From contig NW_025767152.1 of assembly GCF_003918875.1 (NCBI RefSeq), positions 682,001 through 746,000 of the forward strand: 64,000 nt of DNA. The letters are read 5' to 3'. This DNA is from Haliotis rubra (lineage: Eukaryota). Both the position numbers and the translations under genes were made by a program. Of the stretch, positions 1 through 64,000 are shown one piece after another. Numbering within the stretch: the stretch's first letter is position 1; every line of letters begins with the position of its first letter. The notes under the pieces were generated by a model. The model had not been told where the DNA came from. It made no database searches and worked only from the letters and a program-made list of their open reading frames with translations.

Positions 1-1088
1 TATGAATTAAGGTCTGATGTGGCAAATGTATTACATCTTATGTAATATGCGCATGGAAGTGCAGCAAGAGGGATTATCAGCTGAGTTACAAAAACAAACA
101 TCGATCAAAGGATTAACCGATAACACACTGATTGATTAATTGTTTTTATCTTGGACAGTGAATTTGTCAAAAGGTAGTGTTAATGTATGTAGATTTACTA
201 ATCTATACTGAATGCACCCTGTCGTAAAGTGCCTGTGTAAAAACAATGTCCTCCCTTGAAAGGATTAACCGCCAATACCTTGATTGATTGCTCAGTATTG
301 GCTTACTAAATTACTTTGTTAAAGAATGGCGGACATCATGCAATTAGTTGCCATGTGTGCTATCTTAGGTGACCAATCAGACTCTACACCAATGTGAAAA
401 ACCTGAAACGTTATATCACATTTTCGCATATTAGACTGTTACAAGACACATGACACGAAGCAGGATTCTTTGTCAGCTGAAGGTGAATGGCATGTTGTTC
501 CTTTATGTGGATATTGATGGATACATTCCTCGAACAAGGTAGGATAGCCTGACAATGTTGCTGTAACTTTAGTCGGTTTTAATTTTAATATTTGCATTTT
601 CTTTTTATTCATTTGTTGCACGTAGCAGTATACAGAACCATTTTTTCGCCGTGAAGTGTAATACACTAGGTCGTACTTGGGGCGTGTGTGTGACATAACA
701 CATAATCGACGTTGGCAATCTATAAAATGTCTAGATATTACAGTCATGTTATAAATTCACAATAAGTATAAGCAGATCGTGTGAATTTAATTAGGTTTCA
801 AAATGCATACAAATATGATAATAAACTAATTAGGATTATAAGACAAAACATAAAGACGCACACTGACATCGTTATTTTTCAGTCCGAACATTTTTCACCA
901 CTGGCAGATGGTTAAACTTCAAAATGTTTTCATTTGTTATCAAATTAATAAAGACAGAAATATTGTCGAGTAAAAATGATTTCCTCTTTGTTGATTAATC
1001 TATACTTATACTATCAAATGCGCATGCGGGTAGTACAGCAGAGGTCACGAACCAGTCAAGAATTATGGGATATCATCTGGGTACTCAC

Positions 1089-1153
1089 GGGAGAAAAACA
1101 ATAACAAAAGCAACAAACAGTCCAAGGAAATTGCTCTGGATCAGTGCCAACAT
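1089..1153 (-). CDS. Possible first coding exon (signal-peptide-like) of a gene running off the left edge
   Basis: ATG at 1153 reads MLALIQSNFLGLFVAFVIVFL(P) and ends at a strong CC|GTGAGT donor (1083-1088). A second GG|GTGAGT donor near 2005-2010 could close a 5'-UTR exon. No downstream exon identified. Confidence 0.35.
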
Positions 1154-2518
1154 TAGTTGCCTTCTTGCTAATCACAAGAACTGTAAAACGAGTCACTAAA
1201 TTACAAAAGCTGAGTGCGACGCTAAACAAAAATGCCAAAATATTTACTGACTTGTAGTCCCCCTGTGAAGAGCCTCACACATCACCAGGAAATGATGACA
1301 GGAAAATGGGGGTGGGGGGTTCACTGGCCCTAATTTTGTCCTTTTCATGCTTATGATAGCAATTTATCCTTTGAATCAATACTTTCCAGAAATGGGAGTG
1401 TGAAAATCATTAATGTAATGCGAATGAACATTTCAAATATTGTTTCATACCTAGCCAAGTGCCCATGCAAACAAATGAAGCAGTGGTTCACAAGGTGCTA
1501 AAATATGATGAAAAGGCAGCTATATTATTTAAGTATTATTTAAATCAAAACAATACCGACCCAAGCCAGTGAAACAGAAATGTAATGAAACTGCGTTTGA
1601 GAATAAATCTGCGATACATAAATGTCTCCAAATGCTATTTTGAACAGTCAGCTGTAGCAGAAATCATAAGCTTGATCTAAAAATAGATCTTTCTGCATCT
1701 CAGACTGCAGAGCTTGTCATTAACATATGATTAAAAGTCCGATATGTTGAAGTTACATTGTCTTCGATTGACTAAACCAAAAGATAAAAGATACTGCTTT
1801 AACGCGTAAACAAACAAGCACTCATGGTGGGTCGGTCGGTCGGTGCGAGTCACTTCGCAGTGTGAATAAGTCGATCACAACAATGCCTCTGTCAGACGAA
1901 AGAAATCTTGTAACACCTCTTGCAACTACAAACAACGCAACATGCAGCCTTTATTAATTGAACAGGATAATAGTATAATATCGTTCATGAATCAAAAAGA
2001 GTGAACTCACCCAAATTCTCTTTAACACGTTGAAATGTGTGACAGTAAACGTGCAAAATGTCTCTTTCCCGCCCGATGACCGTAAATATTGTTGAGAGGT
2101 CAAGGCCGTAGAACTGCGATGCTTGAACGAGGCTTTACTTCATAGTTACCCCCCTTTGGTCCCTGGGTATAACTGCCTCTCTCCCACAATCTTTTCGTAT
2201 CGGTATCGGATAGTAATGATGTACTTTTAAAAAAAATTATTACCCATTCATTGCAAATATCGATCTTAGTTAAGCAGTGATCGTAAGGATAGTCTTAACG
2301 CTAAGATCGTTTTGAGTGAACTGCTTTATAAATCACAATGTCTATAAATAGGGGGAAACAAATATATTTAACTTAAAACATTATTAGCTGAAGCTTAAAA
2401 CATTCAGATATAAAGGTAGGAATACCTACGAGGGAGGGAGAAGTAATTTATTTATAAATCTTGTTTAGTTTCTTGTTCAGGAATATTCCAATCGGGGTGA
2501 CAGTGAGTACGGACATTA

Positions 2519-2738
2519 TGAGTGAGTGAGCTGAGTTTTACGCCACACACAGCAATATTCCAGCTACATGGCGGCGGTCTGTAAATATTCGAGTCTGGAC
2601 CAGACAATCCAGTGATCAACAGAATTAGCATCGATCTGCGCAATTGGGAACCGATGGCATGTGTCGAGCAAGTCAGCGAGCCTGACCACCCGATCCCGTT
2701 AGTCGCCTCTTACGACAAGCATGGGTTACTGAAGGCAC
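2519..2738 (-). mobile_element. SINE-like family C copy (runs into gap)
   Basis: Matches the ~250-bp repeat also at 13074, 28571, 32543 and 44707, with tail GGAATATTGCTG..GCGTAAAAC + (CTCA)n. Confidence 0.85.
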
Positions 2739-3006
2739 NNNNNNNNNNNNNNNNNNNNNNNNNNNNNNNNNNNNNNNNNNNNNNNNNNNNNNNNNNNNNN
2801 NNNNNNNNNNNNNNNNNNNNNNNNNNNNNNNNNNNNNNNNNNNNNNNNNNNNNNNNNNNNNNNNNNNNNNNNNNNNNNNNNNNNNNNNNNNNNNNNNNNN
2901 NNNNNNNNNNNNNNNNNNNNNNNNNNNNNNNNNNNNNNNNNNNNNNNNNNNNNNNNNNNNNNNNNNNNNNNNNNNNNNNNNNNNNNNNNNNNNNNNNNNN
3001 NNNNNN
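2739..3006. other. Assembly gap (N run)
   Basis: Ns. Confidence 1.
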
Positions 3007-3771
3007 TTGCTGAGTGTGGCGTTATACAACAAACGAACAAAACGTTATACAACAAAACGAACAAAACAAACACATGTAATTACTCTGGCTGAGGGGATAC
3101 CCTGTTAGAATTGGTCCCTAGCAAAGTTTTGGCCATAAGGGGCGACATCGCAGATCGAGTGGTCGGTCCAGGTGACCAGGGTGATCGTCTGTCTTTGTAC
3201 CTGACGGCGCAGGTCGTTGTTGAAGACACAAATCATTGACCAAGACTGGATTTTGTACAGGTCATACAAAAGGAATTGTGCGGCTTTGAACGACCAACAA
3301 ACAAAGCAAAGTACAATGTATGTATTCCTCAAAAACTAACATGACCTATTAATCTTGCCAGTGAAACGATACACCTATAAATGTTTCACAGTTTCAACCT
3401 ACTTCCATGTCATTGATAAACCTACGACCCTTCACCTCCTTGTCGCCATGTCCACCCCACCCCACCCCCCCAATCCCCCAATCCTTACCTTTCCCCGTCC
3501 ATATTTGACATAATAAAGCAGATGAACAACAGCTAGAAAACTCTGTTCCGTCCGTTCATCGACAGGTAAGTATATCCAGTGCCTGTCCAGCCCGTGTTCA
3601 CCGCTCCCGCCCTGTATATTGACACATGATTGACATCCACGACAGGTTGACAGGTATAGCCTCAGTGTAACTAGGCCAATAACCCTTACCTGTTTGTTTT
3701 GCTGGGTCGCTCGGACTGAGTTATATATATTCATAGCTGATACGTAACATCAGCATTTCCCTTTGAGCGAA

Positions 3772-4100
3772 CCGCCTCCGTGGTGTAGTGGTTAGAGCGT
3801 CCGCCCGGAGTGCGGAAGGTCGCGGGTTCGATCCCCGACCGCGTCGTACCAAAAGACGTTAAAATGTGGTACTTGTTGGTCCCTGCCTGGCGCCCAGTAT
3901 TAATGGGGGTCGGCTCGGAGTCAGTATAATGTGTGTGAGTGGGGTATTCATGCTTCACTGCGGCATGGTATCTCAGTGGGCTAGCACTATAAAACCAGCT
4001 TAAGTCTGGGCTAGTACAAGCAGCCGCACATACACATACACCCGCATGCACGTCGTCATATGAGCGAAATATTCTCAAGCACGACGTTAAACCCAATTCC
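3772..4100 (+). mobile_element. tRNA-derived SINE, family A (~330 bp)
   Basis: Pol III A box TGGTGTAGTGG (3781) and B box GGTTCGATCCC (~3825), then a tRNA-unrelated body. Homologous copies at 22624, 33157, 52158 and 62735. Confidence 0.88.
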
Positions 4101-4102
4101 AC

Positions 4103-4253
4103 GCGAGTGAGTATGGTTTTACGCCGTTTTAGCAATATTCCAGCAATAGCACGGCGGGGACACCAAAATGGACTTCACACATTGTATCCATTGAGGAATC
4201 GAACCGGGGTCTTCAGCGTGACGAAAGAACGCTTTAACCACAAGGCTACGCCA
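4103..4253 (-). mobile_element. tRNA-derived SINE, family B (~165 bp)
   Basis: Reverse complement of GTAGCC..GTGGTTAAAGCGTT..GGTTCGATTCC..GCTGGAATATTGCTAAA.CGGCGTAAAACCATACTCACTC. Confidence 0.85.
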
Positions 4254-4440
4254 GTGTTCCGAGTTTGGATTTATTGATGTTCTTTTAAACACGTGTTTTA
4301 TAAGCAGCCTATATACTAGCTAAGTGTCAATATTAATGTTAATCAAACCTGACATACATAACTGCAAGCGCTACTGAATTGTAATTGGATATCACGAATA
4401 TAGGATATATCCACATCCAAAAACCCCATAATGTTCGGAG

Positions 4441-4660
4441 ACCCATGACAGTGTAGGTTAGAATTGGTCTTCAGCAACCCGCGCTTGTTGTAAGAACCGC
4501 CTAAGGGGATGGGTGGTCATATCATCGTATCCCAATTGCGTAGATTGATGCTCGTGATGTTGATCACTGGAGTGTCTGACCCAGACTCGATTATTTGCAG
4601 ACCGTCGACATATAGCTGGAATACTGCTCAGCGCGACGTTAAACAAGAAACGAACTGACC
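4441..4660 (+). mobile_element. SINE-like family C copy (diverged)
   Basis: GGTTAGAATTGGTCTTCAGCAACCC..GATCACTGG..CCAGACTCGATTATTT..GCTGGAATACTGCT. Confidence 0.8.
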
Positions 4661-5029
4661 AGTCGGTCTCCCAAAACGCAGACCTCCCCAAACGCAGACC
4701 CGTTAAAACAACACTTGTTATGGTTGGTTGCATCCGTGATTAGTAGGCTGTACCCTTGATTAAGAATCACCCATATTACGAGTTTTGACAATGTAGCAAG
4801 TGATCCTTTATTTCATCAATATTTATTTAATCAATAATATTTAAGAAGTATAAAAAATATTCATCTAGGTGACCTGATAAGAATAATATTTTACCAGAAA
4901 CATGGCATACATATTTTAAAGATGCATTTAATCCTGTATCACGTGGTGACTGTGACCAGGAGTGGGATGTTTGTATTGGAAACTATATTACTGAACATAG
5001 TTATGAACATTATATGCTGATTGTGTAAA

Positions 5030-5253
5030 TGATGAACTGTCTTACTCTATAACAATTACTATAGACAATGCTAAGCTGAATACTGACTGACTGAATGAGT
5101 TTGGTTTTACGCCGCTTTTAGCAATATTCCAGCAACAACACGGCGGGGGACACCAGAAATGGGCTTCACACATAGTACCCATGTGGGGATTCAAACCCAG
5201 GTCTTCGGTGTGACGAGCGAACGCTTTAACCACTAGGCTACCCCAACGTCCCA
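5030..5253 (-). mobile_element. Family B SINE with ~55-bp 3' extension
   Basis: Near-identical inverted partner of 13357-13583, including the extension beyond the (CAGT)n tail. Confidence 0.85.
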
Positions 5254-6287
5254 CATTGGAGTATATTTATTTCTAAAAAAAATGCAGAAAATGAAAAAGG
5301 ATTTTGTGCGGCTTGGATAATGGTATGCCCTAAGATAATACTATAGAATAGAATTGGATGATCTCGTTTTAACCAACATTCAAAGATTTGGATTGCTTGA
5401 CTTATATTTAGACGGGACTGTTTTAATCTTTCAAAAACACTGTGTCCAGATATTCAGGCTGGCACTGTTTACAATATATTGAGAGCTGACATTTGTGACC
5501 CTTCAGTCAGTAGCTTGAACCCTTCGCGTCATGTATGAACAGTGAAAACATTAGAATAAGTTATGTCCTTATGATTACGTCATCTTAAAGGGGTGTTGGT
5601 AGTGTCTCCAAAACAAGCTCTTTCAGTAAACATGTAGGCTGTTTCACTTTAAAAACGAGTGTAGTTTCTAACTGCTTTTTTATGCACTTTAATTATCTAA
5701 GTTTGATTCTACTATTCAAGCGTACTTCTACCTATCTCCAACACACAAAAAAAATGTTTCTTGCACATTTTGTTTCCCGAAGTTTGTGGTGCATTTATTG
5801 CAGATATTGAGTTTTTTGGGGGTAGATAAAAGATAAAAGAGTCAAACAAATTGGGGATCGTGAGGCTGAAACGTAGCTAAACCAATTTGTTTGAGGTTGA
5901 CAAATAATATGTTGAACAATAAAACATAACAAAACAGCTATCATTTTTTAAGTGAGGCCGATTACTTTTTGACCGACTCTCGTATTAGAAAACAGCATCC
6001 TGAACATAATTTATAGAAGCAGACCATGAATAAAGTTCTCAATTCGAATATTGTGTGAGAACATATAAAATAACGTTTTTCTATCACAAAAGTTCATATA
6101 CGATATTATCGCTAACACAATTTAGATATCGATAATCATTAATAGTATTTCCCATCGACGATATTCCCGATTATCGGTTATTTAAGCCTGCCATAAACAC
6201 ATCGCATCACAGTTCTAGGCAACCGTTTACTCAACCACGGGCCGGGTTTTCTGTGCATATGTACATAGTGCTTGTTCTGTCCATCAT

Positions 6288-6604
6288 GGGGGTGATGGGT
6301 AGCTCAGTGGTTAAAGCGTTCGCTCTTCACGTCGAAGACCCGGGTTCACACAGGTGCGTGTCACGCTTAGAAACAGCGTTAGAAAGACATATAGGGCCCT
6401 ACCCTAGTATACTATATAAAATGATAGTACTAGGTTAGGGTCTATATACCTATATGTCTTTCTAACGCTGTTTCTAAGTGTGACACGCCCCTGCGCATGT
6501 TCAATTCCCCACATGGGTTCAATGTGTGAAGCCCATTGCTGGTGTCCCCGTCATGATATTGCTGGAATATTGCTAAAAACAGCGTAAAACCCACTCACTC
6601 ACTC
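6288..6604 (+). mobile_element. Family B SINE interrupted in its B box by a palindromic MITE
   Basis: Head at 6288-6348, body resumes GTTCAATTCCCCACATGGG at ~6499. Confidence 0.85.
6351..6493. mobile_element. Palindromic MITE (143 bp)
   Basis: 45-bp terminal inverted repeats CAGG(T/G)GCGTGTCAC(G/A)CTTAGAAACAGCGTTAGAAAGACATATAGG with 2 mismatches, plus an inner stem. Confidence 0.85.
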
Positions 6605-6929
6605 TGTACATCATGTACAGTACACATGAAGATCCGGGTTAGAATTGGTCTTCAGCAACAGATGTTCATGGCATAGTGGTATGTAATCGAGATATTAACA
6701 GCTAGCAATTCTGTATTCAGCCCCAAATTGATTAATATTTGTTAACAAATGAGGTTAATTGTTGTGGACTATTTCACTCACACCGACAGTATCAATTTGT
6801 CATTTAATTTTCAAGAGTACATGCATGCAACAACAACATCTGTTGAGGATGTCTTTGTGTTGTAAGGGGCGACTGTTGTGGAAAGCCATAACTTTGAACG
6901 TTCATGTTGGTATTTATAAAGATAAAGCT

Positions 6930-7175
6930 ACATCATCATCATCATCAACGCGCTTGTCATCGTCGTCGTCATCATCATCGTAATCATGATCATCATCGCG
7001 CATGACATCGTCGTCGTCATCATCATCATCATCATTATAATCATAATCATCATCGCGCATGTCATCGTCGTCGTCATCATCATCATCATATTCATAATCA
7101 TTGCGCATGTCATCGCCATCTTCTTCATCATCATGGCGCATGTCATCGTCGTCGTCATCATCATCATAACCATCA
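6930..7175. repeat. Compound (ATC)n/(GTC)n microsatellite with ~42-48 bp higher-order unit
   Basis: Repeated CGCATGTCATCGTCGTCGTCATCATCATC. Confidence 0.9.
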
Positions 7176-8700
7176 CCTGGCATGTTCATGATTGACTCCA
7201 ATGACTGGCGACAACAACCACAGCACCCCTTTAGCTGACATTTTGGTACCCAGAATATTAATCTGTAAGCAAATCTGTTGAAACTATCGGTGTCCGTCGT
7301 TTGCAATAGATAGGCATTAACAGACTTCCACTTGCGAGATACTATATATCACTCATGTGATGACCAAGAGCCATGGGATAAGAGGCGACTATATGGATCG
7401 CTTGGTTCAGGCTACGTGATTTAGTTGACTATATATGATGCTCATGATGTCAATCTCTGGGTTGTCTGGCGAAGACTTGATTATCAACTGACGTTGTCAT
7501 AATCATCACCACCATCCGATGAAGCCAACAACTACATCGACGACCACTGAAAGAGTGCACATTAGTGAGCTTTTAATTCGCCACAGACCGATTTCCTCAA
7601 TGAATGTTTTATAAACCTGTCAGTTTTTCAGTTTTAGTTTCGTTTTCTGTTTTGTATAGATCTTCAAGATTGTGTATATAACAAGGAAATGCACGAGGAT
7701 TCAGCGCTTAAATGATCAAAATGAAAAATAGCTTTGAGTAGTGCACGTGCTTAATGTTTAGAATGGATTTCCACGGGGTAGCAATTATTTCCCTTAGAAC
7801 CCAAATGCTGGTCCTGAGAGTTGAACGAATTGTGGTACCGATGAAGTTCAACGTAAATGAAAAATGCATCTCACGAAACCCATGCAACCTGCGACAGGAT
7901 GCACCTGACTTACTCGATACATGTCATCGTACCCCAGTTACGGAGATCAATCCTCACGATGTCAAACACAGGATTATCTGGTTCAGCTTCGATTATTTAC
8001 GGACAGAATCAACACAATTGATTCAGAGCGGCGTTAAAGAACCCCCAAATCCCCACAATTCTGCTTTCACATTTTCACATTGATGATAAATAGAACTATT
8101 TATGCTTAGACACAAAACAACGTACTACTAAATATTTGAGTAAATTTTGAATGCGGCGGTTAAAAAATATAAATTTAATCACTGAACATTATGCTTATGT
8201 CGTGTCAATCGGTCACACACGCCCTACAGAATAAATTAAGAAAGGAGCTCATCTCCAATCTAGAACGGTCGGGCAAGTCGCATGCGTGATGACATGTAGA
8301 ATTATTATTAACTCCTTTTGGATTATTCATTATAGATCTATATTTAAAAAATAATTCACCTTTATCTCTTCTTAATGACTGTCCAATGGATCATGTAATG
8401 AATCAGTTGTATTATGAATAATACATAGAAAGTAGACTTATTAGCATTTGATTAAAGCAATTAAAATGTATAGAATATGCATGTAAACATTAAATGTTGA
8501 AAGTGAACCATACTATAACACAGCAGGAGAATTAAGAAATTCTAATAATTACCTACTTAGCTAAATGTTAGAAATGGTCAAATATGAGTATCAATTCGTT
8601 TGCGTTTGTCCGAAGCATTCTGTCACCAATTGTGCATTCACAAAATATTATTGACTTAGGGACCGTTCATTATGGCTAGGGGTAAAATGGAGGGGAGGTG

Positions 8701-8866
8701 NNNNNNNNNNNNNNNNNNNNNNNNNNNNNNNNNNNNNNNNNNNNNNNNNNNNNNNNNNNNNNNNNNNNNNNNNNNNNNNNNNNNNNNNNNNNNNNNNNNN
8801 NNNNNNNNNNNNNNNNNNNNNNNNNNNNNNNNNNNNNNNNNNNNNNNNNNNNNNNNNNNNNNNNNN
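8701..8866. other. Assembly gap (N run)
   Basis: Ns. Confidence 1.
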
Positions 8867-9717
8867 CCCATTTTGTTCTGGGGGGAGGTGTGTGGGGGCA
8901 CTTACTTTGTACATAAAGTTTAGTTAGGAGAGGGGAGTGCCATTCACATTGTACATTCTTCTCCATAAGAATCATCATCACACGCTAGCCATAAAATTTA
9001 AAAGCATCATGGACAGTAAAATTGCACTAGTTTCTAAGATAATTATTTTTGGTTTAAACGAAAATTTCGATACAAATTATAAAAACCAGAATGGCGTCCT
9101 CAGACTGTCCGCTTATCTAGACTTGCCATTTTTGAAATATTTATTATACATGCATGGGCGCCAGGCTACATGGAACATCCGCCAGTATGGATATCGTGTT
9201 AGCTCACGCTCTCTAGGACCAGCTATATCGTGAAAACATTAACACAAAAACATATTGATTTGTGACAAGCTTTGAGGTATGGTGCTTGTTAATCACATGA
9301 TTTCCAAGGCTAAATAAGATCACTGCCACTGCGCTAGTCTGTCTCACAGTCCCTGAACCACATTATTTCCCTAGGTAATGCATTGCCCTCCCTGCAATGC
9401 TAAAACTGTAATTGAAGCAAGTCTAGATTTCCTCAGGCTCCAAACTCACTGGGGATCCTTTTCAGTTTAAATGTATTTATTTGTTACAATCGAAATAATG
9501 TATATTCAGGGACTAAGCATTAGTCTACCATTGCGCCAGCTTCTATTACGCGGACATAAATGTGACATTTAGCAAGGCCAGGTAAACGAGGATTTTACTC
9601 CCGCTTCTACCAACTTGAACGAAAGCGTCTGTCTTCGTTACTTCCGCAATACAGCGCTGTATCTAGGTCGCAAGTTGTGTTTTGAAACTTGATACCAGTT
9701 ACCACGGCGATCTAACG

Positions 9718-9826
9718 ATGCCACGCAAACGCAAAAGCTTGGCTCCTCTAGCTGGTCAACCCAAGGCAAAGAAACAGTCTAAAGGGAAACATGTTAAGGC
9801 CAAACCAAGAGCGGAAGAAAAAAAAG
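9718..9826 (+). CDS. UNG: UNG exon 1 (basic, NLS-like N-terminus MPRKRKSLAPLAGQPKAKKQSKGKHVKAKPRAEEKK)
   Basis: ATG at 9718; AAG|GTAGAT donor, phase 1, matches exon-2 acceptor TTCAG|CA. Confidence 0.75.
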
Positions 9827-12800
9827 GTAGATAATGTCGAAACTCACGATGCACCACCCAGCCATTGATCACTGACTACAAGTACAAGCGTTTTACCGGC
9901 AATATCCATCGTTCGTTGACGTACACTGCTTTGAACAAGTCGTGGCATGACCAACACATAAATCGATTTCAACTGTTGAAGTATGCTTGTTTCGTAATGA
10001 AAATGTGACTGCAATAATACTCTGTTGACACAAGGAGACATATACTATATGATATAGAGCGAGTGTGAACTACCGTATTGCCCATAATAAGCTAATTTTT
10101 CTTTTCATTTAATTTCCTGCTCACCTGTGTTTGGAAATGACCCAGGTGTATGGGGAGAGAATCTTATAGGCTCTCAGTAATCCTGAAGGGGTCGTAGTCG
10201 GCTCAGGTACTTACACATATGTACCCCAGGTACGTTTCTGTATACAGACCTGTACCCTAAACAAAGTCAAATTTATACAGAAACGTAATGGTACCCTAAA
10301 GGAGGACGAATCTATATATTCCGCAACCCAAAACCGAAACTGTATGTAGTTGATCCCGTTCAATTTATTGCATTAGGTATTCTGTAGTCATTCAGTAAAT
10401 AATCCAGTCTGGACCAGACAATCCGGTGATCAACAGCATGGATGGAGGGGGCTGGTTTGATGAAGTAGCAATATGTTTTTTGTTTTTAATGAATTATATA
10501 CATATAAAATGACTAGTGAATTAAATCAGTACATTTGAATGAGTGGGTTTATAGTTTTGTGCCGCACTCAGCAATATTCCAGCTATATGGCAGCGGTCTG
10601 TAAACATTTTCAGGTAGCCAGGTTTCAGCAGTAAATACCAGTACTGTGAACCTCAAATAAATGTTGTGGAGTCAGGTTTTTATGGGTGTTTGTTTTGAAG
10701 TGCCCCACCCCCACCCCCACCTCTCCTCCCTCCCCTTTGAAAATGAGTAAAGACCACATTGAAGTTGATGTTTTGCACACACACACACACATGTACACGC
10801 CCCCCATGTGGTAAATTGAACCCGAGGTTTCAGCAGGAAGAGCAGATGCTTTAACCATTAGGCTACCCCACCACCCCCAAAAATGCTTGGAAAAGGTTGA
10901 ATGGGCATAAAAGTAAACCAACAATTATTTTGTTCCTTAAACATGTTGATGCATGCCCTGGTAGCATTGATGAATGAATGCTCATGATGTTAATCACTGG
11001 ATTGTATAGTCCAGACATAATGCTTTACATGTTTAGCAAGAATATTGTTGGCTGTGGCATTAAACAAACAAACAAGCAACCTTTGAGCAAAAGGTTAACA
11101 TTTTAAGATAAAAATAGTGTGTATTGTAAAAGTGTCCTTGATTAATTCTGGACGATGTAGGTTCCTAGTTAATGTGATATGACCTTGACCACTCTGTCTT
11201 GCACACAATACCTTCCATGGGGCATCATTTAAAGATTTACAGCCGATTTCCTCTTAATTGTACCCTAGTAATACCATGAAAATATGGAAAAACTGAAGTC
11301 TCTCTTAGGATGTTAAACATGTCTAAAAGAAGTTAAATTGCCATACTCTGATCATGTTTTCCTCGTTTCCTCTTCAGCACCTGTAAAAGTGGCAGAAGCG
11401 AAAGCAAGCATGTCATCATCATTTGACCTGAAGTCCCTTCTAACGGAAAGCAGCTGGACAAAAGCCTTACAGGAAGTGTTCAAAGAGCAGTATTTTGAAG
11501 ACCTCCAGAAACAGCTTGAGCAAGATTATTCAGGAGCAAAGCAGATCTTTCCTCCAAAAGAAAAGATTTTTAATGCTTTTAACCTGACCCCAATTGACGA
11601 GGTAAACATTTTTGTGAAAGTGTGAAGTTAGATCATAGATCTGAGTCTGTAAAGGCGTCAGATTTGTTGAACTAAAACTTTAATTGATAATCTGAAAATA
11701 TTTTGAAATATTGGGTGGTTAAATTGTCCTTAATTGATAATCTGAAAATATTTTGAAATATTGGGTGGTTAAATTGTCCTTAATTGATAGTCTGAAAATA
11801 TTTTGAAATATTGGGTGGTTAAATTGTCCTTAATTGATAATCTGAAAATATTTTGAAATATTGGGTGGTTAAATTGTCCTTAATTGATAATCTGAAAATA
11901 TTTTGAAATATTGGGTGGTTAAATTGTCCTTAATTGATAATCTGAAAATATTTTGAAATATTGGGTGGTTAAATTGTCCTTAATTGATCGAATCTGAAAA
12001 TATTTTGAAATATTGGGTGGTTAAATTGTCCTTAATTGATAATCTGAAAATATTTTGAAATATTGGGTGGTTAAATTGTCCTTAATTGATAATCTGAAAA
12101 TATTTTGAAATATTGGGTGGTTAAATTGTCCTTAATTGATAATCTGAAAATATTTTGAAATATTAGATTGGTTAAATTGTCCTTAATTGATAGTCTGAAA
12201 ATATTTTGAAATATTGGGTGGTTAAATTGTCCTTAATTGATAATCTGAAAATATTTTGAAATATTGGGTGGTTAAATTGTCCTTAATTGATAATCTGAAA
12301 ATATTTTGAAATATTGGGTGGTTAAATTGTCCTTAATTGATAATCTGAAAATATTTTGAAATATTGGGTGGTTAAATTGTCCTTAATTGATAGTCTGAAA
12401 ATATTTTGAAATATTGGGTGGTTAAATTGTCCTTAATTGATAATCTGAAAATATTTTGAAATATTGGGTGGTTAAATTGTCCTTAATTGATAATCTGAAA
12501 ATATTTTGAAATATTGGGTGGTTAAATTGTCCTTAATTGATAATCTGAAAATATTTTGAAATATTGGGTGGTTAAATTGTCCTTAATTGATAGTCTGAAA
12601 AAATTATGAAATATTGGTTGGTTAAATTGTCCTTAATTGATAGTCTGAAAATATTTTGAAATATTGGGTGGTTAAATTGTCCTTAATTGATAGTCTGAAA
12701 ATATTTTGAAATATTGGGTGGTTAAATTGTCCTTAATTGATAATCTGAAAATATTTTGAAATATTGGGTGGTTAAATTGTCCTTAATTGATAGTCTGAAA

Positions 12801-15800
12801 ATATTTTGAAATATTGGGTGGTTAAATTGTCCTTAATTGATAGTCTGAAAAAATTATGAAATATTGGGTGGTTAAATTGTCCTTAATTGATAATCTGAAA
12901 AAATTATGAAATATTGGGTGGTTAAATTGTCCTTTTGTTTCATCAATATTGAGGAGATTTTTTAACCTAGTAACTTGATCTCTCTGAAAAGGTATAATTT
13001 GTTACGGTTATTTTTTTGTACACCAGGAATCTTATTACTGCATATACAGTATATTATGATAATTCTGTATATGTGAGTGAGCAAGTTTAGTTTTACGCAG
13101 CACTTAGCAATGTTTCAGCTATATGGTGGGCGGTCTGTAAATAATCGAGTCTGGACCAGACAATCCAGTGATCAACAGCATGAGCATCGATCTATGCAAT
13201 TGGGATACAATGACATGTGTCAGCCAAGTCAGCAAGCCTGACCACCGATCCCGTTAGTCACCTCTTACGACAAGCATGGGTTACTGAATTCACATTCTAA
13301 CCCAGATCTTCACGGGCTATTCTGTATATGTATGCATGGGTGTATATATATGATAGGGGGTGGTGGGGTAGCCTAATGGTTAAAGCGTTGGCTCGTCATG
13401 CCGAAGACCCGGGTTTGAATCCCCACATGGGCACAATGTGTGAAGCCCATTTCTGGTGTCCCCCGCCGTGATGTTGCTGGAATATTGCTAAAAGCGGCGT
13501 AAAACCAAACTCAGTCAGTCAGTCAGTATTCAGCTTGGCATTGTCTATAGCAATTGTTATAGAATAAGACAGTTCATCAGTCAGTATATATATGATAGAT
13601 TTCTGATTTCCTGATTGTATATTTGTTGTTTAACGCTGTACTCAGCAATATTCCAGCTACGTGGTGGCTGTAAAAAACGAGCCTGAACCAGACATTCCAG
13701 TGATTAAAATCATGAGCATTGATCTAGTCAATGGGGATATGATTGTATTACAAGGTTATAAGGTTGAACAGTTGATGTGTTGTGAAATAAAAATGAGAAG
13801 GGGCAACTTCACTGATTTCAACACAGTGGTACCGTTCTTAATGGCATGTTGACAATGTGTGTTGTTTTTTAGGTGAGAGTTGTGATCCTTGGACAAGACC
13901 CATACCACGATGACGGGCAGGTGAGAAACTCACCTATAAACCTCAAGTGACATCACGCTATTGTTCAGTTGGGTTGTTCTTTACAGTAGTAAAGTTCTGC
14001 AGTCAGTTTCCTGGTCATTCTCCAGGAAATTCCAGAATTTCTTAAGGAATGCCCTGGGTTTTTATACATAGCCATTGAGTTTGAATTATTTTATTTGCAC
14101 ACGTTTTGAAGATTGATATAACTTTGTCTTGCTATTACCACGAATATGATGAAGTAAAATATCACAGTGTTGAAAATTTCCAACAATATTGTGTCAATGC
14201 CTGTTTTCAATATTTGTTTTAGGAGACATTACCAGAGTGGTCTAAGGGGAGGTAATTGTGTAGTATATGGGGATCTGGTTCTAACTGTTTTGGATAATTT
14301 GAAACCAAGGGCTTTTGGTTTTAGGCGCGGAAGGGCTGGCGTTCGGTGCCAGATGGACTGGCTGTTCCTCCGTCTCTAAAGAACATCTACAAAGGAATTG
14401 ACAACAGACATCCCAGGGTTCAAGGCAGCCTGCTGGGCGGAAGTCTAGAGAAATGGGCTGTACAAGGAGTGTTCCTTCTCAATGCCTACGCTCACTGTGG
14501 AGTAAGTTTGTCACCGTAAAGCGTTTGTGTGATATATAGAGGTGACTGCTGAGGGCTTTTTAGCTCAACTGGCCCTGTGTCACAGCATGTACTATTGTCA
14601 TTTTGTGTGCTATGAACATTGTCCGAAAATATTATGAAGTAATAATTCTATATTTTTGTCCTCTTCTCATAATGGCTTGGATGTTTCTATTAGAGCTGTG
14701 ACGATATATCGTCGTATCGATAATCATGATATCTTTTCTGACAATAAATATATCGATACTTTTTTTAGTATCGTGATATGTATCGTTGACCTAAAAATTG
14801 TGAATTTTCACTGGAAATTGACGGGTGTGTCAAAATTTACACTGTTACTTGTTATTCAAATACACCTTTCTATAGAAAATAACTAAAGATAGCATATCGT
14901 GATCGCATTGTATCGAATCATTATCATTCCAAGATATCAAGATCATTATCATAAAATTTCTGTATCGTCCACACCTCTAGTTTCTATAAGGGTGTTAATG
15001 GCTTTCAAATCATCCATACCAGGGTTAGATTTGGTTTACAGCAACTCATGTTTTTATAAAGACACAACTAAGGGGATACATGTCTTATGTCTGGAAACTG
15101 CTGAGTGCAGGGTTTAAAACAACAAATAAAGAAATAAACTGACACATCAAAGCATCCAATTTTAATATCAATATTGTCACTAGGATGAATCTTTTATTCT
15201 GAAAAACATAAAGGGCCCTAGACGTGAAATGTGGTCAACAGGGTGATCTTAAGTAAGGCCATATAGTTCAAAGCTACGGAAGTGTAGTAGGGACACAGTG
15301 GTCTCTTTATCTCCTACTTAGGACATAATATCTCCAATGTAGGACTTACTATCTCCTACGTAGGACATAGTATCTCCTACGTAGGGCATAGTATCTCCTA
15401 CGTAGGACATAGTATCTCCTACGTAGGACTCAGTATCCCCTACGTAGGACTTAGTATCCCCTACGTAGGACTTCGTATCTCCTATGTAGGACTTAGTATC
15501 TCCTACGTAGGACATTGTATCTCCTATGTAGGACATCGTATCTCCTACGTAGGACATCATATCTCCTACATAGGACTTAGTATCTCCTACGTAGGACATT
15601 GTATCTCCTACGTAGGACATCATATCCCCTAGGTAGGACTTAAGTCTCTCCCTCGTGGGACTTACATTATCACCTACATAGGACTTCGTATCTCCTATGT
15701 AGGACTTAATATCTCCTCGTTGGACATACTATATGTATTTTCTTAATATCTCCTACATAGGAGATGATAAATATATATAAAGATATTTCGCGATATATAC

Positions 15801-18800
15801 ACAACTAATGTTCCGTGAGGTGAAAGGAAATTGATAAGAATCCTGCAGTTATGTGGATGGGTCACACGTAATTATTAAATTCGAGCAACCACATCCAGAC
15901 TTGATAATAATTTCTTCCATTTTTTAATGTTACAGTTTATGTCTACTTAGAGGCTAGTAATGGCTAGAAAGTACGAGGTATTTACAATTCAAATCTGGGT
16001 ACTGAGTGTAAGCTTAATGTTGTAATTACACGCGTATGCCAATCATAGCAATTGAATAATTCCAGAAAAAAAGTTCCCTTTTAAAGTTTGTTTTTGTTTA
16101 TGCAGGACGTTAGATAGTAGAAATGTGAGTCAGTGAATTTTCATGACACTAGCATGAGTGTTGCTATACAGTGTTGTTGTGTATAACGTTAGGGTGGCGT
16201 GAACCTTCTATTGATAAGTGCAGTTATAGCAATTTTTGGTATGGTTATGTTTGATCTATCATACATGCATCTATTCATACACAGAGGGAGAGAGAGGAGG
16301 GTAGGTGGGGAGGGATGAGGTTATGATATGAAACTCCTCCGCAAGTTGCTGCGTGTCTTCCGATGGGGCTAGGTTGGATCGGATACAACGCTCGTTGTTT
16401 GCGCTTTGTTCGTGATTGTTTACAGGTTGACTTGACTGGGTGAAAAAGTGTTGAATGCGGCGTAAAACAATACCAAATTCAAAGAATTGTCATTCTAGTT
16501 ATTTGTAAACCACTGTAACACAAAAATACATACCGGTATATGGGCCAATGATCAATGTCACTCGCATTTAAAATGTTGCATAGCCTACCGACCGGATCTA
16601 CTTGAAGTCCACCGGACCACAAGCACAGGTTACTGGGTTTAGTTCTAACACAGAATCCCCATGATGTGAAATGCCACAAACTCTTTTTTTAATTTTTTTT
16701 ATTATTTCCAGTGATAAATTATATTTTTTAAAAATATTTTTTATTAGTCAAATATGACAGAAAACGCATTTCACGAGTATTTACAGTATACATTTTCATG
16801 CCACAAACTGGACAAGCTGTAATATTTATTCACAAGAAGATGGTAATGTTGTCTTTTATCTTGGAGGAAGGTCAGGACAAATATTGTTGACAAACATTTT
16901 CTGTGTCGACGTAGATACTACACTCGACCGGCTTCTGAATCGTGGAATAACCAGGCATAAATTGCCACCGATAGTCTATCACAGGTCTGTGCATGCTTAT
17001 TATGACCCATTTGCTACAACTTCTGAAATATCCACTGCATAATAGTAAAGTGTAACAAAATGCAACACATAACAGTGAACTAACTGCAACGGGTAATAGT
17101 AGAGCAAACTGAACGCAAGGCAGTGAAGTATAACAGTCGGTCCAACACGTGACAGTAATGTGCAGCAATTAGTTCAACACATGACTCTAATAGTGAATGA
17201 AACAGCAGACTCTAATAGTAAATGAAACACATGATAGTAGATAGTGAGTGAGTGAGTTCAGTTTTACGTCGCTTTTAACTATTTTCCAGTAACATCATTG
17301 CAGGGGGACACCAGAAACATGCTTCACACATTGTATCCATGTGGAGAATCGAACACGGGTCTTTGGCGTGACTAGCGAACACTTTAACCACTAGGCTACC
17401 CCACCGCTCAGACTCTTATAGGAAATGAAACACATGTATACAACACTGACTGAAACAGTGAAACAGGGGATTATTTGAGTGTCTGGGGATTTAAGTTGAC
17501 CATTTCAAATTAATGTATATTAATATATATCACTCATCTCCTTCAAAGGAGGTATTGTATGTCCTACGTAGGAGATACTAAGTCCTACATAGGAGATATT
17601 ATGTACTACGTAGGATATAGTAAGTCTTACATAGGAGATACCAAGTCCTACGTAGGAGATATGAAGTACTATGTAGGATATAGTATGTCCTACGTAGGAC
17701 TTCATAACTCCTACGTAGGAGACAGTAAGTCCTACGTAGCAGATACTAAGTCCTATGTAAGAGATATTAAGTATTACATAGGAGATACTATGTCCTACGT
17801 AGTACTTAATAACTCCTACGTAGGAGATACTAAGTCCTCTGTTGGAGATACTAAGTCCTACGTAGGAGATAAAACAACCTATGTAGGAGATACTATGTCC
17901 TATGTAGGAGATACTATGTCCTATGTAGGAGATACTATGTCCTATGTAGGAGATACTAAGTCCTACGGGTTTTTTATAACGTACATATATTCCATTACTT
18001 TTTATTGCATAAATTGTTTTCGTTTCGATATGGCTGCAATATTGCCGATGTGACGTTAAATATTAACTCACTCACTATGTCCTACGTAGGAGATAATGAT
18101 ACCAAAACATTTTTCACCACATTAAAAATCTATTTTTGAATTTATTCAGCCATTGCTCATTGTGCATGTGAAGCTAGCAGTGGTGCTCAGCATCCTGCAT
18201 TGGAAATAAACACTATGTGTTTATCTCGCCAAGGTTTGCTAAATACAATGTTTATTCCCAAAGCAGGATATTAACCATCCCAAAACATATTCGGATGATA
18301 ACGTATATATCTTTGTGAGTTAAATTTGGTTATTTGAAACAGGTGTAGCCAGTTGTCAATTATCCAATGAGTGTTGTGTAACCAAACTAGATTATTCAGT
18401 GATGGTGAATTCATAATGCAGAAATTTCTGTTGCTACCTTGATATTTTGTATTGACACTATAACTCCATTCAAGCATTTTTTACCAAAAATGTCAACCAA
18501 ACAAAACATTAGGTTTGTACATGATTAAAATTCAATTACAGTGTCATGGGGATTAGTAGTTGTTTTTCAACTGAATATTTTTGTTTATTTTTGCCTTTAA
18601 AGTAATACTAAGACAGAGTTATCTCCCTTTCATTTTGTTTACATCTGGCATCATCCGCTTGATTTGTCATTCTAGATCACACTGTCTTGCCAACCTATGT
18701 GTGATAAATAGATCACAAAACTCGTGGATGTCAAATATGGATATTTTGCTTGTGAAAACATCAAAACGTTTAAGAATATTGTGTTGGACAATTTGTCATA

Positions 18801-19239
18801 TTCAACACCCACAAGCTTTGTAATCACTATATATTGAGCTGCAGGTGCAATCTGTTTGTCAGGTGCAACAAGGTTATTACCTAATGTTGCGTTGGGTGCA
18901 AGAAGGTTTCATCTCCTTATTTTGATCCCTGCATTTCGTTACCTCTTCTGTTTCAGGGCACACACTCCTAACTCACATAAAGGCTATGGCTGGCAGAAGC
19001 TGACTGACCAGGTCATCAAGATCATCAGTGATCAGTGCCCATTTGTCGTTTTCATCCTCTGGGGAAACTTTGCTCAGAAAAAGGGCAAACTAATTGATGA
19101 TAAGAAGCACGCAATCATTAACAATGCTCACCCCTCCCCACTAAGTTTTACCAGGTTCGCAGGCTGTAAGTGTTTCTCTGCCACTAATGATGCTCTGCAG
19201 AAGAAAGGGTTCTCTCCCATAAACTGGTCGCTGGAGTAA
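9718..19239 (+). CDS. UNG: Uracil-DNA glycosylase, family 1 (5 exons: 9718-9826, 11378-11601, 13873-13920, 14325-14501, 18957-19239; ~278 aa after correcting exon-4 indels)
   Basis: All family-1 UDG motifs in order: IFPPKEKIFNAF, VVILGQDPYH, PPSLKNIYK, WAVQGVFLLN, VFILWG, HPSPLS. GT-AG introns with phases 1, 0, 0, 2. Confidence 0.93.
11378..11601 (+). CDS. UNG: UNG exon 2
   Basis: Within ORF 11338-11625 (SWTKAL..IFPPKEKIFNAFNLTPIDE); GAG|GTAAAC donor. Confidence 0.92.
11680..12934. repeat. 50-bp minisatellite, ~25 copies, in UNG intron 2
   Basis: Unit TAATTGATAATCTGAAAATATTTTGAAATATTGGGTGGTTAAATTGTCCT, nearly invariant, no spacers. Confidence 0.97.
13074..13316 (-). mobile_element. SINE-like family C, full length
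   Basis: Minus strand runs from CCCGTGAAGATC.GGGTTAGAA to the (CTCA)n tail. Confidence 0.88.
13357..13583 (+). mobile_element. Family B SINE plus 3' extension, bounded by a 15-bp TSD
   Basis: GTATATATATGATAG at 13342-13356 and 13584-13598; A and B boxes present. Confidence 0.9.
13873..13920 (+). CDS. UNG: UNG exon 3 (catalytic VRVVILGQDPYHDDGQ)
   Basis: TTTTTTAG| acceptor, CAG|GTGAGA donor, 48 nt in frame. Confidence 0.95.
14325..14501 (+). CDS. UNG: UNG exon 4 (contains small indels as assembled)
   Basis: SVPDGLAVPPSLKNIYK and SLEKWAVQGVFLLNA in frame; AEGLAF, ELTTDIPGFK and TLTVE appear in shifted frames; |GTAAGT donor at 14502. Confidence 0.85.
14691..14979. mobile_element. hAT-type MITE
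   Basis: Imperfect TIRs TAGAGCTGTGACGATA / TATCGTCCACACCTCTA; 8-bp TSD GTTTCTAT on both sides. Confidence 0.85.
15299..18104. mobile_element. Foldback-like element: two inverted arrays of a 21-bp unit (~15300-15765 and ~17550-18100) around a ~1.8-kb core
   Basis: Left unit TCCTACGTAGGACATAGTATC, right unit is its reverse complement; outer ends TGGTCTCTTTATCTCCTAC and GTAGGAGATAATGATACCA are complementary. Confidence 0.7.
17245..17407 (-). mobile_element. Family B SINE inside the foldback core
   Basis: Same A/B boxes and tail as other family B copies. Confidence 0.8.
18957..19239 (+). CDS. UNG: UNG exon 5 (terminal)
   Basis: TTTCAG|G GCA acceptor; HTPNSHKGYGW..FILWGNFAQKK..AHPSPLS..INWSLE then TAA. 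Confidence 0.95.
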
Positions 19240-19287
19240 CAGGAGCTGTAGCAGCTGGGTCATGAAGTCACATGACCTGTAGTATTT

Positions 19288-21167
19288 CAGGGCTCCCACA
19301 GGTCAGGGAAAAGTCAGGGAAATTGGGCATTTCTATGAAAGTCAGGGAAAAGTCAGGGAATTTTGATATGTTTTCAAAAGTCAGGGAATTTTGATATGTT
19401 TTCAAAAGTCAGGGAAAAGTCAGGGAAATTTGGCATTTCTATGAAAGTCAGGGAAAAGTCAGGGAATTTTGATATGTTTTCAAAAGTCAGGGAAATTTGG
19501 CATTTCTTTGAAAGTCAGGCAAAAGTCAGGGAATTTTTATATGTTTTCAAAAGTCAGGGAATTTTGATATGTTTTCAAAAGTCAGCAAATTTGGGGTTTA
19601 AGTCAGGGAAATTTAGGGTTTGGGTCAGGGAAAAGTAAGACTCAGAATGTCGCTAACCAGGTATGGTAGTAGTCAAAGTCAAAGAAGCAGCACATGTTAC
19701 AGACATTTCATGAAATAAATTACAGTTCAGATAAGAGATTGCTTTTAACAGCATGTTTTACATAATGCCCTAGATTACATATTACATTTTCATTTCTGGA
19801 GGATAGAATGGAAACAGAGTCACTTGAAGGATATTTTTACAGATAATTATTTGGCAGGTATTGTTTTCTGAAATTAGCATAATGTGATTTTTATCTTCTA
19901 CAGCCGGGTGACATAACAGACATATTCTTCTATGAAGCACAATCGGTTGGATTTGTGAATCAAACAATATGAAACATATTTTCTGGGTTAAAATTCCAAA
20001 ATTCTGGGAAACTGACATAAATTTGATAAGAGCCTTCTTAGCATGAATGCGGGGTGATATAGTCGACGCCTTGCCCGTCTGTCTGTCCCTCCATCTGTAA
20101 TCATTTTGTTTCCGGAGCATAACTCGAAAACGGTTCAATTTTTTAACAAAACTTTGCAGATATATCAAACAGAACCTAAAGTGGTGCCTTTGACTAATTA
20201 CATATTTTTGTCATTTTTATTTTTCTTGGTTTCCATGGAAACCTTAAGTAACTGTCAGATGATTTGCTCTTTCATATTTGTATGGGCTGGGGGATTTGTC
20301 ATCTTCTGATGACTCTTGTTTAGTATGGAAAAACACTAGTCCGAGATAGGCATAGTGATTAACAATAGATAATTGTTTGCCATTTAAAAACATTTTTCTT
20401 TATAGGCAACAGATCCACTTCTTCTAAAGATAACTATGTTAACAGATAATTTTCCATTCATTTGTATACTGTTCCAAAATATTATAAATAGTATGATGGC
20501 TATGGTGGTTTCTTGCAAATTGTGGAAGCCTATATTGGCCAAAAATACCCATATAAGTTTCATTGTTAAAGTACAGCATAGGTTTATAATATGCCCTATG
20601 TTCTGACATTTGCTGTTTATTCACAAATGGAAAGTGGTTGAATGGTGTTCATAATCTAGTTGTCATGGTTGTACTGAATGGAAAGTTACATCTTGCATGT
20701 TTATTCTTTCCAAATACGCCTTTGATAATTACAACATTTTGTGAAAATGAATACATGTGTTCCTGACTTTGAATGAAACAATTCAATTAAATCATTAGTT
20801 TCACATTTATGCTCTTTGTCAAAAGCCTTTAATATAAAATACAAAGTTTTCAGATGATATATTACTGACTGCACCTGAGAATATATATATGATAGTCCAA
20901 TGTATCTAATAGTATTATGTAACATTGTGGCAGGAGAGTCAAGGAAAATTTTCTTCCTCACAAACATAAATGTTTTGGTTAATGTAATAAATTAACAAAT
21001 ATTGTGTGTATTTATGATATGTGTGAAGGAAATATCTTAACAGGGTGGTTAGGACTGACTGAAAGGGAGGAAGAAGGCCAGTTTTACACTTAAATGGTCA
21101 GGGAAAAATCTATACTTATCAGGGAAAAGTCAGGGAATTTTGGCCTGCCATGCCTGTGGGAACCCTG
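19288..21167. mobile_element. Non-autonomous DNA transposon (1.9 kb) in the UNG 3' region, 5-bp TSD
   Basis: TIRs CAGGGCTCCCACAGG / CCTGTGGGAACCCTG (14/15); TSD TATTT on both sides; subterminal AAAAGTCAGGGAA repeats at 19300-19640 and 21097-21140. Confidence 0.88.
20030..20320 (+). mobile_element. Helentron/HINE-like non-autonomous element nested in the 1.9-kb transposon
   Basis: (GTCT/GTCC) microsatellite near the 5' end, 3' stem-loop GTCATCTTCTGATGAC then TCTTGTTT; the same end recurs inverted at 63488. Confidence 0.6.
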
Positions 21168-21194
21168 TATTTTTCGACCCTGTAGTGGCTAGCT

Positions 21195-21840
21195 CGAGTA
21201 CCTGGTCCCTGCAATGACTTTATCGCAAGCATCTGGTCCCTGTAATGACTTTATCTCAAGTATCTGGTCCATGCGTTAACAAGAACTGTGGCAGCTGGTC
21301 ATTACAGTGACAAGAGCCATTGCAGCTGGTTCACACATTGGCAAGAGCTGTAGCAATTTGTCATTACAGAGTTGTGATAGCTGTTGCAGCTGGTCCCTAC
21401 AGCGACAAGAGCTGTAGCAGCTGGTCCTTACAGCGATAAGAGCTGTAGCAGCTGGTCCCTACAGCGACAAGAGCTGTAGCAGCTGGCCCCTACAGGGACA
21501 AGAGCTGTAGCAGCTGGCCCCTACAGGGACAAGAGCTGTAGCAGCTGGTCCCTACAGCGACAAGAGCTGTAGCAGCTGGTCCCTACAGCGACAAGAGCTG
21601 TAGCAGCTGGTCCCTACAGCGACAAGAGCTGTGGCAGCTAGCGACAAGAGCTGTAGCAGCTGGTCCCTACAGCGACAAGAGCTGTAGCAGCTGGTCCCTA
21701 CAGCGACAAGAGCTGTAGCAGCTGGTCCCTACAGTGGCAAAAGCTGTAGCAGCTGGTTGCCAAATTGGCTAGAGTTGTAGCATCTTGTCATTACAGGGAC
21801 CAGAGCTGTGGCAGCTGTAGCATCTCATCATTAGAGTGAC
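21195..21840 (+). repeat. 31-bp minisatellite in UNG 3' UTR
   Basis: Unit AGCTGGTCCCTACAGCGACAAGAGCTGTAGC, homogeneous over ~21390-21755 and degenerate at both edges. Confidence 0.93.
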
Positions 21841-22316
21841 ACAGACTCATACAATCAACAGTTGGTTTAAGAGAGCACATCAGCACATGTCCAATAGCAT
21901 TGATAGCAGTGCTTGCTTCAATCATGAAACAACATTGTCATTTGTGTGGGTGAATGAGAATTGTTCAGTGTCTCTTTTAACCAGATTCCAGCAATAGATT
22001 CCTTGCACAGGGTCCAATTTTGTCTTAGTTCTTAGGATTTGCACTAGCATTCAATATTTTTCAGCGTTACAAATATACCAATTTTTATGCATATCTTGTA
22101 AATGTAACAATTTGTTATCAATATTCTAAATCTAATTGTTTTTTTTACACCTATCTTGTTAATATAATATTTTTTTATTATTGCTTGTAAACTGATATAG
22201 TTATTTTTACACATGTTGTTTTGATGTAACATTAACCATATATATTTGTAGAGACTATATTTCTTTTTGTAATTTTCCCCCATGTTTTTAATGAGCAGTT
22301 TTGGGACAGATTTTTA

Positions 22317-22322
22317 AATAAA
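22317..22322 (+). terminator. Candidate UNG polyadenylation signal AATAAA
   Basis: Follows a U-rich 3'-UTR-like tract (22050-22310). Confidence 0.5.
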
Positions 22323-22440
22323 ACACTTTGCGACAGTTTTGCATGTGTCATTCTTCAAAACTTTAGGTCATGTATCATACTGACACATTACTGCTTGACC
22401 AGATTGGTGACCATCAGCTGTTGAAATAGCTGGATACAGT

Positions 22441-23693
22441 GAAGATCTTCGTTAGAATTGGTCTTCAGCAACCCATGCTTGTTATGAGAAGCGACGGAGG
22501 GGATCGTTGGTCAGATTGACTAACTTGGTTGACATTCCACTTGCGCTTAGTCATTGAATATATACTCATGGAAATGAATAAGGGAACACATGAAAGTACA
22601 AGTGTTCCTTTATTTATTCTTGAGAGTGGAAGGTCGCGGGTTCGATCCCCGACAGCGTCGTACCAAAAGACGTTAAAATATGGTACTTGTTGGTCCCTGC
22701 CTGGCTCGGCATTAATGGGTACAACAAGGACTGGTTAAACTCAGAGTCAGTATACCATGCTTCACTGCGACATGGTATCTCAGTGGGCTAGCACTATAAA
22801 ACCAGCTTAAGTCTGGGCTAGTACAAGCAGCCTCACACATACACGCGTTGTCATATGAGCCGAAATATTCTCAAGCCGCGACGTAAACCCAATTTCACCT
22901 CACCTCACCTTATTTATACCCAGAATTAGCCCATTTCTGGTGTCCCCTGCCGTGATATTGCTGGAATATTGCTAAAAGCGGCATAAAACTAAACTCAATC
23001 AGTCAGTATACCAAGAATTTCACCCACAGCACAATACATACCTTGTGAAGAAACCTGGAAAAGAATAAAGGAGGCTGTCTGTAATTAATCAAGTCTGGAC
23101 CAGACAATCCAGTGATCAACAGCATGAGCATAGATCTACGAAATTTCAAAATTCCTTTTGTGATGGCATGTGTCAACCAAATCAGTGAGTCTGACTACCT
23201 GATCCCCTCAGTCGCCTTTTATGAGTGAGTTAGTTTAGTTTAACACCGCACTCAGCAATATCCCAGCATATGGCGGCGGTCTGTAAATAATCGAGTCTGG
23301 ACCAGACAATCCAGGGATCAACAGCATGAACATCAATCTATGCAATTTGGATCACGATGATGTGTCAATCCAGTCAGCGAGCGTGACCAGCCGATCCCGT
23401 GAGTAAGCCTCTTACAAGTTTCTGAAGATCAATTCTAACCCGGACCTTCACGGGTGTATGAGGTTTATACAGCAAAATTGATGTTTGTGACGACAGCAGT
23501 CCTAAGCGTATCTAACCCTTATTCCCAGAGGGGCGGTGGGGTAGCCTAGTGGTTCAAGCATTGGCTCGTCATGCGGAAGACCCGGGTTCGATTTCCCACA
23601 TGGGTACTATGTTTGAAGCCCATTTCTGGTGTCCCCCAACTTGATATTGCTGGAATATTGCTAAAAGCGGAGTAAAACCATATTCACTCACTC
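22441..23693. mobile_element. SINE cluster: C fragment 22441-22535 (+), A 22624-22910 (+), B fragment 22930-23007 (+), C pieces 23075-23455 (-), B 23530-23693 (+)
   Basis: Each block matches family A/B/C copies elsewhere; mirrored at 62003-63225. Confidence 0.85.
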
Positions 23694-23839
23694 TATTCCC
23701 AGAATTCAAATCACTAATAGAACTGTATCTGTGATTCATAAGAACACAATACAAAACAGAACACAGATTCAAAACCCTTTATTTCAAAGTAAAAAAATAT
23801 AAACGTTGGTTGTTTAACAATACTTTAAAAGCATACAGT

Positions 23840-24208
23840 TAGGTCTGGCTATTGATGATATAGATTATAGGAATTGATAATCATCAACTAAAAATTAATA
23901 ATTGATTATCGCTAATTATCGGAGACGTAACTTCGAGCAAAAATGCCCAAACTATCTGAAATAAAGGAAAATATTTCACATCACTGGGAGTGCTGACATG
24001 TTTTTGCTGTGATTATTAACAAAACTACATTCTGAACACAATTTAGAAGCAGATTACGAATAATGTCCTAAATTGGTATTGTGCGAGAAAATTATGATTT
24101 TTTTTCTACCACATAGGTTGATATACGATATTATTGATCACACAATTTTCATATCAATAATCATTAATAATATTTCCAATCGATGATATTTCTGATTAGC
24201 CAGTGCTA
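23840..24208. mobile_element. hAT-like MITE (diverged; related fragment at ~5950-6190)
   Basis: TAGGTCTGGCTATT..ATTAGCCAGTGCTA termini, degenerate 8-bp flanks CATACAGT/GATACAAT, ATCGAT-rich subterminal motifs. Confidence 0.55.
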
Positions 24209-25094
24209 GATACAATCACATATTGATAACACATTTGTGTCTCGGTCCAGTATATGACAGATGGACATGCCAAAGTCACAGAAACGGAGAATTATATCTC
24301 CTTCCAAACGAGCAATCAGAACTAAATGAGCTGTTGCTTAGATCCTGCTGGAACAAGCAAAAATAAGCTCTTAAGACAACTGAAACTAACTGTCATACCG
24401 TTAAGTATTTTTAATTTAATTAAATGGGAATTTTCATTTGTGAAGTTTTTTCAATTTGGATGTATATATCTTGTTCATTTTGTCAGGAATGTAGTCAGAT
24501 AAACAGAATTCCCATGTACCATACTCAAATGAGATTCTCAGATATGTAGAGCTGATACAAGTGATGAATCTCGATCAGTGCAATATCTGTTTGAAGCCCA
24601 ACACATGTGTTTAGCTTATTATGGTATATTGTCATTGTTTTGTGCCTATATATTTCTTGGCAATTATACAATTTTACATACTTCAAGGATTTGGGCCTGA
24701 ACATAACTTGTTCATTTCTGACGACTAAATGAATCTTATCATTTTAAACATATAAAACATGGATTTTTTTATCAACATTGAACTATAATGGAATGATACT
24801 GAATATATACATTTCAACAACACAAATAAATAAATGATACAAGTAAACATGTCTCAAAAAATAACTTGTCACCATGACATAGAATGATAAATAAAAAATA
24901 TGCTTTTGTTCATTGTGGATGGATTCATGTAAAGGCATAAATACAACAAGAAGTGGTATGGCCCATATATCTTCGAGGCCTGGTCAAGTCGGACATTGTT
25001 TTTGAATTATTGACTTTTAATGTTGGCAGAAGCTTAAACCAAGAAACAAATTATATAAGGTCTCAGAACAAAAGAACAACCAGATGATATCAGT

Positions 25095-25560
25095 AGATGT
25101 GCCCTTACCCAGGTAATACAGATCATGATATGTGCCCTTACCCAAGTAATACAGTTTGGGACATGTGATCTTACCCAGGTAATACAGTTTGGGATATGTG
25201 ATCTTACCCAGGTAATACAGATCGGGGTATGTGATCTTACCCAGGTTATACAGATGGGATATGTGCCCTTACCCAGGTAATAGAGATCAGGATATGTGAT
25301 ATTACCTGGGTAATACAGATGGGGATATGTGCCCTTACCCAGGTAATACAGATCGGCATATGTGATCCTTCCCAGGAAATACAGATCTGGATATGTGCCC
25401 TTGCCCAGGTAATACGGATCGGGATATGTGATCTTACCCAGGTAATACAGATCGGGTATGTGCCCTTACCCAGGTAATACAAAACATGATATGTGATCTT
25501 ACCCTGGTAATACAGATCATGATATGCGATCTAACCCAGGTTATGTAGATCGGGATATGG
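25095..25560. repeat. 31-32 bp minisatellite, ~14 copies
   Basis: Unit ~ATGTGCCCTTACCCAGGTAATACAGATCGGGAT. Confidence 0.93.
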
Positions 25561-25586
25561 TTATTGTGATTATATATCTGAAAAGG

Positions 25587-25592
25587 TTTATT
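25587..25592 (-). terminator. Candidate LRRC46-like polyadenylation signal
   Basis: AATAAA on the minus strand just past the 3'-UTR minisatellite. Confidence 0.45.
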
Positions 25593-25657
25593 GATGTGCA
25601 TTGCCAACACCATTTTACATAACATCATTCCATTCTCCCTAAATACATGTAAAACTT

Positions 25658-27322
25658 TGGAGTGGAGTGGAGTACAGTCAGCTGTTGGGTGGAGTGGAGT
25701 CAGGTGTTGTGTAGTGTGGAGACCAGTGTTGTGTGGCGAGAAATCATGTGTTGTGTAGAGCAGATCCGGTGTGGAGTGGAGTCAGGTGTTGTGTAGTGTG
25801 GAGACCGGTGTTGTGTGGCGAGAAATCATGTGTTATGTAGAGCGAGGTCAGATGTGGAGTGGAGTCAGGTGTTGTGTAGAGCAGATCCGGTGTGGAGTGG
25901 AGTCAGGTGTTGTGTAGTGTGGAGAACGGTGTTGTGTGGCAAGGAACCAGGTGTTATGTAGAGCGAGGTCAGATGTGGAGTGGAGTCAGGTGTTGTGTAG
26001 AGCAGATCCGGTGTGGAGTAGAGTCAGGTGTTGTATGGTGTGTCCTGTGTTGTGTGGGGCGGAGGCATGTGTTGTGTAGAGCAGGATCAGGTGTGGAGAG
26101 GAGTCAAGTGTTTTGAGGAGTGGAGTCAGGTGTTGCGGGGAGTGGCGTCAGGTGTTGTGTGGAATAGAGTCAGGTGTTGTGGAATGGAGTCAGGTGTTGG
26201 GAGGAGTGGAGTCAGGTGTTGTGTGGAGTGGAGTCAGGTGTTGTGTGGAATGGAGTCAGGTGTTGTGTGGAGTGGAATCAGGTGTTGTGAGGAGTGGAGT
26301 CAGGTGTTGTGTAGAATGGAGTCAGGTGTTGTGTGGAGCAGAGTCAGGTGTTGTGTGGAGCGGAGTCAGGTGTTGGGAGTGGAGTCAGGTGTTGGAAGCG
26401 GAGTCAGGTGTTGTGAGGAGCGGAGTCAGGTGTTGGGAGTGGAGTCAGGTGTTGTGTAGAATGGAGTCAGGTGTTGTGTGGAGCAGAGTCAGGTGTTGTG
26501 TGGAGCGGAGTCAGGTGTTGGGAGTGGAGTCAGGTGTTGGGAGCGGAGTCAGGTGTTGTGAGGAGCGGAGTCAGGTGTTGTGTAGAATGGAGTCAGGTGT
26601 TGCGAGTTGAGTCAGGTGTTGTGAGGAGTGGAGTCAGGTGTTGTGTGGAGCGGAGTCAGGTGTTGGGAGCGGAGTCAGGTGTTGTGAGGAGTGGAATCAG
26701 GTGTTGTGAGGAGTGGAGTCAGGTGTTGTGTGGAGCGGAGTCAGGTGTTGTGAGGAGCAGAGTGAGGTGTTGTGTGGAGTGGAGTCAGGTGTTGTGAGGA
26801 GCAGAGTCAGGTGTTGTGTGGAGCGGAGTCAGGTGTTATGAAGTTGAGTCAGGTGTTGTGAGGAGTGGAGTCAGGTGTTGTGTGGAGCCGGAGTCAGGTG
26901 TCAGGAGGAGCGGAGTCAGGTGTTGTGAGGAGTGGGAATCAGGTGTTGTGAGGAGTGGAGTCAGGTGTTGTGTGGAGCGGAGTCAGGTGTTGGGGAGCGG
27001 AGTCAGGTGTTGTGAGAGAGTGGAATCAGGTGTTGTGTGGAGTGGAGTCAGGTATTGTGTGAAGTGGAGTCAGGTGTTGTGTAGTGAGGTGTTGTGAGGA
27101 GTGGAGCCAGGTGTTGTGAGGAGTGGAGTCAAGTCTTGTGTGGAGCGCAGTCAGGTGTTGGGAGTAGAGTCAGGTGTTGCGTAGAGTGGAGTCAGGTGTT
27201 GTGAGGAGTGGAGTCAGGTGTTGTGAGGAGCGGAGTCAGGTGTTGTGTGGAGCGGAGTCAGGTGTTGTGTGGAGTGGAGTCAGGTGTTGTGTGGAGTGGA
27301 GTCAGGTGTTGTGAGGAGTGGA
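25658..27322 (-). repeat. 20-22 bp minisatellite (~1.65 kb) starting inside the last codons of the LRRC46-like CDS
   Basis: Minus-strand unit TCCACTCCTCACAACACCTGAC; plus strand GGAGTCAGGTGTTGTGTGGAGT. Confidence 0.95.
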
Positions 27323-27459
27323 TCTAGCACTTGGGGGCAACTTGTACTTGAGCCTTATATTGTCCAGCTCCATGTTGTGTCTGCGATGGTCAGCAAGACT
27401 CTCCTCTAGACGGGTCTGTGACCTCATCAACACCTCAGACGTTAGACTCTGTAGAGGCA
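27302..27459 (-). CDS. LRRC46: LRRC46-like exon 7 (terminal, ..LMRSQTRLEESLADHRRH..ARSTPHNT*)
   Basis: TTCCTCAG| acceptor, phase 1; TGA at 27304-27302. Confidence 0.85.
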
Positions 27460-30400
27460 CTGAGGAAAAACACAACGCAGGAAATTTAGAGCATGTAACT
27501 TTTGCTTAGCTGACGTGGTTGTATACCATTTGGCAAAACTATTACAATTAATTGCACTAAACCCATATGATCTTGTAAACTTTTAACATGTATTACACAT
27601 ATATGATAACAACCTGTTTCCTGACAGACATATCAAGTACCACATGTGATCAACTTACCATCCACCTCATGTTCTCTCATCATCCTGCGTCTTGGCTCCT
27701 CTTCTGTCTCATCCGATTCCTCCTCACTGGACACCGGGTATCCCGCCTCCTCTCGCTCCTCAGTGGCGTCCACATTGTCCAGCTGCTGCAGATTGTGCAG
27801 GTCTTGAATGATGCAGCCTCTGGAGAACAGTATGAGACTATACTAATTACAAAAGTATTTTAAGTAAAATGATCATTTTTAATAAAATGAGTATTTTGGG
27901 CCACTCTTTTAATATTATTTTTAAGGTTACATTATTCACTAACCCATCATTAAGGTTTGGTCAACATCCAAATAGAATGCATTTTTACTCCAACTCCCCA
28001 GTTCCAAATTTTATACATAAATTCAATTTGTTATTATAAATGTGTTTTGTATTATAACTTATGAAGATAATGGTTTCATGCGGAAATATTTGTTTGCATA
28101 ATTAACAACAAATGCTACTTGTTTGAGACTAACTCCAACTTGCTACCATAGAAACACAAGAAATAAAAAAGCCCAAAAATATTATTAGGAAACAGCTCAG
28201 AATAAACTCAATGCAAAGTTTGTAGCTTCACACAAAAATATCATTAGTTTGAGAATGAAGCCTCGAGTCGTGTGAGACAAAGTCAAATTGTTTCCATGAA
28301 AAGAAACAAAATACAATTCAGAAAAATATACCAGATAGCAAAACCAGCCAGTTAAGCTGATAAACAATCCATAGTAAATGTTTCATTGAAAAATATGATC
28401 AGTCATGAAAACATGAACTTCTTTATGCTGAGGGATGGAAAAGCGACATATGGGATAGCTGAGAGGTGATGGGGGTCAGCAATATATGATACAGTCCTAG
28501 GAACAGACCTACAACCAACCACCAAAAATCAAACCCACACACAGAGTGACCAGTCTCTTTTTTGGAAAACGACCCGTGAAGATCCGGGTTAGAATTGGTC
28601 TTCAGCAACCCATACTTGTCGTAAGAGGTGACTGACAGGATCGGGTGGTCAGGATCGCTGGCTTGGTTGACACATGTCATCGGTTCCCCATTGTGTAGAA
28701 CAATGCTCATGTTGTTGATCACTGGATTGTCTGGTCGAGACTTGATTAGTTACAAACCACCGCCATATAGCTGGAATATTGCTGAGTGCGGCGTTAAACA
28801 ACAATTGGTGAATCAATCTATTTGGAAAACAACAATACCAGAATGTTCAGCAGCAGGGGTGGAAATAACCCATTGCCCGACGTCCGAGTCCAGTGTTTTT
28901 TCTGTCAGGCAAGCAAATTTGTATATCACACTGTGCCGGTGTCCAGTTGACTTTCCAATGTTATTTACGTTGTTTATTTCAAAAAATCAACAAGAAAACG
29001 GACGGTATAGTAGAAAAATTATCAGGGCAAGTGATTTTACATGTGCCACTGTTCCGGAGTACACTAGCAATTTTAAAGTTATTTGCACCTCTGAGCAGCC
29101 TACCGGACCTGAAAGAATTAAGATGCTTCAACTTTCACAACAAAATAGGAAAACAAGAGAGAAGGAAAAAGACACCTGATTGGATTTGTTGAGGAGGAAA
29201 GACCCTTTACTGAAGTGCCCTAGCCTTTGTCACAATTGCTGAAGCAATGTCTATCTGGCTGACAATCACTGGACTGTCCAATCCAGAACAATTAATATGA
29301 CATTTAACAAACAAACAAAATAATGTGTCCATTTTTTATAGCACCAGACTCCACACGAGACATGCTCATTGCACTAACAATGAATAGTACAATACATTAT
29401 TCCCCCAGATAACCCAAGCAGCCTGATAGCGCTAGAAGGTTATAGTCACATGATTTATCCCACAGGGTAGCGCTAGAACGTTATATTCACATGATTTATC
29501 CCACAGGGTAGAGCTAGAACGTTATAGTCACATGATTTATCCCACAGGGTAGCGCTAGAAGGTTATAGTCACATGATTTATCCCACAGGGTAGAGCTAGA
29601 AGGTTATAGTCACATGATTTATCCCACAGGGTAGCGCTAGAAGGTTATAGTCACATGATTTATCCCACAGGACAGCGCTAGAAGGTCATAGTCACATGAT
29701 TTATCCCACAGGGTGCGCTAGAAGGTTATAGCAACATGATTTATCCCACAGGGTAGCTAGAACGTTATAGTCACATGATTTATCCCACAGGGTAAGCTAG
29801 AAGGTTATAGTCACATGATTTATCTCACAGGACAGCTAGAAGGTCATAGTCACATGATTTATCCCACAGGGTAGCTAGAACGTTATAGTCACATGATTTA
29901 TCCCACAGGGTAAGCTAGAAGGTTATAGTCACATGATTTATCCCACAGGGTAGCTAGAAGGTTATAGTCACATGATTTATCCCACAGGGGTAGCTAGAAG
30001 GTTATAGTCACATGATTTATCCCACAGGTAGGCTAGAAGGTTATAGTCACATGATTTATCCCACAGGGTGGCGCTAGAAGGTTATAGTCACATGATTTAT
30101 CCCACAGGGTAAGCTAGAGCGTTATAGTCACATGATTTATCCCACAGGTAGCGCTAGAAGGTTATAGTCACATGATTTATCCCACAGGGTAGCTAGAAGG
30201 TTATAGTCACATGATTTATCCCACAGGGTAGCTAGAAGGTTATAGTCACATGATTTATACCACAGGTAGCGCTAGAAGGTTATAGTCACATGATTTTATC
30301 CACAGGGTAGCTAGAACGTTATAGTCACATGATTTATCCCACAGGGTAGCGCTAGAAGGTTATAGTCACATGATTTATCCCACAGGGTAGCCCTAGAACG

Positions 30401-33400
30401 TTATAGTCACATGATTTATCCCACAGGGTAGCGCTAGAAGGTTATAGTCACATGATTTATCCCACAGGGTAGCTAGAAGGTTATAGTCACATGCTTTATC
30501 CCACAGGGTAGCTAGAAGGTTATAGTCACATGCTTTATCCCACAGGGTAGTGCTAGAAGGTTATAGTCACATGATTAATCCCACAGGGTAGCTAGAATGT
30601 TATAGTCACATGATTTATCCCACAGGGTAGCTAGAAGGTTATAGTCACATGATTTATCCCACAGGGTAAGCTAGAAGGTTATAGTCACATGATTTATCCC
30701 ACAGGGTAGCTAGAAGGTTATAGTCACATGATTTATCCCACAGGGGTAGCTAGAAGGTTATAGTCACATGATTTATCCCACAGGTAAAGCTAGAAGGTTA
30801 TAGTCACATGCTTTATCCCACAGGGTAGTGCTAGAAGGTTATATTCACATGATTTATCCCACAGGGTAGCTAGAGCGTTATAGTCACATGATTTATCCCA
30901 CAGGGTAGCTAGAAGGTTATAGTCACATGATTTATCCCACAGGGTAAGCTAGAAGGTTATAGTCACATGATTTATACCACAGGGTGGCGCTAGAAGGTTT
31001 TAGTCACATGATTTATACCACAGGGTAGTGCTAGAAGGTTATAGTCACATGATTTATACCACAGGGTAGCGCTAGAAGGTTATAGTCAGATGATTTATCC
31101 CACAGGGTAGCGCTAGAAGGTTATAGTCAGATGATTTATATCACAGGGCAGCGCTAGAAGGTTATAGTCACATGATTTATACCACAGGGTAGAGCTAGAA
31201 GGTTATAGTCACATGATTTATCCCACAGGGTAGCGCTAGAAGGTTATAGCAACATGATTTATCCCACAGGGTAGCGCTAGAACGTTATAGTCACATGATT
31301 TATCCCACAGGGTAATGCTAGAAGGTTATAGTCACATGATTTATCCCACAGGACAGCGCTAGAAGGTCATAGTCACATGATTTATACCACAGGGTAGCGC
31401 TAGAAGGTTATAGTCACATGATTTATCCCACAGGGTAGCGCTAGAAGGTTATAGTCACATGATTTATCCCACAGGGTAGTGCTAGAAGGTTATAGTCACA
31501 TGATTTATCCCACAGGGTAGCGCTAGAAGGTTATAGTCACATGATTTATCCCACAGGGTAATGCTAGAAGGTTATAGTCACATGATTTATCCCACAGGGA
31601 TAACCATTTTTCAGATGGGTGAACAGAGGCAATTTTGAACAAACTTGCATAACCTGAGGGGAGGCCACATGTATCAAATGTGTTTCGTTGTGGGGCAGGA
31701 CTGAAGTTCTAGAAACACTCAGGAGTCAACACGGTCACCCATCCAATTACTCTCCGCACACAACGTTGGTTAACTTTAACTGATTTGTGACCTGAGCTCT
31801 ATGCACAGGACCACGTGCCGCAACATATGATATAAACAAACAAACAAACTCCACTGACCCAGTTCTGTTACAGATACAGCAGTATTCTTCCATATCAAGT
31901 TTAAATAAAGAAAGATTTTTTAAGTTGTGAGTTATGTACAAGATGTAGTTTGTCAACATTATGAAGCCAGTATCTCACCGGTAGTCTGGCATCTGAGTAC
32001 AGGGGTTACCAGACAGGTTCAGCAGTATCAGAGACTGGGGGAATTCATCTGGAACAGTATCAGGTAAATCAATCATTGGTGTCTTGCTATAAAAAATGCA
32101 GGGGTGGAAATAACTTTAAAATTGCTAATGTACTCTGGTACAGTTGCACATGTAAAATCACTTACCCTGATAATTTTTCCACTATACTGGCTTATTTTCT
32201 TGGTGATTTTTTAAATAAACAACATAATTAACATTGGAAAGTCAACTGGACACCGGTACAGCGTGACATACAAATTTGCTAGCCCAACAGAAAAAAGCAC
32301 TGGACTGGGGCGTCAGGCAATGAGTTATTTCCACCCCTGAAATGTCAGGTAAACTGATCATCAGTGATCAACAGCATGAGCATTGATCTACGCAATTGGG
32401 ATATGATGACATGTGTCAACCAAGTCAGCGAGTCTGACCTACTGATTCCGTAAGTGGCCTTTTACGACAAGCAGGGGTTGCTGAAGATCAATTCTCACCC
32501 GGACCTTCACGGATGGTAAACTGATAATTGGTGTATTGTTATGAGTGAGTGAGTGAGTTTAGTTTTATGTCACACTCAGCAATATTCCAGCTATATGGCA
32601 GCGGTCTGTAAAAAAGAGTCTGGACCAGACAATCCAGTCATCAACAGCATGAGCATCGATCTACACAATTGGGAACCAATGACTTTTGTCAACCAAGTCA
32701 GCGAGCCTGACCACCCGATCCCGTTAGTCGCCTCTTACGACAAGCATGGGCTACTGAAGTTCAATATTTTAACCTGGATCTTCACGGGTGATTTGTTATG
32801 AAAGAGTGACAGGTAAACTGATTATCACTGAATGGGTATGAAATAATGACAGGTAAATTGATCACCAGTGTACTGACATGAAACAGTGGCTGGAAAACTG
32901 ATCATCAGCATTTTGCTTTGAAACAATGGCAGGTACACATGTAGAACTGGTCATTTATTTTGAAGCCTATACAATATGCAGCTTTGGACGAGAGAAGCTG
33001 GTCACATGACCGTGACAGCTGACATTCATAAGTGTATGGATGACACATGTTGATATTCAGATGCTTTTCATGAGACTGTATTCTTAAAATGACGTAAACA
33101 CAGACGGACAACCTTCTGTGAGTGACAATCAGAAGTTGGTGTGGTGAACAACAGGGAGGTGAGGTGACATTGGGTTTAACATCATGCTTGAGAATATTTC
33201 GCTCAGATGACGACGTGCATGCGTGTGTATGTGCGGCTGCTTGTACTAGCCCAGGCTTAAGTTGGTTTTATAGTGCCATCCCACTGAGATACCATGCCCG
33301 GTGAAGCATGAATACCCCACTCAGACACATTATACTGACTCGAGCGACCAGTCCTTGTTGTACCCATTAATGCCAAAGCGCCAGGCAGGGACCAACAAGT

Positions 33401-35813
33401 ACCATATTTTAGCGTCTTTTGGTATGATGCGGTCGGGGATCGAGACCCACGACATTCGCTCTCCAGGCAGGCGGCTCTAACCACTACACCGAGGTGATTA
33501 TGAGTGAACAGGGGAGAGTTACATGGATATACCACTAATAATAATAAGTCATCTTCTATAGCGCACAGTCTCCAAACACCAAGTGATTGCTCGCATCGCT
33601 TAATCAGAATCTGTAACACTGCCGCTGTTACAGGTCATTGGCTCCCTCCCTCTGCAAGCAGTCTGCGTTCTGCTGTTTATTTTGTTGACAGTTACATAGA
33701 CAGATTCTTTAATACAAATGCATAAAATCGGTGATTTACAATGTGATTAGGTTGTCTGACAAAACATCCACTTGCACAGTTTGAGATCGATTGGATCATT
33801 GGATGAAGAGATATTTACAAAAAACGGGTCCACATGCATTTCATGCCAAACTATACAAGATCAGGAGACTACTATAATCCATTCACATCAAGAGACTCCA
33901 ATAGACCATGAACAGAGACCAAGGATATTACATCCCCACTGCCTACCACCAACTCATCACCAAGCAATCTTAATTCCATTATTCTCCTGTCTGTCATATC
34001 ATTGACTTCCCCTACCCATTAATCCCTCCTTCATTAATTCTGCTTGTGTAACAACTGCCTTCTTGTGTATACATCCTCCAATCTTGTAGATCAAGCTTAA
34101 TAATTGTGTAAAGAACAACCAATTTACTGTTCAAATTTTACTAGTAACATATAGCCTTGCCTGCAGTATTGTACATCACTTGCTTAAAATTTTGTTTGTA
34201 GCTACACTGAAACATTGCTCATATTAATGATAAAAAGATTTATATCCATAAAACTCTCCTCGTTGTTCACAGACACCCTACTTCCACATTCCTGGGGACA
34301 CCCCTGTGCATTCCCTAGCATGCCTAAAAATACAGAGGCATTATTTCAGATCATTTAGGGCTTTAATCTTGAACTAGTACCTTGAGAAAACACACAAGGT
34401 TGCTCCCTGAATTGTTGGTCTCCAAACACAGAGCTGGGGTGGCACCTTACCAATGTCAAACTGTGCTATGCGGTTGTCTGAGAGGTCAAGGAAGAGAAGC
34501 TTGGAGAGTTTACTGAGGTTCTCCACCTTCTGTAAGAGGTTGCCGGCCAGTGTCAGAAACTGTAAGTTTTTCAGGCAGTCGAGGTTGCTGATGCGTGTGA
34601 TCCGGTTCTGGAAGCAAGTACAACTGTCCAAATCAAAATCTGCTTTCTCTGGCATGTACAGCATTTGATTCTTTTGAAGGAAATACAAAGTTTGTGACAT
34701 GAAAGACAGGAACACAACACTTGAAACTACCTTGACCAGTGTTGTCTACGGAAACATAAACTTGAACTTGGACACTGTGTAGAGAGTGATTTTTGGGGAC
34801 ATGTTCCATGAACTTACAGAAACCAAGATTTCACTGCGTCCATCACTGAGTCTATGATGTTACCGTGCCTCTGATGCAACTGTGTCTCTGATGCCACTGT
34901 GTCTCTGATGTCACTGTGTCTCTGATGTCACTGTATCTATGACACCACCATGTACATGACATCACCAATGATGTCATTAAGTCTATGATGTCACTGTCTC
35001 CGATGTCACTGAATCTTTGCTGTCATTTGGTCTGTGATGTCACTGTGTTTGTGATGTCATTGAGTCCATGATCACACTGTGTCTACGATGTCACTAAGTC
35101 TCTGATGTCACTGTCTCTGATGTCACTATGTCTATGATGTCACTATGTCTCTGATCTCACTGTGTCTATGATGTCACTGTGCCTATGACGTCACTGTGTC
35201 TATGATGCAACTGTGTCTATGATGTCACTATGTCTATGATGTCAGTGTGCCGATGACATCACCGTGTCTATGACATCACTGTGTCTATGACATCACTGTG
35301 TCTATGATGTCACTGCGTCTATGAGGTACCTGCGTTAAGGATGTCACTATGTCTATTATGTCACTGTGTCTCTGATGTCAGTGTGTCTATGATGTCAATG
35401 AGGTTATGATGTCACTGTGTCCATGATCTCACTGTGTCTATGATGTCAATGAGTCCATGATCTCACTGTGTCTACAAAGTCACTGTGTATATTAAACATC
35501 ACATTAGAAGTGACTATCATCCAGTGCTCATAATCTGTACACCCCTACCCTAGTGTTTAAAGTCCCTTTATCATATATCAATGAAACTCACCTGAATTTC
35601 CCTCTAACCTTATGCCACTTCTAGCAATACTCCAACAATATGCCGACAGGGGACACCAGAATTGGCCGGAGACAAACAGGTGCAAAACTATGAAATTCAT
35701 GAACACCAAGCTGTGAAATTCATGAACACCAGAAATGGGCTTCACACATTATACCCATATAGGCAATTGAACCCAGGTTTTAGAGATGACAAGCTAATTA
35801 AACACTTTAACCA

Positions 35814-35865
<52 letters not shown>

Positions 35866-38800
35866 CTGTTGGAGATACACGTTGGTGACTTTATCACTCA
35901 GAAGCTCCAGACTGTCAATATGACTGATGTTTTCACGGTCTAGTCGAACATGTGTGATCTCACAAAGGGCTGTTAAGCTGTGAAACATGAAAAATGCTTC
36001 TTTTAATTCATCATGATTAATCTTGGTTGTGTTATTGTACCAGTGTGGTGTCTGGTGAACCCCTTTCTAAATGGCATGCTGGGCCTCCTTTCACAAAGCA
36101 CTAAGGTGATCGTAAGTCACTAAGGTAACCTTAGTGCAATGTTAAAGAATGGGAGTTAAGGTTAACCTTAGTAAATGTTGCTTCATGAAAGGAGCCCCTG
36201 GTTGGTACTGGTTCACTGACATGTCAATGTATGATGATAGGATGATGAAGATTTTATACATAATTACAGTTAAGTCTCAAATGTCTTGACTACATAGTAA
36301 CTGGCCTTTGGAAATACTTGGACGATGGCTGTTCTGAATTACTAGCTATGACAGTTGGATGAGTGGGAGGCTTAACTCTGACTGTCTTTGTTTCGAAAAA
36401 CAGTAACCAGGAACGATCATTTCTCTTTACAGACTTGTTTCTCAAAAGAAAGTGAAACGTCCAACTGTGCAATATGATAATAATGGCTATTAATAAAGTG
36501 CCGGTTTCCAGGGACTTGTGCATGCTGTGTGCTAACACGTTATTACCCTGGATAACCCAAGCTGCCTGATAGACGCTGGAAGCTATATGGCTTATCCCAC
36601 CAGGTGTCCATTTTCTGCTGGGTGAACAGAGGCAATTCATGAACAAACTCACTTGCTTAAGGTGAGTCCACATGTGTCATGCGTGCTTTGTAAAAAATAA
36701 TGTCATTGTACTGGCCTTATGCTCATTAAGCACACCATGCTTACTTTGATAGTCATGCTTACTCGGCTTACTATGCTCATTATGTCCACTGTCATTGTCA
36801 TGTTTATGATCATTGTCTAAACTACTTTGATTATCTTTTGATGGTATCTGCTGTTTTGCTTTGTTCTCTGCTACTTTTTCTTGCTGTGCAATCTGTTACA
36901 GATTTAAATTCTGCAAATTTGACAACAAATGATTTTTCTGTATTAATATATTTTTAGTTTCGCGAATACCAAAGAAAATAGAAGAAATAGTTTTGTTGAA
37001 GACAGGTCTTTTTGTTTCCATATGCAGATTTGCCCTGGCCACAAACATTCAAAATAAAGCAGAATCATTTTTGATGTAGAAATGAACATATTTTAATTCC
37101 CTCTTTTACACTCGAGATCTAAACCAGCCAGCACAAATAGATCACAGTGGCTATGTAAATCACATGAAAAGAATGCTGACCTAGAGCTTACATGCAACTC
37201 AAAATAACAACTTTGCAGATTCTGATACCTTTCAGTATGGACTTACAGTAACAAATTATCAAAAATACAAATTCGACTTATAAAGTTGAAAAATAATGCG
37301 ATGTAAAACCCCCAGCGAAATTGGAGTTCAAAAGATTCACTAAAATCGTCCCAGCTGGGGTGAAAAGAGTTTGCAACAGCTGTGCTGCGGTGCGCTCATA
37401 GTGCATGCGCAGTGAATAGGTTTGTGCAGCTTGAAGCGGCATGCCCGGATTATAAGGTCGTGAGCAGGAGTAGTCTAATCTTGGCTGTGTACACAAACAA
37501 CAAATAGTAAATAATCTACTCCTTACATAAAAGAACCTTGTTAAGGATCTAGATCTACTCAGTTATGTGTCAACCAGTGAGGTGTTCGACATTTCAAGAC
37601 GGAAAACCTTAAGCTGGCGTGAGTACTCAAAGTAGGCTTTGATGTGAGCTATTTTCTAATGTTTTGACTTTGTTGATGTTTCACAGGCGCAAGCTTTCAA
37701 TATGTTATGACAGTGGATTACCGATTTAACTGTTTAAAAGCAACTGTGATATAGATATGTCTATGTCACAGACAAAACTCAATGTCTGTTTTATTGACAC
37801 CTATGTGTCTGCCTGCCTGTCTGCTAATGACAATATTCAATACACAAACCGATCACTGACCACATGCAAGTTGTACTTAACACCTATCAGGCTATACACC
37901 CAAAACAAAACGCATTGATTTAGGGTTCGTGCACCAGAGTTCTGTCTCTGTCACATTATGTAATTATACAGACAGGCAGGTGTGATAATTGTACACATCA
38001 CATGCTATGATGTCTGTTGATTGCAAAATGTTATACAAAAAAAATGTGCATATATTTACAAAACCCAACATCTCTATACACACACAAAGAGCCCTAAGTG
38101 CATCGGCAAATGCATCAGCCAATGATAGCCTTCGTTACACTGAAGTGCACGCCCACCCAGTTTGACTGGGTTCGGTATCCCGGGTGTTCATTTTGAGGGA
38201 AGTAAACCCAAGTACAAAATATTGCACTTTTGATTTGCAATTGTACGCTTATAATTGTGTTTATTTGTTTTTTTCATAATCAGCAATGTATATTATATGG
38301 CATGAAAAAATGATAATTGTGTTTTAATAATGTTTCATTTCTTTGTTGCATCTAAGCTCTAATCAAAATTAAACTAATAATCATGCTTAGCATGTTCTCT
38401 ATGTTAGCAATCTTACCATGCCTATAATTTGATTACCATGTTCATAATTAATTGGATAATCATGCTTTTTGAGTTCTCTACATTACCTGTGCTTACCATG
38501 TCTATAATTTGATTACCATGTTTATAATTCACCTGCCTATGTTGCCTATGTTAACTGCCCTTAAGATGTCTATGATTAGATCACCAGGTTCTTAATTAAT
38601 TGGATAAAGACACTTAGCATTTTCTTTATGTTAACTATGCTTACCATGTTTATAATAAGATTACCATGTTTGCAATTAATTGGATAATCATGCTTACTGA
38701 GTTCTCGATATTAACTATACTACCATGTTTAAACTTAGATTACCATGTTTATAATTAGATTACCATGTTTATACTTAGATTACCATGTTTATACTTAGAT

Positions 38801-40650
38801 TACCATGTTTATACTTAGATTACCATGTTTATAATTACTACCATGCTTATTTTGATTATCAAAATTTGCCCAAATGAACTTGCTATTCAGAATATACGGT
38901 AGGAATGATTATCTTGTGAAGGGGCCTGTGAAAACATTCGGATACTGCTTGGAGCATCAAAAATTTTGTATTTTATATCAGTTTTAACAAATGCAAGGGG
39001 CCAACTATGCTGTTGTTAATGTTAATCTGCTGTTTGTCACAACATACCATGTTATCTGCGGTTTGTTGAAACATACTTCATATATATTTCTAATCATTTG
39101 GTTGTAGTCACTGTTAATATAATCATGGTGGTGTATGAATCTACATCGAAACGTCGCTCAATGCAATAAACAAGAAGTTGTCATCAATAAAGTTGTTTTC
39201 TTCTATTTTGACTCACCAACTTCTAAAATGTCGATCGAACAAGGAGCCAATTATCGCTACAGTAAGCTGTGCCCATAAACAGCACCCTTCTTTTATCCCC
39301 CACCCCAGAATTTGCCTCACTAACAAAGTAGATAGGAAGGCATTTCCTACTCTTGCGGTACTTACGGATATCGGCTGAAAAAATAACACAAACAATTCTT
39401 ATCGTATTCATGCTTGTTGTTTTTAAACGAAGGGCCTTCTCCCCTAACATCTACATCTATCAGCTGCCAGATCCATCAGGTGAACTACCACTTGTGAGCC
39501 CGGTGATAAACAATGCCATCGGCCATTGACGAAACGAGGCTTCTCCCATTCTCGTTGGTATTACCAGGAATTAATGTTATTAAGTGTATGTATGAGCAAT
39601 CCTACGGAAAGGGGAAAAGTAATGATATGTCCAAGATGGTATAAACTCCCCAATTTTAGGTGACACTGCAAGATTTTTATCACTCACAGACTTGGGCCAC
39701 GTCCTAGTTACCAGTCAGTGATGTAAACAACCGCTAAAATTAATGGGTGCATCGGCGATTTAGGCAGAAAGCGTGTTTACTCTTGAGAATAGGAAACCCC
39801 ACGAGAATAGGGAGACGGCCCTATAAATACAGACAAAAGATATTTACATTTTCTCCTGGTCCCATGAAGAAGTTGCCTCTGGAGGAAGATGTCTGGTTAC
39901 AAGCAGATGCAAGGACAAGCGTTGAGCTTTCTTCTCAGCTGAACAAACATACAATAAACATGGAGGACATACCTAGGATGTATGTGGTGAGAGGAATCAT
40001 CCGTAACCATGGCAACATTTGGGACGGATCATATTTGGGGACTAATGTGCAATATGAGGGATCAGAGTTGCACAAACATTTTGCATTTAAGGTTTGTCCA
40101 TTGAGGAATTTGTCAAGGCTTCAAAATCAAGATCCCTTGATAACCTTAAACTCTGACGTGTCTTTTGGATGCATATTTCAAGTACTCAAACACCACAACT
40201 TCATTACATAGATCAGAAATTGTACAAAAGATAATTCTGAAATTTCAAAAACCTGGTACGTCATTGAATGTTAAAATCTTGAACGTGATGTGATAATTCA
40301 TTTCATCTGACTGAGTATAGTTCTATTACTTCTAACATGCATATGTTTATTGCCATCAGTTTGTAAAATCACTATCATTTGGAACTATATACCATGTTTT
40401 TCCCATGCAAAATTACTCTTGTGATAAGCTGTTTACTGTTTATATGAGTAGCAGTCAACGATCAGAACATTGCATACCAAAGATTGTTGCCCGACTAGCA
40501 GTGACAATCCTATTTGTTGCATGAAATGAAACGCAGCGACAGTCAGTCCCATTTCGGCATCTGATCAATCTGTTTTCCTTAAAAATATCCTTCCACATAC
40601 TCACTTTTGAAAGCATCACACGTTTGAAGATCTGCCTCCTCCTCTTCCAT
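27302..40650 (-). CDS. LRRC46: Leucine-rich repeat-containing protein 46-like (7 exons, 795 nt, 264 aa)
   Basis: Exons 40650-40605, 39938-39848, 35977-35866, 34607-34451, 32048-31979, 27819-27659, 27459-27302 join in frame (phases 1,2,0,1,2,1). Sequence includes THVRLDRENI, SDS22-type LRRs, LRRcap DEFPQSLILLNLSGNPC..YR..L..LD and an acidic tail, as recalled for LRRC46. Confidence 0.88.
27659..27819 (-). CDS. LRRC46: LRRC46-like exon 6
   Basis: GCIIQDLHNLQQLDNVD..EEESDETEEE; CTCCAG| and G|GTAAGT. Confidence 0.88.
28571..28803 (+). mobile_element. SINE-like family C, full length
   Basis: GACCCGTGAAGATCCGGGTTAGAATTGG..GCTGGAATATTGCTGAGTGCGGCGTTAAACAACA. Confidence 0.88.
28854..29093. mobile_element. 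240-bp MITE with 5-bp TSD (inverted sibling of 32099-32339)
   Basis: CAGGGGTGGAAATAAC..GTTATTTGCACCTCTG; TSD AGCAG. Confidence 0.88.
29425..31598. repeat. 38-40 bp minisatellite, ~55 copies, expanded inside a SINE-like repeat
   Basis: Unit GCTAGAAGGTTATAGTCACATGATTTATCCCACAGGGTA(GC); both flanks match the repeat at 36540-36680. Confidence 0.95.
31979..32048 (-). CDS. LRRC46: LRRC46-like exon 5 (DEFPQSLILLNLSGNPCTQMPDYR)
   Basis: TTCCAG| and CG|GTGAGA; 70 nt, phase 1 to 2. Confidence 0.92.
32099..32339. mobile_element. 241-bp MITE with 5-bp TSD
   Basis: Perfect 16-bp TIR CAGGGGTGGAAATAAC; TSD AAATG. Confidence 0.92.
32362..32788 (-). mobile_element. Two family C SINE-like copies (32362-32512 partial, 32543-32788 full)
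   Basis: Match to family C consensus. Confidence 0.85.
33157..33493 (-). mobile_element. tRNA-derived SINE, family A
   Basis: Reverse complement of 3772-4100, with (CACCT)n tail. Confidence 0.87.
34451..34607 (-). CDS. LRRC46: LRRC46-like exon 4 (LRRs)
   Basis: NRITRISNLDCLKNLQFLTLAGNLLQKVENLSKLSKLLFLDLSDNRIAQFDI; TTCCAG| and G|GTAAGG. Confidence 0.94.
34845..35490. repeat. Degenerate ~18-bp minisatellite
   Basis: Unit ~ATGATGTCACTGTGTCT. Confidence 0.9.
35866..35977 (-). CDS. LRRC46: LRRC46-like exon 3
   Basis: LTALCEITHVRLDRENISHIDSLELLSDKVTNVYLQQ; CAG|GTGAGT donor directly followed by a (GT)n microsatellite (35815-35860). Confidence 0.92.
36082..36197. mobile_element. Palindromic MITE with CTG TSD (PIF/Harbinger-like)
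   Basis: GGCCTCCTTTCACAAAG..CTTCATGAAAGGAGCCC flanked by CTG; related to 40904-41010. Confidence 0.7.
36540..36680 (-). mobile_element. SINE-like fragment, unexpanded sibling of the element hosting the 29.4-31.6 kb minisatellite
   Basis: GATAACCCAAGCTGCCTGATAG..TTATCCCACCAGG..CCATTTTCTGCTGGGTGAACAGAGGCAATT..GAACAAACT. Confidence 0.65.
38385..38860. repeat. Degenerate ~20-bp tandem repeat
   Basis: Unit GATTACCATGTTTATA(A/C)TTA, near-perfect over 38720-38840. Confidence 0.85.
39848..39938 (-). CDS. LRRC46: LRRC46-like exon 2
   Basis: EKKAQRLSLHLLVTRHLPPEATSSWDQEK; GTTCAG| and AT|GTAAAT, phase 1 to 2. Confidence 0.82.
40003..40016. promoter_or_regulatory. Candidate RFX X-box in LRRC46 intron 1
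   Basis: GTAACCATGGCAAC fits GTNRCC(N0-3)RGYAAC. Confidence 0.5.
40605..40650 (-). CDS. LRRC46: LRRC46-like exon 1 (MEEEEADLQTCDAFK)
   Basis: ATCATGG start context, A|GTGAGT donor phase 1, GC-richer promoter-like DNA at 40750-40900. Confidence 0.75.
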
Positions 40651-40903
40651 GATCAGGTTATCGATCACTCTGTTACATCAGTCTCCTGTACTGGGTCGTT
40701 GCATCTGTCGGAGTGATTGTTTTGTTTATCGACTCGACAACAAACTAGAGTGCTCTCCCTTCGGTGAGCACCGAGCTCCTTCCCGCATAAGCTGGTTCCC
40801 GGCTCCCTTTGCGCGCGCCACCTTGCGCCAAAGCTAGGAGCCGGTACAGGCCGCCGTCACATCTGGATTGGTCAAGCTGGTCAAGTTGTGCATTGACGCC
40901 CTG

Positions 40904-41010
40904 GGCCCCGTTTCTCTAAGCGATCGTAGCGCTACGACTGTCGTAAGTCGATGTAAAAGTATGGGAGTTACGATCACCTTAGCGCTACGATCGCTTTGAG
41001 GAACGGGACC
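40904..41010. mobile_element. Palindromic MITE with CTG TSD just upstream of LRRC46
   Basis: ~31-bp imperfect TIR GG(C/T)CCCGTT(T/C)CTC(T/A)AAGCGATCGTAGCGCTA. Confidence 0.8.
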
Positions 41011-41461
41011 CTGCTGAAAGATCTGGGAATCATTAGGTTTGAAAAGTGAAGGTTGAGCTAGAATTGCTCTTGCGTGGTCCTGGATCTGCGTACAGAAATG
41101 TAGAATATAAAATTTCCTATCCGTTGGTATAAATATAAGTGCAAATACCTCGGCGGTTTGAGAAATAAACACAGCTAAATACTGTCAAATTTTGTTATGC
41201 GTTAAAAAACAGTAAGGGTCTCCGGTTTTTACCATGCACCGATAACCACTGTGCTGCGACTTTTTTTAATTTGGCCTCTTTATGGAAAGTGAAAAGTCTG
41301 ATATCTGAACGACATAAGTATATAAGAAATGGGTTTGTGTGCTTATGCATAACGTTTCATAAATAAATAGACTCAACCTTAAAAATGACTCGCAATAAAT
41401 GTCTAAAATGGATTTTGTTCTATGACGTCAAACGACGACAGAGTGGCCATACACGTATATA

Positions 41462-41668
41462 CCGTATTTCCTCTATAAAGCGCCGGCGCTCTAATAACCG
41501 GGGATAAAGCAGTGCTTTAAGAAATAAGCGCCGGGACTCTAATAAGCGCCGGGTATAGACCTTTGCAATTCTTCGCAAATGTATTCTCCCTTGGTCTTAA
41601 AATAAATATATTAAGGAATGGTCCTTTAAATCATAACTTCATGTACTCGTCCCCGCTTTTAAATACGG
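41462..41668. mobile_element. Tc1/mariner-pogo type MITE
   Basis: TA|CCGTATTT..AAATACGG|TA; internal ATAAGCGCCGG repeats. Confidence 0.75.
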
Positions 41669-43235
41669 TATACAGATAAAGGGGCATAACTCCTATATGC
41701 TTAACACCAGTTCAGTGTAACTCAGGACACTTGGATAGAATTTGTTGTGGATATGGACGCTATATTTTCGTTATGGTTTGTTAACCCTGAACTAAACTAT
41801 TCCAATACAAAGTTCCCCAATGTGAGTGGATACGTTTTGGTAGTTTCACAATTTATAAGAAAGATGACAACACACTACATGAAAAAAGAACCAAATAGCG
41901 ACTTGGATGGCCCTATCCGATATGTAAATTACTTCTTAGATTCCCATATTCTCCTGTTTGTGTAGATGTATTTTGACTAATTTTGCATCATTAGTAACAG
42001 AGTACTAGTCATATCTTCAAATTTAATGAAATTGCTGAAAATAATACAACCACTGGATGCGGAAGTATTTTGTGACGCACAGTTTCACATTATCTTAAAA
42101 GTGAACGTTGTATTGGATCTACGCTCCGACATTTTTGCACAAGGGCATTGTGCTGGAAAAAGTTGGTGTTGAGGCTAAGCAGCCAAACTCTGAGTAAATT
42201 TAGATCTGCTGACACTAGTCTAAAGGTACGAGATTTTGTATACAGCACTAGCTTATAATAAGTATGTTCAAAACAAACTAATTATCCAACGTTCATAAAT
42301 CTAAATGCTACACAGTCTAAGAACTGAATTGTGATGATTTGTTTACATTTTACACAAGTACAGTTTGCACCGCCTTCGTTTCCACACCTTATCTTTATTC
42401 CTCGATTTCATATAACCACTTCGTACTGATGACAAGACCTTATTGCTTAAAAAATCTAACCATGTTGATTGATGAACAAAGAGTTTGCCGCGGTGTTGAT
42501 GCGTCGCGTGTTGCTGTAATAACGTGTCTACAGGAAAAATTCAGCATTTTCTCAGTTGATAATTCAATTCTTATATATCGCCACAAAATATTATCTATTC
42601 ATTTTCCGACTTACTACTGATTTTGTGCCAATGTTGGCGCACCAACCTGCTCTAAAACACACCTTTCTCACGTCATCCGCGAGGAAAGTTTGGAATATTT
42701 GCAACACGAGATTTAATTTGTATGCGTGGCTCGACCGATGTCCATATGTAAAAATTACATGCATATTTTTCATACAACAGAGATGATTTTATTCGCTCAC
42801 AGTTTTCTGACAAACTTATAATAAAAATCTTTATCGTGTAGGGAAATTAGGGTGTGTATTTGAAAAGCGTCGATCCTTTCACGCAAATAAAACGAATATT
42901 TACGTTTACTATTATTTCTCGTCAATATTGATATCAAATACGCAATATAACAGAAAGTAAAAATTTTGATCAAGAATTTTCCAAGATATTTTTATTTTCA
43001 ATGGTCTTTCCAGCGCCTGCATGACAGCGATTTTTTTAAAAACGATACAAAATGTGGTTTGGCCGTCGGAGACAGCGCAGCCGTTTAAAAATAGCAACCA
43101 GTGGAAAATGACATAACATTGTCAATGTTGGTTTTTCGTAGGCCTTCATAGCCATCGTCTTTTTAACCTGTACCGGCTCGTGTATTGCGATATGTGAGAC
43201 GGGGCCCAGCTGGTTCCCGTTCGTTGAGGTAAGAG

Positions 43236-43690
43236 CTGGCCTCAGACCACAATTATTTTCCTTCTTTGCTATCTACAGTGACATGCCAGTGCACCATAAT
43301 TAATATCGGTCGTAGGCTGTTCTCCTGTTGCATGCTGACCAACCTGCCACTTGTCACTTAATCGGCAAAATATGAGCCTGGGTCGACCATGTCGATTTTG
43401 CTGTATCCACTGTAAACAATGGTCACCGGAAGTTTCGAGCCGAAACACACCAGACAGCCTTGAACTTGGGGTCAAATCAAGGAAGGCTGGTGTCAATACC
43501 ATGAGTAGATTGTGGACCAAAAAAATGTTGCAATAAAGTACAATGTCTTACCTTTCATTTAAGCTATCACAAGTCACCCTGAAAAAATCAGCACAAGCAG
43601 AACAGCCCATTTAAACAAGGCACTATATTCTCATATTTTACTTCCGGGTCATGGTAAAAGTTAAGGGGGGTAACTGTGGTCTGAGGCCAG
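43236..43690. mobile_element. Element bounded by ~20-bp inverted repeats, family unknown
   Basis: CTGGCCTCAGACCACAATTA vs TAACTGTGGTCTGAGGCCAG; no clear TSD. Confidence 0.5.
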
Positions 43691-43965
43691 TTGCGTCACA
43701 GAGCGGGATTGACGATGCGTAAAGAGAACCGGGAACCATCTTACCTAAGCAAGCTGGGCTACCGTCTCTCACATTGCAAGTTGGCGACGTGCATAGATCA
43801 GCTCGAACGTTTGACGCCTTCGTGACGCCCGGATCTCTGAGTTTAGGCGTCATGGGGTGACCAGACAAATTGCCTGAACTCAATCTTTATAGAACTTTTG
43901 AAAGAGATACGTCTTTAGGCAGCTTTTATAGATTGTCAGTTGTGAACGCGAGAGGGGGCGAACGT

Positions 43966-44072
43966 GGTACTGAAATCGAACAAGCTCCTGCACCTAATTC
44001 TATATTTGTGTATTTTATCAGGGAGAATAGAAGAATAGAATATGGTGTAGGAGCTTGTTCGATGTTGGTACC
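43966..44072. repeat. Short hairpin / mini-MITE
   Basis: GGTAC..ATCGAACAAGCTCCTGCACC..ATTCTAT paired with ATAGAAT..GGTGTAGGAGCTTGTTCGAT..GTACC. Confidence 0.65.
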
Positions 44073-44443
44073 CCTTTCGGGTATTCTAACCTGTAAGTTA
44101 ACATGGTTTTAAGCATAGAGTGACACGTGAAGTTTCTTTTTCTGTTTAGTATAGAACAGTTTTGTTGTTTTGCATAAGTTTTGTTACGATTCAGCAGAGG
44201 TAGTTAAGTTACTGTAGTTACTATGAGGGAAGACTGAATCGGAAGCATGGGGCGGTATTGTAAAAAAGTCAAAGTGACTAAACGTTTTGTTGTCGCGTCA
44301 TTAGCATGATTCCGTCCAGTTAATGGCTGCAATTGTGCTCCAACAATCGGAAGCATGGTCTGTGCAACATCTGTCAACATCAGTCACTTGTTCAAGGTAA
44401 GTGTCATACCCGACAGGGGCGTATACAGATTTTTGAGGAATAG

Positions 44444-44506
44444 GTGTGTGTGTGTGTGTGTGTGTGCGTGTGCGTGTGCGTGTGCGTGTGCGCGTGCGCG
44501 CACACA
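44444..44506. repeat. (GT)n/(GTGTGC)n microsatellite
   Basis: Visible directly. Confidence 0.95.
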
Positions 44507-44706
44507 CTCTTGAGAAAAAGGGGTGGTGGGTGCACACGGCATTTTCACCCGTTTTTACGGGTCATATAATAAACTCTCAGGACACAAAAAAGGGGGGGGG
44601 GGGGAATTGGCGACTTGTGCCCCTCTGTAATTACATATTACATATTAACATCATCTGTAATTACATATTACATATTAACATCAGTGCTACTTCAATCAAG
44701 AACACA

Positions 44707-44925
44707 CCCGTGAAGATCCGGATCAGAATTGGTCTTCAGCAACCCATTCTTGTAGTTAAAGGGAACTTACCGTATCGGATGGTCAGGTTCGCTGACACAT
44801 GTTATCGTATCCCAACTGACCGATGCTCATGATGTTCATCACTGGATTGCCTGGTCTCGATTATTTACAGACCTCCGCCATGTAGCTGGAATATTGCTTT
44901 GTGCGGCGTTAAACAACAAACCAAC
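44707..44925 (+). mobile_element. SINE-like family C (diverged)
   Basis: CCCGTGAAGATCCGG..AGAATTGGTCTTCAGC..GCTGGAATATTGCT..GCGGCGTTAAAC. Confidence 0.82.
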
Positions 44926-45256
44926 CGACCTTACTTCCAGCAGTACTTAACATTACTGAAACACTCGAAAATTAGATTATAACCTGGTTTAAACAATAAT
45001 AATGATGATTTGTTGAAAACACATCCTAATGTAATTATTACAGGCTGTCCACCTTACAATCATGTCCAAATGTATATTTCTTACACACACACACACACAC
45101 ACTCACTCACACAAACAAACAAACAAACCACACAAATAAACATACAAACGAAAGTGCGAATGATAAATTTCAGACATTGAACGTACAGATGAGAAATATA
45201 AAGCTCCAGTCTTATCGCATGATTACGAAATAATAAGTTTAGTCAGAGTTAACAAA

Positions 45257-45262
45257 TTTATT
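45257..45262 (-). terminator. Candidate polyadenylation signal of the STAND-ankyrin gene
   Basis: AATAAA on the minus strand after a U-rich tract, ~1.55 kb past the stop. Confidence 0.4.
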
Positions 45263-46818
45263 GATACATGAGACAAAGGTACAAATATATATGCAAAGTA
45301 ACAATAACGGTGAAAATATACAAAAGATCACTTCCATAGTGAAAAGCAAGAAACAAAATCTAGATAATTAATCCAGATACTTACACAGGAATATCTTTCT
45401 TGTGTGTAGTAAGTGAAATTGATACGTCAATATTAAATAACAATAAGTCAAGTTGGTTCTATTCTGCAAAGATCACAATTAACATGAATTCAATTCTACA
45501 CAAATGTTGGTGGAAATACATACATATGGTAATACAATATTCTCATCAACACATAGATCAATATCACATTCAATATTTATAAAATACGAGCAGTACAACA
45601 CTAGCAACCAAAACCTTACCATAGATCATAGGAACTTAAAGTTCTTCAGCTTCCAGCATAAATCTAGGACTTTGGCCATAAGTTTAGTACCTGGCAGTTG
45701 TAGCCAATACTAGCAATTAATACAAAATTTATGATATACCCTTCATTGTCATCATGTAAAATAAACAAAGAAACAAATAAGCGATAATATATTAATAATA
45801 AGAATAATAATACAGAATCACCAAAAGGCATAAACTGTACATACGTTTGAATGGACCTTCTCGGGTATTTACAAAGTTTATTGATGTAATGTTTGTCACC
45901 ATAGTCAAAAGAAATAGACTCAGATGGTGCAGGTGGAATGTTGCCGAATAAACGACACAGGTTATCGTCCTTTCATTCCGATACTAGTAGAGTAGCGAAT
46001 CACATATGCAAATGGAAATCCAGACCATATTATTTATGAACTGGGATTGCTGATTTTGAGGGTGTGGGTTCGAATCCCAAATCTGTACTTTACTGAGAAA
46101 GTGTAATCCCAAATATAACATATGTATCATTTTGTGAATGTTTACCGAAAAGCGTAGATACAGATATTGACTCACGCAAGACTAACACTTATGACACTTG
46201 ATGGACTACCAACGGAGGAATACCCCCAGTGGCCTAATGTAAATCTTCATTAAACAGTATTTGTGAAACATTACAATATTAGTGTCGGATAAAAGTGAGA
46301 AGAACCAAGCAGCTTACAAACTTTCTCCGAGGTCAGGGTTGGACGTAGTGCCTACGGAAGGGGTTGGTATTAAATACTTCTAGTCAGGTTTTGGGTCGAA
46401 AACTCTGTTAATAAAATTTAATTCATCCAATGTTAATATTTAACAGTGCCATAAAGGTTATTTTTTTATACCACCTGTCTCAGTTGGAAAAATACCAAAA
46501 CTCCTAGAATAATCAAATAATGAACACATTCTCTGGTGACATTTCTACTTAAAAACAGTAACGTAGCAAATAGCAAAAAATAAGCAATTGGTATGATTTG
46601 TAACACACATGCACTATTTTAACTTTAAATCTCTGTAGTTACACTGAAACACAAAATATTGATTTATCAACTTTCGTAGTAGCACAGATATGTATTCTCT
46701 TCAGGAGTCATCATAACATGTTATATACATGCTTGTGCAGTGCCAGTTATATATCAGTCATACACCTGTTCAGACACCATGTTCACAACGTTCAGTCTTC
46801 AGTCCGGGGCAACTATCA

Positions 46819-49800
46819 TCATGATGAAGAGGACCTAAGAAGATTCACAATGGCTTTGTTGAGCCATTTTTCTGCAAAAGAGACATACTTCTCTAATCCC
46901 CGTTGACCCTGGCCGAATTGTTTCAAGGAAAGGAGGTGTTTCACTATAGACATGTTACCTCCCCAACAAGCCAACATCAAGCAGTCACTGTTGCCTGTAT
47001 CAGTTAGTGACAGATCAGCTCCCTCCGACACAAGAAGATTGTATACATCATATTGTCCCCTTGAAGCTGCCATCATAACTGCTGACTGACCATCAGCTCC
47101 CCCTTGCCTGTTGATGTCAAATGTTTCCAAGGAAAGGAGGTGTTTCACTATAGACATGTTACCTCCGCAACATGCCAATTTCAAGCAGTCACTGTTGTCT
47201 TTATCAGTCAGTGACAGATCAGCTCCCTCCGACACAAGAAGATTGTATACATCATAGTCTCCTCTTGAAGCTGCCATCATAACTGCTGATTGATGCAAAA
47301 TCGCCCCTTGCAAGTTGATGTTAAATATTGCCAAGGAAAGGAGGTGTTTCACTATAGACATGTTACCTCCCCAACATGCACACATCAAGCAGTCACTGTT
47401 GAATTTATCAGTCAGTGACAGATCAGCTCCCTCCGACACAAGAAGATTGTATAAATCATAGTGTCCTCTTGAAGCTGCCATCATAACTGCTGATTGATGG
47501 AAACTCCCCCCTTGACTGTTGATGTCAACTGTTTCCAAAGAAAGGAGGTGTCTCACTAACAACATGTTACCTCCCTCACATGCCAACATCAAGCAGTCAC
47601 TGTTGTCTTTATCAGTCAGTGACAGATCAGCTCCCTCCGACACAAGAAGATTGTATACATCATAGTGTCCTCTTTCAGCTGCCATCATAACTGCTGATTG
47701 ATGCAAACTCCCCCCTTGCCTGTTGATGTCAAATGTTTCCAAGGAAAGGAGGTGTTTCACTATAGACATGTTACCCCCCTCACATGCCAACATCAAGCAG
47801 TCACTGTTGTATTTATCAGTCAGTGACAGATCAGCTCCCTCCGACACAAGAAGATTGTATACATCATAGTGTCCTCTTGAAGCTGCCATCATAACTGCTG
47901 ATTGATGCCAAACCTCCTCTTGCCTGTTGATGTTAAATGTTTCCAAGGAAAGGAGGTGTTTCACTATAGACATGTTACCTCCGCAACATGCCATTATCAA
48001 GCAGTCACTGTTGAATTTATCAGTCAGTGACAGATCAGCTCCCTCCGACACAAGAAGATTGTATACATCATAGTGTCCTCTTTCAGCTGCCATCCTAACT
48101 GCTGATTGATGCAAACTCCCCCCTTGCCTGTTGATGTCAAATGTTGCCAAGGAAAGGAGGTGTTTCACTATAGACATGTTACCTCCGCAACATGCCAATT
48201 TCAAGCAGTCACTGTTGTCTTTATCAGTCAGTGACAGATCAGCTCCCTCCGACACAAGAAGATTGTATACATCATAGTGTCCCCTTGAAGCTGCCATCAT
48301 AACTGCTGATTGATGCAAAATCCCCCCTTGCCTGTTGATGTTAAATGTTGCCAAGGAAAGGAGGTGTTTCACTATAGACATGTTACCTCCCTCACATGCC
48401 AACATCAAACAGTCACTGTTGTATTTATCAGTCAGTGACAGATCAGCTCCCTCCGACACAAGAAGATTGTATACATCATAGTGTCCTCTTGAAGCTGCCA
48501 ACATCAGTGCTGTTTGTTTCATCAATCCTCCTTGCATGTCAAGATTAAAGGCTTCACACGTCAACAAATATGTTACAACTGATACATGACCATTGATACA
48601 ACCTATTCGAAAAGTGTTCATCCTGTCATACTTAGTCGTGTTAGTTAAATCTGCTTTGTGCGAGACAAGAAGTTTGAGGATTTCCACCTGCCCTGATTTA
48701 GCACATAAAATTGCAGGAGTATTTCCATCTTCGTCACCAACATTGATCAGATGTTGAAACTGTTTAAGGAGAACGTTTACTATATCTTTGCTTCCTGATT
48801 TACATGAAAAATGAAGACAATTGCAATGTCGATTGTCTGTCGCTGAAACATCAGCTCCCTCTTTCAGTAGGAAGTTGAACACATCCAGCTGTCCTGCCTC
48901 AGCAGCAACCATCAGCAGTGTTTGTGGTCTTTTGTCCTCCTGTCAACATCAAAACTGTCTAGCTGTTTGAGTGCAGCAGCAGTACGCTGAAGATACAGTA
49001 GATTGCCACTCTGTATACAGCCTATGATACTATCGTAGAAGTCACTGACAATAGAAGTTGAAAGGTCTGTCTCTTTACACATCAGTGACACCGAGTGTTC
49101 AAACAGTGAATGGTTAGATGAAACTGAGACCCAATACAGAAAGCATTCACCGGATTTCGTATCTTTTCTGTGAACAATCTCGGGCAGGTCTGGCATAATT
49201 TGTGTCAAGAAGGAGGAGGCTATTTGGACGTTGCTGAATATAGAGTGACCAACTGTCCATCTAAAACACCCTTCTCGGACACCTTGCACCAGTCTGGAGA
49301 TCACTAAAGGATGTAGACTGGAAGTGATGTAGATCATGTTTGTGACATCATCAATGTGGGTTGACTGAAAGCTAGCATCCCTGTTAAGTCTGACTCTTTC
49401 ATATAGCAACTGCAGGGAGCAATGTTCCAGTAACAACACGTCATTGAGATGGCCCAAAGCACAAGCTGCAGCGTCGTGGATGGATGGATGAGAGAAGGAG
49501 GCAACATGATTCTCCACTGTACAGTAGGTGCCGATAAAGTTGCGGATCTCCTTACCGATGTCTGTTCGATTGCAAGACGCTATCTCCTCCTTTACAACCT
49601 GAAACAATGCTGCACATTTTGTCCCCGACTTGAAGGAGACAAGGTCAACTTCCCCACACAGGACGAGGGAGAACGAGGCTGCTGATCTGCTGCTACCTTC
49701 ACGGATAATGGTGTCAAGGTCACCTCTCAGATAGGTCACAGGGTTCTGAAAGAAGTTAGTGATTTTGTGTACCTGGAAGGCTGGGTTGGTACAGTAAAGG

Positions 49801-50503
49801 TGACAGATGAGTGGAAACCCAAACACGTTGTCATGTAATTGTGTAATTGTGTTCTTGTCCTGACTGGAGATATCAAACATGTGATTTCTTTTCCAGACGG
49901 ATTTTATTATAGATTCCTTTTCCTTAGTAGTCAGAGTAGTTGTGGTCATATTAATAACACTCACAGGGTTGAAGAGGTTAATTTTAAACTGGTGAAGTCT
50001 GTTACATCCTTCATTCCAGTTGTATGTTCTAGATGTGAAGATGAAGCGGAGTTGTAGAGGCTTTTTGAATCATCATCACCTAAAGTCTCATTCTTCTTGT
50101 CTGCATTCAATTTTTCAGCTCTCTCTTCCTCTTGTCCTGTTGCTCCTTCTGGACTGAGATGTTTACTATATCATCAGCCAGGGCGGTCAACACTTTCTTG
50201 ATTTTCTGCAGATGGGATGGAAATGCTACAGAACCAAACATATCATCAAACACAATCAGCATGTCACACTGTCGTTGAATTATTGTATCTGCTTGAAACT
50301 CTTCAAGATTTTCAACAAACACAACTTCATATTTCTTTTGCAGATATTTCTCACATATCTTGAGAGCAATGCTTGTTTCCCATCGCCAGGAGCTCCACAA
50401 ACTGCCACATGGTTGTGTTTTTTCAGGAGTTCTTCTGCTGTGTGGAGTGTGTGAATTCCCTCAAACACTTCATTCAGCTGCTTGATCCTGATGCTAAGAG
50501 ATG
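46819..50503 (-). CDS. Terminal exon of a STAND-class (nSTAND3-like) P-loop NTPase + ~20 ankyrin repeat protein; ~1228 aa after restoring four 1-nt A-run losses
   Basis: Acceptor TTTTCAG| at 50504. Walker A VAVCGAPGDGK(T), Walker B MLIVFDDMFG, sensor FIFTSR, GFPL (GxP) motif and winged-helix F.HPSIHD, then ankyrins. ORFs 50280-50519, 50107-50400, 48912-49964 and 46819-48912 fuse when one A is added at each of four T-runs (3685+4 = 2+3x1229). Confidence 0.88.
46920..48516 (-). repeat. Coding tandem array: 8 x 204-bp (68-aa) di-ankyrin units
   Basis: QSAVMMAASRGHYDVYNLLVSEGADLSLTDKxNSDCLxxACxGGNMSIVKHLLSLxTFxINRQGGxxH repeated 8 times (last unit incomplete) with very high DNA identity. Confidence 0.97.
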
Positions 50504-50825
50504 CTGAAAACAAGAACACCAGAAAACTAGAGGACGTCTTCCCAGAAATTGTAACACCAGATGGATTTGGTGTTTAAGTAAAATAGATGCATAATTATAC
50601 ATACAATCTACAATACATTTTCACATAAGGCTAGGGACTAAACAAAAAGCAATATATTTTAATTTTTTAAATATTTCTTCTCCAATAAAACTAGTAACAA
50701 CATCAATGTACAAAGTATGCTAACTTACAGTTAGGTTCATTCCTAATCGGGTCCTACTGAAGACAGATGCTGCACAGTTATGGGAGACATGTTTAGGCTG
50801 TGAGTGACCCTTCACTATTAGTTAC

Positions 50826-50909
50826 CTTGTGATACACAGCCACGATGTCCGGGATTCCCCAATGAAGTGTGAGATGAGTTGGACAGATCATACTGGGATA
50901 CAGAACAAC
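50826..50909 (-). CDS. STAND-ankyrin gene internal exon (GCSVSQYDLSNSSHTSLGNPGHRGCVSQ)
   Basis: TTGTTCCAG| acceptor and AG|GTAACT donor; 84 nt, phase 1-1, fits both neighbouring exons. Confidence 0.6.
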
Positions 50910-51542
50910 CTGGAACAAGAAACAAAATTTGAATGCGTTGAGCAGGTGAGAGTGGAATACTGAACAATCTGGAACAAGACAACACCGTTGAAGGACTTTG
51001 ACAGGTCACACTGCGGTACAGAACAATCTGAAACATGAAAACAACGTTGAGTGACGTGGACAGGAATTGCTGAGATACTGAACAACCTGGAACAAGCAAA
51101 CTGCTGACTATGTTCTTAAAGTGTGCTTTCAGTTTTGGAAAATTGATCATGGTAAATTGTGATCAATCAGAGCTATCAGACGGAATGACAACGAACAATA
51201 ACACAGGACCTAAGCCCAAACAGACATTAAACATTTTAATAACAGTATGTGTGAAGATGATCAATATTTTTAACATATGAAACCAGAATGTTCTTTAATC
51301 GCTATCCTTTAACTAACTTACATCACATTTCATTCTAGACTTTGATTAAGTCCTGTAGGATGTGTAAATATGTTTTTGACCACATATCAGAGATATACTA
51401 TACTGAGAGAAATCTAGAGTAGAACCAGTCCTATTTTGTATTTAACTCTGGCAGACACTCTATCCAAGTACAGTTGGCAGCCATCATGATGGGGAAAATA
51501 TGCTCCAAAACAAGGAGACAGTGATGGTAGGGGAAGATTTAC

Positions 51543-51873
51543 CGATGTGGTTGTGTGTTATTGGAGAACTGGATTGAATTCCCTGTCGCTGGTTCTCCTC
51601 CATTACCGCCGGAGGGTCTGTTCGTTGTAAGGCCATAACACCTTCATGAATTGGGTTGAATTGCATCCCCTCCTTTTGGCTCCCTTCTATTACCACCGGA
51701 GTGTCTGTTGATGGTACGGCGATAACACCTTCTTGTGTTGAGGAAGGGTTGAATTGCATACCCTGCCGTTGACTCCATTTTCTTACCACCGGAGTGTCTG
51801 TTGATGGTAAGGCCAAAGCATCATCTTGTGTTGAGGAAAGGTTGGGTTGTCTCCCCTGCTGTTGACTCATCAA
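51543..51873 (-). CDS. STAND-ankyrin gene upstream exon: three ~30-aa S/T/P/Q-rich repeats (5' boundary uncertain, possibly the acceptor at 51960)
   Basis: ORF 51484-51873; repeats SQxQGMQFNPSSTQEGVxAxPSTDTPVV; CG|GTAAAT donor phase 1. An in-frame stop at 51907-51909 leaves the start unresolved. Confidence 0.55.
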
Positions 51874-52157
51874 GAGTTGATGTCGATGGGGACTGTATGC
51901 ACTCTGTCACATCTGGAATGTTTGTCAGTGGTCCAGTTTCCATTCTTCATGAGACCATTCTGTAAATGTAGTCAATAGTTTATCATATGTCTATGTATTT
52001 CTCAATAAATATTGTCATTAAAAATTAAAATTACAACCAGAAATAATCGGACATGACAAGGTTCATCTTTTTCAGGCTCACAAATTCAGATACGCCAAAT
52101 AAGTTTACGTTTGAGGGTAATAATGAACATGGTCAAATTTAAAACTCAAAATCATGC

Positions 52158-52455
52158 TAGTGGTTAGAGCGTCCGCCCGGAGAGCATCATACAAAAAAGA
52201 CGTTAAAATATGGTACTTGTTGGTCCCTGTCTGGCGCTCGGCATTAATGGGTACAACAAGGACTGGTCGGCTCAGAGTCAGTATAATGTGTCTGAGTGGG
52301 GTATTCATGCTTCACTGCGGCATGGGCTAGCACTATAAAACTAGCGGAAATCTGGGCTTGTACAAGCAGCCGCACATACACATACACAGGCATGCACGTC
52401 GTCATATGAGCGAAATATTCTCAAGCATGACGTTAAACCCAATTTCACCTCACCC
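52158..52455 (+). mobile_element. tRNA-derived SINE, family A (internal deletions)
   Basis: TAGTGGTTAGAGCGTCCGCCCGGAG..AAATATTCTCAAGCATGACGTTAAACCCAATTTCACCTCACC. Confidence 0.85.
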
Positions 52456-54569
52456 CTCCTCAAAATCATGCAAGATGAAAATCGAAATGATGAAATAAAC
52501 ATATATGGTAATGTCAGGAGTATGCAGGAGAAAATTCTGACCCTATTTTTCATTTTCATCCACCAAATTGACAATTAATAAGTATGAGTAGATTTTTGCA
52601 AAAGGCCAAGGAGCTAGCAAGTTTGAGATCGCTTGGGCCACTAAGTTTTCAACATGACCAACACCAGGCTTGGACATATGCAAACCGCCACATAGCTTCA
52701 TAGATCTTAACATCAACGCCAGAATTACCAGTTATGAAGATCTGCTGAAACAAACAACCATCTTACAAAGTATACCGATTGATAGAGCCACTTTGCAAAA
52801 ACTTGGGAAAGACACTCGACATAGAATGGACAGTTTTACGTGGATGCACGTGTGTTAGATCACATCAGAGTGTATGGGTCACCGGCGACAGTCTCTACAT
52901 TCTATACTGAATATATTATATTATGTTACTAACCCATTCAACACCACAGGTCGAATAATCAGCCACAACGTTATGAGTCCCCAGACACCGGAGGCTGATT
53001 AATCGGCAGGCAGTAGTCACGTCAAAATGAGACATGCTTTTAGGAACCTACCTGACTTTTGATTCATATATCAAATCTATCATTTAACAATGTCTGAAAA
53101 CACTTATTAAATTTCAATTTATCATATATTATCAACCAGAATTAAAATTATAAACTATTTTTTCGCAATGTTATTGAAAACAACGATTCTCGGACACATC
53201 CTTCGACAGCGGGTCCTAATAACATTGTCAAAGAGCAAAATAACGATGTTTCCAGGAAATTATTAAATAAATTGAATAGACTAATGAATGAAATCAACAA
53301 CAGCATTCATAAAAATTGATAAAGCGTACGTATAAAATTACAATTTCCATCTTTTTGTGCGATCGTGTAATGCAAGTCAAGTCACTGACAAGTGACATCT
53401 CGGCTCTCGCCGCCTCAATCTTCACGCTCGGACACGATGTTTTAATGCTGAAAATACATACATGAAGCATTTTGTCACGGGTTAATAACTTCGCGGCACG
53501 ATACACGTCAAATAAGTTCCATAATTTGCGTGGTGGCTGCCTGCTTAATATGTTCAGAATAGCATTGTTTCACCCAAAAACGTGTCCGAATCTAAAGTTT
53601 CCGTTTGCGAGGACGGTATCCATTGCCTTAATATGATTGGCTGCCTTAGGTCACGTGTCTGATTTTTGACCAATCGACTACCTATAGCGGACTGTGGCGA
53701 AAAAAGCGTCATTAGAAACCAATCTTTATCAATAAAATCGCTTCTTACAACTGTGAAAATACTCTCGGCAAGGGTACAGGCATATTGTTGATGTTCAAAG
53801 CTTTCGAGACGATGCCCGACTAAACAATAATATTGAGAGGTAACAGTTGACAGCGGAAAACAGTTCAGTCCAAGGCACGGAGACAGAGACATAAAACAAC
53901 ATTAAATTATGAACAACTTGCAGATGGGGATACTGTCATTATGTACGCCCGCTCCACCCGTCCATACAACCACGGAGAGAGTAACCAGTATTCTACGTCC
54001 GTCCTCGTACAAGAACCAGTATTCTACGTCGTCCTCGTACAAGAAGGGGGAGAACTCGTGCAGTAACAGTCCATTATATTTCCACATCACCACAGTCGTG
54101 GACAGGTTAAAATCGGGGCTCAATTTACACTCTTGTGTTCCAAGTTATATGTTTCATTTTCTAGTTATCGTTACGTTACCATATGTTGGGACAAGCTAAC
54201 ATAATCTTTGCATATTAATGTTAGATACCTTTATTCTAAGAATCGTAGTCTAAGATCTATCCATGGGATACAAAAGTCATCTTTACAATACAGTGCATTG
54301 AGAAAGGTAAAAAATCGATGAATGTCACTCGACTGATGCAGCTGAGAATAATTACAATAGAATTTGTTTTCAAGACTTATTTTCATCTTCATAATTGTCG
54401 CTGTAGTATATCAAAGAGGTTTCATTCCTTTATATATATGCGAATGTTATAACTATGAGAACTACTCATACAACTACGGTGTTATGGTTCTAGTTTTGCT
54501 GTTCATTAATGGCAACTTTGCTCGTTAACTCTCACGTTTTTTGGCTGCAAATGTTGACTTTAGAAAATA

Positions 54570-57500
54570 TGACATCTTCAAGATGCTTGTTTTTAAATGC
54601 TTTATAAATGATTTGATTCCAGAGGTTAACTGTACATCTCCTTTACGTGGAGTGCTGTTATCAGAGCGTGTGTCTTTGAACACCAGTAACAGTTAAGTCA
54701 TGACATGTTCGTAACACTGGAAACTAAACAATAACATTAAGACAGCAGTCTACAGAAACAGTCCTGTCCCAAGTGTGGGAGAATATTTAACAGCATACGA
54801 AAATGAACAACTTACAGAAAAAACTCTCACTGTGTGCAGGCCATCCATCCGTCCAGAGTTTTACAGATACGAAGAATAAGGAATATGAAGGCATAAATTC
54901 AAATTTTTATTGGCTAGGATTAATGTGTACCGATAGTTGCCTTGATTTGCCAAACTATCAAAACAGATACACAATTGTCAGTAAGGGGAGTCCTGTAAAT
55001 TCGACCTTTCGTCAGTACATTTCTGGTACTGAATAATGTAACAGACATGTGTTCTGTCTTACCTCCCTTCCAAAGTCTGTAATAGGTAGTGCACTATTGA
55101 TGATATCCAAGTGCCCATAAGCCCGACAGCTTTCGCTTTAACAGGAATTGCCCGGAAAACTATTTATAGCTTATGACTCACTTTGTCGCTGGGCGTTCAG
55201 GTGATTACAAGGCATGACGACCTGAGCTGGGATACATGAATTGCGGTTGTCAATAGAAATAAGCCACTCACGGCGAGAGATTCAAATCTTGAATAAACCT
55301 ATACAGACTTGTCTATATCTAATATCTAGATGTTTAAGATAAGACGAATGAAAAATATGAAGATGATAATTCCACGGTTTTTGTTTGGGGTTAATGTTTT
55401 CCCTAGTTGCCTTGATTTATCAAACTATCAAAACAGATATACAGTCGTTACTTACTAACTATTGACTAAATTTCTGTTACTGATTAATCTGTAAAATAAT
55501 GTTATAAATCGAAAGTACATATACTGTGTATGAAAGATACATTCAATGATCCCTCAAAGTCATTACCGGATTAACAACCTGAGCCGATTCATTCCTCTTG
55601 TCAGAAGCCATGCAATAAACAGATGCTTAACTGAACATTTGTAAATATCATAGATATATCTTGAGGTTGCCCCTGAACATATCTTTATCATTATTTTGAC
55701 ACTTTAAAAAAACCCTCCAAACTCACAAACTTGCATTAAAACATTGTTTATGAACGTTTATGAACAGGAAATAAGAGGAAAATAAAATATCGGAATAATG
55801 GAACATGAAACACCATTCCGAACTATGAACACGCAAAACACCGAATACCCCACAGAAACAATAAATGCTCACAGACCTGGTTTATGAAAAACAAACGTAG
55901 TAAATCTAGATGAGTTAGATAGCTATAATTGATACTAATATTGATGTTGACTAATATTGACAAATGTCTTCTGTATTTAGACTTATTACATAAAAATATT
56001 ATTGTTAATACCTAATAAAGGAAACCGATAAAATCTGCAATTCCTAAATGTCAAAGAAATTTGAAGAAATTAATGTACACTGAATAGATATATATTAATC
56101 TCTTTAACGTTTTTACAAACATTTAGATGTATACATTTGGAAATAAAACACTTAAAGCTCGGAATAATTACGACCACAGAATATGTTTTCAACAAATTCA
56201 TTTCATCATCATAATTGTGTAGTATATGAAAGAGGTCTCATTCGTTTATGAAATACAGCAATGAGTGATTGTTAAAACTATTAGAATCATTCAGAAATAG
56301 AGTTATCGTTCAAGTCTGAAGTAGTTCTGCTGTTCATTAGCCAACATTAAATCCTTCAGCTTGGCTTGTAATAACACGAATTGGTCACGAATGAAATGCA
56401 GCTCGTCAACTCTACACTGTGACGTCAGGTCACATAATAGTGTAATGGTAGGGTTACTTTTTTAGTATAAAATAAGGCTTCTTTTAGGGTGGGGACAGGC
56501 TAGGCATAGGCTTGGCTAAAAGTAACACACCAGGCTTTGGCTTCAGTGGTCTGGTCCATTTAGCTCTTGAGGGGTAAGGACACGCTAGGCAAGTGCCTAG
56601 TATGCTTCTTCCCCATTGTTATGCAATGGAATGGGCCAGTGCATGAGCATCTCATGAGCAGAGGGATTAGTCCACTGAACTTTTCTTTTGTAGGCATTTA
56701 TTGGGTAATTTTCAGAGCATGGCTTTTATTGGATAAGAGTTATGGGTATATTTAATAGGGTTTTCACTTTTCGCAGGATCCTTGGAGGCATTATTTTTGT
56801 TGTTGTTTCTTTAACTTTGTTTATTGTTGATTTTATGATATATATTAGTTGAGTTGGAAATAAATTTATTTGGTTTGCAAAATCTTGTGTTTGGTTGTCA
56901 TTATGACTTTAAACCCCTAAATCCTGCGGACCTGAGGACCGGAAACAGGATCCACCTGTTACAATAGCAACTCTAGTCGTCAACTCTCGCTAGTTTCCGG
57001 AACACGAGTACTTATTTTAGAAGACCATTGACTTTATAATAAATATCATCTTCAAGATGCTTGTTTTTATATGCTTTATAAATGATTTGATTTGAGTTTT
57101 ACTGTACATCTCCTTTACGTGGAGTGCTGATATCAGAGGGTTTGGAGTAGCTTTGAACTCAAGTGTTTGGTCACCAGTAACAGTTAAATCATGACATGTT
57201 CGTAACACTGGAAACTAAACAATAACATTAAGACAGCAGTCTACAGAAACAGTCCTGTCCCAAGCGTGGGAGAATATTTAACAGCATACGAAATGAACAA
57301 CTTACAGAAAAAACTCCCACTGTGTGCAGGCTGTCCATCCGTCCAGAGTTTTAAAGATACGAAGAATAAGGAATATGAAGGCATAAATTCCACTATTATT
57401 GGCTAGGATTAATGTTTACCGATAGTTGCCTTGATTTCCCAAACTATCAAAACAGATACACAATTGTCAGTAAGGGGAGTTCTTTAAATTCGACCTTTGG

Positions 57501-59340
57501 GTTGAGGTAAAAATCGTCAGTAATTAGGTACTACGTACATTTCTGGTACTGAATAATGTAACAGACATGTGTTCGGTCTTACCTCCCTTCCAAAGTCTGT
57601 AATAGGTAGAACACTATTGATGATATCCAAGTGCCCATAAGCCCGACAGCTTTCGCTTTAACAGGAATTGCCCGGAAAACTATTTATATCGCTTATGACT
57701 CACTTTGTCGCTGGGCGTTGAAGTGATTACCAGGCATGACGACCTGAGCTGTGTTGCATGAATTGCAATTGTCAATAGAAATAAGCCACTCACGGCGAGA
57801 GATTCAAATCTTGAATAAACCTATACAGACTTGTCTATATTTAATAACTAGATGTTTAAGATAAGACGAATGAAAAATATGAAGATGATAATTCCAGCAG
57901 ATTTGTTTGGGGTTAATGTTTTCCATAGTTGCTTTGATTTATCAAACTATCAAAACAGATATACAGTCGTTACTTACTAACTATTGACTAAGTTTCTGTT
58001 ACTGATTAATGTAACTGATTAATCTGTAAAATAATGTTATAAATCGAAAGTACATATACTGTGTATGAAAGACACATTCAATGATCCCTCAAAGTCGTTA
58101 CCGGATTACCAACCTGAGCCAATTCATTCCACATTTCAGAAGCCATGCTATAAAACAGATGCTTAACTGAACATTTGTAAATATCATAGATGTATCTTGA
58201 GGTTGCCCCTGCACATATCTTTAACATTATTTTGACACTTTTAAAACACACACACAAATCACAAACTTGCATTAAAACATTGTTTATGAACGTTTATGAA
58301 CTGGAAATAAGAGGAAAATGAAATATCGGAATAATGGAACATGAAACACCATTCCGAACTATGAACACGCAAAACACCGAATACCCCACAAAAACAATAA
58401 ATGCTCATAGACCTGGTTTATGAAAAACAAACGTAGTAAATCTAGATGAGTTAGATAGCTATAATGGATACTGATATTGATGTTGACCAATATTGACAAA
58501 TGTCTTCTGTATTTAGACTTATTGCATAAAAATATTATTGTTAATACCTAATAAAGGAAAACGATAACATCTGCAATTCCTAAATGTCAAAGAAATTTGA
58601 AGAAATTAATGTACACTGAATAGATATATTTTAATCTCTTTAACGTTTTTACTAACATTTAGATGTATACATTTGGAAATAAAAAAACTAAAAGCTCGGA
58701 ATAATTACGACCACAGAATATGTTTTCAACAAATTAATTTCATCATCATAATTGTGTAGTATATGAAAGAGGTCTCATTCGTTTATGAAATACAGCAATG
58801 AGTGATTGTTAAAACTATTAGAATCATTCAGAAATAGAGTTATCGTTCAAGTCTGAAGTAGTTCTGCTGTTCATTAGCCAACATTAAATCCTTCAGCTTG
58901 GCTCGTAATAACACGAATTGGTCACGAATGAAATGCAGCTCGTCAACTCTACACTGTGACGTCAGGTCACATAAATGCAACTGAAGTCGTCAACTCTCGC
59001 TAGTTTCCGGAACACGAGTACTTCTGTTAGAAGACCATTGACTTTATAAAAAAACATCATCTTCAAGATGCTTGCTTTTATATGCTTTATAAATGATTTG
59101 ATTTGAGTTTTACTGTACATCTTCTTACGTGGAGCGTTGATATCAGAGGGTGTGAAGTAGCTTTGAACACAAGTGTTTGGTCACCGGTAACAGTTAAATC
59201 ATGACATGTTCGTAACACTAAACAATAACATTAAGACAGCAGTCTACAGAAACAGTTATATCCCAAGCATGGAGACAGTGGGAGAGTATGTAACATTGAA
59301 TAAGAACAACTTACAGTGAAACTCTGATAGTGTGCGGGCG
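54570..59340. repeat. Direct tandem duplication of a ~2.0-kb unit (~2.3 copies), with older related pieces at 53850-54520 and 59340-59470
   Basis: Anchor CATCTTCAAGATGCTTG at ~54574, ~57047 and ~59058; long colinear identity between 54570-56440 and 57045-58975. Confidence 0.93.
56441..56963 (+). mobile_element. Solo LTR (Ty3/Gypsy-like), 523 bp
   Basis: TGTAA..TTACA termini, 4-bp TSD ATAG, internal AATAAA at ~56859; absent from the paralogous site at ~58975. Confidence 0.8.
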
Positions 59341-59844
59341 GTCCACCCGTCCATACAACCAGGAAGTTACCCGGGTTCTATTTTCGTTATCGTGTATGAA
59401 GGGGGACAACTCGTACAGTAACAGTCTATTATATATCGACATCACCTTACGTTGTGGATAGGTTCAAATCATGGTTCTCGTCAATACTCTTCTTTTAATA
59501 CTTTGTTTTAGTTTGTATTCCATATTTGGTTACCGACTTACAAACTATCCTAATCTATGTATGGTATTTTCATGGATCCGAGGACGAGGTCAATTCATTG
59601 GATTCCTATGGCATGCTTGCCGCATGATTTGACTGTTAATGACATTAGGCACTGTATGGGCAGACCTATCGGCGTACAGTTTGTAAAACATGACAGCAGA
59701 TTTGAGAAAACCTTCATAGAAGACACGTGTACTATTTGACATCGAACATGTGATACACGCGTTTACTGTATAACCAACATATATTACGGTATTTAATTTA
59801 TTATATACCTGTTTTAGACACAGTAGTCCTTGTATCCGACTGCG

Positions 59845-60090
59845 CGTGAACACACAGACAGAAACACGCACACACACACAGATAAACAGAAACACGCACA
59901 CACACAGACAGAACACGCACACAGACAGACAGAAACACAGACACAGACATAAACGCAAACACAGACAGAAACACGCACACAGAGACTGAAACACGCACAT
60001 ACAGACAGAAACACACGCACACACACAGACAGGCACACGCACACACACACAGGAACACGCAGACGCACGCACACATACATACACACACAA
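59845..60090. repeat. CA-rich compound microsatellite
   Basis: ACACACAGACAGAAACACGC-type units. Confidence 0.93.
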
Positions 60091-60500
60091 ATATTCAAAG
60101 AAACCGCACATACACAAGGATTAGACAATGTACTGGATGAATATGCACAGTTCAGTAAAAGAAAAGCCGACATTAGCAAAAGGGTTAAACAACAAACAAA
60201 CAAATCACATGGCCAGGCAAGCGTGTGCAGGAGAACGTATTGACGATGAATATCATACTCAACGTCGTCAGTAGCCTGTTGGCGAGAACGCTCAAGGTGC
60301 ATTATCGCTTAAAGCAACCTAAAACCATACCCACTCACTTACTGATAGGTTCATTGTAAATGTCACTTTTCAGATCATTGTTCTTTTCGTTGCTCCGTTC
60401 ATCGTTCAAATCATTGTTCATGTCACTGTTCAGTTCATTAAACATGTCACAATTCCTTTCCCTGTTCATGTCCTTTTGCGAACACGCCGATGGTTGAACG

Positions 60501-63489
60501 TACCCCGATCTGTATTACCTGGGTAAGATCACATATCCCAAACTGTATTACTTGGGTAAGGGCACATATCATGATCTGTATTACCTGGGTAAGGGCACAT
60601 CTACTGATATCATCAGGTTGTTCTTTTGTTCTGAGACCTTATATAATTTGTTTCTTGGTTTAAGCTTCTGCCAACATTAAAAGTCAATAATTCAAAAACA
60701 ATGTCCGAGTTGACCAGGCCTCGAAGATATATGGGCCATACCACTTCTTGTTGTATTTATACCTTTACATGAATCCATCCAAAACGAACAAAAGCATATT
60801 TTTTATTTATCATTCTATGTCATGGTGACAAGTTATTTCTTGAGACGTGTTTACATGTATCATTTATTTATTTGTGTTGTTGAAATGTATATATTCAGTA
60901 TCATTCCATTATAGTTCAATGTTGATAAAAAATCCATGTTTTATATGTTTAAAATGATAAGATTCATTTAGTCGTCAGAAATGAACAAGTTATGTTCAGG
61001 CCCAAATCCTTGAAGTATGTAAAATTGTATAATTGCCAAGAAATATATAGGCACAAAACAATGACAATATACTATAATAAGCTAAACACAGGTGTTGGGC
61101 TATAAACAGATATTGCACTGATCGATATTCATCACTTGTATCAGCTCTACATATCTGAGAATCTCATTTGAATATGGTACATGGGAATTCTGTTTATCTG
61201 ACTACATTTCTGACAAAATGAACACGATTTATACATCCAAATTGAAAAAACTTCACAAATGAAAATTCCCATTTAATTAAATTAAAATTACTTAATGGTA
61301 TGACAGTTAGTTTCAGTTGTCTTAAGAGCTTATTATTGCTTATTCCAGCAGGATCTAAGAAAGAGCTCATTTAGTTCTGATTGCTCATTTGGAAGGAGAT
61401 ATAATTCTCCGTTTCTGTGACTTTGGCATGCCAATCTGTCATATACTGGACCGAGACACAAATGTGTTATCAATATGTGATTGTATCTAGCGCTGGCTAA
61501 TCAGAAATATCATCGATTGGAAATATTATTAATGATTATCAATATGAAAATTGTGTGATCAATAATATCGTATATCAACCTTTGTGATAGAAAAAAAATC
61601 ATAATTTTCTCACACAATACCAATTTAGGACATTATTCGTAATCTGCTTCTAAATTGTGTTCAGAATGTAGTTTTGTTAATAATCACAGCAAAAACATGT
61701 CCGCACTCCCAGTGATGTGAAATATATTCCTTTATTTCAGATAGTTTTGGCATTTTGGCTCAAAGTTACATCTCCGATAATTATCGATAATCGATTGATA
61801 TTTTTTAGTTGATGATTATCAATTTCTACAATCTATATCATCAATAGCCAGACCTAACTGTGTGTTCTCAAAGTATTGTTAAACAACCAACGTTTATATT
61901 TTTTTACTTTGAAATAAAGGGTTTTGCATCTGTCTTCTGTTGTGTATTGTGTTCTTATGAATCACAGATACAGTTCTATTAGTGATTTGAATTCTGGGAA
62001 TAGAGTGAGTGAGTGAATATGGTTTTACTCCGCTTTTAGCAATATTCCAGCAATATCAAGTTGGGGGACACCAGAAATGGGCTTCACACATTGTACCCAT
62101 GTGGGAAATCGAACCCGGGTCTTCCGCTTGACGAGCCAATGCTTGAACCACTAGGCTACCCTACCGCCCCTCTGGGAATAGGGGTTAGAGATGCTAGGAC
62201 TGCTGTCGTCACAAACATCAATTTTTGCTGTATAAACCTCGTACACCCGTGAAGGTCCAGGTTGGAATTGATCTTCAGTAACTTGTCGTAAGAAGCGACT
62301 CACGGGATCGGCTGGTCAAGTTCGCTGACTGGATTGTCACGTCATCGTATCCAAATTATGTAGATCGATGTTCTTGCTGTTGAACCCTGGATTGTCTGGT
62401 CCAGACTCGATTATTTACAGACCGCCGCCATATAGCTGGGATATTGCTGAGTGCTGTGTAAAACTAAACTAACTCACTCATAAAAGGCGACTGAGGGGAT
62501 CAGGTAGTCAGACTCACTGATTTGGTTGACACATGCCATTACAAAAAGAATTTTGTCTGGTCCAGACTTGATTAATTACAGACAGCCTCCTTTATTCTTT
62601 TCCAGGTTTCTTCACAAGGTATGTATTCTGGGTATACTGACTGACTGAGTTTAGTTTTACGTCGCTTTTAGCAATATTCCAGCAATATCACGGCGGGGGA
62701 CACCAGAAATGGGCTAATTCTGGGTATAAATAAGGTGAGGTGAGGTGAAATTGGGTTTTACGTCGTGCTTGAGAATATTTCGATCATATGACGACGTGTG
62801 TGTATTTGCGGCTGCTTGTACTAGCCCAGACTTAAGCTGGTTTTATAGTGCTAGCCCACTGAGATACCATGCCGCAGTGAAGCATGAATACCCAACTCAG
62901 ACACAGTATACTGACTCTGAGCCGACCAGTCCTTGTTGTACCCATTAATGCCGAACGCCAGGCAGGGACCAACAAGTACCATATTTTAACGTCTTTTGGT
63001 ATGACGCGGTCGGGGATCGAACCCGCGACCTTCCGCTCTCGAGAATAAATAAAGGAACACTTGTACTTTCATGTGTTCCCTTATCCATTTCCATGAGTAT
63101 ATATTCAATGACTAAGCGCAAGTGGAATGTCAACCAAGTTAGTCAATCTGACCAACGATCCCCTCCGTCGCTTCTCATAACAAGCATGGGTTGTTGAAAA
63201 CCAATTCTAACGAAGATCTTCACTGTATCCAGCTATTTCAACATCTGATGGTCACCAATCTGGTCAAGCAGTAATTAGTCGGTATGATACATGACCTAAA
63301 GTTTTTAAGAATGACACATACAAAACTGTCGCATAGTGTTTTATATAAAAATCTTTCACAAAACTGTTCATTAAAAACATGGGGGAAAATTACAAAAAGA
63401 AATATAGTCTCTACAAATGTATATGGTTAATGTTACATCAAAACAACATGTGTAAAAATAACTATATCAGTTTACAAGCAGTAATAAAA
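60501..63489 (-). repeat. Inverted segmental duplication, copy 2 (partner 22173-25229)
   Basis: Contains 3 units of the 31-32 bp minisatellite, the same unique DNA, MITE, SINE cluster and UNG 3'-end sequence, all in reverse. Confidence 0.95.
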
Positions 63490-64000
63490 CAAGAGTCATC
63501 AGAAGATGACATATGCCCCCCGGCCCCCACATCTTTGAAAGAACAAATCATCTGACATTTACTTAAAGTCCAGCTTGATTTTAGACTAAAATCGTTTCCA
63601 TGGAAATCATGAAAAAAATAAATGACAAAAATCTGCAAATAGCAAAAGGCACCACTTTGGGATCTGCCTCACGTATCTGCCAAGTTTTGCTGAAAGATAT
63701 TAAGAAGTTTTCCAGTTGTGCTCTGGAAACGAAACCCATCCTTCCTTTTTGAGACTAAGTCCGAATCATTTCCATGGAAACCGAGTAAAATAATAAATCA
63801 CAAATATCTGCAAATAGCAAAAGGCACCACTTTGGGATCTGCCTCACATATCTGCCAAGTTTTGCTGAAAGATATAGAGAAGTTTTTGAGTTGTGCTCCG
63901 GAAACGAAGCACACCCCTCAGTTTTGGGACTAAGTCCGAAACGTTTCCAAGGAAACCGGGGAAAATGAAAATGCAAAAATCTGCAAATAGCAAAAGGCAC
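63488..64000 (-). mobile_element. Helentron/HINE-like element with ~175-bp internal tandem repeats, truncated by window end
   Basis: AACAAGAGTCATCAGAAGATGAC end shared with 20298-20320; ATCTGCAAATAGCAAAAGGCAC recurs at ~63631, ~63805 and ~63979. Confidence 0.65.

Follow-up and report, generated by a model that had tools for sequence, protein, structure and literature searches.

The minus strand of the window, as we call the whole analysed stretch of 64,000 nucleotides from Haliotis rubra, carries at 51870-46819 a three-exon gene that joins a STAND NTPase to ankyrin repeats, as judged from its open reading frames and from splice evidence. Our favoured interpretation, which we consider fairly probable, is that this abalone gene encodes a receptor-like STAND switch of ~1370 residues, that the breaks interrupting its frame are mostly assembly errors, and that its product may serve in immunity or non-self recognition. 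The gene itself is real and transcribed, and an open-frame version of the window's sequence exists.

Gene structure and expression

Coding exon 1 (51870-51541, minus strand, as are all features of the gene given below) is an open frame for which the ATG at 51870 is taken here as the start; a second possible start, a conserved 'MET..' at 51943, is out of frame with the N-terminal repeats. The exon is homologous in tblastn searches to the N-terminal repeats of the proteins P0011, P0016, P0017 and P0026, and its donor at 51541 is supported by an RNA-like contig, the loose end of which corresponds to the beginning of exon 2. Coding exon 2 (50910-50826, donor AAG/GTAACT) encodes a conserved junction segment ending in CSVSQYDLSNSSHTSLGNPGHRGCVSQ, with 100% tblastn matches to P0011, P0013 and P0016. 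Intron 2 (50825-50504, 322 nt, GT..AG) is removed in run X3, where the spliced joint 50503/50826 is present with CT..AC ends. The entire NTPase module, the ankyrin array and the stop codon lie in exon 3 (50503-46819); the sequence-only reading had placed module and array in one exon of ~3.7 kb, which proves exact, the acceptor being confirmed by the spliced contig. With X at the four break sites and read-supported splice sites, the gene forms a 1367-codon open frame. The predicted protein of ~1370 residues has no signal peptide and no membrane segment and is predicted to be cytosolic. Transcription is evident from run X3, which covers the exons and has zero depth over both introns, while four RNA-like runs contain ~0.6 of the sampled words from the NTPase region of exon 3.

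The suspicion that further 5' exons had been missed was right as to their existence, in the form of 51870-51541 and 50910-50826, but these encode a low-complexity tandem repeat rather than an effector. A Q/S/T-rich sequence of ~31 residues, QxQGxQ...STQ(D/E)G...PSTDTPVV, is repeated in exon 1 to give three copies, and its DNA basis is a 93-bp tandem repeat at 51868-51653 (2.3 copies, 82% matches); the copy number of this N-terminal repeat ranges from 0 to ~17 across paralogues. The Pfam search of exons 1-2 of the gene and of the paralogue N-termini found no domain, in agreement with the earlier remark that no N-terminal effector is visible. It is highly improbable that an effector is contributed by an exon still further upstream, a uracil-DNA-glycosylase-like one spliced onto 51959 in one RNA-like contig. 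Past 51961 the letters of this X3 contig spell NLWGNIAQE when read in the direction of the gene, a consensus acceptor (ttacag) lies at 51961/51960, and the closest in-window match is the UNG exon at 19054-19081; yet the reading stops ~30 codons into exon 1 in that frame, and an in-frame TGA stands just 5' of the conserved MET start. Moreover, no such exon was found upstream of the gene within the window, the UDG domain occurs in no homologue, and the single contig could be a chimera or derive from a paralogous locus.

Nature of the frame breaks

Exon 3 contains four frame breaks in the window. Breaks had been noticed before and are indeed present, but they number four and not three, since the stretch 50170-49964, where stops of the two outer frames overlap, needs two. 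Each of the four corresponds to one extra base in near-identical short-read contigs from four public runs with two organism labels; these runs (X1, X3, X7 and X8) are represented by Logan contigs rather than by raw reads from the individual that was assembled. The first break (50375-50376) falls at the Walker A lysine, where the window has AAA and the contigs AAAA; an additional T behind 50375 is carried by 795.9 of 795.9 depth in X1, 28.4 of 28.4 in X3, 922 of 1094 in X8 and 40 of 108 in X7. The second (50110-50111) lies in a K/E-rich linker with A5 in the window and A6 in the contigs, the T behind 50110 being found in 688 of 983 depth in X1 and in all of X3 and X8. The third (50051-50052) directly precedes LRFIFTSR, and the fourth (48920-48921) marks the junction between the NTPase module and the first ankyrin repeat; at both of these sites the extra T (behind 50051 and behind 48920) is present in all four runs, at the latter with 806.9 of 806.9 depth in X1 and 49.7 of 49.7 in X3. 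In addition, a cluster of compensated indels at 49677-49645 (+C, +CC, -1 and +A, net +3 in X1 and X3) turns what is approximately SAALILLVLCG in the contigs and all homologues into SAASFSLVLCG in the window.

The contigs carrying the extra bases show only 0-2 mismatches per 180-490 nt, and three of the corrections occur jointly on one RNA-like contig (X3 record 16). Since near-identical contigs, RNA-like ones included, speak against all four breaks, we infer that these are for the most part single bases lost from the assembly and left uncorrected, and the earlier description of the receptor as hidden by frameshifts does not hold as a biological feature. The break at 50110 calls for a separate reading: X7 record 21 (50013-50190, 0 mismatches) shares the window's state there, so that this break may be a real, segregating null allele.

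It seems to us unlikely that the assembled copy as a whole represents a true pseudogene or a null haplotype and that the intact contigs belong to another allele, individual or species or to a ~99.5% identical paralogue. The exact match of X7 record 21, which lacks the insertion at 50110, would fit such an origin, as would the fraction of depth that lacks an inserted base at 50051 and 50375 in both X7 and X8, and at 48920 in X8 as well, but depth of this kind may stem from contigs ending at the site. Close paralogues do exist, many contigs being 90-95% identical to the window, and pseudogenes are common in large immune-type families. Against this, X1, the best DNA holder, shows the insertion throughout its depth at all but one of the four sites, and contigs otherwise only 0-2 substitutions away from the window would be odd for a decaying copy. 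The lesions are all of one type, a plus-strand T missing in T runs, which together with the compensated indel cluster is the signature of long-read consensus error, and there is not a single substitution-type stop codon in ~4.1 kb of coding sequence. On the favoured interpretation of assembly errors, the gene would be intact.

The NTPase module

The sequence-only reading listed, in this order, the motifs Walker A, Walker B, FTSR, GFPL and F.HPSIHD (here FSHPSIHD), and all of them were recovered on the minus strand. The nucleotide-binding domain core (50396-50028) extends from Walker A (GAPGDGK, 50396-50376, the T of GKT being readable only past a frame change) through Walker B (LIVFDD, 50259-50242) to a sensor-1-like FTSR (50039-50028). 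It is followed by the helical domain and winged-helix region (49820-49473), with the GxP motif GFPL of the helical domain at 49820-49809 and FSHPSIHD of the winged-helix region at 49496-49473. Among 41 relatives with 19-82% identity, the Walker A residues G56, G59, G61 and K62 are invariant, as is the winged-helix histidine H361, while T63, the Walker B residues D106 and D107, and G250 and P252 of GxP are at least 90% conserved. The AlphaFold model, made of the closest intact relative (82% identical, pLDDT 87.7), predicts the GxP segment to be helical and places a beta-hairpin (350-359) and then a helix (362-375) around H361, the predicted position of the winged-helix histidine.

Pfam nSTAND3 (PF20720, gathering cutoff 27.2 bits) matches three frame pieces in order, at profile positions 7-55, 31-94 and 104-151, with 25.4, 27.6 and 15.7 bits, the frame breaks precluding one joint score. 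Such an ordered placement of three pieces on one model is far beyond chance. Scores are 68-77 bits for the closest intact relatives and range from 55 to 181 bits among those more remote, and homologues match at E 1e-107. NACHT (PF05729) and NB-ARC were absent at E<=1 from the window pieces and at E<=0.01 from four close relatives, which bears out the earlier proposal of a non-NACHT, nSTAND3-like NTPase. The STAND definition of Leipe et al. from 2004 is said to comprise a P-loop with Walker A GxxxxGK[ST] and Walker B hhhhD[DE], a helical domain with GxP, a winged helix with a histidine at the MHD/FxHxS position, and C-terminal superstructure-forming repeats. The P-loop, the GxP helical domain, the winged-helix histidine and the C-terminal repeats are all found in the gene, which on these sequence features is best classified as an nSTAND3-type STAND NTPase with ankyrin repeats, and not as NACHT or NB-ARC.

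Foldseek with the model ranked EfAvs5 first (E 1.5e-8), followed by SAMD9, NLRP2, a plant resistosome, NLRP3, MalT and NOD2; the STAND matches span ~550-630 columns, yet at TM-scores of 0.2-0.45. Avs5 is thus the best predicted structural match to the whole module (VIA Z 13.2 over 201 residues), but for the nucleotide-binding domain Avs5 and generic AAA+ ATPases tie in rigid-body alignment, with Z ~13 for both. A profile search of PDB sequences returned nothing significant.

The ankyrin array

The ~20 ankyrin repeats noted behind the STAND motifs are confirmed by an Ank_2 match of E 4.7e-129 over the 707-codon region 48942-46822. The array itself (48918-46909) begins with four divergent repeats, and the remaining 16 form eight 68-residue double-ankyrin units at ~48552-46920, encoded by a 204-bp tandem repeat (7.8 copies, 91% matches). 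The mean protein identity of the eight units is 83% over ~540 residues, rising to 85% for units 2-8 and to 93% for the best pair. These means of 83-85% sit at the threshold applied to highly conserved internal repeats of fungal NLRs, which is >85% identity over >=100 aa (PMC4986451); repeats of this kind are rare in animals, at 0.8% of repeats (PMC4986451). Variation among the units is confined mainly to a few columns. The overall pN/pS is 1.07, while the pN/pS of the hypervariable columns is circular, as these were picked by their variability. The length of the array differs among paralogues.

A gene family in abalone

The gene belongs to a large Haliotis-specific expansion. Some 55 relatives (clusters at 90% identity) were found, all in four Haliotis species, with at least 12 members on one H. 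rufescens scaffold, and another gastropod, Gigantopelta, and the bivalve Tegillarca have nSTAND3-ankyrin proteins that are more distantly related; the expectation of a multi-copy mollusc family is thereby substantiated. So is the prediction that its members would be labelled merely as ankyrin proteins, their RefSeq names being 'ankyrin-3-like', 'PP6 regulatory ankyrin repeat subunit-like' or 'uncharacterized'. The gene is a further member of a large abalone family that is already annotated, yet unstudied. The paralogues H. rubra LOC124273568 (P0011) and H. asinina P0195 and P0014 have NTPase modules 76-82% identical to that of the gene and share its exon-2 junction peptide, N-terminal repeat type and ankyrin arrays, but differ in the number of N-terminal repeat and ankyrin units, and none is near enough to be the same gene. 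P0043 and P0046 combine nSTAND3 with an ankyrin array as the gene does, and represent an EGF-TM-nSTAND3-ankyrin type that is expanded in abalone too; they possess a signal peptide, a Cys-rich EGF-like ectodomain and a membrane helix, all three of which are missing from the gene's protein. Another paralogue, P0052, bears a C-terminal IRS-type PTB signalling domain.

Discussion

How does this architecture compare with the established STAND systems? The bacterial antiphage protein Avs5 (AVAST type 5; PDB 9jap, 9nc9; bioRxiv 10.1101/2025.07.08.663546) is a SIR2-nSTAND3-TPR protein, with which the gene has in common the NTPase family PF20720 and the layout of an NTPase followed by a helical-repeat sensor. 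In contrast to Avs5, the gene has no SIR2 or other enzymatic N-terminal domain, bears ankyrin repeats and not TPR, Sel1 or PPR, resides in an animal host and contains introns; identity is only ~11-12%. PADLOC matched the relatives to no Avs model, the sole match being the candidate family PDC-S73 (E 1e-9 to 3e-11). The NLR-like STAND proteins of fungi have highly conserved ANK, TPR or WD repeats, ~85% identical within a gene (Dyrka et al. 2014, PMC4986451). Like the gene, they join a STAND NTPase to ankyrin repeats of variable number; their families, like that of abalone, are large and lineage-specific, and in both the variable residues lie mostly at hairpin and inner-helix (binding-face) positions. 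Fungal proteins, however, use NACHT or NB-ARC in place of nSTAND3 and usually have a defined N-terminal effector (HET, PNP_UDP, prion-forming motifs), where the gene has its Q/S/T-rich tandem repeat. With the animal NACHT-LRR proteins (NOD1/2, NLRPs, NLRC4) the gene shares the STAND domain order, P-loop, GxP and winged-helix histidine, and NLRP2, NLRP3 and NOD2 are among the top matches to the predicted structure, but it has no NACHT match at the thresholds given above, and LRRs as well as CARD, PYD and Death domains are missing.

The protein runs from the N-terminal repeats through nucleotide-binding, helical (GxP), winged-helix (His) and second helical domains to the ~20 ankyrins, and we propose that it functions in the manner of other STAND receptors. 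The ankyrin array might keep the switch off until a ligand is bound via its variable concave face, and binding could trigger ADP/ATP exchange and oligomerisation. The oligomerised N-terminal repeats might then recruit a separate effector, because the protein has no enzymatic effector of its own. Expansion, clustering on one scaffold and diversifying repeats could point to non-self recognition or innate immunity; an immune role is thus suggested by architecture and evolutionary pattern.

An intact gene could also act outside immunity, as a STAND/ankyrin scaffold or regulator with a housekeeping or developmental task, of the Apaf-1, MalT or ankyrin-adaptor kind. STAND NTPases do have functions in apoptosis and transcription, an effector domain is absent, and the PTB domain of P0052 would suit such a role. 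We nevertheless give it a low probability: dozens of divergent, clustered, lineage-restricted copies would be unexpected for housekeeping genes, as would variable repeat numbers and near-identical repeats varying mainly at surface positions, and among solved STAND proteins the top structural match is the antiphage Avs5. The immune interpretation can be carried further, to a picture that we offer as decidedly speculative. Abalone might possess numerous nSTAND3-ankyrin receptors, some cytosolic and others anchored in the membrane, in which near-identical repeat units are reshuffled as in fungal NLRs with hypervariable residues at the binding face, the variable-number Q/S/T repeat being the signalling part (e.g. 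a polymerising or condensate-forming adaptor in place of an enzymatic effector) of a non-self recognition independent of NACHT-LRR.

Single-base deletions of the kind probably introduced by the assembly would make intact genes look like pseudogenes; a 'broken' copy in this genome should therefore be counted as such only once the reads themselves have been checked. Ankyrin units that are near-identical but for a few variable positions are reminiscent of how fungal NLRs diversify (PMC4986451). Searches for NACHT-LRR only would miss the nSTAND3-ankyrin family, so that dozens of 'ankyrin' genes could be a substantial uncounted set of intracellular sensors in abalone, which are farmed animals affected by herpesvirus, Vibrio and withering-syndrome disease.

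Domain identity of the open reading frames

Four long open pieces in alternating frames lie on the minus strand at 51.9-46.8 kb: the first ends in ..HNHVAVCGAPGDGK, the second reads TSIALKICEKY...CDMLIVFDDMFG..., the third reads ..LRFIFTSRTYNWNEGC...FGFPL...ASFSHPSIHDAAACA..., and the fourth, of 707 codons, consists of ankyrin repeats. In Pfam, nSTAND3 (PF20720) matches the first three pieces in order, at profile positions 7-55, 31-94 and 104-151 (E-values 1.3e-5, 2.8e-6 and 0.013), while the fourth is matched by Ank families (Ank_2, E 4.7e-129), and neither NACHT nor NB-ARC appears among the Pfam results for the window's open pieces. The sequence-only reading, which had described ordered STAND motifs followed by ankyrins and guessed at an nSTAND3-type domain, was therefore correct on both points. 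A chance open reading frame and a transposon origin of the gene were rejected, given the homology and splicing evidence. A second copy of the gene was looked for in the window and not found.

Exon structure and transcription

Homologues from a word search, 47-60% identical and belonging to Haliotis rubra and H. rufescens, share a conserved N-terminal segment that tblastn located in two more exons of the window. Exon 1 (51870-51541, minus strand) contains a Q/S/T-rich 31-residue repeat three times over, encoded by a 93-bp tandem repeat; the copy number of this type of repeat ranges from 0 to about 17 among paralogues. Exon 2 (50910-50826, minus strand) ends in the donor AAG|GTAACT, and the start of exon 3 at 50503 (minus strand) is given by a spliced contig in X3, a coded public short-read run that behaves as RNA, as judged from its zero depth over both introns. 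This contig joins 50503 to 50826 with CT..AC ends, that is, GT..AG on the gene strand, and loose ends in X3 connect 51541 with the start of exon 2. The transcript is present in four RNA-like runs, all from one study. For reading the gene, the ATG at 51870, in frame with the repeats, was taken as the start codon; 'METGPL' at 51943 resembles paralogue starts, and its frame differs from that of the exon-1 repeats.

The absence of an N-terminal effector domain, already remarked on from the sequence, is upheld by Pfam scans, which found no domain in the exon-1 repeat and no effector domain in the N-terminal extensions of ten paralogues. The accompanying suggestion of missed 5' exons holds in part: two extra exons do exist, as shown by tblastn and the X3 contigs, but they encode no effector domain, and a search within the window for an effector exon upstream of the gene found none. 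One RNA-like X3 contig extends upstream of a consensus acceptor at 51961/51960 (window site 51959-51961), and its letters beyond the acceptor encode NLWGNIAQE, a uracil-DNA-glycosylase (UNG) motif. Within the window, only a UNG-like last exon on the opposite strand resembles it, at 18856-19239 on the plus strand (..FVVFILWGNFAQKKGKLI..HPSPLS..), with 3 mismatches in 28. A UNG-like upstream effector exon was rejected on these grounds, as only the convergent exon at 19 kb matches, and imperfectly, and the reading hits a stop. The contig may represent a chimeric transcript, a paralogous locus or an artefact.

Intron 1 contains a 59-bp tandem repeat of 3.5 copies (50894-51101), which duplicates the acceptor region of exon 2 and within which the reading ..LVPGCSVSQ.. 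occurs twice. Its copy number may be variable, since joints skipping parts of it are seen in the DNA-like runs X7 and X8.

Frame breaks in exon 3

Exon 3 requires four frame changes, at 50375, 50110, 50051 and 48920; since the flanking frames have overlapping stops in a K/E-rich linker, two of the changes lie in that linker. Logan contigs from four public runs were aligned to positions 48520-52000, and a one-base insertion relative to the window (a plus-strand T that lengthens a T run) was found behind each break, the insertion sites coinciding exactly with the four break points. The contigs bearing it are otherwise almost identical to the window: record 16 of X3, spanning 50021-50505 over 491 nt, differs from it by 2 mismatches and 3 gaps, record 10 of the same run, over 48855-49044, by 1 mismatch and 1 gap, and record 6 of X1 by 2 mismatches and 1 gap. 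In translating across the breaks, only X was entered at them; with N placed at all four and read-supported splicing applied, a frame of 1367 codons without a stop results.

At 49645-49677 four small indels lie close together (net +3); compared with the short-read contigs and all homologues they change about 8 helical-domain codons, the window reading SAASFSLVLCG in place of SAALILLVLCG. This compensated cluster adds to the evidence for local consensus errors in the assembly. The lesions as a whole are uniform single-base deletions plus this one compensated cluster; substitutions are nearly absent and none of them creates a stop, a pattern that looks like uncorrected long-read consensus error.

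The window copy may instead represent a truly broken haplotype. Record 21 of X7, identical to the window over 50013-50190 except for the insertion at 50051, shares the window's state at 50110, and at some break sites the insertion is absent from part of the depth. Against such a haplotype stand the near-identity of the insertion-bearing contigs to the window and the data of X1: in this best DNA-like run, the full depth at three of the four sites has the insertion. The frame breaks are probably mostly artefactual, although the one at 50110, given X7 record 21 and the mixed depth, may be a real, segregating null allele. The earlier description of a gene hidden by frameshifts thus largely reflects the assembly.

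Structure model and comparison with Avs5

The module of P0011, the nearest intact relative (H. rubra LOC124273568), was modelled with AlphaFold from 41 aligned sequences (mean pLDDT 87.7, pTM 0.84); this model superseded a poor one built from 17 close sequences (pLDDT 66.7). Its top PDB match in Foldseek is the SIR2-STAND protein EfAvs5 (9jap_A, E 1.5e-8), followed by SAMD9, NLRP2, a wheat resistosome, the AVAST5 filament, NLRP5-containing lattices, the NLRP3 NACHT domain, MalT and NOD2, the alignments spanning 550-630 columns. Rigid-body alignment covers only the nucleotide-binding domain and lid (residues 8-281) and places Avs5 (Z 13.2) level with proteasomal and Clp AAA+ ATPases, so STAND proteins are not separated from generic AAA+ and the fold alone is no proof of STAND membership. 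When PDB sequences were searched with a profile made from the family alignment, only P-loop noise and a designed repeat protein came up.

Walker A, Walker B, the GxP motif and a conserved His make up the classic STAND motif set. Across the 41 sequences, which are 19-82% identical, the G/G/G/K of Walker A and the His of FSHPS are invariant, and the Walker B DD and GxP motif are among the nearly invariant positions; this conservation adds to the STAND case.

The bacterial antiphage protein Avs5, with a SIR2-nSTAND3-TPR architecture, defends Pseudomonas from jumbo phage (bioRxiv 10.1101/2025.07.08.663546). Among characterised proteins Avs5 is the closest relative, but the abalone gene lies outside the Avs5 system: it is without SIR2, it carries ankyrin repeats where Avs5 has TPR, and PADLOC assigned no Avs or other named defence model to its relatives, returning only the candidate PDC-S73.

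The ankyrin array

The array begins with four divergent repeats and continues with eight 68-residue units of two ankyrin repeats each, which are 83-97% identical in DNA and 83% identical on average in protein. Differences among the units cluster at a few columns, just before the first helix of repeat 1 and at positions 3, 9, 10 and 13 of repeat 2, positions that in ankyrin complexes and designed ankyrin proteins lie on the binding face. The pN/pS among units is 1.07 overall, and 2.14 within the variable columns versus 0.46 outside them, a split that is circular because the columns were picked by their variability. Like units in arrays of differing length occur in the paralogues P0024, P0026, P0019, P0020 and P0025. 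Near-identical internal repeats, varying number and variable face positions are combined in the same way in fungal NLRs, whose ANK, TPR or WD repeats are highly conserved internally, polymorphic in number and under selection at concave-face sites; such highly conserved repeats are reported to be rare in animals (PMC4986451).

The Haliotis family and its wider relatives

Of the 23 and 42 proteins obtained in two word searches, every one comes from H. rubra, H. rufescens, H. asinina or H. cracherodii, and together they fall into about 55 distinct clusters at 90% identity; the family is thus multi-copy across four Haliotis species, and at least 12 members lie on one 61.5-Mb H. rufescens scaffold. 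Among the proteins returned, those nearest to the window's NTPase module are P0011 (82%) and P0195 of H. asinina (78%); the window's own protein is thus absent from that set. The expectation that pipelines would label such genes merely as ankyrin proteins is borne out by the source names, which are mostly of ankyrin type or uncharacterized ('uncharacterized protein', 'ankyrin-3-like', 'mask-like', 'alpha-latroinsectotoxin-like', 'serine/threonine-protein phosphatase 6 regulatory ankyrin repeat subunit A/B/C-like').

In an exhaustive HMMER search, a 17-sequence profile matched 921 cluster representatives at E<=1e-3, of which 334 reached E<=1e-10 and 40 reached E<=1e-30. Those sampled down to about 1e-50 are all from Haliotis and the weaker ones sampled mostly so, the others coming from the gastropod Gigantopelta aegis, the bivalve Tegillarca granosa and one ENA record, and these three all combine nSTAND3 with ankyrin repeats. 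In P0070 of T. granosa a DZIP3-type HEPN domain directly precedes a second nSTAND3 module, and an IRS-type PTB domain lies at the C-terminus of P0052 of H. rufescens; in the wider family, such domains may serve as outputs or adaptors. The sister subfamily of P0043 and P0046 differs from the window's protein in having an N-terminal signal peptide, a Cys-rich EGF-like ectodomain and a membrane helix.

Other features of the window

A dispersed repeat of about 220 bp recurs in 79-87% identical copies at 52176-52400, 62796-63015, 33212-33438, 3851-4054 and 22647-22843, and open frames with GLTSCLRIFRSYDDVHA.VCVCAAACTSPD are found at both 3731-4135 and 52341-52574; the repeat probably represents a SINE or another element of transposon origin. 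The plus-strand block at 26028-26610 (GC 0.50, strong G skew of +0.48, tandem repeats), reading SGVRCCVEWSQVLCG.. in two frames, looks like a minisatellite, not a gene. An open frame with leucine-rich-repeat motifs (..LKNLQFLTLAGNLLQKVENLSKLSKLLFLDLSDNRIAQF..) at 34374-34715 on the minus strand probably belongs to an unrelated LRR gene as one of its exons. Two further minus-strand regions of low complexity are unlikely to be genes: an open frame with poly-Asp runs (6914-7306) and two overlapping Cys/Val-rich frames arising from GT/GTGTGC microsatellites (59590-60302). Runs of N occupy 2739-3006 and 8701-8866.

Discussion

What could be the role of this protein, in which an nSTAND3 STAND module with intact catalytic motifs is joined to an ankyrin array, and whose gene is transcribed and spliced? 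By analogy with solved STAND receptors, binding of a ligand by the ankyrin array would release autoinhibition, nucleotide exchange would drive oligomerisation, and the clustered N-terminal repeats would relay the signal to a separate partner, as the protein lacks an enzymatic domain of its own. The expansion, clustering and repeat diversification of the family lead us to infer an immune or non-self role.

Four abalone genomes already have annotations of this family, with Pfam nSTAND3 recorded for its proteins, and no study of it was found in the literature on animal nSTAND3, Haliotis ankyrin or NLR expansion and invertebrate STAND-ankyrin proteins. The gene described here is real and its domain call is right, and it adds to this already annotated abalone family.

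Follow-up and report, generated by a model that had tools for sequence, protein, structure and literature searches.

The closest described systems are fungal NLR receptors in which a STAND NTPase is followed by repeats of high internal conservation (HIC). The fungal HIC repeats are polymorphic in length, and their concave face is under positive selection; the criterion for such repeats is that, across 100 aa or more, they share at least ~85% of their amino acids (Dyrka et al., 2014; PMC4986451); by the same account, HIC repeats are rare in metazoans (0.8%; PMC4986451). HIC repeats together with ATPase domains, nSTAND3 included, have also been reported outside fungi, among them in animals (Ament-Velasquez and Saupe, 2026; PMC13449251), and in marine invertebrates, conflict proteins that contain STAND and ankyrin domains are described as having undergone expansions specific to individual lineages (Kaur et al., 2021; PMC8195603). 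The latter, like the abalone family described here, combine STAND NTPases with superstructure-forming repeats in marine invertebrates, and a role in the recognition of invaders has been proposed for them (PMC8195603). Animal NLR-like proteins with NACHT or NB-ARC domains and ANK, WD, or TPR repeats (cnidarian, sponge, fish) are related non-LRR repeat receptors; both these proteins and the STAND expansions are described at the level of domain architecture, whereas we describe the abalone family at the level of codons.

The window, that is, the whole stretch of DNA that we analyzed, comprises 64,000 nucleotides of Haliotis rubra contig NW_025767152.1 (GCF_003918875.1), positions 682,001–746,000. 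A sequence-only reading of the window had likened an array of 204-bp ankyrin units to the fungal HIC NLRs, and the parallel holds: the array lies behind an nSTAND3 STAND NTPase and has the published HIC features of repeat identity, excess amino-acid change, and shuffling (PMC4986451). As in the fungal HIC NLRs (Podospora HET-E/HET-D/NWD, Pa_3_8560), a STAND NTPase is followed by near-identical repeats, predicted binding-face positions are hypervariable with an excess of amino-acid changes, and there is concerted evolution, shuffling, and a large lineage-specific family. Unlike these, the host is an animal (a gastropod), the NTPase is nSTAND3 rather than NACHT or NB-ARC, homogenization concerns pairs of ankyrin repeats (68 aa) rather than single repeats, and no known effector of the death or HET type is found at the N-terminus, which is a short motif. 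The abalone family is thus of the known HIC receptor kind, which has already been reported in animals; what is new is the description at codon level for a mollusc, together with the nSTAND3 core and a unit made of two repeats.

Eight double-ankyrin units behind an nSTAND3 NTPase

Tandem Repeats Finder (TRF) reports the array at 46919–48516 as a single call with a period of 204, 7.8 copies, and 91% matches. Using TRF, extraction in codon register, and Pfam Ank_2 matches, we delimited eight units of 204 bp (68 aa) on the minus strand at 46894–48525: u1 (48525–48322), u2 (48321–48118), u3 (48117–47914), u4 (47913–47710), u5 (47709–47506), u6 (47505–47302), u7 (47301–47098), and u8 (47097–46894, with a degenerate 3′ end). 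Each unit consists of two ankyrin repeats, A and B, of 34 residues each. The array is located in a stop-free open frame of 697 codons (46819–48912, minus strand), which matches Ank_2 with E=1.4e-133 and Ank with E=2e-82 in Pfam; the top PDB sequence matches of the array, found with HMMER, are DARPins and ankyrins. On its 3′ side the array is followed by the C-terminal tail EKYVSFAEKWLNKAIVNLLRSSSS and the stop codon (46819–46893, minus strand); on the other side are ~4 divergent leading ankyrin repeats (48526–48942, minus strand) that are outside the homogenized array, and two of these divergent rows are also found in the paralogs P0009, P0017, and P0026.

The mean identity of the internal units u2–u7 is 92.7% at the DNA level and 85.4% at the protein level (408 aa), and u2 and u7 differ at only 4 of 204 bases; across u1–u8, the mean amino-acid identity is 82%, so the identity that defines HIC repeats is reached at the borderline, over the internal units. 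The units are, as first read, near-identical with a period of 204 bp, and the variant strings listed in that reading recur exactly in the units, both in the hairpin tips (TDK-Y/D/F/Y/D/F/D and TDTG; QGG-IL/SL/SL/SF/AD, QEEVW, and QGAIL) and in the first helix (ML/KL/IM/MC, AC-E/C/W, and AA-S/E-R). The unit translations also contain the sharing of variants that had been described between u2 and u7 and between u1 and u4.

Upstream of the ankyrin repeats, the gene encodes a helical middle domain of ~385 residues (48915–50069, minus strand) that is 47–68% identical to Haliotis nSTAND3-ankyrin proteins and in which no Pfam family was matched. This domain is preceded by the nSTAND3 P-loop NTPase domain (Pfam PF20720; 50110–50507, minus strand); the piece in the window scores 28.4 bits (cut-off 27.2), and paralogs score 64–88 bits. 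As assembled, the Walker A motif is split at 50375 (GAPGDGK|TS), and an extra base present in four sequencing runs (vide infra) gives GAPGDGKTS; the Walker B motif, MLIVFDD, follows Walker A. With the indels that the reads support applied, the NTPase and then the repeats are encoded in a single frame of 1253 codons, that is, in an NLR-like order, and paralogs of 1100–1220 aa have the identical domain order. The acceptor TTTTCAG precedes the large exon, whose start is at ~50507.

Two upstream regions on the minus strand carry N-terminal features of the family. The exon at 50827–50910, found by tblastn with P0008, P0011, and P0017, encodes the 28-residue N-terminal family motif GCSVSQYDLSNSSHTSLGNPGHRGCVSQ and has the donor CAAG/GTAAC; the exon region at 51535–51867, also placed by tblastn with paralogs, encodes Q/S/T-rich repeats of ~31 aa (a 93-bp tandem repeat), as found at the N-terminus of P0017. 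In Pfam searches of the upstream exons and the paralog N-termini no known effector domain was found, only the ~28-aa motif and the Q/S/T-rich repeats; likewise, the other ORFs of >150 aa in the window and the upstream exon translations had no Pfam match. A word search identified dozens of nSTAND3 (PF20720) proteins with ankyrin repeats (900–1220 aa) in Haliotis rufescens, H. cracherodii, H. asinina, and H. rubra, and the 68-residue unit is common to all of the Haliotis family members found.

Variable columns, the binding face, and selection

The AF2 single-sequence model of the array has paired helices in each repeat but modest confidence (pLDDT 75), and its Foldseek matches (AnkB, ankyrin-1, and DARPins) have a probability of 1.0 but TM scores of only 0.25–0.3, which are low because the model misses the curvature of the long solenoid. 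Because of this confidence and solenoid match, the assignment of faces uses the sequence register to DARPins. We set this register by HMMER alignment of the units to DARPin chains (e.g., 6mol, 5le2): array columns 1, 2, and 12 correspond to DARPin positions 2, 3, and 13, and columns 35, 41, 42, and 45 to positions 3, 9, 10, and 13. The DARPin rows in the alignment vary among themselves at positions 2, 3, 5, 13, 14, 26, and 33, which we take to be the randomized library positions in the numbering of the Binz/Plueckthun design; the 12 array columns that are equivalent to DARPin-randomized positions form our a priori class.

The variation among u2–u7 (36 variable nucleotides) is confined to few codons. 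Twenty codons vary in amino acid and three vary silently only; the 37 minimal nucleotide changes fall in just these 23 codons (P=0.005), and all 12 parsimony-informative sites are located within seven codons (1, 12, 35, 41, 45, 59, and 62), for which the probability of so few or fewer codons is P=2e-5. Several of the shared variants involve more than one base, with states 2–3 nt apart (TCA/GAA in column 12; GAG/TGC/TGG in column 45). The synonymous divergence (pS, Nei-Gojobori) among u2–u7 is 0.041 over all columns and 0.028 over framework columns; the framework is therefore nearly invariant even at silent sites (pS ~0.03–0.04), in agreement with the earlier description.

Six of the 12 most variable columns in the window array belong to the DARPin-randomized class (P=0.0046), as do four of the seven codons with shared variants (P=0.015); the numbers are small when the window array is taken alone. 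For replication we used two arrays from the H. rufescens assembly GCA_023055435.1, which are independent of the window array: L001 (13.4 copies of 204 bp, 92% matches, within a long ORF) and L002 (19.4 copies of 204 bp, 90% matches, within an ORF of 1762 codons). Their hypervariable columns are 1, 2, 12, 13, 34, 35, 45, and 46, with columns 37 and 4 less so, that is, positions 2, 3, 13, and 14 (and, less so, 5) of both repeats; the enrichment at DARPin-randomized equivalents is stronger than in the window array (P=4e-4 and 9e-7).

The sequence-only reading had located the variable sites in the hairpin tips and the first helix on the concave binding face that is randomized in designed ankyrins. 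The enrichment at DARPin equivalents in all three arrays bears out much of this claim, but columns 41 and 42 are not DARPin-randomized, so the variable sites of the ‘first helix’ are only partly classical binding sites. By helical periodicity, position 9 would be located on the 5-9-13 face of helix 1; position 10 of an ankyrin repeat is, as a rule, a core residue. Like DARPins, the abalone arrays combine an identical framework with diversity at positions 2, 3, and 13, which vary in both repeats of the window unit, and at 14 and 5 in the paralog arrays. Unlike DARPins, the abalone array is natural, its 34-residue repeats have M at position 9 in place of the TPLH histidine, and in the window array positions 9 and 10 as well as the 26–29 loop also vary, whereas positions 5, 14, and 33 hardly do (5 and 14 vary in L001 and L002).

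Enrichment of variation at these positions also fits relaxed constraint, because the DARPin positions were chosen as non-conserved surface of natural ankyrins; relaxed constraint alone predicts equal rates, so selection is indicated only where the synonymous rate is exceeded. For each array separately, we therefore determined the minimal number of amino-acid changes and of silent changes per site. In the a priori columns, the nonsynonymous rate is 4.1 times the synonymous rate in the window array (P=0.009; framework ratio 1.4), 3.5 times in L001 (P=9e-5; framework ratio 0.8), and 2.0 times in L002 (P=0.003; framework ratio 0.4). The dN/dS comparison at binding-face columns that had been proposed as a check on the reading thus yields, by counting, a 2.0–4.1-fold excess with P<0.01 in three of three arrays. 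The excess of replacements points to diversifying selection or to a site-specific mutation process; gene conversion homogenizes silent and replacement sites alike.

Concerted evolution, shuffling, and competing explanations

The units of an array resemble each other far more than they resemble those of other arrays. The framework pS is 0.04–0.13 within arrays and 0.49–0.62 between arrays, and in a tree of all units the window array, L001, and L002 each form one clade (support 0.73–0.99). Within the arrays, many pairs of informative sites are incompatible (39 of 66 in the window array, 190 of 351 in L001, and 499 of 946 in L002), and a PHI-type permutation test is significant in all three (P=0.022, 0.0045, and 0.011, respectively); recurrent mutation is an unlikely source of the incompatibility, because several of the shared variants differ by 2–3 bases. 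The suggestion that variants recur in new combinations by recombination among repeats is, therefore, upheld in each array.

We consider it probable that the array serves an NLR-like STAND NTPase as its C-terminal sensor, with units that are homogenized and binding-face residues that are diversified by selection. Three other explanations bear on the same data. The gene might be a decaying pseudogene in which the NTPase and middle domain are broken by frameshifts and the array variation is drift; this reading is suggested by the frame as assembled, which changes three times, at ~48920, at 50051–50110, and at 50375 (inside Walker A), and includes a scrambled stretch. In the middle domain, the assembly also differs from all four runs by a cluster of compensated indels (49645–49677). 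The runs (X1, X2, X3, and X7; three studies, two organism labels) are kept as short contigs, in which repeats collapse. All four have one more T at 48920, where the middle domain meets the ankyrin ORF, and the runs also have one more T at 50051, at 50110, and at 50375, where the base restores GKTS; the restoring bases are thus found in four of four runs, with X7, and once X1, at part depth for some. X7 carries the extra base at approximately half depth at 48920 and 50051, so it may include a broken allele; however, X1, X3, and X2 have full depth for the restoring bases at almost every site (X7 full or part), most of the restoring indels are located within short single-base runs, the rebuilt frame of 1253 codons is uninterrupted, and the 697-codon ankyrin ORF is stop-free. 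In addition, X1 and X3 behave as RNA: their cover ends at 50505, where the acceptor of the large exon is predicted, and they have none at 50586–50700, a part of the intron that X7 and X2 cover; the gene thus appears to be transcribed, with the kind of run guessed from the index. Because the runs agree against the assembly and a frame of 1253 codons results, we think it most likely that the receptor gene is intact and that the assembly is error-prone here; the four runs and the rebuilt frame argue against the pseudogene reading, which we regard as scarcely credible.

The same errors raise the question of whether poor polishing wrote reads from other units or paralogs into the array and so created false mosaics and variants. 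In the 2 kb beside the array, the assembly, which we take to be a Nanopore/Illumina hybrid, differs from all four runs by eight small indels and by 10 or more substitutions; column 15 of u7 (47259) is D in the assembly and Y in every run; the RefSeq models skip one or three units from u5; and the read depth in the array bin is many-fold that of the flanks, which indicates many near-identical genomic copies. Because the local error rate is ~0.5–1%, some of the differences found in a single unit may be errors. But the 2.1-kb ankyrin ORF has no indel, the X7 and X2 contigs agree with the assembly at the hypervariable codons of u6 (47374–47402), and the shared multi-nucleotide variants are beyond the reach of an explanation by assembly error; L001 and L002, in an independent assembly and with 0% indels, repeat the variable columns, the replacement excess, and the mosaicism. 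An artefact of this kind is, accordingly, very unlikely. Young tandem duplication with relaxed constraint, that is, recent copies with tolerant surface columns and neither diversifying selection nor recognition, is a somewhat likelier alternative: the design of DARPins randomizes those surface positions at which natural ankyrins are least conserved, the NG86 ratio within the hypervariable columns is just 0.85–2.1, and the framework omega of the window array is 1.4–1.9, i.e., not less than 1. The last value is probably inflated by assembly errors, and the framework omega is 0.4–0.8 in the two H. rufescens arrays; neutrality predicts equal rates, not the two- to fourfold nonsynonymous excess found at pre-defined columns in three of three arrays (P<0.01 each), and it does not account for shared multi-nucleotide codon variants that recur in incompatible combinations. 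We therefore judge relaxed constraint unlikely and retain the reading of a homogenized sensor with selected contact residues.

Proposed receptor function and unit number

In the gene, the nSTAND3 P-loop, the helical middle domain, the ~4 divergent ankyrins, and the eight homogenized double-ankyrin units follow one another in this order. In the proposed mechanism, exchange within the array, by unequal crossing-over and by gene conversion, would hold the units near-identical (concerted evolution), while diversifying selection would keep and reshuffle variants at the β-turn and helix-1 positions, which are predicted to line the concave target-binding groove of the ankyrin solenoid. The outcome would be a germline receptor family whose scaffold is constant and whose paratope varies combinatorially, as in the fungal HIC NLRs. 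Binding of a ligand in the groove may then free the NTPase for oligomerization and for signaling via the N-terminal motif; the ligands would be non-self molecules. The immune function that this implies for the array receptor is suggested by analogy.

If the family members are recognition receptors, a mollusc independently reached the solution of the fungal NLRs that the engineers of DARPins copied, that is, a constant ankyrin scaffold that recombination keeps uniform and in which a few contact residues are selected and reshuffled. To our knowledge, codon-level homogenization with hypervariable binding-face positions has not been described for any mollusc family. The abalone family then provides a testable case of intracellular receptor diversification in invertebrates that lack adaptive immunity and is of interest for both invertebrate immunity and the evolution of repeat proteins; it raises the questions of whether high internal repeat conservation is a general mark of fast-evolving NLR sensors and whether disease resistance in abalone maps to such loci. 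In practical terms, frameshifts that resemble those of a pseudogene are contradicted by public reads at this locus, and perhaps in other members of the family.

One read joint from a single run, with a side of 29 nt, skips 165 bp; because this is not a multiple of 204, we assigned it to a paralog or repeat effect. Two RefSeq models are the sole hint of polymorphism in repeat number: XP_046583077.1 (629 aa) is the window ORF minus exactly one unit, and XP_046583079.1 (493 aa) is the window ORF minus exactly three. Both models exit u5 at GGAG/GTAAC and re-enter at u6 or u8; the shorter models may reflect variation in allele length, cryptic splicing, or an alignment artefact. An AG/GT pair in the same phase (GGAG/GTAAC, codons G-G-N) is present in seven of the eight units. 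That this pair serves as both in-frame donor and acceptor, so that whole units are dropped from individual transcripts, or that the unit number changes somatically, strikes us as highly improbable; were it so, unit skipping would generate several receptor variants per animal from one gene, and the two RefSeq models would be the first trace of unit skipping or somatic change.

Unit number in RefSeq models and in Haliotis rufescens

The two RefSeq models for H. rubra, XP_046583077.1 (629 aa) and XP_046583079.1 (493 aa), are the 697-aa ORF minus exactly one and three units, respectively, of the array of eight 204-bp double-ankyrin units on the minus strand. In both models the exit point is located in unit 5 (window 47506-47709), at GGAG|GTAAC, and re-entry occurs in phase at unit 6 or unit 8 (window 46894-47505); an AG|GT at the same phase as the unit-5 exit site is present in seven of the eight units.

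Two H. rufescens loci carry arrays of the same family, L001 with 13 units and L002 with 19. The last four units of L001 (ORF aa 1198-1402) show a two-unit alternation, that is, the unit at 1198 is identical to that at 1402 and the unit at 1266 is similar to that at 1334; this alternation is the footprint of a recent two-unit block duplication. Both loci are flanked by a long minisatellite, at L001 5706-7523 (28 bp x 68 copies) and at L002 422-1984 (43 bp x 37 copies).

The N-terminal exons

A 28-aa exon, GCSVSQYDLSNSSHTSLGNPGHRGCVSQ (window 50827-50910), encodes a conserved N-terminal motif of family members that has no match to any known domain; it is contained in a 59-bp x 3.5 tandem repeat (window 50894-51101) and is present twice in the paralog P0023. 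A second tandem repeat (93 bp x 2.3; window 51535-51868) encodes Q/S/T-rich units, each ~31 aa long, with a match at the N-terminus of the paralog P0017; this region probably belongs to the gene that carries the array, as a leading exon of low complexity.

The assembly and public reads

In window 48519-50572, eight small indels, mostly located in short single-base runs, separate the assembly from all four public sequencing runs (X1, X2, X3 and X7), and at least 10 substitutions in the assembly are contradicted by all four; family genes that have been called broken on the basis of this assembly may have intact reading frames. Runs of N at window 2739-3006 and 8701-8866 mark assembly gaps or masked stretches.

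In unit 6 (window 47374-47402), hypervariable codons 35, 41 and 42 (numbered within the 68-aa unit) have a sequence other than that of the assembly in one X1 contig and, in part, in one X3 contig, and codon 44 is TGA in the same X1 contig. This variant may represent either another allele of the locus or a pseudogene paralog.
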